From: Cyanophora paradoxa CCMP329
Lineage: Eukaryota; Plantae; Glaucophyta
Assembly (NCBI GenBank): GCA_004431415.1
Contig: QPMI01000533.1
Location: 378,643 to 442,642 of the forward strand
DNA: 64,000 bases
Reading direction: 5' to 3'
Shown here one piece after another: positions 1-64,000 of this stretch. Position 1 is the first letter of the stretch. Each line of letters starts with the position of its first letter. The position numbers were made by a program, and so were the translations under genes. A model generated the notes under the pieces. The model was not told the origin of the DNA and ran no database searches. It saw only the letters and a list, made by a program, of their open reading frames with translations.

Positions 1-3000
1 TCCCCCTTCTCCGACCGACGCGTACCCCGCGAAGCTGCTGTACGAGTACCGGAGGCGCTGGCGATGCGAAGCGCGCGTCGACGCGGAGGCCTCCGGGGTC
101 GAATTCGGGCCCCTCGCGAGTCTCGTACCCCCCGGAGCGCTCCTCCCCGCCCAGCCGGGGTACTTCGCCTTCCCGCCGGATTTCGAGTACCGCGTCGCGA
201 GCGTACCCCCTCCCTCCCCGCCCCAGTCCAGGCCCCATTTCCGCCCCGCCGCCCCGCCTGCCCGCGTTCTCTCCGCACCGGCCGCTCCCGCCCCCGCCCT
301 CGTCGCTCCGCCCGCCGCCCCGCCCGCCCGCTTCCTTTCCGCACCCGCCGCCACCGCCCCGGCCGCCCCGCCCGCCCCCGCCCTCTCCCCTCCGCGCCGG
401 CGACCCATATCCCCGCCCTCTTCGTCGAACGTATCCCCGCCCGCGAAGGTCCGCTCGCCTCCCGTACCCCGGTCCCGGCCTGCCGTATTCCGTACCCCTC
501 TGATCCCGCGTCTCCCGCAGCGCGCCGCCGGGCCGTCCCTGTATGTCGACCGTCCCATCTCTCCGCTCTCCGGCGCTTCGTCGTCCGTCGCGCCCGCGCC
601 TGTTCCCTCGGCACCTTCATCGCCGGCGTTCGCCCCCGTCTCCCTGCCCCCTTCCGTTCGCCCGGCCGAAGCTCTCCTGGCGGCCGCCACTCCTCCTCCG
701 GCCGCCCCGGCTCCGCCCCCGGCCGCCCCGCCCCGGCCGCCCCGCCCCGGCTGCGCCGCCCCCGGCTGCGCCGGTACTGGCCGCTCCGACAACGGCCGTC
801 CCGGCTCTGCCGCCGGCCGCGTTGGCAACGGCCGCGCCGGCAACGGCCGCCCCGCCGCCAGTCGCCCCGGCGCCTGCTCCGCAGGCAGCTCCGCAGGCAG
901 CTCCGCAGGCATCTCCGCCTGCCGCCGCCACGCCGACTCCGACGCCAGTCGCCTCGGTGGCATCTCCACAGGCACTCCCGGCTGTCCCACCGGCCGCCGC
1001 CCCACTGGTCGCCCCCCACCGCCGCCCGCCCCGCCCCCGCCCCGCCGCCGGCCGCCCCGCCCGCCGCGCCCCGCCCCAACGCCCTCGAACCCCTCCTGCC
1101 TTCTTACCCCTGTCGCCCCTCAAGCCCGCCTCCGCCCCCGCGGCCGCCCGGCCCGGCCCCGCCGCCCCGCCCGGGAGGGTCCCCCCTCGCCCAAGCCTGC
1201 ACCCAAGCGTACGCCCCGCCCCCTCCCCCCACCTCATGCACCGTACCCCCTCAAGCGCGCCCCCCGCAGCGCTGCCGTTCATGCGGACTGCGCTTGGCGC
1301 CAAGCTCGCCTCGGGCTCGTTCAAGCCGCAAGCCAGCGACGTGACGCCGTACCCCCCGAACGCCGACGCCGCCGCCGGGCCCTCCGGGTCATCCGGCCAG
1401 GCCTCGGGGGCCTCGTCCTCGTCCTCGGCTGAGACGCCGGCCGCGCCGGCCGACTCATCGTCGGCGCCGGCGGGCATGTCGTCCGACCCGCGGCCCCGGG
1501 GGGCCTCCCCTTCTTTCGCCGCGCCGGGCCCGGCCTCAGCTGCCGCTGCCGCTCCGGCGGCGCCTGCAGCTCCGGAGCCGTCCCCGGCGCAGCCTAGCGC
1601 ACCGGCTCAGCCAGCTGCGGCGAAGCCGGCGGCAGCGCCGGGAGCGGCGGCGACGGCTGCGGCGCCTGGAGCGGCTGTGGCTGCCGCGGCGCCTGGAGCG
1701 GCTGCGCCGGGAGCGACGACGACGACGCCTGCGGCTAAGCCCGCGTCCGGAACGGCAGCGGCGGCCGCGGCGAAGGCGCCGGCGCCACCGGCGGCAGCGG
1801 CAGCGAAGCCTGGGCGCCATCCTCCTCGGCGACGGCGGCGGCGCAGCCGGCGGGAAGCCGGCGCCGAGCACTGCGTCCAGTTCAAAGGCCCCCGCGCCGC
1901 CGGTGGTGCAAGGGACGGCCGCAGCAGCGCCGGTGCAGGTGGCCAAGCCCGCGCCAGCGCCGGCGGGAGCGGCGGCAGCTGCGAAGCCCGCGGCGGCGGC
2001 GGCTGCGAAGCCCGAGGCGGCAGCGGCTGCGCCTCTGAAGCCCGCCCAGGCGGCTGCGGCAACGCCGGCCGTCGCCAAGCCGGCGACTGCGGCGCCGCCG
2101 TCGGCGGCAGCCTCAGCGAAGCCATCTGCGCCATTAGGAATGGCGGCGGCGAAGGCTCCTGCGCCGCTGTCGGCGCAGGGCGCGGCGGCGGTGGCGGCGG
2201 CGCCGACACCACCGGCGGCAAAGGCGGCGACTGCGGCGGCGGCGCCACAGGCGGCGACTGCGGCGGCGGCAGTAAAGCCGGCGCCTTCGTCGGCGCCACC
2301 GGCGGCGGCGGCGGCGATGGCGACAGCGGCAGCGACATCGGCGCCGCCGGCTGCAAAGACGGCGGCAGCAGCGCCATCAGCGGCAGCACAGTCGGCAGCG
2401 CCAGCAGCAAAGGCGGTGGCGGCAGCGACGCCGCCGGCGACGGCGCCGACAGCACAGCCGGCGGCACAGCCGGCAGCACAGCCGGCAGCACAGCCGGCGG
2501 CAAAGACGGCGGCGGCGCCTTCGTCGACATCGGCGGCTGCTGCGAAGCCCGCGGTGGGCAAGCCGCTGGGCCCTGCCCCGTGGGCCAAAGCGGCGGCCGG
2601 CGGCGCACAGCCTGCGGCCAAGGCCGTGGCCCTCCGGCGGCGGCCGCGGCCCTCCGGCGGAGCCGCTCACGCCCGCCCCCGCACCTCCCGCCCAGGCCTT
2701 GGCCCCAGCCAAGCCCGCCCCGCAAGCCGCCGCCAAGCCGCCGGCCGCGTCGGCGCCCGCCCCGCCAGCCGCCGGCCCGTCCGCCTCCGCCGCTGCTGCG
2801 AAGCCCGCGGCGCCCGCGGCGCGCCCCGCCACCGCTCCCGCCACCGCTGCGGCCCAGGCGCCCCCGCCAAAGCCGGCCTCGCCCGCCCCGGCGGACCGTG
2901 CGGCCTCCGCCGCCGCCGCCGCCGCCGCCGCGTCGTCGCCGTCGCCCGCCGCCGCGCCGCCCAAGGCAGCGCCCGCCGCCTCCTCCGCCTCCTCCTCATC

Positions 3001-6000
3001 CGCCCCGTCGACCTCAGCCAAGGCCAAGGCCAAGGCGCCAACCCAGGCTCAAGCGCAGGCGCCGGCACCTGCGCAGGTCCCGAGGCTCCGCGTCCCCGGC
3101 CCCGCCCCGCCGGCACCCTCGTCCGGTGCGGCTGACGCTTCCCTCTGCGCCCGCCTCCCTCGCCTTCTAACCGTCCCGCAGCCTTCGTCGCCGCCGCTGC
3201 GCCCCCCTCGAGGAACGGGCCCCCGGCGGACTCGAGCCCCGTCCGCGTCAAGCAGGAGCGCGAGGGCTCGGCCTCGCCACCTCCCCGCCTCGCCGCCCCC
3301 GTAGCCGTAGCCGTCAAGCTCGAGCCGTCGGAGGGAGAGGACGGAGAACGCGTACCCCCCGGCCAGAGCGGTGCGGCCTTGTTTCTTTTCTCGAGAGCGC
3401 GGTCCTACCGCCTGCCCCTTACCCCTGTTTTCGCCGCAGCCGAGCACGTGCTGCGCGAGAAGCTCAAGGCGCGCCTCGCCACCGGTGCCTTCCGGCCCCC
3501 CGTACCCCCCGGCTCCTCCCCCGAACCCGACCTCGCCCTGGTCCCCGCTCCGTCGCTCGCCCTGGCCCCGCCGCCGGCGCCCGTACCCGTCCCCGAGCCC
3601 CACCGGCAGCCCCTGGCCCGGGCCCTCGCCCTCTCCCGCGCCTTCCACGGGGATGCCCGCGTACCCCTCCGCGAGGTCCTCCGCCTCTGGCGGGGCAACG
3701 TCGGCCTGGAGGGGGTACAGCCCTTCTGGCGCGCCCTGCCCCCCGGGGCCCCCTACCGGAGCCTCGTCGGGGCGCTTCGTCGGCTGTACCCCGGCCAGCT
3801 GCGGCCGGCGGGGCTCCTGCGGGGCGGCCTCTCGTTCCGCCTTTGCATCGGTGCCGGCTCGGCGGCCGCCCCCGCCGCCTGCGCGGCCGGCCCCGGCGCG
3901 TGGGCCGAGCCGGCGGCCAACCCCCTCGCCGGGGCCGGCGAGGGCGGTCTACCCCCCTCCCCCTGGGGACCGTTCCTCCGCCGCCTCGTCGCTGTCCTCC
4001 GCGGCCTCCGGTTCGACCCCCGCCCGCCCCGCTTTCTCTCGCCCGCCGCCCTCACACGTACCCCCTTTCAGAGCGACGGAGGGCCCCGTGTTCGCGTACG
4101 CGTGCGTGGCGGAGGCGTGGGCGGACTACTTCGGTACCCCCCTGGCCCAAGAGGTGGCGGGGCTGCCGGGGTACGACGGCGCGTCCTGGCGGACGGCGAT
4201 GAGCTCGGGGCGGGCGCTCTGCGCCCTGCTGGCCCCGGCCCTCAAGTTCGAGATCGCCGCCTCCGCCCCGGGCGCCCAGCCCGAGGCCTGCCTCCGCGTC
4301 CTGGTACCCCTCCCCCGTCCCTTCCTCTGCCCTGCACCCCCCTGAATCTTTCGTCCAGGGTACCCTGGCGCGGGCGGCGACCCGGAAGCTTCGGGAGTCG
4401 GCGGGTTCGGCCGGGGGCGAGGGCGACGGGCCGGATCCCTCCTTCGGGCCCTCCGAGGGCGAGGGCGAGGCCCCGGCCCCGTCCCCCCGCGCCGCTTCTT
4501 CCCCCCCTACCGGGACCTCCCCCGCGCCCGTGGCGCGGCCCGTCGCCCCCTCCGCGGTCGCTTTGAAGCCGACCCCGGTGCCCGCCGCCGCCGCGTTGGC
4601 GTCTACCCCCCCAGCGGCGCCCAAGCTGGCCCCCTCGCCCAAGCCCGGCCCGGCAGCGTCCGGATCCAAGCCCGGCCCGTCCGAGGCCGCCGCGGCGCCC
4701 AAGCCCGGCCCCAAGCCCGGCCCGTCCGAGGCCGCCCCGGCTGCCAAGCCGGCGGCCAAGCCCAGCCCGTCCGAAGCCGCACCAGCCGCCAAGCCGCGGC
4801 CAAGCCCGCGGCCAAGCCCGCGGCCAAGCCCGCGGCCAAGCCCGCGGCCAAGCCGGCGCCCGCCCCCGCCCCAAGCCCGCGCCTCCCGCCACCGCCGCGA
4901 CGCCCTCGCCCCGGCCGAGGCCCCGCCGGCCGTATCCCTCGTCGTACCCCCCCTCACGTCCCCAAGGGGCCGCCCCGGCCCCCGCCCCCGCCTCGCCCCG
5001 AGGGCCGCCCCGCCCGTCCCCGTCCCCCCCGCTTCTCCCCCCCCAGCCTCGCCCTCCCGCCGACGCCTTACGGACTCCCAGCGCACCATGGTGCGCCTCC
5101 TTTACCCCCCTCCGATCCTGTCTGAGCGGCGCCTTCTCTCAGGTCGAGCGCCTGGCTGCCACAGGGGTACCCGGATAATTTTCACCTCTTTCCCAACCTC
5201 CACCTCCCGTCTGCCTCACCTTGCCACTCGCCCCTCGGCAGGTACGGCTGCACCGGCGGCGCGGCCGCGGGCCCTTCCAGGGCAGCGACGTATCCAACGC
5301 CTACGCCGAAATATACGGCGGGAGGCCCGGCGGCACCAAGTGCAAGGTAGCCGTACCCCCCCGGCTGAACCGTATCCCCTCCTGATCCCCCCCCCCAAGG
5401 ACGACCTGCTGGCTGCGGGCCTGGGTACGCAGGGCGTCATCGCGAACTTCCTCTCCCTCATGCCCTCGGGGTACGCGATTCGTCCGGCCGGTCGGGGGTA
5501 CGCGATTTCTTTGCTCCCGCCGAGGCTGCGGCGCAGGTCGGTCGAAGTCGCTCCCGATCCGAAGCACGGCAAGGTACCCCCCGGGCTCGATCCTCTCCGT
5601 ACTCCCCCGTTGCCCTGAATGCCGTACCCCGCCCCAGTGCGTGCGCCTCGCGGCCGACTTTGAGGAGCGAGTGGCGTCCATCGTACCCTCCCAGGAGCAC
5701 CCCGCGCCGGTGCGTCACGCGCAGGGGGGTATGCAGTTAGCTACCTGCGCGGGCGCTGAGCCGTGGGCCGGCGCAGGCGCCGCGGCCGCGGGCCCCGGAG
5801 GTTCCGCTTCGAACCGGCCTCATCGCCCCCGTCCTCCGGTACCCCCCCCCCCGCCACGTCGATCGATTCCCTGCGGGCTCGTTCGACGTACCCCTCCCAG
5901 GAGGGCGGCGGAGTTCTACACGGGCGGGGCGCTGGTACCCCTGGCGACCCTGGGGCGCATGTGGCGCCTTTCGTACGAGCCGGCGGTGCCCGTACCCTTC

Positions 6001-7161
6001 TGGGTCTCGTTCCCCCCCGGCTCGCCCTGCCGGACGCTCATCGGGGCGATCAAGCGAATGTTCCCCGGCCTGGCCGCCCCGGGCGGCCTCTTCCACGGGC
6101 GCCTGGCCCTGCGCCTCGACTCGGCTGCCCGTACCGCAAGCAGCCCGCGGCACCTTCGCGGCTCCGGCCCGGGCGCCTGGGCCCCCGGCGCCGACGTCGG
6201 CGCCTCGGGGGGTACGGGGTCGCCCACGCACCGCTTCCTCCTACGCCTCGTCGCGCTGCTCCGGGCGCTCAGGTGACCCTGGCTCGAATCCGCGCGGGAC
6301 CGCTTTTCCTTAAGCGGCGGCGGCGGCGGCGGCGCGCAGGTCGGCGGACGGCCCGCGCCTGGCAGTGGGCGCGGTGGCGGAGGCGTGGCGGGACTGGTTC
6401 GGGACGGAGCTGGGGGCGGAGGCGGCGGGGGCGGCGGGGGTGGAGGCGGCGATGGCGGACGACGAGGCGTCCGTCGCGCGGCTGCTCTGCGCCGAGCTGC
6501 TCCCGGGCTCCCTCGAGCCCTCCGCCTCCGACGCCGGCGACGGCCGCGACGAGCCCTGCATCGACATCGTGCGCCGCGCCCCGTACCCCCGCCCTTCTTC
6601 CCCCCCCCCCCTGTATCTCACATCGCCTCAGGTGGCGCCGCTGCGGGAGGGCGCGGCGCGCGGGGCGTCGGCGGCGGCCGGCGGCCCGCAGACCGCGCCC
6701 GACGACTTCGGCAAGTCGGACGGTGACGTCACCCGACGCGCCCCGCGCCCCTCCGGTACCCCCCGCGAGCGCTGACCTGACGCGGTACCCCAGACGAGGA
6801 GGAGCGGCTGCCCCCCGAGCTCCTTCCACCCCCTCCGCCGCCTCCCCCCCGGGGCCTCCTCCAGTCCCCCTCGGGCCCTCCCCCGCCGTCTCCGCCGCCC
6901 GGCCCGCCCCCGCCCCAGCAGCAGCCCGTTCCCTACTTCCCCGAGCCGTACCCCGGCTTCGGGGGCGGCTGGGCGGGGCACGGGCAGTGGGGCGCGCCCC
7001 CCGGTCACTTCGAGTACCCCCCCTGGCCGGGCCCGCAGCTGGGCGGGCCGGCGTGGGGGGTACAGGGCCCCGGCCCCGGAGGGCCCTTCGGGGGGGCGCC
7101 CATGTTCCCCCCCCACGCGGCCTGGGGCCAGCCCTGGGGCCACCCCTTCCCCCGCTTCTGA
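1..7161 (+). CDS. Multi-exon gene, 5' end outside window; Ala/Pro-rich protein with a duplicated globular module (possibly LOTUS/OST-HTH-like)
   Basis: Two similar modules at ~3440-4300 (VPLREVLRLWR...PFWRALPPGAPYRSLVGALRRLYPG...FLRRLVAVLRGLR|...VAEAWADYFGTPL) and ~5640-6570 (VPLATLGRMWR...PFWVSFPPGSPCRTLIGAIKRMFPG...FLLRLVALLRALR|...VAEAWRDWFGTEL), with an intron at the same position. Probable stop TGA 7159-7161. Exon structure approximate. Confidence 0.55.
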
Positions 7162-8304
7162 GCGCCGGCGCGACGCGACGCGACGCGGTTTCCTGTACCC
7201 CTTTCTGCGGTCGCGCTTCGTTCGCTTCCTGCAGATCGACGGGACGCTGGCTGGCCCACGCCGCGGCGCGCGACTACGGCCCACGTGCACGCCCCAAGGG
7301 CGACGCGACGCGGACGGTGGCCCGCGCCCGAGTTCCATCTCTCAAGCTTCTCGAACTTCAAGGCTTCGCGGCGGCGTCTCCATCCAGGGTCCCTATATAT
7401 CACGCCGACGCGCCCTCTAAGCTCCGACCCCCCGAAGCTCCTCCATCGTTGCTGAGTTAGCTCTCTGTCTTTTTTTAGCTTCCCAGGCCCCGCGGCCGCT
7501 GCTCCCCCTCCTTTTTTACCTTCGAAGTCCCGCCCTATAAGTAGGAGCCCTCCTGGGGACCCGAGGGGGGCCTCGGGGGGGTAGACCAGGCTGTTGGAAG
7601 GTTAGGCGCGGAGGTAGGCCCAGGCCCAGGGTAGCGGCAGGGGCTTGTTCGTTCCTCGCGTTGCAAATTGCAGGGGCCGACGCCCTCCTCCAAAATTTCA
7701 CGAGATATTCATGATTGATCGAAGATCGCTTTGCCGAGTCGAGGCTGCGGGAAGCATGCGCAGTGCACGTGCATGAGGGGGCGGCCCGAGCTAGCGCTTG
7801 AGGGCTAGCTATAGCTCTCAGAGTCTGGGCCCGGGCCGGCTGCGCATGCCAGGCTGATGATGATGAGGTCGACAACGCCCTGCCTGAACATTGCGCGCGC
7901 GCGGACGTGATTCGAACTTTCGGAACTGTGGTACCGGTCCAGTGGGGGCTTTGATATCTTTGATATACGTAGTACGCGTACGCGTCGCCGTCACGGCGTC
8001 CATCCGATGATCACGGTCCAAGCTTGAAGCGCTGCGGCCGCCGGCCGGGCGCCTTCGAATTCGAATTCGAATTCCGAGTTCCGAATTCAAAAGTCCGAAT
8101 TCTAAGTTCGAATTCATTCGACTCACAGCTGGGCTCGGCCAATCGGGAGTCGAAGCTCGCCGGCGCCAATCGGGAGTCGAAGCCAGAGTCGATGTTCATG
8201 ATCATGATCAGTTCATCAGTGTGTTCTGGCCATGGCCATGGCATTGACCGTGGGGCCGGGGCGGGAAGGCTCTCTTTGAATCCCTTTGAATCCCTTTAAA
8301 TTAA

Positions 8305-8620
8305 ATCCCTAGCGGGGGCAGGGCGGGGAGGTCGGGCGCCCCGGCCCGAGGCAAGCGCTGGAACCGGCCGCGGGGCGCGCGCGAGGGCCGAGGCCGGCCG
8401 CAGGGCCGCCAGGCTGCTCCGGATCCGGAGCTCCCGGGGTGCCCGCGGCCCCCGGCGCCCAAGGCGGAGGCGGAGGCGGAGGCGGAGGCGGAGGAGGGGG
8501 CGAGGGAACCGTTGAGGGCCGGGCTGCCTGGGCCCGCTCGTGCCCCGAGTGGTGGAAGCTCGGGCGCGCCGCCCCCGCCCCCGCCCCGCCGCCCCAGCCG
8601 CCGCCGGCCCTGCGGGGGGC
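8305..8620 (-). pseudogene. Inverted, diverged copy of the last exon/3' end of the CNB-domain gene at ~52960-53237
   Basis: gctgcctgggcccgctcgtgccccg(a/g)gtggtggaagctcgggcgc and ggccgcagggccgccaggctgctcc match the reverse complement of 52990-53135; both copies extend to ccctagcggggg. Confidence 0.85.
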
Positions 8621-8835
8621 CGGGGAGGGGGGACCACGCGACCACACGGCAAAGCTAAAGATTCTCTACGTCCTAAATGAGCGGAAATACACTACTTCCC
8701 CTTAAGCGCAGTTGGGATCTAGAGTCGAAGCCCCACCCCTTCTCTCTCATTCGCTGAAGCTTTGCGTCTGATCATGATCATCTGAAATACACCGCCTCAC
8801 ATTGCTAGCTCAAGCGGAATCTGCGGCGCAGGGCC

Positions 8836-10065
8836 TCACGAGGCGGCGGCGAGACCTTCCATTTGGTCAACGAGGGACCGCCGCTTCTTGTACCCCCGCG
8901 CCTGCTCCGCCAGCTCCCGCCACAGACGCCGCTGCCCCTCCGCGTCTGCGAGGCCGAGCGGTGTCGGTCGCGGGGTACGGCGGCCCACGGGGGGTACGGC
9001 GCACCGGGGACGGATCGGACGAAGTCTGCGAGCTCTTCGAAGTCTGAGGGGTACGTCAGAGCGGCGCGGAACATTGTCCGGGGGCGCCCCGCCCGCACCG
9101 GTGCGGGGGCGGCGGAGGAGTCCGATGGCGGAGAGCTTCGTGGGGAGGGGTACGGGCACGATTCGCTGGGGGCGGGCGGACATGTCCGCGGGGTGCGGGG
9201 AGGATGGCTCGGAAGGGGGACCGGGGGAGCGCTTGGGCGCGAAGGCGGTGGAGGGCGGGCGGCGCGCGGCGGAGAAGGGGAGGGGCGAGGTGCGGCTGGG
9301 CTCGGAGGGGCCGGGGACGGCGGCTGTGGGGGACGGGGATGGGTTGCGGGGGGATGGCTGGCTGGGCCTGGCACGTGGGGGCGGCGGAGCGGTGGCCGCG
9401 GGCGGAGGGGTACCGGTGCCGTTCGCGAGCGCGTTCTCGCGAGCGATAGGTGGACCGGGCGGGGGTACGCGCGCCGAGTTCTCGGTGTTCGGCTTGAGCG
9501 GACCGGGTACCTCCACAATGCTCTGCGGGTTACAGGGAAGCGGGTGAGGCGGGACCGGGGCGTGTGGGGGGTATACGTACGGCTGCGCCCGGGCGCGCCT
9601 TCAGCTTGTAGCAGATGCGGGCCTTGTAGCTCCCGCGCTCCTCGTGGAAGCTGCGGGGGGGTAAGATGGGGGGGGGGCACGGGCATCGCGGCGCGCCTGG
9701 AGGGGAGGTCCGGGGGGAGGGGGAAGGAGAAGGGGAACGGGTACTGGCGGGCGCGATTTCGACCTGGTACGTCGCCATAGGGATCTTGGCCTGTACCGGG
9801 GCGCGGGCGTGGGCGGGGGTACAGCGCGCGGGGCGCTGGCGAGGGGGAGGGGGCGGGGTACCCTGAAGAACTCGTGCTTTCCCTCGAAGTGGTCCGTGAC
9901 TGTGTGAGAGCTCTTTCCGTCCGACACAGTCCGATGCTCCGTCCACTCCGCCTGCGCGGCGCTCGGCGCGGGGCGCGCCCGCCGCGGCGCTCGCTCGCGG
10001 AGGCTGCGCACCTTTTTGAAGACTTTGACCTTCGGCGCGATGCTGCTGGCTCTCGAGCTCGTGGG
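8836..10065 (-). pseudogene. Chimeric gene/pseudogene copy 1: arrestin N-domain exons fused to INTS6 C-terminal exons
   Basis: Exons encode SIAPKVKVFKK / AEWTEHRTVSDGKSSHTVTDHFEGKHEFFR / KIPMATYQVEIAP(G)QYPFPFSFPLPPDLPS / SFHEERGSYKARICYKLK / VEVPGPLKPN (arrestin_N-like). These are followed in one ORF (8836..9516) by LANGTGT...KLSAIGLLRRPRT...WRELAEQARGYKKRRSLVDQMEGLAAAS*, near-identical to INTS6 44754-45360. One 1-nt deletion near 9750. Confidence 0.8.
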
Positions 10066-10801
10066 CTGCAGGGGCCGAGCCGCGGTCAGGCGCGGAAGGG
10101 GCGGGGACGGCGGGCGGCGCTGCTCGGCCGGGCTGGGGCTCCATCGCAAGACAGGGGCTCCGATATGTGCGTAGACTCAGTACTAGTAGAGGGCTGCGGC
10201 GGCGCGGCGGCTCCGCCGCCCCTGCGGCGGCGGCGCCGCGGCGCGCGGCCGGCCGCGGGCCTCCGGACCCGTCGGACAGGGTGCAAGCTCGCCCCCGGGG
10301 TCTGATCATGAGCCGCGCGCGGACCACTGATGAAACTCAATTGTAACAAAATCTATTTGCAAACTTAGAAGCTGAAAGGCATCTATTGCTTCTTCTCGTC
10401 TGTACATGTGGCCGGTAATTCAAATTCACCAGAAACGATATTCTCGAAATGTGCATGTGCGTCTTCGCTCGTTATCGACAGCGCTAGCGCTAGCATATAC
10501 ATAAAACGTTAAACGCTGCAGCCGTATCATAAATATCGCCCCATGCAGTCTATCAAAGGTCTAGATCTATCGTGCTATTGCTCGTACTAACGCACAGCCT
10601 GGCAGAAAGACAGAACATGTGCGCGAGGTTACGAAATCAAACTTGAAAGCTCTATATATATCTACCATATACGTATACGTAGTACGCCGTACCGGATCGC
10701 ATTCAAGCTACAACTGAAACTGAGCATTACGTATCTTGCGCTATCATTTGAATTCAATGAGGAACCGTGGAACGAGCGTGGCTAGAGCCTGGCTTCGAAT
10801 T

Positions 10802-13800
10802 CTACTCTCGCGCCTCGCCATTGGCCGCATCGACCTCGGCAATTTGCAGCGCGAGGAGGCGGTCGGGCTCCAGGGACCGCGCCGCCGCCCGCTGCAGCAC
10901 GCTGAGCTTGACCTTCCGCAGGCGGCGCAAGAGGGGCAAGAGGATCTGCACGCGCGGAGGTCGGCCGAGCGACGTTAACGCGGATCGCTCGGGCTTCCAT
11001 GGGAGGCGCACGGCGAATGCCTCGCGAAGAAAGCGGAGCTGGGCGACGGCCTGCAGCAGAAGGGCGGCGAGGCTGAGAGCGAGGAGGGCAACCTCGAGGC
11101 TGCCCGATCCGCTCGAGGCGGCGGGGCCAAACGCGATCCCCGCGATGACCCCGAAAATGCAGATCTGTGCCAGTTGCAAAGAAGGCTCGAGGTCAGACAG
11201 ATTCGCGATGTCGACAGCTGACTGCGAACGAAGCGCAGACCTCCATGGCACCGGCGAGCATTTGGACGCCGTTCTCGACGTTGTCGATGTAGGGGCGGAC
11301 GACGGCGAGGAAGCAGAGGTGCGCGGCGCAGATGGAGAGGAGGACGGCGAGCTGTGCGGCCACGTTGCGCGACTCGGGGGGGGCCAGGCTGAATCCGCCT
11401 GCAGTCAAATTGTGCCGCTTAGTGGCGGTTGAAGTTGGGAAACGACGACGAGTTATCGATTACCGAGGACGACGGCGGCCGCAAGCATCTTGGCCATGTC
11501 GATAGAGAAGCCGAGGTACGCGCCTCGACGGCAGGCGAACATCTCGAACAGCGGAGCAAAGCGCTGCACGCCAAATAAGCACGTTACGGTAAATTGAAGG
11601 TGGGCGGCCTTGAGCCGGCGCGGGTTGTAGTTGGGTGCGCACGATGAGGCCCTGCGTCCGGCCAGCGGCCGCGGCGGAGATGGTCCAAGAGCCCTTCATC
11701 GTGTGTCGCTCCACATAACTGAAGGCGCGGCGGAAGCCTGACAAGGGGATATTGAATATTCGTGAGAATATCGCATATTCGACCAATCATAGTGCATTGC
11801 AAATTGATAGTGCATGCACAATGCACATGCGCACTCGCATAGTGCGTACGCGTTCGACTAAATTCAATGTTTGTAATGCATTATCGTGTGCAGTCGAACG
11901 CACCGTGCGCAGTGCCGACAAGTGCGGTTTTGGCCTTCGAGCTGCCTACCGGGAACGCCTTCAGCCTCGCGTCTTGCTGTTCAACATGACCGGGATGGCT
12001 TTCGATCGTTCGCATCTGCGCATATGTATTCAGCTTGGCTCCACATAGAAATGAACCTGCACAATTGATATTGCACGAAGGTCGGCATACCTTGCCGGGG
12101 CTGGGCCGCGAGAAGAACTTCCAAAGCTGGCGCGACCCAGACACTATCGCGTCCGGGGAGATCGAAGCGGCGTGCAGTCGCTCCTGTGGGGTACGCGGTA
12201 TGTGTTGTTCTGCGAAGCTTGGCCGATGTAATTCAAGAACAGCTCGCACCTCGAAAACGATCACGCGCTTTTGCTTCACGAGGACATGGATTGCGCGAGC
12301 GGAAAGAGCGACGAAAGAGACCGGGACGAGGACCTTCGGGTTCGCAATCAGTCGGAGCCACGGGATCAGTCGCACTCGCGAAGATCGAACGCACCAGAGC
12401 GAGAAGGCCGCAGCCGATCCAAATGGCCTGCCCGCAAGCGATGGCAGACGCGGCATGCAGCGAGAGCCCCGGAAGCATTACAACCGATGCTTGAATTTCC
12501 TGCGGTCATGCGCCCGAGGGCGCCTTCATGACGCAGCAGATCTAGAAGCGTACAAGAAAAAGATCGAGAAATGGACGAACCAATTTCGGGAAACGAAGGC
12601 TTGGCGGCTGCGAGTGGAAAGGGGTCCAGATGAATCACGAATTGAGCAATATTAATGCAGCATACTGCGACAGACTGCAGATGAGAGCGCGCATGCGCAC
12701 CAACTGCCCACCCGTGCGCTTCCGAAGGAGACGCTTGAACACGAGCACGGCAACGCCCCGCATAGCCCACACCGCTATGTACAGGACGAGCGTCCAGAAG
12801 CACGCGGTCGCAAAATTGCGCGACGCCTTCGTCGTCGTCATGGGCTCGCGGCCGCGGAGCAGCCCGGCGCCTGTCTCTGCGCCTCCTCTGATTGTGCTCG
12901 AATCTTCCTCTATCAACAACGTCCATGGCGCTGCACAATTCAAATAAGCCGAATTAATATTAATATTGATTCCGACTTGCAACGAGATCTCGAGGCGACG
13001 TCGACTGACCGGGCGTGGGCGTCATGAGTGCCCAGCCTGGAGAGCAGAATAAGACGACTTCAACCGTTGAACTTGATTCAATAAAATACAGAGACAGTCG
13101 CGCACCAAGGCTTTCGCTCATTGACGCGTACGACGCTGGTACCACGTTGCCGACAACGTGGGCGGTGCTCGCCAGAAATCCGAGCCGCGAGATCAGACTC
13201 TGCATGCGCAGGCTACGTTGGCCGCGCCCATGGTATGGCAAGGCGCCCATGGTATGGCCAGGTATTTAAACTGAGAAGCTCACCACAATGCCTGAGCCGC
13301 TTGTCTGCACCTTCGCGCTGATCTCTGCAATGTCGATGTCGAAGGTCGTCTCCTCCCGGGACGCTGCGGCCTCCGCGGCGACGATGGGCTGCGGCGTACG
13401 CTGCACTTCCACAACCACCTCGTGACCTCGGCGTCGGCCAAGGTCTGTTTGTGTTTCCCCATCCGATTCAGATTCTGCGTCTTCATTATCCTCTTCTATA
13501 TCTTCTGATCCCGCGGATGTCTGCACGTATATGCGTGCATATCAATCGTATACGTAATTATAATAAATTGCGATGTATAGTCCGGAGCCAAATCTTAATC
13601 AAAAGCTCACGTACATTCTTCTTGCGTTTGGTCTTCTTCTTAGAAGCTCGCGCGTCTCCACCGTCGAGCCCATCTGCCTCGCGGGCGCCTTGCTCCTCGT
13701 TTCCCCCCGATGCGCCGTTCGAATTCCCTGCTTCTGCTTGAGAGCTCGACCCGAACCTGTCTTCTGCGCCGCCACCGGCTCCACCAGAGGCTGCATCGCC

Positions 13801-16800
13801 ACCCGATTTAGCTCCGCCTGGACCGCCGCCGCCGCCGCCGGATGCTGAGGCTCCACCCCCGCCGCCTCCGCCTGAAGCCGCCGCCCCGCCGCCGCCTCCC
13901 CCTGCTGCCGCAGCCCCGCCTCCTCCGCATCCAGCCGCGGCCGCGGCGCCCCCGCCTCCAGCGGCGGCGGCGCCTCCAGCCGCAGCCGCGGCGCCCCCGG
14001 CCACCGCCGCGCCCCCTGCGGCCACAGCATTTGCGCTGACGCCTCCGACAATCGCGACCGCTGCTGCTGCGCCGCCTGCAGCCACAGCGTTCGCACTGAC
14101 CGCCGCCCCGAGCGCTGCGCTCGCCATGGACGCGGCGAAGACGACGCCGACGCTGACGGCTGCGGTTGCGGACACCGTTGCAACGGTTACGACGGTCATT
14201 GTTTTGCCGATAGCGCTGCCCGTCTCTGGTGATAAGACCGAGCGACTTCTCGTGGATCCGCTGTAGTCAACAGAGACGGAGAGAGGGGCTGAACCCTCCT
14301 CGTTGTTGCTGTTGATCGCCACAAACTCGAAACTGTAGGCGCCTTCAGCTAGGCCGGCTGGAGAAGGTGAATGGGATATGCGCGTTTTGATTAGAAATAA
14401 ATCAATGCCATTTGAATGCTCATGCGTGCCTGGTATCGACAGCTGATCACCGCCAGCTGCAGGCAGCGGCACTGGCGTCCCTCTCGCCTGTCGCCAGTAC
14501 GCGCCCACGATGCCGAACTCGTCGTCGCGCGCCGATGCAAGAACGGTCGCGTTCTGTGCGGGATCCTCCACTACGACCTGCGACTTGGACAGCGAGACTA
14601 CCGGCTGCGCGTCCGCTGGGCTTGCGTGAGCATGCGGAGCCATTTAATTTCTGACTGCCGCAAAATTGATCGCACCCGCGCTGGAGGGGTCTAGTACGTC
14701 GACGGTGAGCGACAAGAGCGGCAGGCCCACGACGGCGGCGATCGAGGTCGAGTCGAGGGCGCGCAGATTGGAGGCCAAGGCATCCACGCCTTGATCCGTG
14801 AGCAGCGCCACGCTATGCTGTGTGGATATATATGAGTAATCGCAGAAATCTTAATCATCCATCGATATCGCAAGCTTGATCATGATCATGAGCCAATATT
14901 GTAGTGCGACATCTTTATGCTATCGCGAGCAGATTCAGATCGCTTTAGCTATAGGTGCAGCTCATTCGAATTCGCTACTTATTACTGATTAATATAAATG
15001 TAAGAGGCTTGCCTCGATGATGACAGAGCCAGAACGGTACGAGATTCCGTAGATGCGGTGCGCCGACACGCCCTCTGCCTTTGCCAGCATCTTGATTCTG
15101 GAGGGCCGGACCGGACGCGAATGTCAAAGCGCAAAAATCGAAGAAAACGAGCTTGCAAATTTGCGGTGGCGGCGCACAGTGCCGGATCAGTTGCCGTAGG
15201 ATAGACGCGGGTGAATTCCGCATACTCGCCATCGAAGCGCATCGAGACGAACACGCGCCGCGCGCGGGCCACGTTGACTGTTCCGACCGTGGAGGAGGAA
15301 CGTCCCGTGGAGTTTGATACGACTGTGAGGTTGAAGAAGTACGTGCCCTGCTTCGGTCGCAGGACGGACGCGACGCAGGACTGGCCATGGACGTCGACGC
15401 CATCCGCGGCCGGCTGGATGCTGTCCGTGAATGCGAGAGGAGACGAGACCTGCCCGCGCGCGAAATTGCAAGTGAGGTGTGGCCGTGGTATATACACGTA
15501 TAGAGAGCTGATAATTATGTCATAAATAAATGTGAAGGTAAACAAACCAGGCTCCACAGGCAGAGGATTGAGCCGCCATCTGTATCGCTGCTGAGCGTGC
15601 CGTTGAGGATGATGCTAGAGGTTGGCAGTTCGACAGATGCAGAGGTCGAGAAGACTGCACGCGGAAAGAGATTGGGTGGGAGGGTACTAGTGGGTGACGC
15701 GGAAGGTGTTGGACTTGGCTCGGGCGGTATCGGAGACGGCGTCGGATCGGGTTGTATCGATAGCGGAGAGGGCGAAGGCGTCGGGGGTGCGGTTGGCAAA
15801 GCAGTCGGCGCTGCGCGTGTACATGTGCGTCGAAGTCACGTCATTTCGTGAGCTCGACAAACATTGAAGGACGCACTCGCGATTGGAGGAAGCGGTGTCG
15901 GTGTCACGATCAGTGTCGGGGCTGCTGAAATCATTTCCGGGAAAAGGCCTGCAGAAAGTAGAGCTCAATTCCAATCTCGGAGCATATAATTTTAGCGAGT
16001 TATGGTTCATGATCATATCGCAAATCAATTACCGGAGTCCAGATCGGAGATTGAGAGCCGCACGAGCGGCGTGTTTGATGCTGTGCTGGGGTTCCTCATC
16101 CCCGCGTAATAGAGGAATTTTCCATCGAGGGAGCGATGCATGTCGTAAAGGTGCAAGGAGCCATCTATAGAGCTGTCTCGAACGACCAAAGAACGAAGGA
16201 GAGTGCCGTTCTCAACAGACCAGAAGCGGATGTAACCTTGCTGGTCTCCCGAGATGAGGGCCTTGCCGCCGGAAGAAAAGGCGACTCCAACAATGCTCAT
16301 GCTTAGACCTCCTAAGCCAGGCAAGGCATGGTTCATGGCACGCAACTGGGTGCCGTTTTGCATAGAGAACAATCGCACGGATCCTGTCGAGCCTTCTCCG
16401 ATGGCGACAAGGTCGTTGCTCGGTGAGATCGCCGCGCACAGGGCACCCCCACTGATGCTCGTAGACCAGAGAAGGGTGCCATTTGCAGAGTACCAGACGC
16501 GTACGCTGTTGCCGGCCGCAACGATGTAGCTTCCGTCGGCAGAGACTGACAGCGCAACTGCCACGAAGGGATCGTTCGTGGGATCGATGCCAGGTACGGT
16601 TAGGTTGCGAGTAGGAACGCCGCTTGCCACTTCCGACACTTGGACGAGATTCATTTGACCCCAGGAGGTCACAATAAATGCAGAGTCAGGTGTGAAAGCG
16701 ACATCATAATTGATAGAAGTCGCGCCGGGCGGTCCGTTTAAGTAAGGCGGTCCAGCAATCGCTCTCACCAGGGTCCCGTCGGCTGCTGACCACAAGCGAA

Positions 16801-18206
16801 CTTTACCGTCGCTGGCGCCCGTAGCAACGAGGGCCCCGTCCGGGGAGACCGCAAGGGCCCTGTTCGAGGAGACCGGAATCTCAACGCGCAGAAGAAGCGT
16901 CCCGCTCGCCGACCATTTTAGAATCTGCTTCTGGGTTCCAGTATACACATTGTGTGTAGTGAAAACGAAGTTATCATTCGCTGGCGTGCCAATCGAGTCG
17001 AAATAAAGCATGCTCGGCCCAATGACCGTGCTGACATTCCCGAGCAAAAGCGTAGAATCGGGGGCAGCTGTTGCAAAAATCCCTGCAACCGCGGTGTTGG
17101 CGCCCGGGGGATTCAAGTATGTAGAGTAGGCAATCCGCGATCCGATACTGTCGAATGAGACGGCTTTGATTGGAGCTGACTTGTTGAACTCCTGAACAAG
17201 GGCACCGCTGCCTGCGGCCCAGATGCAGATGCGGCCATCCATGCCTCCAGTAAGGATACGTGAGCTGTCTTCAGAGATTGATATGAACGTTGAATAAAAA
17301 GTGACAATGCTGCCTGTGAAGTAAGCACTCACGATGACGCTTGCATTGATAGACCGCAGCACTGATGCGTCCGACGTGGAGACAAGTTTAATCATTGTGA
17401 CGGATGAGCTTCCAGAGACGAGCGCTGCGACAACAACGTACGATCCGTCCGGCGATAGACTCAACAAGTCGCTGCCAGCTGCGGATATGTCGAGGAGCCT
17501 GAGCCGCGTTCCATTGGTCGACCAGACACTCAAGCTGCTGTCAGACGATGCTCCCGACACGATGTTGCCGTCGGGCAAGAGGCCGAGGAATGTGGCCGCA
17601 TACAGAACTTGCCCAGTATTGTAGCCATAGCCATAATCACCGCCGAGCTTGTTTGCAAAGCAACATGCATCCGGGATTTGCTGGAACAGCGCGCCGTCTA
17701 TCCCCCGCAGGCTCGCCTTGTACGTGTTGTCCGTGCTGTTCTTGATCACGACGACAGCTGTGCGGGTGTCCGTCGACAAGCCAACGCGCAAGGGGCCGAA
17801 ACTCAAGGGGATCTCGACCCGAGAGAGGAGAGCGCCGGTCGAAGAGGAGAATGCCGACATGCCGTACTCCGAGGCGACGACGACGCTGGCGCCATCCGCG
17901 GAGAACCGCAAGAGGTTCAACATCCCGCCCTTGTGACTTACAGCGTGCAGCTGTGTGCCACTTGTCGCCAACCAGATGCGCAGCGAAGACGTGTACGGCC
18001 CGGATGTCATACGGCCATCGGCGGTCGCGACAAGCTGGCCATCAGGAGAGACAGCGACTGCGTCGACTTGGGATGTGTGTCCGATAAGGGTAACCAGTGG
18101 CGAAGCTGTCACCCGCACGTCGCGATCGCGAGCTCTCAGCAAGACGCATTAGAATCGGTTCATGATCAAGAACCCGAACCGGGGATGGACGTCGTCGGAT
18201 CGCCAT
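10802..18206 (-). CDS. Large membrane protein: WD40 beta-propeller(s), Pro/Thr linker, PKD/Ig-like domains, Gly/Ala stretch and TRP-like (PF06011-type) multi-TM C-terminus
   Basis: WD40 repeats in 16025-18142 (LIGHTSQVDAVAVSPDGQLVAT; ALAVSPDGALVATGASDGKVRLWS). PKD-like IILNGTLSSDTDGG, GTYFFNLTVVS, GAYSFEFVAIN. TM segments VVTVATVSATAAVSVGVVF, FWTLVLYIAVWAMRGVAVLVF, QLAVLLSICAAHLCFLAVVRPYIDNVENG, LALSLAALLLQAVAQL. Plausible splice joins link the parts; start codon uncertain. Confidence 0.7.
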
Positions 18207-19023
18207 TCGTGTCTAGTGTCAACTGCGCGGCCGCAGGCGCCAAGAAAGCTGTGTGCAAGCGACCGAAACGTCAATGACGTGCGTCATATATATATATATA
18301 TTCATAAGATCGGGCTGATCATGTGCATGGATCAAAGGAGCTCGATCGCGAACCTGTTAACTGTATTATGGATATCAATATTAATTGCAATGCGAAGCGT
18401 CCCAAGGTTGAGCGGTATGCGGAGATCGTATGCGTACACCTGCATGCCGCAGTGCACATGAACGTTCAACGTTAATCACGAGGACGGAATATATATAGAT
18501 ATAATCATCGGCAGCACATATAAGCATATCGATAATGCGAACCGCGCGCTTGTGCTCGAGCTCGCGATCGCTATAACATGCATATGCATATGTGCACATG
18601 CGCTTCGAGACGGGGGCGGTCGGCGTCTGCGGCGTATTGCTGGCCACGGGGCAGCAGCTTGTTGCGATTGCTGCTGAAACATGCAATGCACGCCGCGCCA
18701 GCAGGGTCGTGACGCACAGGCGGCACAGCGCATGCGTATCTGATTAATATTCGCGCTTTCGAATTCGGAACGTTAACACAGAATCGCTCTGCCGCAGTGC
18801 AGCTGCCAGATCGGATCTAGAGCCTGCATGCGCATGATGGCTGCATCATGGCATGCGCACTGTGGCAGACTCTCAGGCTCTTAGCTTCGCCGAGTCGATT
18901 CTGGGCTACCGTAGTACCCGCGGGCCGGTAGTAGGTCCGGTACCGTCGATCACGGCGGTACGTCACGATCAACTTGATCAGTTGCCGCAGTACTACCGTA
19001 GTACTAGGCTAGTGCACTGCGGC

Positions 19024-19543
19024 TAGGGGTGAGTATCGAATGTAGGGTCGGGTTCATTCGATTCGGTTCGATCGGTCTGCGTATTCGATCGAATGGTTTC
19101 GATACCCGGTAGGGGGGGTACGTCAGGCACCCTTGGTGGCCGAAACAGAGCGTAAACGCGATACAAAACAGCAGAAGCAAGAGATAACGAAGCATAAAAC
19201 ATCAAAGATAGCAAAAGACACGTTCTTAAGTGCTGTATACGTCTCGTAAGAGACCGACATACTTCCAGGGGGGTACTTGTAACCTGTGTCGTCTGCAAAC
19301 CGCAGCGCGAAAATGCAGTCACATTGAGTAGAATTGGTTCAGAAATGATACTGTTTGCCTGTTATGCGATTTTGTCACGTCCAAGAAGACTCTTGATGGC
19401 TTCTTTCGCTGCAAAGACAGGTCTCTCGTGGGCGTACCCCCCACATTCGAATGATTCGATCGGGTGACCGGGTTCGATTGGTTCGAAACTCGTCGGGTTC
19501 GATCGAATGGGTTCGATACTATTCGGTTCGATACTCACCCCTA
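19024..19543. mobile_element. Non-autonomous hAT-type element (MITE)
   Basis: 17-bp perfect TIR taggggtgagtatcgaa / ttcgatactcaccccta; 8-bp TSD actgcggc at 19016-19023 and 19544-19551; subterminal ttcga-rich repeats. Confidence 0.92.
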
Positions 19544-20211
19544 ACTGCGGCATGCGCAACTTTCAAGTTTGGCAAGTAACCCCCGCAAGTTGCCCGGCCG
19601 GCGGCCGCATGTGCATGCGCACTCAGTGACTGGCAGCACTCACTGAGTCAGTGACTGCACTGCAGACCTACTAATTATAAATAACTTAGTAAGTAGGCCA
19701 CCGGACCGTCGGACCTGGCACCGCCGCACCGGTCACCGGGTACGGCGGTACATCACTAACACTACTAGGCTAGCCTAGCTAGTACGTACTACGGTAGTAG
19801 CCTGTGGTACTTAAGTGACGTATCCCGGAGTCCGTGAGTTACTAAAGTTACTAAGTTAAGTTCAACGGTCACTACTATCATAGTATGATAGTACTATCCG
19901 TGAGTTTAAGTTCAACGGTCACGGGCCGCGGGTTGTGCGTGCCGCACACTGTGACAGTCCGACGGTCCCGCACTGCGGGCCAGTCTGCGGCATGCGCACT
20001 GCGGCAGTGCGCGCGATGCCACGTGCACGCGTACGGTGGCCATGCATACTATGATATGGCCTCGAGCTCGTACTACCGGTACCGTCACGGCGTACTGTAC
20101 TACGGTAAAACGAGAAATGTGATTCAAATGTCCGGCGTCACTTTATTTATTTCGGCACTTTATACGGTAAAACGAGAAATGTCCGGGGCACTGTGACAAT
20201 ATTAGTACAAG

Positions 20212-20555
20212 TAGATTATATTAATATTCTCACCCCTTCATGGTCCTGCATGACAGGCTGACTCATGATCAGTGACGGGCCAGTGACGGCCCAACGGGTA
20301 GACTGAGTACCGTAGTACTAGACTCTAGATCTGAGAGCAGATTAATATTAATATTATATTCGCACCCCTTCATGTTCCTGAATCCTGACAGGCTGACGGG
20401 CCAGTGATCGACGGCCCAACGGATAGACTCGAGCTCTAGCTGAGAGGCAGTGAGAGCAGATTATATTCGCACCCCTTCATGTTCCTGAATCCTGACAGGC
20501 TGACGGGCCAGTGACGGCCCAACGGGTAAACTCTAGATCTGAGACTCTGAGAGCT
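20212..20555. repeat. Three tandem copies of a ~90-bp unit, each interrupted by different short palindromic insertions
   Basis: Core attatattcgcaccccttcatgttcctgaatcctgacaggctgacgggccagtgacggcccaacggg recurs at ~20216, ~20350 and ~20460. Confidence 0.85.
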
Positions 20556-20649
20556 TCGGCTCGAGGGCCGGGGGCATGGCGCCGGCAGTCGACGGCCCGC
20601 GGTCCCGGAGTCCGATCCTACTAGCTAAAGCTTAAGCCATATATGCATG

Positions 20650-20977
20650 TAGGGCACTGGCCAGCGGCCCGGCCGAACAGCTGGCTGGCTGGTTTTGGAC
20701 TTTTAGGCTGGCCCAGCCCCCCGATTCTCTAAGCGTCTCTAAGACACCGATTGAAAGCGTCTCTAAGACACCGATTTCATTTAACAGCGGGGGCTCTGCG
20801 GCTGGTCGGCTGGCCATCTGGCCTAGCCGAGTCTTCGGCTCCTAGCTGGAGGCTGGCCGCCAGCTGGCCGGCCAAGTTTTGGGTGGAGGCTGGCGGCCAG
20901 CCCCGGGCCGCTGGCCGGGTTTCGCCGGCTTGGACTGGCCCGCTGGCCAGAGGGAGACCTGGCTGGCCAGTGCCCTA
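20650..20977. mobile_element. Non-autonomous hAT-type element (MITE), TAGGGCACTGGCC family
   Basis: 16-bp TIR tagggcactggccagc / gctggccagtgcccta; 8-bp TSD tatgcatg at 20642-20649 and 20978-20985; many internal ggctggcc repeats. Confidence 0.92.
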
Positions 20978-21430
20978 TATGCATGCGCGCATGCTAGCGG
21001 AGCCTACCAGGTAGCGCTATAGTGCCACGGTGACGGGGGTGAACAGAGCTACAATCGATCTCAGCGCGTATCCCATCGAATCCCACGGTGACGGGCCTGA
21101 CCGGCCCTGACGGGCCGTGACGGCCGACTGACTCAGTGATCATGACGGGGTGTCACGCCGTGACGGCGACGTCACGGCGTCACTGATTCAGCGCCGCGTG
21201 AATCGATATCGCGGCGTGAGCCGCGTGAACTCGGAGTCTCGGAATCGCGGGATTCGCCCGCGTCTCAGTCGGACGCGTGATCATGACTCATGAGTCCGAC
21301 CGACTCCGACGGTCTCTGGAATCTGGATTCATGACCCGTCTCTCTCAGGCTCTAGCTGCCGCAGCCTGCCAGTGCCTGCCACTGAGACTGCCAGGCTGCC
21401 GTCTACTGGAGTATAGCTAGCATACTAGTA

Positions 21431-21643
21431 CTGTAAACGTACGAATTTCCGCCAGCGTCTAATTTCGACTATATTCGCCAGACCCTCGCGTTGTCGAATA
21501 TTTGACGCTGGCGAATTAAGCCTTTGTATGGCGAAGTCGCAGGGTGTCGAAATCAAGACGCTGGCGGACTAATTTTCGACAGGATTTTCGGGTTTTGTCG
21601 AATTAAAGTGCTGGCGGATATTAGTATATACGTACGTTTAAAG
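21431..21643. mobile_element. Tc1/mariner-pogo-type MITE
   Basis: TIR ctgtaaacgtacg / cgtacgtttaaag (1 mismatch), TA on both flanks; internal gacgctggcg repeats. Confidence 0.75.
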
Positions 21644-21869
21644 TAGTAGAGTGACTACCGTAAGTACGGTAGTAGTACGGTAGTACTAGAGTCTCAGTCT
21701 CTCAGAGTCTAGATATCGATCTGCATTAATTGACTCGAGCTCTGCGAATTGACTGCGCATGCACTTCGGAATCTAGATCTGCCGGCCGGGCGACTGCCGC
21801 AGTGCGCATGCCGCACTGCGGCAGTGCCGCAGCTAGCCTACTAGGGTAACTAGGCTAGTACCGGTAGAC

Positions 21870-22222
21870 TCCCGAGTATTTCGGAAATCGGATTTTGGAG
21901 CGCCGAATTTCGAAATCGGCCCGCCGAAATTGCCGAAATTTCGGCCGAAATTTCGGAATGTCCCCGCCCCCCGGAAGTCGAAATAACATGCACAGTCCCC
22001 TTTGACCTAAGACAGACTGCCTACGTATACTTGTGTGTCTAGCAGTGCCTACGGACGATTCCGGGACGAAGTTAACCAGTCCCCGCGCCCCCCCGGGCAC
22101 CCCAACCCCTCACTTGCAGGGCCGAAACTTTGAAACACCAATATTCCGAATATTTTATTGATTATGCCGCAGGTATATTCCGGATCCGAATCTCCGATAT
22201 TCCGAGTCCCGAGTCCCGCCTG
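21870..22222. mobile_element. Degenerate TIR-element remnant
   Basis: Clustered ccgaaat/atttcgg and ttccga subterminal-type repeats at both ends; no clean TIR or TSD. Confidence 0.4.
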
Positions 22223-22406
22223 AGCAGTGCCGCAGGCCCGCAGCTAGCCTAGTACCGGTAGATCCAGACTCCGGGAGTCCCGCAACGCGGCACTGCGGCG
22301 GCAGTGCATCAGGATTGATTCCGAATCTCAAATTATTCTCAATTTCCGATCAGGCGATGCCCGGCCATGAATGGCCCATGACAAGCGGAATCTGCGGCGT
22401 AGGGCC

Positions 22407-24486
22407 TCACGGGGAGGCGGCGAGACCTTCCATTTGGTCCACGAGGGACCGCTGCTTCTTGTATGCCCGCGCCTGCCCCGCAAGCTCCCGCCACAGCCGC
22501 CGCTGTCCTTCCGCGTCTGCGCGCCCGAGCGGCGTCGGCCGCGGGGTACGGCGGCCCGCGGGGGGTACGGCGCACCGGGGACGGATCGGACGAGGTCCGC
22601 GAGCGCTTCGAAGTCTGCGGGGTACGTCAGAGCGGCGCGGAGCGTTTGGCGGGCGCGCCGGCGCCCCGCCCGCACCGGTGCGGGGGCGTCGGAGGAGGCC
22701 GATGGCGGAGAGCTTCGTGGGGGGGGTACGGGCACGATCCGCTGGGGGCGGGCGGACATGGCCGCGGGGTGCGGGGAGGATGGCTCGTAAGGGGGGCCGG
22801 GGGAGCGCTTGGGGGCGAAGGCGGTGGAGGGCGGGCGGCGCGCGGCGGAGAAGGGGAGGGGCGAGGTGCGGCTGGGCTCAGAGGGGCCGGGGGCGGCTGC
22901 AGCTGCAGGGGACGGGGACGGGTTGCGGGGGGATGGCTGGCTGGGCCGGGCCCGCGGGGGCGGCGGAGCGGCGGCCGCGGGCGGAGGGGTACCGGTGCCG
23001 TTCGCGAGCGTCTCGGGGGCCGGTGGGGGCGAAGGGGCCGAGACGGAAAGGAGAGGGGGGAGCAAAGGTGGTCCCGGCGGAGGAGCGGCGGGGGATACGG
23101 CGGGCTCCTGTGCAGGGGGCAGAGGGGCGGGCGAGGCGGGGGGCTGCTCCGGGGGGACGGCCACGGGGGACGATGGGGCGGGGCCAGGGCCCGGGGTGCG
23201 AGGGGCGCCGGACGCGCCAGGGGTAGGGGCGGGCGAGCCGGGGCGGGATCCCGGGCGCGGGGGCGCTGGGGAGCGGGGCCGTCCGGGCCGCCTCCCGCGG
23301 TTCGTCGGGCCCTGCACTGCAGAGTCAACCGGATAAACACAAAAGGGCGCCAGGTGGATTCGATCCCGGACCTGATTGGCCTCGTCCTCCTCGTCGCCCC
23401 CCGGAGCGACGGCCGCGGGGGACGATGGGCGGGTCCAGGGCCTGGAGTGCGAAGGGCGCCGGGCGCCGGCGCGCCGTGGGAAGAGGGGGGAAGAGGAGGG
23501 GGGGGGGGGGGGGGGGAGGATGGGGATGCGGGATCCCGTGCGCAGGAGGCCGCGGAGAGAAGAAGATCGAAAAGGGGAAGGGAGGAGGGGGGGCGGGGAG
23601 GGGGGGGGGGGGGCGGGGGTGGAGGGCGGGTACCTTCGAGAAGATCAGAGGTACAGAATGAACCAGGGCGGGGGTACACGGACCTTGACGCGGCCGCAGC
23701 TGATGCAGCAGCAGACACGGAGCTCGATCTCGAGCTGCCGCTTCTGCTGCGTGATTGACTGCGCGAATTGCTGCCGGGCCGATTAGGCAGACCGGGCGGG
23801 GGTACGGGCGCCTGGCCGCTGGAAGGGCAGGGGGTACGCGCACCTGGCTAACGATCGCCTGCGCCGTGTTCTTGATGTTCGGCTTGAGCAGACCGGGTAC
23901 CTCCACAACGCCCTGCGGGGTACAGGGAAGCGTTTCAAACGCCGGGCCGGGCGGGGGGTACGGCTTGGCCCGGGCGCACCTTCAGCTTGTAGCAGATGCG
24001 GGCCTTGTAGCTCCCGCGCTCCTCGTGGAAGCTTGGGGGGGGGGAGGGGGAGGGGGGAGGTAGGCGGGGAAGGGGAGGGGGTACGGGCGTCGCGGCGCGC
24101 CTGGAGGGAGGTCGGGGGGTGGGGGGGGGGGAAGGAGAAGGGGAGCGGGTACTGGCCGGGCGCGATCTCGACCTGGTACGTCGCCATAGGGATCTTGACC
24201 TGTACCCGGGCGCGGGCGTTGGCGTGGGCGAGGGAGGGGGCAGGGGTACAGCACGCGGGGCGCCGGCGAGGGGGAGGGGGCGGGGTACTCTCAAGAACTC
24301 GTGCGTGCCCTCACAGCGGTCCGCGACTGTGTGAGAGCTCTTTCCGTCCGACACAGTCCGCTGCTCCGTCCACTCCGCCTGCGCGGCGCTCGGCGCGGGA
24401 CGCGCGTGCCGCGGCGCCCGCTCGCGGAGGCGGCTCACCTTTTCGAAGCCCTTGACCTTCAGCGCGATGCTGTCGGCTCTCGTGGG
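22407..24486 (-). pseudogene. Chimeric gene/pseudogene copy 2: longer arrestin fragment fused to a longer INTS6 3' fragment
   Basis: PTRADSIALKVKGFEK / AEWTEQRTVSDGKSSHTV / EIAPGQYPLPFSF / SFHEERGSYKARICYKLK / VEVPGLLKPNIKNTAQAIVSQ / QFAQSITQQKRQLEIELRVCCCISCGRVK; then 22407-23405 is near-identical to INTS6 44754-45745 (GGDEEDEANQ...YKKQRSLVDQMEG). Indels in homopolymers. Confidence 0.8.
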
Positions 24487-25429
24487 CTGCAGGAGGCGAG
24501 CCGCGGTCGGGCGCTGGCGCGGGAGGGGAAGAGGCGGGGCGGCGCCGCTCGGCGGGCTCCCGACCTCAAACGGCGCGCGCGGGAGGGTCGCGCGGCGCAG
24601 AGGGCTGCGGCGGCGCGGCCTCCGGGCGGCCGGACCCGTTCCCGGCGCCCGGGACCTGAGCTCGCGCCGTCCGCCCGCGCTGGCGTCCATGGTGCGCGCC
24701 GCAGCTCCCGCGCCGTAGCCCGGCGTCAACTTCTTGTAGCTGCGCGCTTTGTGAGCGCATGGAGAGCGTTGGGCCCGCGCCGGACAGGCGGGTGCGGCGG
24801 CGCGACGACGCACCTGCGGCCGGGCCGCGGCGTCCCCAGCGCGTCCCACGGGGGCCGATCGTGCGTGGATCCGATCATTTTGATAGCCGGGGCGTCCATT
24901 TCAAGCGCTGAGGGGGCGCATGGCTCTCGATTCGCGGCGCGCGCCCAACTCTGTGCAGGGAAGCCGCGGAGCGAGCCTGCGCGACAAACGAGTCGGCGGC
25001 GTCCAGCAGACCGGCGAGAATGGCCCATTGCGCACCGAGGACGGGTTCCTGTGCGCCACCGCCGAGTCGGCGGCTCGTTTGGGGTAGAGTGTGCATGCCA
25101 GTTTGCAACGAGTGCGGTCACTGCACACCCGAAGCTGCCGCCGGGCGCCGCGGCAGGTGCAGGGCGCCGCGGCGCTCTCGAGAGACAGCAGATCGCCCGT
25201 AGAGCGTGTGTTCTGTGACGGCCCCTTCTTCGCGCTCCTCTTTGCGATCTTCGCATTGTGGACGAGCAGCAACAAGCAGAGCAAATATGCGTGGTTGGCA
25301 GCGCCCCCATCGCAGCGCCCCAGCCAACCGCGCCACAGCCGCGCGCGGGCAGCTGGCCATGCAGCGCCCTGCGTGTGCTCCGCTCGCCGCGGCTCGTTAC
25401 CAGTCGCTCGCTGTCGCGAAACGCGGCGG

Positions 25430-28400
25430 CCGGTGCGCGGGCGCTCGGGGGCGCTGCAGTGCGGAGCCGCCGCCTCCGCGCGGGAGCCGCCGCCGCGGCG
25501 GGAGCGCCCAGAGCGCGCCCCGCGCGCCGGCGCACCGGCGAGGCCGTCCAAGGCCGCCGCGCCGCCTTCCCCGCCTGCCCTGGCGCCGGCGCTTGCAAGC
25601 GCGCCCCTCGCCGCTCCGGTCCCTGCGCCGGCGCCGGCGCCGCCGGCGGGGGGCGGGCGCGTGTGGGAGGCAATGCGGCCGCTCGTGCCCGCTCGCAAGG
25701 TCGATCTGGAGGAGACCGGCACCCAGACGTGCGCCCGCCCCGCCCGCCTCCCTGCCCCGCCCCGCCTGACGCCGGCGCAGGGACCCGAGGAGACGGAGCT
25801 GACGGCGTCGATGTCCCTCGACGGCTCCTGCCTCTACGCTTCGATCCCCGAGGCCGCCTTCGTCTCCGACCGTGCGCTGTACCCGGCCCGGGCCCGGGCC
25901 CCGCGGCCGCCGGTGCTGAGGGCGGGCGGGGCAGAGGCCGGGGCCAGGCGGGGGCGCTGACGCGGGCGGGCCGGGCGCGCCTGTGGAAGGCCGGCCTGAC
26001 CGACGCGGGGAGGCGCCCCCGAGGACGAGGAGGGTGCCGGCGCCGTCGCCCGCCACCCCATCGCCGCCCTCCGCGTAATGCGCGCCCCCGCCCCGGCCCC
26101 CTCCCCGCCGCCCTCACCTCGCCCCCTCTCGCAGATCCGAGTACCCCCGGAGCCCCCGCACTGCCGACGTGCTCCTCGAGGAGAACGATCCCCGGCAGGT
26201 CCGCGTACCCCCGAGTGGACCGTACCCCGGTACCCCGGGGACAAACCGGTACCCCGCAGAGGAACGACATCACGATCCACTTCCTCGCGCTCGCCCCCCC
26301 CCGCCCACAGCAACGCCCCCCAGTCCGTCTACTTCACGTTCCAGGTTGGAACCCGCGCGGGCCCCTTTCCTTTCCGCCGGCCGCGCCGCCGCGTGACGCC
26401 GGCGGCCGGCCCTGCAGTTCTACCACTACGCCCCCGTGGTCACGGAGCCCCTCATGCTGGCCAAGCCGGCGGCCTCGGCGCCACCCACGGCCCCGCGCAT
26501 CCTGGTCCGCTCGGCCGAGCAGGAGAACAGCGACGGCCCGGGCCTCCCCATCAAGTTCAAGGCGCGCCGTACCCCCCCTGCTCTTCGAAACGGTTCCCGC
26601 CCAGAATCGAACCCGCGACCGCAGGTCGACCTGCCCAAGTTCGCGCGCGCGGACGAGTGCCGCGTCTTCGCCGAGGTACCCCCTTTCTCCAATCTTTCTC
26701 CCGCCCGCTGCAGCTGAACCTAACTTCGTACCCCCCTTCTCAGTACCTGCGGGACAAGGCCCTCGAGATTGACGTGTGGGACGCCACCTCGCTCTTCCTC
26801 ATCGGTACCCCCCCGCCCCTGCCCCCGAGACCTCGTACCCCTCCCTCCCTCCCGGCCGACGCCGGCGGGCAGGCACCGTCCGCATCCCGCTCAAGTCGCT
26901 CATGCGCAAGCACAAGGAGGCGGTTCAGATCACGCAGGGTCCGCGGGGGGGTACCGCGATGCTCCGGCCGCCGCTTACGGCGCGCCGGCAGAGTTCGAGA
27001 TCGTGCACACGCCGTATGGCCCGCCGCCGGAGGAGGAGGACGGGCTGTCGGCGCGGAGCACGCCGCTGCGGCCCGGGGGCGTCAACGCGACGCCGGGGCC
27101 CGTGTACAAGGCGCACGGCGCCCCGCAGGCCCGCGGCCGCCTGCAGCTCCGCATCTCCAACGAGGGCCACATGAGCGGTCCGTCCGCGGCGCCAACTCCT
27201 CCGCCGCGGCCCTCCCTCTCTGATCCGAGGGGGCGCAGAGGGCCCCAGGCCTGCGAAGGACGCGGAGGGGCGCCCCGCGCCCGCCGCGCCCCGGGTGCGC
27301 TCCTCGCTGGCCGTCATTCCGGTCTCCCGCCTTGGGACGGAGGTCCCCACGGAGCCCGGGCGCGTCCGCACGCACCGCGCGCGCCCCGTCAAAGTCTGCC
27401 CGCCCGCCCCCTCTCCGCTCCGAACTCCATCGCCGGGATTCGAACCCGCGTCGTTCAGGAGAGCGACCGGGAGCTCGCCGACGCGATCCGCGAGGAGGAG
27501 TCGCGCTACGCCGACTCGGAGGGGTACGCCGATCCCGGGGGGGTACGGCGCGCGAACTGGCGGGGTCTGAGGGACGGCCGCGGCGCAGGTCGGGGGTGGA
27601 GAGGCGGCCTATGGCGCGGGAGCAGGAAATCCGCCAGCGGGAGCGGAACCTGCGCGCGATCCAGAACTGGCGCGAGCGGTGCGCGCCGCCCGCTCGACGC
27701 TTTGCACGAGTAGCCGCAGCCGCGCGCTGAGCGGCGCGGTGCGGCGGGGCGGGCGCAGGCGGAAGAAGCAGGTGATCCAGGACATGCTCATGCAGAGCCT
27801 CACCACCGTCCACACCATCTACCCCTCCTTCGGCCGCACCTGGTGCGTACCCCTGCATGCAGCGGCCCCCGCGCCGCGAAGCGATCGCCGTACCCCCTCC
27901 GCGCAGCTTCTTCGAGATCGCTTTCGTGAACCCGTACCTCCACGACGACTGCTTCATCATCTCCTTCGACGACCCCGACCTCCGGTCCAGGTGTACCCCT
28001 CCTCCCGCCCGGCCGCCGCCGACGGCCCCCGGGAGGTACAGTATTGTGCGGGACACGAAGGAGTGGCGGGCCCACAAGCGCGTGCGCGGGCTCACGACGC
28101 CGCTCGAGGACGACCTCGTCTCCGAGCACAACGAGGTACCCCCGCCCCACTACTTCCCCCCCCCAACCTGACGGCGTACCCCCCGCAGCTGCTGGTGCAC
28201 GCGCGGGAGACGGTGTACGTGCCGTTCGTCTTCCAGAGCTTCAGCTGCGGGACGCTGCGGGCGGCGATGCTGGGCGACGGCGCGGCGGGCGGCGAGGAGG
28301 CGACGCCGCGGGCGCGGCAGGAGCGGGGCGGGGAGGAGGGCCCCGACGAGCCGATCCGCCCGCGCCGGACGGACGTCTCCTTCTACAACCGCGCCGGCCG

Positions 28401-30077
28401 CCTCGTCTACGTCGTCCGCGTCCACGTAGCCCCCCAGGTCCCCGCCCCGTACCCCCCGCCCCTTCCCCCCCCCCCCGTCCCTACTGACGCGCCGGCAGCC
28501 CTTCGCCCCCGACCGCACCTTCCGCTTCCACCACCCCGAGAACGACTTCTTCAAGGTACCCCCCTCCGCTCTGCATCCCTGTACCCTGCACCCCAGCGCG
28601 CCAACGGGGCGGCGGGCAGACGCGGCTGGGGATCGAGGTGACGGCGGCGTCGTCGCCGGCGGAGCAGGTGCTGGCGGCGCTCGACCCGGCGGGCCGCGGC
28701 TACAAGCACGTCCGCTGCTCCCACGCCAACGTCGTCGTCCGCACCGAGAACGGCGCCAAGCGCCAGGCGAGCCGGCCGTCCCGCCCTGAACCTCCCGCCC
28801 CGCCCCACCGGCTGACGCCCGCCCGGTCAGGACGTGTTCGTGAAGTACCGGTGCGGGGGCTGGCCCCACGTCGGCCGCTTCTTCCTCCTCGTCTACCACG
28901 ACCCCGCCAACTCGTTCCTCCACGAGGCCCGCCCCGCCCCGCCCCGCCTGTCCCCGCGCCCGCGCCCGGCTCACGGGGCGGGGCGGGGGTACAGGTGTGG
29001 CAGGTCTTCGTCTCGGCGCTCCACTCGATGGACGTCTCCTCCCCCGTCGGCCAGGCGCGTACCCCGGCCTCGAGACGGGGGGTACGCTGACCGGCCCCGC
29101 AGACGCACCGCGCCTCTCTCTTCATCCCCGCCGCCGCCGCCCCCCGCACCGTCCAGGCTCGTACCCCCCACCGCCCGCCCTTGCCCTTTCTCCGCTCAGC
29201 GGTACCCCCGCAGGTCCACTCCTCGAACCCGGACCTGGTGCAGGTCCAACCCTCCGCCCCCTTCGCCCTCGTCTCCGGCAGGCCCGCCATCCCCGGCCTC
29301 GTACCCCCTCCCCCGCCCACTTTCGAATTCGCCGCAGCGTCAACGAGCTCTCGATGGCGTACCGCCCCCTCCGCGTCGGGACCGCCGACGTCCTCCTCCA
29401 CGTCGTCGGTACCCCCCTCGCCTCCCCGTACCCCGCGGGACCCGCCGAGCGGGCCGCCCCGCAGACGTCGCGGCGCGGGAGCTTGTTGGCGCGTGGCTCG
29501 TCGAGACCAACGCTCGGCCCCCCTACGTCGGTGCGGCCCCGTACCCCTCTCCGGCCCCGGCCCCGCGCCCGGGGGAGAGCGGCCGGCGCAGGCAAGACCT
29601 TCGAGGTCGCAGTACCCTCCGGCATCGCCTGCAACAAGGTCCGCTGCGCCCCCCCCCTACCCCCCCTTCGTTCGCCACGCGTACCCTCGCGGTGGCGAAC
29701 GGCGGGCGCAGAAAATATCGTTCAAGAACCCGTACGGCGAGCGCAAGGCCTTCGTGCTGCGGACCAGTCACCCCCACCTCGTCCAGTTCCGGGACACACG
29801 GTATATACGTACCCCCGCCCTCGCCCTTGCCCCGGACCCCGTACCCCCCTGATCCGGGCCGGGGCCGGGGCCAGGCTCGACCTGGAGCCGTTCGGCGCGG
29901 CGTACATCGGCCTGCGCCTCCTCCCGCAGGTCCGATACCCCCCCCCCCCCCCCCCTCCCCCGCCCGAAGCCGACGCGGGGGCAGTCGGTGCCGCGGGTGG
30001 AGGAGGTGCACGTCTTCGTGAACGACGCGGAGGACAAGAGCGAGGACTGCCTCTGCGTCCGCGTCCAGTACTGCTAG
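25430..30077 (+). CDS. NPHP4: Nephrocystin-4 (ciliary transition-zone protein), middle C2 domain and C-terminal Ig-like domains; N-terminal half not found
   Basis: Exons give EENDPRQ/RNDITIHFLA, SVYFTFQ/FYHYAP, YLRDKALEIDVWDATSLFLIG, RGRLQLRISNEGH, FFEIAFVNPY, DRTFRFHHPENDFFK, KTFEVAVP, KISFKNPY, VHVFVNDAEDKSEDCLCVRVQYC*, matching recalled NPHP4 motifs (TVYFTFQFY, LQIDVWDGDSLLLIG). Stop TAG 30075-30077; 5' boundary approximate. Confidence 0.9.
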
Positions 30078-30695
30078 CCGGGCCTAGCCTCCGCCCCCGC
30101 CCCCGCACCCGGGCCTCTCTTGCGGGGCCCGCCCCCGTCTTTTATTCAAGTTAAGCTCTTCGGTTAATCGCGCACGCACGCACGTGCGCTGCTGGGCACC
30201 TCCTGGGCCGCTCTTGCGAGGCTCGCAGGGCCAGCCACCGTCTTTCATTCAGCTCTTCGGATTTCATACACGGCCGAGCTCGAGCTGAACATATATGAGC
30301 TATAGCTGAGAGCTACAGATGCAGCTCATGATCAAAGGCTCCGGATCCCCGAGCTACAGCTGAGAGCCCCCGAGCTACAGCTGAGAGCCGCGGCCGGCGC
30401 CCGGCCGGGGCGCCGGGATGTTCGTGGGGAGGAGGGGTAGCAGGAGCCGCCGAGGCGGAGAGGCTTGCCCCTATCCCTAGCTATAGCTATATCTTAGAAA
30501 AGGGAGCGGGGGAAACGAAGCATCGAAAAATGAAATCGAAGCTTTCAACCTATAAGCTCCCACCCGCCTTCTGATTCTATTGCAAATGATTTTTCACAAT
30601 ATCAATGCATTGCAGCACGTGCACGTGCGCATGCACCGGCCCTACAAATGCTGTGTGGCGCCTATCAAAAGCTGCAGGCGCCTGGCTTTCTTCTA

Positions 30696-33600
30696 TTATC
30701 TATCTGAAAAACCGAAGCAAACCGTTGATGAGGCCGCCGAGCTGATGCCGCATGGTGATGAGTCTGGACTGGAACGGGTAGAGGCGCTTGGGGGGCAGAA
30801 TTTCGTATCCGCACGCGATCAGCAGCCGAAGCAGGGCTGCGGCGAGGCGGGGCGAGCGGGCGGGGCAGCGGTCCGGTCAGAAGCGAGATGCTGGAGGCAT
30901 GGATTAATATTGCAGACTCCGACTCGCCTTTGACCGTGTTCTTCGCCATCGCCTGCTCGTCCACGATCTCGATCGCGGCGGCGGCGCTGGCGGACTGCCC
31001 CGGCTCCACGCGCCGGCGCACGCCAAGGCACTCGTACGGCACCTGGGGCCGGGGAGAAGGGGCGAAGAGGGAGGAAGCGTCGTTAACGCTGTCAGTCAGG
31101 ACGACGAGGTCGCAGAGCAGAGGAGCGGCGACGTTGGCCATGGCGCACCAGGAGGTTGTTTATCTGGCGCTGCTTGCTCTTGTCGGGCCCGTACATGAAG
31201 CCTGCGCGGCGATGGCGGGCCGGGCGCGTCATGGAAAAAGGAAGGAGGACGCGACGCGACGCAGATTAAACGGGAAAGGGGGCGGACCCTCGCGCTTCTT
31301 CTTGCGGGCCCAGACCTCGTGGGCGTTGCGCGCCAGCAGGTCGACCAGCTGCTCCATCCCGTGCTCGTCGTGCAGGGGCTGGGCGGACGTCCTCGAGAGC
31401 CACTCGGTCGGCCACCAGCTCCAGTCGACCGCCCCGTTCCGGCTCTTCATCTCCTGCGTTTCGGAAAAGTGTTGGACTTCAGAAAGCGCGTGTCCAACGA
31501 TATATAGAACATCGTCTTACGTCGAGCTTTTTCTCATACGTCTTCCTGTTGACCCTCATCAGGATGTAGTTCTGCGCACAGTCCAATTGCTTTCAGATCC
31601 AGTTGTCAAGTTCGATTTCAAATAAAGTTATACCTTCGGCAAGTTCTTTTGGGTGATGTAATGCTTCCACGCGGGATCCCGTTCCAGCACGTTGACGTTC
31701 GAGTTTTCAGTGCTCGGCGGCACAAACTTGTAGCTGCAAGCAGGTCAGCCCAGCTAGCAAGCATAGCCGATGCATAGCTATAGTCAGTCGATCGAACCCG
31801 CAGTACATTGCCGCAAAAATAATCTGCAATAGCAGCACTGAGCGTGCAATGTAGAGATAGAGGTATCTCCTTGCATCGTTCACAAACCTCGAGAGCCTTT
31901 CCAATCTCCTCTTCGAATTCTTTCTTGTTGACTTCTTGCACGCTCTTGCCCTCGACGATTTCATTGTCGCTTAGCTTTCGCAGCGAAAAGAAATTCTGCG
32001 TGCGTACGGTTCATACACCCGCAGACGTGCCTGCCGCATGCCGCATGGTTGCACACACCTGAAGTTCGCTGTTCAGCTTCCTCTCGTCGTCGAAACCCTT
32101 TTCGCAGTACCTGCACAGGCATGATAAACCTTCCTACTAGGCTACGCGCTCTATCACAAGCGATGCGCTAGAACGCACTTCCAGCCGTCCTTCACGCGGC
32201 TGCGGACCCACTGGTCGTGGTGGACCATTCCGAGCGCGACGACGAGGGAAATGTCAGTCCGTTCGACGCGCACCTGCGATGTGAGCGATGTTGTCAGACA
32301 ATTGCGACGTGATTTGCAATTGCAATCGGCGCGTTGCGTCTCTTAGACTCAGACCTTTTCAGCACGGGCGATTTCTTCAAGATTGCTCGTTTGCATCGGC
32401 TGTGACTTCGTCGGCTCGAGCTCTATAGCTACATCTTCGGATTTCGTGATCGTCGCTATTTCAATTGGAACTCTGATGCGGCGTAGAGAGTCAAGCAATT
32501 TCTCGCGTCTGCTAGCGCGCGCAAGCAATCAGAACGATATGTACACAGGAAACCCGATAGTGTTTCGTGCAGTCTGCGCACGCATTCTCGTTCGCTGATA
32601 CGCCGGAGCTCGAGGTTGTATCGTAAGGGCGAGGCAGCCAAATCGCGTTTCTTTCAGCGTTCTGAGTGCAGGCGTCGCATGAGATTTCGGAATATGATCA
32701 TCACTAGTACTAACCATGTCCATTTTCACAAAGCAGTGCGCGGGCAACGTCGAAAGGAAGCGCAGGGTCTGCGATGCAAGTAGCTCATGATCATGAGAAC
32801 AAAAACGAAGTCAGCCAATCGAAAAGACAATGCTGGCTCGCCTCGGCCTTCACGTCTGTCTCATTTGCTCCAAAGCGCTTTCTGAGGGTGATTTCGCGAA
32901 CGATGTCCGCAACCTGTCCATGGCCGATGGTTGCAGTCTGTGCAAATACGACGCAGACCTCATAATAAATAATATGACACACCTCATCGAATCGGAGCGA
33001 CTCGCGAATGACGAGTGACTGCCCACCCTCGAGCTCGGAAGATACGTTCATGATTGTGAGATAGAGATCCTGTACGCGCCGATCGAACTGCAACATCGAG
33101 AATTCAGTTGGATTTTATCAGTGGATAGGTAGCTATGCAATTTCAAGGGAATACGTATACCTCATTCACAGCCACAGTGAGGTGCTCGTAGAACTCCGGC
33201 TTCAGACCCGCCCGCTCGAGGATCTTCTGCTCGCCCTGAGGACAGAGTTTTTACGTCAAGGCATGAAAAGTTCATTGCGGCTTCGAATTCGTCGACGTAC
33301 CCCGATCTCGCGGATAGCCTTGCGTCGGCCCACAACTTGTGTCTCGTCCTTAAGCTTGTCAAAAAACTCAATTGCCTCCTTGTGCTTCGCCTCCGAATCT
33401 GGAAGGCAGGGAAATCACGTGAAAGACGTGGTATATGTATTCGAATTTCTGCTGTGCTCGCCTACATACGCGCTGTTGCGCGCTGCTGCAGGCATTAGAT
33501 GCGTTCACTCTGCACGAGCATGATTCACGCAATGGATAAAGTGCTTGCCTGCGATCGTGGCCTCGTTCTCTCGGCTGGACACGACGTGCACTTTGGAAGA

Positions 33601-36600
33601 CTTGAGTTTGTCCACCAAGTCGACCACGCACTTCGTCGCCTCTCCGATGGCCTGCAATGCGTGTGAGGCGCTCATTTCATCATGAAAGTGCACGATGGTC
33701 TACATTGACGCTGCTGCGAAGAGAAGCGCACCGCGCGGTAGAGAGCGTCGATCAGAACCGCGTCTTCTACAAGGAGACGAAAAGTGTCGCTTTTGATTTC
33801 CTGCAGTCGCATGGAATGAGCAATTCATGATCAGGTGTACACAGACACGCCATGCACCGTTGCGCGATGCTTGGCTGCCAAGTTCTTCAAAGCTTCAATG
33901 ATCTGATTGAAGTTCGCTCACTTTAGACTCCGTGTTTGCATTGAAAATCACAAGAACGAACCAAGAGCATATCATCGAGCGCAAAAGTGCGGCGCACGAA
34001 GCGTGCCGGCGTCAACACGCAGTACGACCCGCGGTTGTCCAGTAACCGCTGCAGCTCAGCGTTTCGCTCGCTGATGCTCATGAGCTCTTCCTCCAGCTGC
34101 GCAGCAAACGTTGGTCGGAGGCAATATCTAGAACAGAGCTTAGAGCGCTGGCTTCGCACATCTAAATCATCGATGAGGCGGCTTGGCGGGTCCATTCCGT
34201 AGCTTCTGAAAGTGTGGAGAACGCGGTTGTGCAGTACAACGTGCGCATCGCGCAGATAGAAATATCCCACGAGCTTCAACAGAGCCCTGCCATGAAATTG
34301 AAGGCTCGGTAAGGAATCAGTTATGCAAATGAAACGCAGCTGCGACTCACAAGGGCGCAATTTTGAGGTAATCACCCTCCTTGAAGCTGAACGGCTCATT
34401 CTGGGGCTCCAATTTGCTGAATCCTTGAACACACAAAAGATCTAGACATCCGACAAAGCGTCCTTTCACCCAGCCTGCAATGCTGCCCAGCCAAGAGAGC
34501 TTGCCCTTATTGACAAAAAGTGTGCGGAACGTGTAGTCCGCGTCGCTCCACTCCACGTCAATGTACTTGTTCGTCATCTGTGCCAAGTTAAGCCCATCAA
34601 ACCATTTCGTTTCCCTACAAACAGCAGACAGGAATGCAGCGCGCCTCTACCACCGAGAATTTCGCCAATGTGTCCTCCTTAATGTACACGCGCGATTCGC
34701 GATCGCGATCGGGCTTTGTTTCGTTGTTGTTCTCGTCGGCCTTTGGATAATTATCTCGCCTTCCTATCAGGTTGAGATAAAGGCCGTTCTGAAAGAAGCA
34801 CGCAGCTTTAGTGAGTACACTTTCGCTTCAGATTGCGTAACCAATTCGGCGTACACGAATTACATCCATCATGAATCGTGCCGCCGGATCGTCCAGGTCA
34901 GTGATAATCTCAGCGGCAATGTTCTGCGAAACAAGGTCTGAGGGCATACATGCATATGCAGCCGTTGCTGCGCATGCGCATCGGATGACCTTGTTGCCCA
35001 GGGGCGTGTCACCGGACTTGTCGTTCAGCGCCAGAAGCTCCGTGCTGAATTTGTCCCATTTTATTTTCGAATTAGTATTGTTCGTGTTCTGAGTATAGTT
35101 AGGTGTATTCGGATTGCTCATGTCCTGAGTGTAGTCAGATATAAACCACAACATTCACCGCGCCTGGGAGTGCGCACCTTAAGCTTCTGTTGCTTTATGG
35201 CTTCTCTGTGCTTCTCATGCACCGCGTTGAGGGCCTTGCGGGCCAGAGTGTCACGGTCCTTCTGCTCGCAGTACGCCTCCGAAAGCCAGAGCTGCATTAC
35301 AAGGCGTGAGGTACACGTGCCAGTGGGTTCGACAACTGCAGTGGAAATGGGCTCATCGAACCCGGAAGCGACTCCTCTTGTCATCCCCCGGACCCGGCCG
35401 CGGCAGCAGCTTCGCGTCTCTATGCAGCTTCTTGATCTGGAGTCTGGCCTGGACGATTTTGGTGAAGGGGCTCAGGTGGTCCTCCGGGCTCAGGAGCTCC
35501 TCGAGCTCCTCCTGGAGCTTCACAGCCTCCGCCCTGAACGGCCGCGTGAGCGAGGGGGAAATCGGCCAGCTGCAGCCAGCGGGCAGCGCTAGCGCGAGCA
35601 CCCAGCCTCGTCGTAGTTCTTGGGAGGACCGGAAAAGCCGCACGTTAGCGCACGCGTAGAAATCACAATTGCCGTATATTGAAAGATGCACACCTTGCTC
35701 AAAATGGCGATGAAAATGTTCTGTACAAAGCAGAACCGTCAACCCGCGAGAAACATATATAATACCCAGGCCGCCGCAAATCAAACAGACCACGAGGACT
35801 AGGCCCATGACCACAATGAAGGAAAAGTAGAAGATCTGTGCAAGGCATGATCTTAAAATCGACAGAAAGCATTTTAAAGCTTACAACGCCGGCAACGGGG
35901 GAAACTTCGGCCATCTTTGACGCATCAAATCCTCCACTCAGATTGCTGCGATATATATCGATCCCGTTTGTTGATCATGAAGCGTATAAACAGGCGCATG
36001 TGTCTTACCCGAAGAGATTTGATATGCTGCTGTACAACGAGCGAAATTCTGGACCGGGAGTTAGAGAAATTGCTTGAGAATATTGAAGCGCGTGGGACCT
36101 AGCTAGCCGGACCGGAAAGACGGTGTCCCTGCGAGAATATTAACACAAAAGATACCGTTGAACAGACGGGGACGGGAGCTGTACGCACAAATATGACGCA
36201 GGCCATAGCCGCGTATCCGCAGAAGAGAATTGCTGCGTGCGGGGTAGGAAAGTAGGCGTCGGTTTCAGCGAGGCATGCGTTTATTTCAGCACATTCTGTT
36301 GTATTCTGTATATAGCCGCATATTAGCCTAGCTATGCTCAGCCTTGACCTGACGTATGCATGGTTTGATAGCTGCAGTCTTCGAGCTGCTTATAGTTGTA
36401 GTCGGCATTAGATTTGATCGCATCTCAAGTTTAGCCTAAGTTTGGTCTAGTCTAGGGTACGTGTGTCTGTCTTCGGGGAGTACAGGATTAGCCGCTGCTC
36501 GTCTCCTCCGGTCAAGTACCGTGCCTGGGCTCCGCCCGGGCGTGCGCTAGCGACCTCTAGAGATGGCTCGTCTGTTTCGCCTCCTAGCTCCGCCGCCGCC

Positions 36601-39600
36601 TCATTAGATCCGCCCGCTGCGCTCTGCCTGGTGCTCCCTAGCGCCCGGCCAGTGCACGCCCACTCGCTCTAGTATCTTAAGGGGGCCGGGCGTGTACAAC
36701 AATTCGTCACTAATTTGATAGCAGGGAGCAAACCGAATATGAAGACAAATGCTGCGAGGTCCGGCATAGCCTGCCGTATCGCCGTTAGATTATTTTACGA
36801 ACCAATTACGCAACCGATCGCGAGCTGCACAATTCGAACGTTGACAGTACCTTTGCGATGGTGTTGGTGAGGACGGCCAGACGCGGAGTGAGCTCGAGAT
36901 ACTTGTACGCCCGCAGGCAGCAGATGAGGATCGACACGCCAGCCAGCTGCAGGGCGCCGATGGTCAGCGGCGGGTTTAATTTCACAATCAACATCGTTGC
37001 GCACCTGCTGAATGCTACTCATTAGGTCCAAGCCCCGGTCGAAGTCATAGAATCGGGCAGATTTATTGGGCGATGTGAAACTCATTGTAGTTGTGTTGTG
37101 TGCTAATGCAAGAGATTTCGAATCATAGAATCGGGCAGGATTAATGCCTGCGGCGAGCCTCCCGAGCATTTTCGAACAGAATGAATCTGAAATTAAAAGA
37201 ACCGATTCAGCGTGAATAGGCATATAAATCAAGCCCCTGCATCAAAGAAGCGGACAGTACTGAAGGCCGTAAAAAAAGGCAGCGAGAAGAAGACCCAAAT
37301 TGAGGAGATCCAAGATGTTCCACCTGTCACCTGCAAGAGGTTCGAGGGTTGATATTCAATATATACTGAATTCATATGCATACTTGCACCTGTCAAATAT
37401 TCGACAAGGCCGCTATTCCACATTTCGAAAATCTCGAGGAGGATATAGACTGCACGCGAGACTCAAACCTTGACTTGGGGGGGGGGGGGGGGGGGGGGGG
37501 GTGACTTGGACACCACTGACCAATCACAAGTGTGTAGAACACGATAGCTGCGTGCGAGCTCGCATGAGACATGAGACAAAATGCATCTGGGAAGCGAAGG
37601 CACACCAAGAATGGCTGTGTGCCACTCAAAGGTATCGAGGTGCAACGTGTCCACTCTCACGCTCGGCATCGCCAGGCCCTAATACAAGAGACATCACGGC
37701 CCGAAGGGGAGCGATGCGGGCCAGCAGACGCACAGCGGTCGGAAACTCAATCATAAACGCCATTGTGATGAAAGTGCCTGCAGATGATCATGATCGAGAC
37801 CATATATATAAGGCGGCGCGCCGGAATGGTTGCAATATTAATGTAAACGGCACGCGCTGGTGTGTGGGTTCTGCCAGTTGGCCTCCACGGACACGACCCG
37901 TGTACCCACGTCCAGCCAGTTCCCGTTCTGCGGGCAATTGCAATGGGCGCGGCACGCGGGAGCGCTAGCGCTTCAGCAAGACAGACCTTTAGAGCCGCGA
38001 TGGTCGCAAGATTCTCTTCGATACGAGCAGCAGAGAGCATCACAACATAGCCTCCCTGTTGATTGCAAATGACACGACATCAGGAATGATTATAATTAGT
38101 ACTGCACGGGGGAAATTAAAGATGGCAAGTGAATGTCTCGATAGCAACGATCACGGCCGCGGTGCACAGCGATGCCGTTCCACTATAGCTCAAGAAGGGG
38201 ATTTGTAACAAGAGACGGGCCTTGCCGTAGGTGGACACGACGTCGCTCGTGATCCAGTCGCGAAGGTACCGCGCGGACGGGTCGAGGTCCGACATCCCCC
38301 CTCGCCAGGTCCAGCTGCGTGCAACCCAACGATATCGATCGCAAGCGCTCGCGTTCACGAAGCCGCAAACGTAACGCACGCGTCGCTCTCGAGGCCGAAC
38401 GGCAGGCGCTCCTCGCTTCCGGGGCCGAAGTCGTGGAAGCACCTGGTCGGCAAGTCAGCGCCATCGATATCGATAGAAATATCGCCGCGGCGGGGCCCGC
38501 GCACTGCGACTCGACAAGGTGGTCGTGGCCGGGGACCGCCGCCTGGCACGTGTACGCGGTGCTCCGTATCTGATCCCAGAGCAGTCATCAGGATGAGATC
38601 ACTCTAGACACAGCCTGGAGCAGCCCGGCGCGCACCTGCCGGATGCGAATGGCTCCGACCTGGCGCCGGAATTCGCGGAAGGGAGCGTGTTGGGCGTTCG
38701 CGGGATCGGTGATCGGCATCAGAACGTCGGATAGCCACTCGTACACATCCTCTGCCGGAGTTCAAGTGCGTTCGCGTTCGCGTCAGGGGTACCGGTCCCT
38801 CGGCAAAAACTTCAGGCATAGGGCAAGCTCACCGGCATCCTTGATGTTCTTGAAGGCCTGGGGTGCGTGATGTACGATCAGAGCCACATCAAGGTCACAG
38901 ATACAGTTGCACACGCGAACCTCCTCCATGTTCAGGTGCCCCTCGACAATAAGACTCTCGTTTTGCTCGTAGTTAATCTGCAGGGGTGCGAAAGAATGCG
39001 AAAGATGCCAGCATAAGCCCAGGAGTCGCGCAGCGAGGGATGCACATGGGGCGCAGCGCACCGCTGCAAGAGTGAATTGAAATAGAATACGTGGTCGGCG
39101 AGTGAGTGAAGTGGCGAGTAAAAGAAGCGCAGGGCCGGGGGCACAGCGAACCCACTGGAATGACTCGGATGGCAAGGAATGCAAAGAGCATCACGAACAG
39201 AATGTAGACGCCGAGCTCGCTGCGGCCAAAGCCCGCTGTTCAGATGCAGCGGGCCCAGCTGCACTCGGCCATGTTCATGCATATATATATGTCTGCATAC
39301 CGGTAAAGTTTATACTGCGCGAGACGCTTGCGCCAAACGCGGAGGTAGATCTCGGTAGAGCGAACATCAAGCTTCATGTCTTGGAAGAGGCTGTCGCAAG
39401 AGGTCAGTACATATATATAGGAGGCCTAGGCATGCCGTTCATTGGCAGCGACATGAGATGGTCGCACTCAGAGATAGCTTTAACGACGTTTCCGCCTCCA
39501 TTTGACTTCGTTTCGTGGTCCTTCGGACCCTCATGGGAGTCGGACGGATCCGGATCCCAGCCGACCGCGCCAGCAGCAGGCCTAGGAAGCGAATTCACGA

Positions 39601-40009
39601 GCTGAGAATGCGCATCCGAATGCACCGAGCTAGACGGCTGCCCGAAGCTCTCGAAGAAACTAGCACTCTCCACATTGATGTTGACGTCGGATCCAAATGG
39701 GCGCGAGAGCCCGGCCGGCCGCGCCCGGCCGCCCAAACCGACTCGCGATCGGTAGGCAGATGCGGAGCTCGGAGCGACGGAGCCAGCGACGTCGGAGGGA
39801 CGGTACAGAACCGCGCTCTGCATGGCCACCGGCAGAGGCTGCATACTGGAGCTGGAGAAGTAGCCTCCGGATCCGCTCTCGTCCCCGCCGAAGGTCGCAT
39901 ACGAATCCTCCAGAGATTGGGCTGAGCGTGCGTGCGGATACAGCGACACTCCGGCTTCGCTCCCGCTGGCGCGGTCGCGATCGTCGTGCAAACCGCCGCC
40001 GATGTACAT
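30696..40009 (-). CDS. Polycystin-2 (TRPP)-type cation channel with long cytoplasmic tail ending in two RyR domains (PKDRR-like)
   Basis: S1 ELGVYILFVMLFAFLAI; TOP domain CFHDFGPGSEERLPFG and MAFMIEFPTA; WNILDLLNLGLL; LRAYKYLELTPRLAVLTNTIAK; pore EFRSLYSSISNLFG/NLSGGFD; S6 IFYFSFIVVMGLVLV/NIFIAILSK. RyR domains MVHHDQWVRSRVKDGWK/YCEKGFDDERK (~32080-32270) and LLARNAHEVWARKKKREG/FMYGPDK...LL/VPYECL...ALLRLLIACGYEI (~30800-31370). Confidence 0.85.
36297..36701. mobile_element. Solo LTR (405 bp) inside an intron of the polycystin/RyR gene
   Basis: Termini TGTTGTA...TACAACA (7-bp inverted repeat, TG...CA); 4-bp TSD attc at 36293-36296 and 36702-36705. Confidence 0.85.
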
Positions 40010-40439
40010 GTTGCCGATGTACGAGCAACCAAGTTGTGAGGTGCCACGGTGGGCCGGGAGTCCGGGACAGCGTGCCAGCGCCCGCGGACCGCGGTTGTAC
40101 GCGTACGGTGCGGAGTCTCTACGCGCTACCGGTACCCTACTACGGCGTAGTACCGGTAGCGAGTCTAGCTATAGGGACTCGGCGACACTCGACCGTCGGA
40201 CCGTCGGACGCCCGGTGGCCCGGCGGACCGGCGGCGGTGGGCCGCGGCGGTGGCGCCGGTGGCCGCGCAGCGCCGCGCAGTGCGGCGCGCACTACCCTTA
40301 GTACCGTAGTACGTATACCGTAGACTCCGTAGTACCGTAGTACGTACTATATATATACTACGGTACTAGTACCGTAGTACTGTGAGGCTATTGTGTTAGA
40401 CGGGTCTTTTGTTACTAGTAGATGTTTGCCCACCCACGG

Positions 40440-41865
40440 GCGGTTTGTTAATTGGCAGTACTAGTTTTACTTAATTATGGGCGGTCAATGGCAGTTCAAC
40501 GGTTATTAACTGCCGTATCGATATATATCTTCCAAAGTTTGTTTTTGGTGAATTGCCGGCCACAGCCTCGAGCTCGAGCTAGTCTACTCCAGCACTGTGC
40601 ACGTGGGGGCATGTACGTACAACAGGACAAGGTACAACATGTACTGTGCACGTGGGGGCATGATCGATCGACATTATGGAACGGGCCGGATTCGATGGCG
40701 AGATTCTCATCGATATCGCAGGCCTAGGCCTGGCCTAGCTAGCTAGCTATAGGGCGCGCGCCCGGCGTCGAACTCGGGAGGCATGATCATGAAACAGCTG
40801 ATCATGAGCTGCAGAAAGCATGCATATGTATACGTATGATACTATGATAATTATAACCACACCGCTATCTTCCAAAGTTCGCGTACTACGGTATACTGAG
40901 TACTTCTTGAATTAACTGCGCATATGCATGCCGTATCGATATCTTCCAAAGTTCGCGTGTACTGAGTATATATATATATATCCGCATGCGCGCGCACATG
41001 CGCATGCGCGCGCAATTGCAAGCTTCGGTTTTTCGTCATCCTGTTAAGCCTCAAGTCCCTTATAATTATTGTCTAGGGGTGACACGGACTGAAGCCCAAC
41101 AGAGTTTTATCTGACCTGCAGTGACCACACGCCCGATCCCGTGCCGGCTCTTAGGCAAGTAGTGTTTCACGTAGACCGCAGGTATAGTCCGTATATTTGA
41201 TCCGACAGAGTTTCACCCTACGTAAGCAGACTCTCAGAATGTATGGCAGTCCTACTTTTTATACAGGGCCCTACACACAGCTAGCGTCCAAATGAAGCTT
41301 ATGAGCCTCCTTGGAGGCCTATCATAAGCCGCCGTACGAACTATATACGACATATATGAAGAATGACGTCGGCGACGTCGGAGGGGGAATTAGGGAGGGG
41401 GGAAGAAGGGGAACCGAGGCCCGCCGCTCCTGGGCCGTCGGTTTATCGCCCAGAGGGCCCGCCAGGGGAGGCTTAGCTATAGTGGGGTATAGCTATATGT
41501 ATATGCTGGGGCCGGCCGGCGCCCTCCCTCCGGATCAATGTCCAGCTCCAGAGTCGAACCCGCCTCTCGATCTCGCGGCGCAGTTTTTGCCCGCGACAAT
41601 CCGGATCCACCGGTACGTACAGTAACGTACTACGGTATACGTATATATACCATTGTCATGAGGTCTCCTAGGCCTTGCGTACCCCCCCGTTGCAGGGTAA
41701 TGTGAATTGGCAGTTTTACTTATAATTATGCCATGATGGGCGGTTAATAGCAGCTATTAACTGCCGTATCTTCCGAAGTTCCAAAGTTCGAATTCGCGTA
41801 TCCGCATTGATTCCGCAAGCTTCGGTTTAATTTTTCGTCATCTAGGCCTTGCGTACCCCCCCGCT
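40440..41865. repeat. Dispersed degenerate repeat (3-4 partial copies)
   Basis: Core attaactgccgtatcttccaaagtt...gcaagcttcggtttttcgtcatc at ~40505, ~40865, ~40910-41040 and ~41755-41842. Confidence 0.7.
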
Positions 41866-41963
41866 GTGATTGTCATCAAGATCCGGATTCCGGACTCCGG
41901 ACCTCCGGTCCCGGGTCCCCGGAGTCCGGAGTCCGGACTCCGGAGTCCGGAGTAATGCTGGCC

Positions 41964-42542
41964 CAGGGCACTGGCCGGCGGCCAAGCCGGCTAGCTAGCC
42001 GACCAATTTGGGCGGGGGGCTTGCCTTCCAAGTCATCAAGCCCCGGGCTGGCTATCGAGCCAGCGAACGAAGATTTGAAGAAGTTAGCGCGAGCTGCGGT
42101 GTGGTTATCATACACGCTGTCTGATTCATGCCTCCCGTGTTCGAATCGCCCTGCGATGAGAATCACGCCTTCGAATCCCGCCCGTTCCAGAATATCATAC
42201 GATCATGCCCTACCTTGCCTGTACACGCCCCCACAGTGCTGGAGTAGACTATAGCTAGAGGCTGTGGCCGGTAATTCACCAAAAAACAAAAACAAATAGC
42301 GCGAGCTGCACCATGCAAGCTTTAAGCCAGACCAAGCCGCGCTGGCCATAAATATTGGTACAATGGTACCACAGTAACTGGCAAGCCGCTGCCAAGCCAG
42401 CCGAGATTTTGGAGCCGCCTAGCCGCTAGGGCCAGCCCCGGGGCAAGGACTTGAGGTTTTGCAATTGGGCCAGCCCCGCCGGGCTGGTCACCGGGTGCAA
42501 GCTTCGAATTCTTGCCCCGCCGGCCAGTCACTGAGTGCCCTA
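41964..42542. mobile_element. Older hAT-type element related to the 20650-20977 family
   Basis: Left end cagggcactggccggcgg; right end ccgccggccagt[cactgagt]gcccta; no intact TSD. Confidence 0.7.
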
Positions 42543-42631
42543 CGCGGGTAACCGTTGAACGCGGCTAGTCCGACGGTCGCCGGCTAGGCCTCGGAGTCTC
42601 AGCCTGGCAGAGTCTAGATCTACTACTAGTA

Positions 42632-42846
42632 CTGTAGGAGTAGTTTTTTAGCGTGGTAAATAATTGCCGTAAATTGTCGAGAGGCCGAATTCGGCAATTT
42701 AGCAACATGGCAATCGCTTGGGGGGTAGGTGGTTGCTAAGCCCGCCATAGAGCAGAAATCTGGATTCGGCAATTTATTGCCACGGCAATTCCGGTTTCGG
42801 ACCAATTCGGCAATTTTACTACGCGGCAATTTTACTACGCCTACAG
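42632..42846. mobile_element. TA-flanked MITE (Tc1/mariner-like), copy 1
   Basis: TA-ctgtagg(a)gtag ... ctacgcctacag-TA; internal aattcggcaatt repeats; homologous to 43123-43354. Confidence 0.75.
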
Positions 42847-43122
42847 TAGACACTAGTAGTGTATACCTACTACGGTAGTTGTCTATAGACTCTAGATCGA
42901 TGTTGATCGCGAGACTCTGAGACTCGGGCTTAGAATTCACTAGTACTGTTAACGCAGCAACCCCCCCTTTCCCCCTCCCCCACCGCACGCGTACGTATAC
43001 GTGCACGTTGAATAGATCGACGTCGACGTCGACCGGCGAATTCGAAGACGAGTCGCGCGCCAGGGGTACGTGTACTACGTGAACGGGGCACATGCAGTTT
43101 TTTTGTTGAGTCCGCTCGATTA

Positions 43123-43354
43123 CTGTAGGAAATTACTAGGAATGCTTATTTAGCCGATGTTTTATATTGCCGTAAATTGCCGAGAGGCCGAATTCGGCAA
43201 TTTAGCATCACGGCAATTGCTTGGAGGGTAGGTATTTTTCTAGCCCGCCATAGATCAGACTCTGGATTCGGCAATTAATCGCCACGGCAATTCCAGTTTT
43301 GGTCGAATTCGGCAATTTAACTACGCGGCAATTTAAGCATTCCTACACTGACAG
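43123..43354. mobile_element. TA-flanked MITE, copy 2 (both TIRs interrupted by small insertions)
   Basis: TA-ctgtagg[aaattactagg]aatgctta ... taagcattcctaca[ctgaca]g-TA; body similar to copy 1. Confidence 0.7.
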
Positions 43355-44753
43355 TAATAGATCGATCAATGTCGAGCTTCAGACTCGGATGGAAAAAGCC
43401 CACAGGGCCGGCGCCGGGGCCCGGGGGGCACGCTCCCACTGCCTCTCAGCGTGCCGGGTTTTCAAAGTTTGTATCATAGTATGGGACTGAGAGAACTGAG
43501 GGACTGAGGGACAGTTTGTATATATGGTTTTCAAAGTTTGGTGACTCAGTCGGGTCATGATCAGTCAGACCCGGGACCCTCCTCTGACTTTTACTGCAGC
43601 TGACCGTCGACGTCGGACAGTGACTGAACCCAGCCCTAGTCCGGACTCCGGACTCGAGACTCCGGAATCCGGACTGACTCAGTGAGTCCGGACTCCGGAC
43701 TCCGGAGTACTAGTAGGGCTGTCGACGAGCCTGTCGTCAGTCATGATCAGTCCCGCGCGCGGCCGCGCGGCCCGCGCCGGCCGGCGCGGCGGGGCCGCCG
43801 GCGCCGGGCCGGCGGGCTGACCCACTGGGCCAGTCGGTCAGCTGCAGGCTGCAGCGGCCCCGGCGGCCGTCAGCCCCCCTGACTGTGACTGAGTCAGTCA
43901 ATCTAAGGTTCAGTCAGGCTACCGTACGTGCAAAAGCTGTGAAAAATGACCCGGAAATGACCCAAGTGCGATCTGTCTACTTCATTTAAGTAGCGAAGCA
44001 TGGCGCTGCATGGGGCAGGAGCAGTAAGGGGTGACGGGCGCCGGCGCCGTCCGCTGCGTCGCCTTCGAATTCCTGAGCTCCGTTTTCGCCTTCACACTGT
44101 GACAAACTTTGACATAAAGTTTTCCGAAGTAGAATCGAATTTTTTGATTAGTCCTCAAAGATAGGGGCCGGACGCGTGCGCCATCCGCTGCATCGACTCG
44201 GCGATGTCGCCCTTCCGAGTTTCGATTTCGCCGTTTCGATTTTACTTACGAATAGCAATGTTTGCGTAGCCGACTCAAAGTCGTGTTAGGATTGTAGTTT
44301 CCGCGATACTAGTAGTCGATGTTCAGATGCAGCCTGGCAGCGCCCGTCCATGGCCATTCCGAGTTCGTCTTCAGACATAATTAAATAAATGCATTGACTG
44401 TCGGGACGATTCGAAGTGAGTAGCGTGCAAGCATCGAGGCATTGAGAATCGCATCGGATCCGGAAACTTTGAAAGCATTCCAATTGCGCATGCAATTGGC
44501 AAAACTAAATGTAGTCGCCATACAGAAATCTGTACCAGCTCCCGCAGTTCAGAACCAAAGTAAAGCCCCACCCTATAGCTAGGCCTTCAGTGCATGCATA
44601 TGCAGTTTAACGGTTGCTCGATGTTCATGCCAGTCGACGTCAAGGCTTCCTTCCCCTTCGCTGAAGCTGAAGCTCTGAAGCTCTGCTACTGATCATGATC
44701 ATGATCATCTGAAATACACTGCTTCCTAGCCCAATCATCTGCAGCGCAGGGCC

Positions 44754-47700
44754 TCACGAGGCGGAGGCGAGGCCCTCCATTTGGTCCACGAGGGACCGCT
44801 GCTTCTTGTACGCCCGCGCCTGCTCCGCCAGCTCCCGCCACAGCTGCCGCTGTCCTTCCGCGTCTGCGAGCCCGAGCGGTGTCGGTCGCGGGGTACGGCG
44901 GCCCGCGGGGGGTACGGCGCACCGGGGACGGATCGGACGAGGTCCGCGAGCGCTTCGAAGTCTGCGGGGTACGTCAGAGCGGCGCGGAGCGTTTGGCGAG
45001 CGCGCCGGCGCCCCGCCCGCACCGGTGCGGGGGCGGCGGAGGAGGCCGATGGCGGAGAGCTTCGTGGGGAGGGGTACGGGCACGATCCGCTGGGGGCGGG
45101 CGGACATGGCCGCGGGGTGCGGGGAGGATGGCTCGTAAGGGGGGCCGGGGGAGCGCTTGGGGGCGAAGGCGGTGGAGGGCGGGCGGCGCGCGGCGGAGAA
45201 GGGGAGGGGCGAGGTGCGGCTGGGCTCAGAGGGGCCGGGGGCGGCTGCAGCTGCAGGGGACGGGGAAGGGTTGCGGGGGGATGGCTGGCTGGGCCGGGCC
45301 CGCGGGGGCGGCGGAGCGGCGGCCGCGGGCGGAGGGGTACCGGTGCCGTTTGCGAGCGTCTCGGGGCCGGCGGGGGCGAAGGGGCCGAGACGGAAAGGAG
45401 CGGGGAAGCAAAGGCGGCACCGGCGGAGGAGCGGCGGGGGTACGGCGGGCTCCGGTGCGGGGGCCGGAGGGGCGGGGAGGCAGGGGCTGCTCCGGCGGGG
45501 CGGCCGCGGGGGACGATGGGGCGGGGCCGGGGCCCGGGGTGCGAGGGGCGCCGGACGCGCCAGGGGAAGGGGCGGGCGAGCCGGGGCGGGATCCCGGGCG
45601 CGGGGGCGCGGGTGAGCGGGGCCGTCCGGGCCTCCTCCCGCGGTTCGTCGGGCCCTGCACCGCAGAGTCAAACGGATGAGAAAGAGAGGGCGCCAGGTGG
45701 ATTCGAGCCCGGACCTGGTTGGCCTCGTCCTCCTCGTCGCCCCCAGGGGCGGCGGGGGCGCTCTGCGGGGCGGCGGCGGCGCGGGCGGCGGCGCGCGCCG
45801 GCGACCGGAACGGGTTGCCGAAGTTGGGCCGAAGTCGCCCCCGGTCCTCGGGGTCCTCTGGGGGTACGGGATCAAGAGAAGGGGGGAAGACAGCGGGAAC
45901 GGGGCGCCGCACCCGAGAAGGGGTCCCGGGGTACCTCGGTCTTCGCCAGCTTCTCGTGGTAGTTCCTGCACGCGCGCTGGACGTCGGCGGCCGAGCCTCT
46001 CAAGAAAAGAGAGCGAGGATGGAATGAGCGTACCCCATCGCGGCGACCGAGACGCTGTGCCGCTCGGCAGCCTCTTCCACCCCGCCCGCGGGGCTCAGCA
46101 TCCGTCCGTTCACGGGCACCGCCGGCGCGGCCGGCGGCCCCGGGACGAGCCGCCTCAGGTGAAGGGCGCGGAGGGGTAGGCCCTGCAACCCCAGCTCCTC
46201 TCCCCCTCGGAAGGGCTCCGGCGCGGCCTTCGCCGCCTCCGTTTGAGCATTCTCCTTCCACTCCTCGGGTACTGCGATCGCGGAGACGTCAGCGGGGCCC
46301 GGCGTACGCATGTGCACCTGCGGGGTGGGGGGGCCGCGCACGGGACGAGGGGGGCGGGGCGTCGTCGCCTGGGCTGCTCCAGTGCGCAAGGATTGCGAGC
46401 GCCTCGGCCCTCTGCAGTTCCTCGGGCGAGCTGCGGAGATGAAGAAACGGGTAATTCAGGGGCGAAGGCAAAATGCGGGACGACAGAGCGTACCGGGAGG
46501 TCGGGGGTGGCCTGACGGTGGCGGGGGCGGGCGGGGGCGTCGTGGCGGGCCGGACGGGGGCGGGGGAGGGAGCGCCGGTGGGGCCCTGCGCGGGGGGCTC
46601 CGGGGTACAGTCAGCGACGACTGATTCAAAGGGGCTGCCGATTTCTTCGTGCGCACCGGCGGGGCGGAGGGCGGCTGCTGGACGGTCTGCGAGACGCACT
46701 TAGGGAAGGGAGCGCTTCAGGTCAGATCAGATCAGATCAGATCTGACCTGCTGTTGGGCGACGGCGGCGGCCTCCGCCTCCGCCTTGGCCTGCTGCTTGA
46801 GGCGGCGCAGGTACCCCGCCACAGCGTTGCTCAGCGATACTTCCTGGCCCTGGCGGGGGGGGGGAGGGGGGGTATGAGGAGGGTGAGAAGGGAGGCAATG
46901 GGGTAGGGGGTAGGTGAGGGGTGGGAGAGACCTGGAGGGTGTCCGGGAAGACGGCGGGGGAAAGTCCCCAGCGCTTCAGCGTCGTCCGGAGGGGTACGAG
47001 GTAGTAGGGGGGTACGCTCTGCGACCGGGTCGGTTGGGGAAGGGAAACAGGGAGGATGAAGGAGGGTACCGCGAGGTACTTCTCGAATTCGGAGCGCCAG
47101 CGCCCCGGAGGGCCCCCCGACGACTTCGACGCCGTCCACTGCACCCGGGTTAGGGGGGAAGGGGGAGGAAACCGCGGGGGGTACGCGCGCGCCTCGTCGA
47201 GGAGAACGAAGAGGCGGGGGAAGTTGTAGGGGAGGAGGACGAGGAGGGCGCCCTGTCCCCCAGGGGTAGGCCGAATGTACCTAAAAATAGGTCAGGGAGC
47301 GTGCGGGGCGAGGGGCGGGCCGGGGCGGGGGATGCTGGTACCCCACTGGATCGCCGAGGGCGCCGGGGGTCGGGTCGCGGCTGCTGCCCCGAACGTACGC
47401 CTGCGCCGAAAGAGGTCAACGAGGCGCCAGCCGCGCATTATTTGGAGGGGCGTGCGCGCCAGGATCGGGGCGCGTGCCGAGGCCTGCGCGAGGTGGCCAG
47501 AGAGCGGTGAAGACTCCAGCTCGTACCTGTACCCCCGGTCAATCCTCGAGGGAGGAGAGAGGGGGCGAGGGGCAAGCCGCGCCGGGCCGCACCGGTCGGA
47601 GGGAAAGGTATCCGCGAGGCTGCTGAGGGTCCCCTCGCCTATCCGCAGGACCACAGTCGGGTGCGCCCGCCGCGGCGGCTGCGGAGGCGTCAGCGCCGAG

Positions 47701-48984
47701 CGAGCGCTCAGGATTCGAATCGAGGGGGTACCAGCTCGCGGGCGGCGAGGTCGGGCCAGAAGGACTCGGGTAGGGGCCACGTGCCGTGCGCGGCGCGCAC
47801 GATGATCAGCCGGTGCGGGTGCTGCGGGGGGTACCATCAAAGATGGAGAGGAGCAGGGGGGGTACGCGAGCGGGCGGACCTGCCCCGCCCACCAGGTGCC
47901 CTCCGAAGCGGTGGGGCTCGCGAGTAGCTCGAAGTTCAGGCAGACGCCGGGGGGCGCTCTGGTCGGGGGTACGGCGTCAGCGGCGCCGAAGAGTCAACGA
48001 AGCGGGGGGGGGGATACCGGACGGGATCGGCCTCGATCCACTGCAGGAGGTGCTTCATGGAGGGGGCCACGATGAAGCGACCTGCGGGGGGCGGCGTCGG
48101 CGTCGGCGTGGGCGCGCGGGGCGGGCGCGCAGTCGGGGCGCGTACCCCCCGTCTCCTGGCACATGGCGTACAGCGGCATGGGTACCGCATCGGCGCTCCG
48201 CTCGCGCTCGGCGAGCTGCGGGGTACGTGAGCCCCGACGCGGAAAGGCGGAGTGCGCGGCGGGGGAATACCGGATTCGCGTTGTTGAAGGCGGGGAACCG
48301 CAGCGCGGCGGCGAAGACCCGCTGGTCCCAGCGGAACGGCTCGACCGTGAGCTCAGTACCAAGCGAATGGGGCGTGGGCAGGACGAGCTGCGGACGGGTA
48401 TGGGTCAGTGTGGGGGCGGTGGGGCGGGGGCGGGCGGGGGTAGCGGACCTCCTCCTCGATGCCGCGGCGGGAAGTGAACTCGGAGCCGTCCGTTAGGACG
48501 AGGACGATGGATGGCTCGATGAACCAGGGGTTGCGGCCCTGCCCGTAGTTGTCGATGGATGACTGGAGCCGGAACTGGTTGAGCAGGTCCAGCGCCCGCT
48601 TGAGCGCCGAGCCGAGGCCCGTCAGGTCGCGCGCCCGAATGTTTTTGAGCTCCTGCGTGAAGCGCGAGGGCGGGTCCTTCCACCCGATCTGCGGGGCGAT
48701 GAGCGGGCGCTAGGCGGCGGCGGGCGGCTGCGGGCGCGCTTTTACGGCGCAAGGTCCGTCCTCGCACGTGACGAGGAGGTAGCGGTCGCCGCGGCAGTTC
48801 GGGTCGCGGCTCCTGACCTTCAGGAAGTGCTCCACCGCGCTCTTCGCGCAGTCCAGGAGCGACATCCCGTTCGCCGCCCGCTGGTTCATCGACGCCGACG
48901 AGTCGATGAGGAAGCAGATGATCCTGCAGCGCCGCGCGGTGAGCGAGCGCGCGAGTCAAGCTCCCGGGACGGCGGCGCTTACAT
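44754..48984 (-). CDS. INTS6: Integrator complex subunit 6 (vWA domain + C-terminal INTS6/SAGE1/DDX26B/CT45 domain)
   Basis: MIICFLIDSSASMNQR...LLDCAKSAVEHFLKVRSRDPNCRGDRYLLVT; GWK...FTQELKNI...IDNYGQGRNPWFIEPSIVLVLTDG; RHSVSVAAMG/NYHE; NFGNPF; C-terminal LLRRPRT/DFEALADLV/...EQARAYKKQRSLVDQME. Stop TGA 44754-44756. Confidence 0.93.
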
Positions 48985-49234
48985 CTTGGTTTCTCCCCGA
49001 CACCCACGACAACAGTAAGCGATCACGGGCCCGGCATTCGCGGCAAGGCAAGCTTTGAGCGGGTACAAGCAAAACTAAACAGGGGGCGAGCTTTGTGCGG
49101 GTACCGGTAACCCGGAGCCTTTCCTGGCCTGCCACGCAGACGGCCTCAGCGCCCTCACCAATCACCACACGACCTGCCCATCGGATCCAAGAGCGAAGCA
49201 GCCGACCTGGCGCGGCGCGCGCTAGCAGCGGGCG
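48985..49234. promoter_or_regulatory. Short bidirectional promoter/5'UTR region between INTS6 and the CNB-domain gene
   Basis: Only 250 bp separate the divergent predicted start codons (48984 on -, 49235 on +). Confidence 0.5.
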
Positions 49235-52200
49235 ATGCTGGCGGAGGATGAGCCGCCCGAGCCGCCTCCTGCGGATGCAGGAGATGCGGTTGAGCCCGAG
49301 CGCCCAGAGCTGCAGGGCGAGGCAGACGCCGGGGAGCTGCAGGACGACGAGCTTGCGTCGCAAGCTCCGCAGCCGCCTGAGCCGCCCCAGGAGCCGCCGC
49401 AGCAAACCAGTGAGCACGGAGATGTCCCTGTATTAGAGCCAGAGGCGCCGCAGTCGGCCTTGGAGGGCGACAGGCCGGCCTCCGAAGAAGCTGCGCATGC
49501 GGAGCCGGAGGCGCCGCAGCCGGCGGGGCCGGCCTCACCAGTAGCTGCAGAGGCTGCCGAGCGCTCGCCGAACGCGCCCCGCCTGCCGCCCGTCCCCGAG
49601 AACCCAGAGCCGAGCAAGCCAGAGGACTCGAACTCGCGCCGGCTGCGCGACCCGTTCCGGTCGATCTCATTCGCGAAGAGCATCATCGCGCCGGCCCTCA
49701 AACGCGCCCTGTGCGCCCCGGTCCAGCGAGCGCCGCCGCTCCCGACGGGCCGCTGACGCGACGCGGCGCGCTCGCAGGGAGGCCGGCTCGCGCATCAGCG
49801 AGGAGGACGCGCTGCGGCTCTCGGAGTGGATGAAGGCGCGGCGCATCCTCGACGCGATGGACGCCGACGCGCGCCTGCACCTCTGCCGCCGCGTCTGCCT
49901 CGAGGCCTTCGAGGCCGGCGACGTCGGTCCGCCCCAGATCGAATCCGCGCGCGCCCCCTCGGATCGAATCTCGCGCCCCGGCGCAGTGTTCAGGCAGGGG
50001 GACCCGCCGGACAAGTTCTACATCATCCAGTCCGGCTCCGTCGCCATCACGGTCCAGAAGGCGCGCCCTCTCCTTAAGCTAATCTTTGGCTAATCTAAGC
50101 TAAGCTTAAGCTTTAAAGCTAATCTTAAAGCTTAATCTTAAGCTTAGCTTAATTTTAATCTTAAGCTTAGCTTTGGCTAAGCTAAGCCTTAGCTTTAGCT
50201 AATCTGTCCTTAGCTTTAGCCACAGCCCCCACGGGACTATTAAGCTTACCTTTGGCTAAGCTAAGCCCTGTCCTTCATCTTAAGCTAAGCTTAAGCTAAG
50301 CTGCACCCTAAGCTTAAGCTGTCCTTAGCTTTGGCTAGTTCCGAAGAGAATATATTCAGCTCGCCGCGCCTCGTCATCGGCTCTAGCGCCGGCTTCCGTC
50401 CCTCGCTCACCCTCGGCCGGCGCCGCAGATGGACCGATCGGCCGAGGGGCACGGGACGCCTCACAAGGTGCGCGCGCGCATGCCCGCCCCACGCCCCTCG
50501 CCCCTCGCCCCGCGCGTCGCCCGACGCCTGGGGCAGCGCCGGGATCCGAGCGCGCCCCCCGCGGCCGATGGCGGCGGCGCGGGTCCCGACGGCGGCGTTG
50601 ACGACGCGCCGGGGAGCGTGCAGGCGAGCCGCCGGTCGAGCGTGGCGGGAGGAGGAGGGACGACCGCGGCCCTCCCGCCGCGGCAGCGTTGCGCACGCCG
50701 GCGCCGCCGCCGCGCGGCCGCACACGGCCGACCCGCACGGCTCGGACTCGGCCCCCACGAGGCGTCGGGCCGCCCGCACACCGCCGAGCCTCACGGCGGC
50801 GGCGCCCACGGCGGGGGCACAGCGGTCACGGGCAAGGGCACAGCGGGCACGGGGGCACGGCCACTCCGCCCCGGCCGCCCGCCGCCCCAGCCTCGCGCCC
50901 GACGCCCCCGCCCTCGAGCACCGCCGTCCCGAGCCGCCCGCCTCCTCCGCCCCCGCCCCCTCCGCCCCCTCTGTTCCCTCCGCCCCAGGCCAGTCCCAGT
51001 CCACTCCTCCTGCCGGCCCCACGGCTTCGGCCTCGGCCGCCGCCGGGGCGCAGCCGGCGGGGACGGGTACGCGCATCGCCGTGCGCATCGCGGGGGAGAG
51101 CTTTGGCGAGCTCGCCCTCATGTCCTCCAAGCCGCGGTACTCTTTTGATCTCTCAGATCTCTGATTAGATCTTGACCTCCGCTCCCTTTAGATCTCTAAT
51201 TAGATCTTGACGCCCGCCCCCCCCACTCTAATTAGATCTCTAATTAGATCTCTTTCTTACCCCTTTGGGCAGCTCGGCGACGGTGACGGCGCAGGAGCGC
51301 ACCGTCCTCATCGCTGTCGCCCGCGCGGACTACAACGCCGTCGTCAAGGCACGTACCCCCCCTTCTTTTCCATGCGCCGCCGCCCCTTCTCTTGCCCCTT
51401 TCGACTCGCCCGCGCCGCGCAGGCGGCGCAGGAGCGGGAGCAGGAGGAGCGCGCCCGCTTCCTCCGCCAGTTCCCAATGTTCAGGCGCGCCCGCGCCCCG
51501 CCCCCGCCCCCGCCCCGCCCCGTAGGATAGAGGCGAGGGTTCTAGGTCCCAGGCGGAGGCCTCGCCCCGCCCCGCCCGCCCCGCCCCACCGCCCCTCCCG
51601 CCTCTGCCCCGCTCACCGGGGCGCGCACGCAGGCGGTGGCCCGAGGTCGCGCTCCGGCAGGTGGCGATCTTCCTTCGCCTCTGCACCTTCGAGCGCGGCC
51701 AGAGTGCGCCCCGCCCGCCCCGCCCCGTCCCGTCCCGCCCGACGCGGGCGGCCGGCGGCAGCGGTGGTGCGGCTGGCGGAGCGCGCGGAGGGGGTACACT
51801 TCATTCGCGAGGGCGAGTGCAGGGTACCCCCCCTTCCTCCCCCCCTCCCCTCCGACCCAGCTCCGAGCGCCTCCGACCGGCCGCCCGCGCCGCCCCGCGC
51901 CGCGCAGGTGCTGATGCCAGCCGAGTCGCCGCAGTCGCCCCGGGGCGGCCCGCAGCCGCCGGGGGCCCGGCGCCATCGCCGGGCCGGGCGGGGCGGGCGA
52001 GGGGCCCGGGGAGGCGGCGCTGGTGCCGGCCGGCGGCTTCGTGCTGCAGAGCCCCCTCCGCCCCGCCGCCAGCCAGCAGCGCAGGCTCCACGAGGCCTTC
52101 CCCCCCCCCCCCCCCCCTCTCCAGCTTTCCACTTGACTCTGACTCCCCCCCCCCAGGTCTCTGTGATGGCGGCGGGGGAGTACTTCGGCGACATGGAGGC

Positions 52201-53211
52201 CGCCGAGGGCCGCCCCTACCCGTCCGCCCCTTCCCCCCCCCCCCCTGTTCCGCCCCCTCTGAGGGGGCGGCAGGTACGCGCTGGTGGTGACGTCGGCCTC
52301 GATGGTCACGATGTGTTTCTCCAAGGCCGACTTCGTTCGCCGTGCGCGCCGTACCCCCCCGGCGCCCGCGGTTTGTCAGACGTGGGGCGGCCGCAGACGT
52401 GGCGAAGAACCGGGAGAGCGTGAAGGTGATGGAGCACATGGACAAGATGCGCGCCGCGCTGCGCCGCAAGCGCCTCGAGGCCCTGCAGGAGGCGCGCCAG
52501 TACCCCGCTCTCGCCTCCATGCTCCGGCCGGGGTACACCCTCCCCTTGCCTTTTCCCTCTCTCTTGGTGCGATCTGACGCGCTTTTTCGTTCGCAGCTCG
52601 GCGCTCAGGCGCGTTTACTCAGCGCCCTCGGCCGCGGCGCTCGGCTCGCCCTCGCCGCACGCCGCTGGCCCCGCCTCCGCCGCCGCGCCGCCGCGCCGGT
52701 GGCCCCGTCGCCTTCCAAGCGGATGCTGCAGGGGGCGCCCTCGCGGCCGACCTGCGCGAGCTGCGCGCGAGCGCCGGCGGCAGCGGCGCGACGGCGGCGC
52801 TGCTGCTCACGCGCTCCGTGCGCGCCGTGAGCGCCGCCATCCGCGGCCCCTCAACCTGCCCCTCGGCTGGCACGACCGCCCCGAGGAGCGCGCCCAGTAC
52901 CAGCGCGCCCGCGCCCTCGCCGCCCCGCGCCCCCGCCCCCGCCACCCCTCCCGGGCCCAGGCGGTGGCAGGGCGGCGGCGGGGGCGGGGCGCCCGAGCTT
53001 CCACCACCCGGGGCACGAGCGGGCCCAGGCAGCCCTCAACGGCTCCCTCGCCTCTTCCTCCTCCTCCGCCTCCGCCTCCACCTTGGGCGCCGGGGGGCGC
53101 CCCGGGAGCAGCCTGGCGGCCCTGCGGCCAGCCTCGGCCCTCGGGGGCGGCCCGAGCACGCGGCCCCAGTCCCGCCCCGCCTCCAGCCTCGGGCCGGGGC
53201 GCCCGGGCTGA
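49235..53211 (+). CDS. Tandem cyclic-nucleotide-binding-domain protein (CNBD2-like), first CNB domain split by a long low-complexity insert
   Basis: VFRQGDPPDKFYIIQSGSVAI...GESFGELALMSSKPR/SATVTA; second domain FLRQFPMF...VHFIREGEC...GEYFGDME. Probable stop TGA 53209-53211. Confidence 0.85.
50075..50340. repeat. Intronic palindrome-based simple repeat (TAAGCT/TTAGCT/CTTAAG mosaic)
   Basis: ~265 bp made almost entirely of aagctt, cttaag and tagcta permutations within a GC-rich gene. Confidence 0.9.
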
Positions 53212-53324
53212 GGGCTCCCCGCCCCGCCCCCGCTAGGGCGGCCGCTGGCCCATCCTTTCATCAGAAATTCAACTGCAAAAATTGGGAACACGTTTTTCGC
53301 GTGCTAGGGCCGCAGACACCGGGC

Positions 53325-53475
53325 GGGCTAAATTGCCGAATTTCCGTGCACGTGGTGTTATAATTAATTTGCCGAATTAGGCCCCATAGCAATCTACTAC
53401 GTCTTCGATAATAGCAATTTGCCGAATTAGGCCCCCATAGCATAATTAATTTGCCGAATTAGGCCCCATAGGCCC
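53325..53475. repeat. Three copies of aatttgccgaattaggcccc(c)atag next to the satellite
   Basis: Copies at ~53366, ~53416 and ~53447; core resembles the aattcggcaatt motif of the 42.6-43.4 kb MITEs. Confidence 0.75.
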
Positions 53476-53570
53476 CCTGCACTAGTAATGGTCGACGTCT
53501 TCGTTTTGACCCTCCTATTGTTGCCAAAAGTTGTGCCGCCCCCACGTGCACCTCCTGTGATCGACTATGT

Positions 53571-56500
53571 GTCTGGTCGATTTGGCTGGATAAAATAATG
53601 GAAAGCGATTGGCGAGAAACTGAAGCGTTTAATACTAGCTAGTATGCATCTTGATGCTAGAGTAAGGCTCAGTTTCGTGCGGATGCGGTACGAAATTTTC
53701 GTAGATGTATGGCCATACAAAAGCGACGAGGAAAAGGCCAGTTTCGCGGCGAGCTAGCCGAGCTAGCAGCGCGCCCGGCCGGCGTCTTATTGCCCCAGCG
53801 TTCGAGTCCCGGGAAGGGCAGTTGGGGGGAGCGGGGGGGCCTGGGCGGGCCTTGAGCTGCCTTGCGCTGTCGAGGGCTGAAGAGGGGGCCGGGGCGCAGC
53901 GACCCCGAGGCCAACTTCTGCACGGCGAGACATTGGCGCGAAACCCAAAATTTCCCTGCTCTAGATTGCTCTAAACTGCACTTCAGACGTGCTCAGTTTC
54001 GCGCCAATCGTTCGCTGTGCTCCGCTAGAATCTCGGCTGGACATGTATGGCGTCTGGTCGATTTGGCTGGATAAAATAATGGAAAGCGATTGGCGAGAAA
54101 CTGAAGCGTTTAATACTAGCTAGTATGCATCTTGATGCTAGAGTAAGGCTCAGTTTCGTGCGGATGCGGTACGAAATTTTCGTAGATGTATGGCCATACA
54201 AAAGCGACGAGGAAAAGGCCAGTTTCGCGGCGAGCTAGCCGAGCTAGCAGCGCGCCCGGCCGGCGTCTTATTGCCCCAGCGTTCGAGTCCCGGGAAGGGC
54301 AGTTGGGGGGAGCGGGGGGGCCTGGGCGGGCCTTGAGCTGCCTTGCGCTGTCGAGGGCTGAAGAGGGGGCCGGGGCGCAGCGACCCCCGAGGCCAACTTC
54401 TGCACGGCGAGACATTGGCGCGAAACCCAAAATTTCCCTGCTCTAGATTGCTCTAAACTGCACTTCAGACGTGCTCAGTTTCGCGCCAATCGTTCGCTGT
54501 GCTCCGCTAGAATCTCGGCTGGACATGTATGGCGTCTGGTCGATTTGGCTGGATAAAATAATGGAAAGCGATTGGCGAGAAACTGAAGCGTTTAATACTA
54601 GCTAGTATGCATCTTGATGCTAGAGTAAGGCTCAGTTTCGTGCGGATGCGGTACGAAATTTTCGTAGATGTATGGCCATACAAAAGCGACGAGGAAAAGG
54701 CCAGTTTCGCGGCGAGCTAGCCGAGCTAGCAGCGCGCCCGGCCGGCGTCTTATTGCCCCAGCGTTCGAGTCCCGGGAAGGGCAGTTGGGGGAGCGGGGGG
54801 CCTGGGCGGGCCTTGAGCTGCCTTGCGCTGTCGAGGGCTGAAGAGGGGGCCGGGGCGCAGCGACCCCCGAGGCCAACTTCTGCACGGCGAGACATTGGCG
54901 CGAAACCCAAAATTTCCCTGCTCTAGATTGCTCTAAACTGCACTTCAGACGTGCTCAGTTTCGCGCCAATCGTTCGCTGTGCTCCGCTAGAATCTCGGCT
55001 GGACATGTATGGCGTCTGGTCGATTTGGCTGGATAAAATAATGGAAAGCGATTGGCGAGAAACTGAAGCGTTTAATACTAGCTAGTATGCATCTTGATGC
55101 TAGAGTAAGGCTCAGTTTCGTGCGGATGCGGTACGAAATTTTCGTAGATGTATGGCCATACAAAAGCGACGAGGAAAAGGCCAGTTTCGCGGCGAGCTAG
55201 CCGAGCTAGCAGCGCGCCCGGCCGGCGTCTTATTGCCCCAGCGTTCGAGTCCCGGGAAGGGCAGTTGGGGGAGCGGGGGGCCTGGGCGGGCCTTGAGCTG
55301 CCTTGCGCTGTCGAGGGCTGAAGAGGGGGCCGGGGCGCAGCGACCCCGAGGCCAACTTCTGCACGGCGAGACATTGGCGCGAAACCCAAAATTTCCCTGC
55401 TCTAGATTGCTCTAAACTGCACTTCAGACGTGCTCAGTTTCGCGCCAATCGTTCGCTGTGCTCCGCTAGAATCTCGGCTGGACATGTATGGCGTCTGGTC
55501 GATTTGGCTGGATAAAATAATGGAAAGCGATTGGCGAGAAACTGAAGCGTTTAATACTAGCTAGTATGCATCTTGATGCTAGAGTAAGGCTCAGTTTCGT
55601 GCGGATGCGGTACGAAATTTTCGTAGATGTATGGCCATACAAAAGCGACGAGGAAAAGGCCAGTTTCGCGGCGAGCTAGCCGAGCTAGCAGCGCGCCCGG
55701 CCGGCGTCTTATTGCCCCAGCGTTCGAGTCCCGGGAAGGGCAGTTGGGGGAGCGGGGGGCCTGGGCGGGCCTTGAGCTGCCTTGCGCTGTCGAGGGCTGA
55801 AGAGGGGGCCGGGGCGCAGCGACCCCCGAGGCCAACTTCTGCACGGCGAGACATTGGCGCGAAACCCAAAATTTCCCTGCTCTAGATTGCTCTAAACTGC
55901 ACTTCAGACGTGCTCAGTTTCGCGCCAATCGTTCGCTGTGCTCCGCTAGAATCTCGGCTGGACATGTATGGCGTCTGGTCGATTTGGCTGGATAAAATAA
56001 TGGAAAGCGATTGGCGAGAAACTGAAGCGTTTAATACTAGCTAGTATGCATCTTGATGCTAGAGTAAGGCTCAGTTTCGTGCGGATGCGGTACGAAATTT
56101 TCGTAGATGTATGGCCATACAAAAGCGACGAGGAAAAGGCCAGTTTCGCGGCGAGCTAGCCGAGCTAGCAGCGCGCCCGGCCGGCGTCTTATTGCCCCAG
56201 CGTTCGAGTCCCGGGAAGGGCAGTTGGGGGAGCGGGGGGCCTGGGCGGGCCTTGAGCTGCCTTGCGCTGTCGAGGGCTGAAGAGGGGGCCGGGGCGCAGC
56301 GACCCCCGAGGCCAACTTCTGCACGGCGAGACATTGGCGCGAAACCCAAAATTTCCCTGCTCTAGATTGCTCTAAACTGCACTTCAGACGTGCTCAGTTT
56401 CGCGCCAATCGTTCGCTGTGCTCCGCTAGAATCTCGGCTGGACATGTATGGCGTCTGGTCGATTTGGCTGGATAAAATAATGGAAAGCGATTGGCGAGAA

Positions 56501-59500
56501 ACTGAAGCGTTTAATACTAGCTAGTATGCATCTTGATGCTAGAGTAAGGCTCAGTTTCGTGCGGATGCGGTACGAAATTTTCGTAGATGTATGGCCATAC
56601 AAAAGCGACGAGGAAAAGGCCAGTTTCGCGGCGAGCTAGCCGAGCTAGCAGCGCGCCCGGCCGGCGTCTTATTGCCCCAGCGTTCGAGTCCCGGGAAGGG
56701 CAGTTGGGGGGAGCGGGGGGGCCTGGGCGGGCCTTGAGCTGCCTTGCGCTGTCGAGGGCTGAAGAGGGGGCCGGGGCGCAGCGACCCCCGAGGCCAACTT
56801 CTGCACGGCGAGACATTGGCGCGAAACCCAAAATTCCCTGCTCTAGATTGCTCTAAACTGCACTTCAGACGTGCTCAGTTTCGCGCCAATCGTTCGCTGT
56901 GCTCCGCTAGAATCTCGGCTGGACATGTATGGCGTCTGGTCGATTTGGCTGGATAAAATAATGGAAAGCGATTGGCGAGAAACTGAAGCGTTTAATACTA
57001 GCTAGTATGCATCTTGATGCTAGAGTAAGGCTCAGTTTCGTGCGGATGCGGTACGAAATTTTCGTAGATGTATGGCCATACAAAAGCGACGAGGAAAAGG
57101 CCAGTTCGCGGCGAGCTAGCCGAGCTAGCAGCGCGCCCGGCCGGCGTCTTATTGCCCCAGCGTTCGAGTCCCGGAAGGGCAGTTGGGGGAGCGGGGGGCC
57201 TGGGCGGGCCTTGAGCTGCCTTGCGCTGTCGAGGGCTGAAGAGGGGCCGGGGCGCAGCGACCCCCGAGGCCAACTTCTGCACGGCGAGACATTGGCGCGA
57301 AACCCAAAATTTCCCTGCTCTAGATTGCTCTAAACTGCACTTCAGACGTGCTCAGTTTCGCGCCAATCGTTCGCTGTGCTCCGCTAGAATCTCGGCTGGA
57401 CATGTATGGCGTCTGGTCGATTTGGCTGGATAAAATAATGGAAAGCGATTGGCGAGAAACTGAAGCGTTTAATACTAGCTAGTATGCATCTTGATGCTAG
57501 AGTAAGGCTCAGTTTCGTGCGGATGCGGTACGAAATTTTCGTAGATGTATGGCCATACAAAAGCGACGAGGAAAAGGCCAGTTTCGCGGCGAGCTAGCCG
57601 AGCTAGCAGCGCGCCCGGCCGGCGTCTTATTGCCCCAGCGTTCGAGTCCCGGGAAGGGCAGTTGGGGGGAGCGGGGGGCCTGGGCGGGCCTTGAGCTGCC
57701 TTGCGCTGTCGAGGGCTGAAGAGGGGCCGGGGCGCAGCGACCCCCGAGGCCAACTTCTGCACGGCGAGACATTGGCGCGAAACCCAAAATTTCCCTGCTC
57801 TAGATTGCTCTAAACTGCACTTCAGACGTGCTCAGTTTCGCGCCAATCGTTCGCTGTGCTCCGCTAGAATCTCGGCTGGACATGTATGGCGTCTGGTCGA
57901 TTTGGCTGGATAAAATAATGGAAAGCGATTGGCGAGAAACTGAAGCGTTTAATACTAGCTAGTATGCATCTTGATGCTAGAGTAAGGCTCAGTTTCGTGC
58001 GGATGCGGTACGAAATTTTCGTAGATGTATGGCCATACAAAAGCGACGAGGAAAAGGCCAGTTTCGCGGCGAGCTAGCCGAGCTAGCAGCGCGCCCGGCC
58101 GGCGTCTTATTGCCCCAGCGTTCGAGTCCCGGGAAGGGCAGTTGGGGGGAGCGGGGGGGCCTGGGCGGGCCTTGAGCTGCCTTGCGCTGTCGAGGGCTGA
58201 AGAGGGGGCCGGGGCGCAGCGACCCCCGAGGCCAACTTCTGCACGGCGAGACATTGGCGCGAAACCCAAAATTTCCCTGCTCTAGATTGCTCTAAACTGC
58301 ACTTCAGACGTGCTCAGTTTCGCGCCAATCGTTCGCTGTGCTCCGCTAGAATCTCGGCTGGACATGTATGGCGTCTGGTCGATTTGGCTGGATAAAATAA
58401 TGGAAAGCGATTGGCGAGAAACTGAAGCGTTTAATACTAGCTAGTATGCATCTTGATGCTAGAGTAAGGCTCAGTTTCGTGCGGATGCGGTACGAAATTT
58501 TCGTAGATGTATGGCCATACAAAAGCGACGAGGAAAAGGCCAGTTTCGCGGCGAGCTAGCCGAGCTAGCAGCGCGCCCGGCCGGCGTCTTATTGCCCAGC
58601 GTTCGAGTCCCGGGAAGGGCAGTTGGGGGAGCGGGGGGCCTGGGCGGGCCTTGAGCTGCCTTGCGCTGTCGAGGGCTGAAGAGGGGGCCGGGGCGCAGCG
58701 ACCCCGAGGCCAACTTCTGCACGGCGAGACATTGGCGCGAAACCCAAAATTTCCCTGCTCTAGATTGCTCTAAACTGCACTTCAGACGTGCTCAGTTTCG
58801 CGCCAATCGTTCGCTGTGCTCCGCTAGAATCTCGGCTGGACATGTATGGCGTCTGGTCGATTTGGCTGGATAAAATAATGGAAAGCGATTGGCGAGAAAC
58901 TGAAGCGTTTAATACTAGCTAGTATGCATCTTGATGCTAGAGTAAGGCTCAGTTTCGTGCGGATGCGGTACGAAATTTTCGTAGATGTATGGCCATACAA
59001 AAGCGACGAGGAAAAGGCCAGTTTCGCGGCGAGCTAGCCGAGCTAGCAGCGCGCCCGGCCGGCGTCTTATTGCCCCAGCGTTCGAGTCCCGGAAGGGCAG
59101 TTGGGGGAGCGGGGGGCCTGGGCGGCCTTGAGCTGCCTTGCGCTGTCGAGGCTGAAGAGGGGGCCGGGGCGCAGCGACCCCGAGGCCAACTTCTGCACGG
59201 CGAGACATTGGCGCGAAACCCAAAATTTCCCTGCTCTAGATTGCTCTAAACTGCACTTCAGACGTGCTCAGTTTCGCGCCAATCGTTCGCTGTGCTCCGC
59301 TAGAATCTCGGCTGGACATGTATGGCGTCTGGTCGATTTGGCTGGATAAAATAATGGAAAGCGATTGGCGAGAAACTGAAGCGTTTAATACTAGCTAGTA
59401 TGCATCTTGATGCTAGAGTAAGGCTCAGTTTCGTGCGGATGCGGTACGAAATTTTCGTAGATGTATGGCCATACAAAAGCGACGAGGAAAAGGCCAGTTT

Positions 59501-62500
59501 CGCGGCGAGCTAGCCGAGCTAGCAGCGCGCCCGGCCGGCGTCTTATTGCCCCAGCGTTCGAGTCCGGGAAGGGCAGTTGGGGGGAGCGGGGGGGCCTTGG
59601 CGGGCCTTGAGCTGCCTTGCGCTGTCGAGGGCTGAAGAGGGGGCCGGGGCGCAGCGACCCCCGAGGCCAACTTCTGCACGGCGAGACATTGGCGCGAAAC
59701 CCAAAATTTCCCTGCTCTAGATTGCTCTAAACTGCACTTCAGACGTGCTCAGTTTCGCGCCAATCGTTCGCTGTGCTCCGCTAGAATCTCGGCTGGACAT
59801 GTATGGCGTCTGGTCGATTTGGCTGGATAAAATAATGGAAAGCGATTGGCGAGAAACTGAAGCGTTTAATACTAGCTAGTATGCATCTTGATGCTAGAGT
59901 AAGGCTCAGTTTCGTGCGGATGCGGTACGAAATTTTCGTAGATGTATGGCCATACAAAAGCGACGAGGAAAAGGCCAGTTTCGCGGCGAGCTAGCCGAGC
60001 TAGCAGCGCGCCCGGCCGGCGTCTTATTGCCCCAGCGTTCGAGTCCCGGGAAGGGCAGTTGGGGGAGCGGGGGGCCTGGGCGGGCCTTGAGCTGCCTTGC
60101 GCTGTCGAGGCTGAAGAGGGGCCGGGGCGCAGCGACCCCCGAGGCCAACTTCTGCACGGCGAGACATTGGCGCGAAACCCAAAATTTCCCTGCTCTAGAT
60201 TGCTCTAAACTGCACTTCAGACGTGCTCAGTTTCGCGCCAATCGTTCGCTGTGCTCCGCTAGAATCTCGGCTGGACATGTATGGCGTCTGGTCGATTTGG
60301 CTGGATAAAATAATGAAAGCGATTGGCGAGAAACTGAAGCGTTTAATACTAGCTAGTATGCATCTTGATGCTAGAGTAAGGCTCAGTTTCGTGCGGATGC
60401 GGTACGAAATTTTCGTAGATGTATGGCCATACAAAAGCGACGAGGAAAAGGCCAGTTTCGCGGCGAGCTAGCCGAGCTAGCAGCGCGCCCGGCCGGCGTC
60501 TTATTGCCCCAGCGTTCGAGTCCCGGGAAGGGCAGTTGGGGGGAGCGGGGGGGCCTGGGCGGGCCTTGAGCTGCCTTGCGCTGTCGAGGGCTGAAGAGGG
60601 GGCCGGGGCGCAGCGACCCCCGAGGCCAACTTCTGCACGGCGAGACATTGGCGCGAAACCCAAAATTTCCCTGCTCTAGATTGCTCTAAACTGCACTTCA
60701 GACGTGCTCAGTTTCGCGCCAATCGTTCGCTGTGCTCCGCTAGAATCTCGGCTGGACATGTATGGCGTCTGGTCGATTTGGCTGGATAAAATAATGGAAA
60801 GCGATTGGCGAGAAACTGAAGCGTTTAATACTAGCTAGTATGCATCTTGATGCTAGAGTAAGGCTCAGTTTCGTGCGGATGCGGTACGAAATTTTCGTAG
60901 ATGTATGGCCATACAAAAGCGACGAGGAAAAGGCCAGTTTCGCGGCGAGCTAGCCGAGCTAGCAGCGCGCCCGGCCGGCGTCTTATTGCCCCAGCGTTCG
61001 AGTCCCGGGAAGGGCAGTTGGGGGAGCGGGGGGCCTGGGCGGGCCTTGAGCTGCCTTGCGCTGTCGAGGGCTGAAGAGGGGGCCGGGGCGCAGCGACCCC
61101 CGAGGCCAACTTCTGCACGGCGAGACATTGGCGCGAAACCCAAAATTTCCCTGCTCTAGATTGCTCTAAACTGCACTTCAGACGTGCTCAGTTTCGCGCC
61201 AATCGTTCGCTGTGCTCCGCTAGAATCTCGGCTGGACATGTATGGCGTCTGGTCGATTTGGCTGGATAAAATAATGGAAAGCGATTGGCGAGAAACTGAA
61301 GCGTTTAATACTAGCTAGTATGCATCTTTGATGCTAGAGTAAGGCTCAGTTTCGTGCGGATGCGGTACGAAATTTTCGTAGATGTATGGCCATACAAAGC
61401 GACGAGGAAAAGGCCAGTTTCGCGGCGAGCTAGCCGAGCTAGCAGCGCGCCCGGCCGGCGTCTTATTGCCCCAGCGTTCGAGTCCCGGGAAGGGCAGTTG
61501 GGGGGAGCGGGGGGCTGGGCGGGCCTTGAGCTGCCTTGCGCTGTCGAGGCTGAAGAGGGGGCCGGGGCGCAGCGACCCCCGAGGCCAACTTCTGCACGGC
61601 GAGAACATTGGCGCGAAACCCAAAATTTCCCTGCTCTAGATTGCTCTAAACTGCACTTCAGACGTGCTCAGTTTCGCGCCAATCGTTCGCTGTGCTCCGC
61701 TAGAATCGGCTGGACATGTATGGCGTCTGGTCGATTTGGCTGGATAAAATAATGGAAAGCGATTGGCGAGAAACTGAAGCGTTTAATACTAGCTAGTATG
61801 CATCTTGATGCTAGAATAAGGCTCAGTTTCGTGCGGATGCGGTACGAAATTTTCGTAGATGTATGGCCATACAAAAGCGACGAGGAAAAGGCCAGTTTCG
61901 CGGCGAGCTAGCCGAGCTAGCAGCGCGCGGCCGGCGTCTTATTGCCCAGCGTTCGAGTCCCGGGAAGGGCAGTTGGGGGAGCGGGGGGCCTGGGCGGGCC
62001 TTGAGCTGCCTTGCGCTGTCGAGGGCTGAAGAGGGGGCCGGGGCGCAGCGACCCCCGAGGCCAACTTCTGCACGGCGAGACATTGGCGCGAAACCCAAAA
62101 TTTCCCTGCTCTAGATTGCTCTAAACTGCACTTCAGACGTGCTCAGTTTCGCGCCAATCGTTCGCTGTGCTCCGCTAGAATTCGGCTGGACATGTATGGC
62201 GTCTGGTCGATTTGGCTGGATAAAATAATGGAAAGCGATTGGCGAGAAACTGAAGCGTTTAATACTAGCTAGTATGCATCTTGATGCTAGAGTAAGGCTC
62301 AGTTTCGTGCGGATCGGTACGAAATTTTCGTAGATGTATGGCCATACAAAAGCGACGAGGAAAAGGCCAGTTTCGCGGCGAGCTAGCCGAGCTAGCAGCG
62401 CGCCCGGCCGGCGTCTTATTGCCCAGCGTTCGAGTCCCGGGAAGGGCAGTTGGGGGAGCGGGGGGCCTGGGCGGGCCTTGAGCTGCCTTGCGCTGTCGAG

Positions 62501-64000
62501 GGCTGAAGAGGGGGCCGGGGCGCAGCGACCCCCGAGGCCAACTTCTGCACGGCGAGACATTGGCGCGAAACCCAAAATTTCCCTGCTCTAGATTGCTCTA
62601 AACTGCACTTCAGACGTGCTCAGTTTCGCGCCAATCGTTCGCTGTGCTCCGCTAGAATTCGGCTGGACATGTATGGCGTCTGGTCGATTTGGCTGGATAA
62701 AATAATGGAAGCGATTGGCGAGAAACTGAAGCGTTTAATACTAGCTAGTATGCATCTTGATGCTAGAGTAAGGCTCAGTTTCGTGCGGATGCGGTACGAA
62801 ATTTTCGTAGATGTATGGCCATACAAAAGCGACGAGGAAAAGGCCAGTTTCGCGGCGAGCTAGCCGAGCTAGCAGCGCGCCCGGCCGGCGTCTTATTGCC
62901 CAGCGTTCGAGTCCCGGGAAGGGCAGTTGGGGGGAGCGGGGGGCCTGGGCGGGCCTTGAGCTGCCTTGCGCTGTCGAGGGCTGAAGAGGGGGCCGGGGCG
63001 CAGCGACCCCGAGGCCAACTTCTGCACGGCGAGACATTGGCGCGAAACCAAAAATTTCCCTGCTCTAGATTGCTCTAAACTGCACTTCAGACGTGCTCAG
63101 TTTCGCGCCAATCGTTCGCTGTGCTCCGCTAGAATCTCGGCTGGACATGTATGGCGTCTGGTCGATTTGGCTGGATAAAATAATGGAAAGCGATTGGCGA
63201 GAAACTGAAGCGTTTAATACTAGCTAGTATGCATCTTGATGCTAGAGTAAGGCTCAGTTTCGTGCGGATGCGGTACGAAATTTTCGTAGATGTATGGCCA
63301 TACAAAAGCGACGAGGAAAAGGCCAGTTTCGCGGCGAGCTAGCCGAGCTAGCAGCGCGCCCGGCCGGCGTCTTATTGCCCAGCGTTCGAGTCCCGGGAAG
63401 GGCAGTTGGGGGGAGCGGGGGGCCTGGGCGGGCCTTGAGCTGCCTTGCGCTGTCGAGGGCTGAAGAGGGGGCCGGGGCGCAGCGACCCCCGAGGCCAACT
63501 TCTGCACGGCGAGACATTGGCGCGAAACCCAAAATTTCCCTGCTCTAGATTGCTCTAAACTGCACTTCAGACGTGCTCAGTTTCGCGCCAATCGTTCGCT
63601 GTGCTCCGCTAGAATCTCGGCTGGACATGTATGGCGTCTGGTCGATTTGGCTGGATAAAATAATGGAAAGCGATTGGCGAGAAACTGAAGCGTTTAATAC
63701 TAGCTAGTATGCATCTTGATGCTAGAGTAAGGCTCAGTTTCGTGCGGATGCGGTACGAAATTTTCGTAGATGTATGGCCATACAAAAGCGACGAGGAAAA
63801 GGCCAGTTTCGCGGCGAGCTAGCCGAGCTAGCAGCGCGCCCGGCCGGCGTCTTATTGCCCAGCGTTCGAGTCCCGGAAGGGCAGTTGGGGGGAGCGGGGG
63901 GGCCTGGGCGGGCCTTGAGCTGCCTTGCGCTGTCGAGGGCTGAAGAGGGGGCCGGGCGCAGCGACCCCGAGGCCAACTTCTGCACGGCGAGACATTGGCG
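53571..64000. repeat. Satellite array, ~480-bp monomer, ~21.7 copies, continues beyond the window
   Basis: gtctggtcgatttggctgg recurs at 53571, 54052, 54534, 55014, 55493, 55973 and onward; differences are almost all 1-nt indels, mostly in homopolymers. Confidence 0.98.

Follow-up and report, generated by a model that had tools for sequence, protein, structure and literature searches.

A predicted polycystin-type channel gene with a ryanodine-receptor repeat pair in the glaucophyte Cyanophora paradoxa extends the range of the PKDRR architecture beyond oomycetes

The closest described systems are the oomycete PKDRR proteins of subfamilies A and B. As laid out in the accessible text of the sources (PMC4820453; PMC7399828), both, like the predicted gene analyzed here, combine a PKD channel with two R domains at the C-terminus, a linker lying between them. 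Three sources, in the portions available, state that the family is restricted to oomycetes; they call it oomycete-specific and put it forward as a selective fungicide target (PMC7399828, PMC4820453, PMC9694693). The P. infestans PKDRR was reported at the cell surface, as multimers, and oomycete PKDRR in HEK cells showed no response to two agonists (PMC7399828, accessible text). PKDRR proteins are not known to conduct ions. The host of the present gene, C. paradoxa, seems to lack InsP3-receptor homologs, according to the accessible part of PMC4844392.

Polycystin-2 and PKD2L1, which are TRPP channels, share the S1-TOP-S6 arrangement with this gene, both by profile (312-322 bits) and by the fold of a Gloeochaete relative. 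Here, however, a RyR pair and a long linker are added, and the LGD-type acidic filter described for TRPP channels (PMC7399828, accessible text) is absent. The ryanodine receptor Repeat12 has the tandem repeat pair in common with this family (Diphylleia tail model against R12: Z 17.7, rmsd 2.8, 177 aligned), but the receptor belongs to a different channel superfamily, and MIR, RIH and SPRY domains were absent from the relatives scanned here. In ITPR/RyR release channels, the pore is C-terminal, with a GGG(I/V)GD motif, and MIR/RIH domains are present, whereas here the channel is N-terminal and TRPP-type. Repeat12 binds AMP-PCP/ADP in a cleft, closing like a clamshell (PMC12627627, accessible text), and phage RyR domains bind and sequester or cleave cADPR isomers via His, Trp, His and Asp residues spaced 3, 22 and 17 (PMC13232231; 10.64898/2026.06.04.730250; accessible text). 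The phage RyDEP and RyR Tad proteins share this spacing with the PKD+RyR family but are soluble single-repeat dimers, whereas here a pair is fused to a channel. A word search of the accessible main texts of the two phage sources returned no mention of oomycetes or polycystins.

The window analyzed here is a 64,000-nucleotide stretch of a C. paradoxa contig. The record g17403 (P0008), located on the same contig, identifies the host of the PKD+RyR locus as a glaucophyte and not an oomycete-related lineage. The predicted features are as follows:

30700 to 40009, minus strand: whole predicted gene, 55 exons, 4989-nt CDS, 1662 aa, putative start codon
39159 to 39390, minus strand: pre-S1 helix and S1 (aa ~181-231), by hydropathy and alignment
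37628 to 39158, minus strand: TOP (polycystin) domain, aa 232-450, by the P0008 Polycystin_dom match and alignment
36893 to 37612, minus strand: S2, S3, S3-S4 loop and S4, by exon-frame match, hydropathy and alignment
37045 to 37146, strand unassigned: in-frame insertion of 78 bp that adds 26 aa to the S3-S4 loop, by alignment and direct repeat
35694 to 36770, minus strand: S5, pore helix, filter S-G-G and S6, by hydropathy and alignment; includes a 501-nt intron at 36233-36733
33004 to 35693, minus strand: cytoplasmic linker, ~540 aa, by the Pfam scan of relatives and alignment
32650 to 33003, minus strand: pre-RyR helical module (aa 1236-1288, RFDE motif), by alignment and profile
31724 to 32643, minus strand: first RyR repeat, which is degenerate, contains insertions and reads H-W-N-E at the ligand positions, by profile and motif spacing
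30805 to 31366, minus strand: second RyR repeat, which reads H-W-N-A at the ligand positions and precedes a tail of 34 aa, by profile and motif spacing

The gene model (40009-30700) was assembled by joining exons from their coordinates and reads through 1662 aa without an internal stop. Because its splice sites were picked by hand, the open frame is partly a product of construction and alone is no proof. An independent check is provided by colinearity with P0004 in a single HSP of ~1210 aa (46% identity, model residues 424-1633). Furthermore, P0007 is colinear with residues 151-420 at 55% identity. The 54 model introns (48 GT-AG and 6 GC-AG, median 66 nt) resemble the RNA-confirmed introns of the neighboring gene (53-80 nt), in contrast to the two exons published for P. 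infestans PKDRR B in the accessible text.

A three-frame reading placed the motifs quoted in the preliminary description on the minus strand in the order given there: HDQW in exon 32273-32179, HEVW in exon 31453-31288, and GFMYG, VPY and IACGYEI spread over the final three exons, with the stop codon at 30700-30702. Its reading of a complete S1-TOP-S6 module, a linker and two RyR repeats was borne out in the model, where a ~540-aa linker and a small helical module separate channel and repeats; the refinement is that repeat 1 is degenerate, scoring 20 bits against a local repeat profile compared with 78 bits for repeat 2. The PKDRR-like fusion is located in a non-oomycete genome, as had been suspected. 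Both expected families were matched by exon frames and by locus fragments. Two of the 11 single exon frames tested matched PKD_channel (E=0.0075) and RyR (E=0.04), one matched an unrelated TM family and eight matched nothing; a further single frame matched RyR at E=6e-5. Among the database fragments of this locus, P0001 matched RyR (E=2.6e-14) and P0008 matched Polycystin_dom (E=3.9e-7).

In the public annotation, the locus is split, with g17401 covering the last RyR repeat and g17403 extending from pre-S1 to part of TOP. In EukProt, a 55-aa exon query retrieved one paralog and the RyR-only protein g17401, which is 155 aa long and matches the query at 100% identity, and P0008 is 100% identical to model residues 186-341. 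This annotation in pieces may be the reason that the fusion was missed.

The range of the architecture was surveyed by a HMMER search with the paralog P0002, which gave 130 matches; 43 of these were chosen by score and length for a domain scan. PKD_channel and RyR occurred together in 19 of the 43 proteins, distributed over Cyanophora (4), Gloeochaete wittrockiana (3, transcriptome), Diphylleia rotans (2, transcriptome), oomycetes (4) and unnamed hosts (6). Further searches added another gene from Diphylleia, giving three in total. Named hosts among 30 proteins looked up comprised only glaucophytes, Diphylleia and oomycetes. Since PKD+RyR proteins are present in Cyanophora, Gloeochaete and Diphylleia, the published oomycete-only range of PKDRR does not hold. 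The accessible text of PMC7399828 never mentions glaucophytes, and the matches listed from the open-access literature contained no report of the fusion in glaucophytes or Diphylleia. The preliminary description had left a choice between an unrecognised lineage and an independent fusion; given the paralog family in Cyanophora and the occurrence in Gloeochaete and Diphylleia, a lineage fits better than a fusion private to this genome. Additionally, a metagenome scan yielded 80 loci, 79 of which matched the RyR region, and the ESM Atlas returned generic RyR and PKD clusters at 0.82-0.90.

In the channel part, six TM helices with TOP between S1 and S2 were recognized, S1, S2, S3, S5 and S6 as hydropathy peaks and S4 by alignment, and the PKD/TRPP channel with TOP scored 449 bits against a local family profile. 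The structure model of Gloeochaete P0009 matched PKD2 (Foldseek E 5e-24, target-normalized TM 0.84) as well as RyR3 Repeat12 (E 1e-12); this model and that of the Diphylleia tail represent relatives of the Cyanophora copy, not the copy itself. The filter of this copy, S-G-G, contains no acidic residue, and the same position is occupied by L-G-A or A-G-D in oomycetes and by S-G-D in Diphylleia. The filter Asp in PKD2 has a role in Ca2+ selectivity. The S-G-G filter, lacking an acidic residue, therefore gives no support for Ca2+ selectivity, and an earlier suggestion of a flagellar or ER Ca2+ channel is not supported, oomycete PKDRR having been reported at the cell surface (PMC7399828, accessible text).

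The S3-S4 loop of this copy carries the 26-aa insertion, which is missing in all 11 homologs covering the loop. It is flanked by a direct repeat of 24 nt at 88%, the first 16 nt being identical. The core of the insertion was also seen to match a piece of abundant RNA contigs. Searches of 36200-37300 and 53400-54700 against Rfam gave no match.

The linker matched no Pfam family in the relatives scanned, and in the Gloeochaete structure model it comprises a beta-rich part followed by a helical part. Globin-like or SH3-like pieces, noticed by eye, were set aside, as Pfam gave no support for them in the relatives. Directly before repeat 1, a module of ~55 aa aligns across glaucophytes, Diphylleia and oomycetes. 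A profile built from 8 glaucophyte proteins was run against 165 proteins; it scored 65 bits in the model, 32-39 in Diphylleia and 14-18 at the same place in Aphanomyces and Pythium, while in Saprolegnia the 8 bits obtained were not significant. Oomycete PKDRR thus shares the module weakly. Among the 165 proteins, the profile matched no ankyrin-, CNG- or animal-type RyR protein, nor the RyR-less Anaeramoeba polycystin. The module may resemble the PKD2 C-terminal EF-hand region; in a fold search (best Z 5.5), no family stood out and the EF-hand region was not singled out.

The family profile fits Repeat12 better than Repeat34 (E 6e-61 vs 4e-37). Ligand positions were mapped by motif spacing rather than by alignment with the phage proteins, and on this basis the His-Trp-His-Asp spacing of 3, 22 and 17 holds in the PKD+RyR family. 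Of the 24 family rows, 19 retain the complete set of four in at least one repeat and 14 retain it in both, so that these 14 carry the RyDEP-type glycosidase pattern twice. The five rows with no intact repeat are this copy, P0004, P0080 (the channel part of which is missing from its annotation), P0132 and P0050. In both of its repeats, this copy keeps the stacking motif His-x-x-Trp, but the second His, which is the phosphate-binding one, is lost in both and the Asp is lost in repeat 2. With H-W-N-E and H-W-N-A in place of the glycosidase pattern, glycosidase activity is unlikely, and this copy probably binds ligand weakly or differently. This copy sits in a fast-evolving Cyanophora subclade marked by these same losses.

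Based on these data, we lean towards the reading that the locus is one gene encoding a TRPP cation-channel subunit with a Repeat12-like pair, which would act as an adenine-nucleotide sensor in the family and would be weakened in this copy. As in PKD2, the pore would be built from four subunits and would conduct cations non-selectively. The cleft between the two repeats would bind ATP/ADP, ADPR or a cADPR isomer and close upon it, and the linker would pass this movement to S6. This copy could then bind more weakly, accept another ligand, or act as a modifying subunit in mixed tetramers. TRPM2 and CNG channels also combine a channel with a cytoplasmic nucleotide-binding domain, although of an unrelated sensor fold, so that the comparison is an analogy only.

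A somewhat unlikely alternative is that the RyR pair is a protein-contact or assembly module only, and that the channel is gated by mechanical, lipid or partner-subunit cues. Such a role was suggested in the accessible text of PMC4820453, and the loss of ligand residues in this copy and the other four rows named above agrees with it. However, both repeats retain the four residues in all 5 named oomycete rows and in 3 of the 6 Cyanophora rows, and all 3 Diphylleia rows retain them in repeat 1; such retention points to selection on the pocket residues.

Regarding the origin of the fusion, a single event is favored with fair confidence from the sequence comparisons. The main evidence is the pre-RyR module, located just before repeat 1 in all three lineages. 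Furthermore, matches to a profile of the oomycete-type proteins extend into this module in Gloeochaete and Diphylleia, which is not the case in mammalian RyR. Independent fusions, in which the glaucophyte/Diphylleia lineage and the oomycetes each added an RyR pair to a related TRPP channel, are unlikely on these two grounds. They gain weight from the occurrence of RyR pairs on several other channel types, which indicates that the fusion is easy, and from the RyR-pair tree. This tree comprised 37 rows, 19 of the 24 PKD+RyR-type and 18 others of known architecture, and leaves out near-duplicates, fragments and several long branches. In it, glaucophytes and Diphylleia formed a clade (100/98), and oomycete-type pairs were placed apart from it, together with pairs linked to ankyrin, CNG and C39. 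The AU test marginally rejected a single clade uniting all 19 PKD+RyR pairs to the exclusion of the 18 others (p=0.032). In contrast, a post hoc wider clade, in which the pair was later exported to ankyrin, CNG and C39 proteins, was not rejected (p=0.205), and long branches are present. The phylogeny against oomycete PKDRRs therefore rejects the narrow clade marginally and leaves the wider one standing.

The channel tree (22 rows) recovered glaucophytes (100/99), Diphylleia (100/99) and two oomycete-type groups as separate clades without nesting. It has no power over monophyly, as it contains a single sound RyR-less outgroup, Anaeramoeba; word-index searches with the family alignment and with the Diphylleia S4-S6 region gave only 4 matches each, hence this single outgroup (L003, a short contig, may end before any RyR pair). 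Leave-out channel scores were mixed, and the matched lengths differ between rows: a glaucophyte-only profile gave 270-314 for oomycete-type channels, 259-271 for mammalian PKD2/PKD2L1 and 255 for Anaeramoeba, and an oomycete-type profile gave 362-389 for Gloeochaete, 263-287 for Cyanophora and 293 for Anaeramoeba.

A single origin combined with vertical inheritance has, in our estimation, an even chance. One origin followed by eukaryote-to-eukaryote transfer, instead of very old inheritance, is quite unlikely. Transfer would account for the patchy range of named hosts and for the glaucophyte and Diphylleia RyR pairs joining at 100/98 although the lineages are distant, and Diphylleia transcripts may stem from prey. 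However, no lineage is nested in another in the channel tree, which shows no sign of recent transfer, proteins of different lineages share just 22-36% identity, and the gene contains 54 host-type introns. Under vertical inheritance from one fusion, the PKD+RyR family is likely older than the divergence of glaucophytes, CRuMs and stramenopiles, with widespread losses afterwards. The further proposal of an ancient family, older than the Archaeplastida/stramenopile/CRuMs split and gated by ADPR/cADPR isomers or ATP via a Repeat12 clamp, is doubtful as a whole.

Cyanophora paralogs were counted from protein records. The closest, P0004 (C. paradoxa g11560), carries PKD_channel and RyR, and its neighbor g11561 covers model residues 151-420 at 55%. 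In the runs X5 and X8, presumed to be RNA and stemming from two studies, single contigs of 4747 and 4753 nt span S6, three linker pieces and RyR repeat 1, with 85-89% identity to this locus among the matches listed. The contig spacings of 1408 and 671 nt agree with the 1407 and 672 nt of P0004, so that in this closest paralog one transcript covers both the channel and repeat 1. An equal S6-to-repeat-1 distance in the model and the paralog contig (2127 nt) was discarded as a coincidence of +96 and -96 nt. Pieces from X5, X7, X8 and X11 on the exons of this gene are likewise 85-89% alike among the matches listed and represent paralogs. Because even the neighboring gene is a few percent different between these four runs and the window, and the comparison covers the listed matches, the runs say nothing on the expression of this copy.

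It is improbable that this copy is a decaying duplicate, either a young pseudogene or a silent paralog, of the expressed g11560/g11561. The exonic in-frame 78-bp insertion with its direct repeat, the eroded ligand residues and a GC content of 0.547 compared with 0.70-0.74 in flanking genes would fit such decay. On the other hand, 55 exons with canonical sites need no stop or frameshift, GC3 of the model is 0.72 compared with an intron GC of 0.53, and the expressed paralog has similarly eroded ligand residues. Conservation relative to P0004 also follows functional importance, at 69% for S2-S6 and likewise for the pre-RyR module compared with 37% for the first half of the linker; this pattern speaks against a pseudogene but is compatible with recent silencing.

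From the gene model, we infer that the channel and the RyR repeats at this locus lie on one polypeptide, an arrangement seen directly in the closest paralog and in relatives known from transcripts. Two neighboring genes as annotated, a channel gene and a small RyR-only gene, are very improbable: EukProt does list two separate entries for this contig, an RyR-only protein of 155 aa and an N-terminal piece of 163 aa, but no intron from S6 to the stop is longer than 106 nt, leaving no promoter-sized gap, P0004, P0005 and P0009 are colinear single proteins, and the paralog contig joins S6 to repeat 1.

Compared with oomycete PKDRR, this gene differs in its glaucophyte host, longer linker and degenerate first repeat. 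Its 34-aa tail is similar to that of PKDRR A, where more than 10 aa follow the second R domain, but PKDRR A has the filter LGA; PKDRR B combines AG(D/E) with a tail of fewer than 10 residues. The gene groups with neither subfamily in the RyR-pair tree or the channel tree. Its predicted architecture is that of PKDRR, but its filter and range fit neither subfamily A nor subfamily B.

The presence of PKD+RyR proteins in glaucophytes and Diphylleia removes the oomycete-specific premise for a fungicide target and places this fusion, or one parallel to it, deep in the past of eukaryotes. The interest of the family thus lies both in a published range that is overturned and in an R-domain role that can be tested. 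Hosts that are harmless and culturable are available, together with natural variants with intact and eroded pockets, and the 2025-2026 findings on RyR-repeat ligands make the role of R domains on a channel directly testable. The oomycete PKDRR was silent in HEK cells with no such ligand applied inside the cell, as far as the accessible text of that study describes, and whether this was the cause can now be tested.

The RNA contig of the closest C. paradoxa paralog of the PKD+RyR gene, annotated as g11560 (P0004) and g11561 (P0007), reaches 750-880 nt upstream of the annotated P0004 start. Because of this extension, the paralog annotation has probably also been split, as at the PKD+RyR locus. 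At window 31307-31350, RyR repeat 2 is additionally matched by a second, 4.5-kb RNA contig from sequencing runs X5 and X8, with the match lying ~700 nt from the contig end. This contig probably represents another expressed paralog.

Within the PKD+RyR gene, the one long intron (501 nt, window 36233-36733) contains two segments (36299-36442 and 36491-36701) that other RNA contigs match with their ends; these likely represent a repeat element. In the S3-S4 loop exon, the core (37059-37118) of the 78-bp insertion matches pieces of RNA contigs with depths of hundreds to thousands, and the insertion looks like part of an abundant transcript, or of a repeat, inserted with a target-site duplication. 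At the splice-site level, a possible 2-nt micro-exon at 39062-39063 would divide the 178-nt intron into GT-AG introns of 88 and 84 nt, and two residues found in homologs would be regained.

The surroundings of the gene include the following features (window coordinates):

8769-9431, 22382-23412 and 44696-45755: dispersed repeat of ~0.6-1 kb, three copies 91-95% alike
16025-18010, minus strand: uninterrupted 661-aa reading frame with WD40 repeats
26400-30100, plus strand: GC-rich, expressed, many-intron gene, tail to tail with the PKD+RyR gene
53571-64000: at least 21.8 tandem copies, 99% alike, of a 480-bp unit (a lower bound, as the array extends past the window end)

The tandem array is possibly a satellite; it had no match in Rfam. 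The plus-strand gene resembles nephrocystin-4, and a Pfam search with four of its exon frames returned no match. The uninterrupted WD40 frame is unusual among the surrounding short exons.

Among the database hits, further fusion partners of the RyR pair were observed; the proteins that were looked up are Logan records:

K/CNG-type channel with a cNMP domain: P0031, P0045, P0066, P0095
Ankyrin repeats, in some cases together with a channel-like part: P0018, P0053 and others
RGS: P0011, P0046
EF-hands: P0056, P0070
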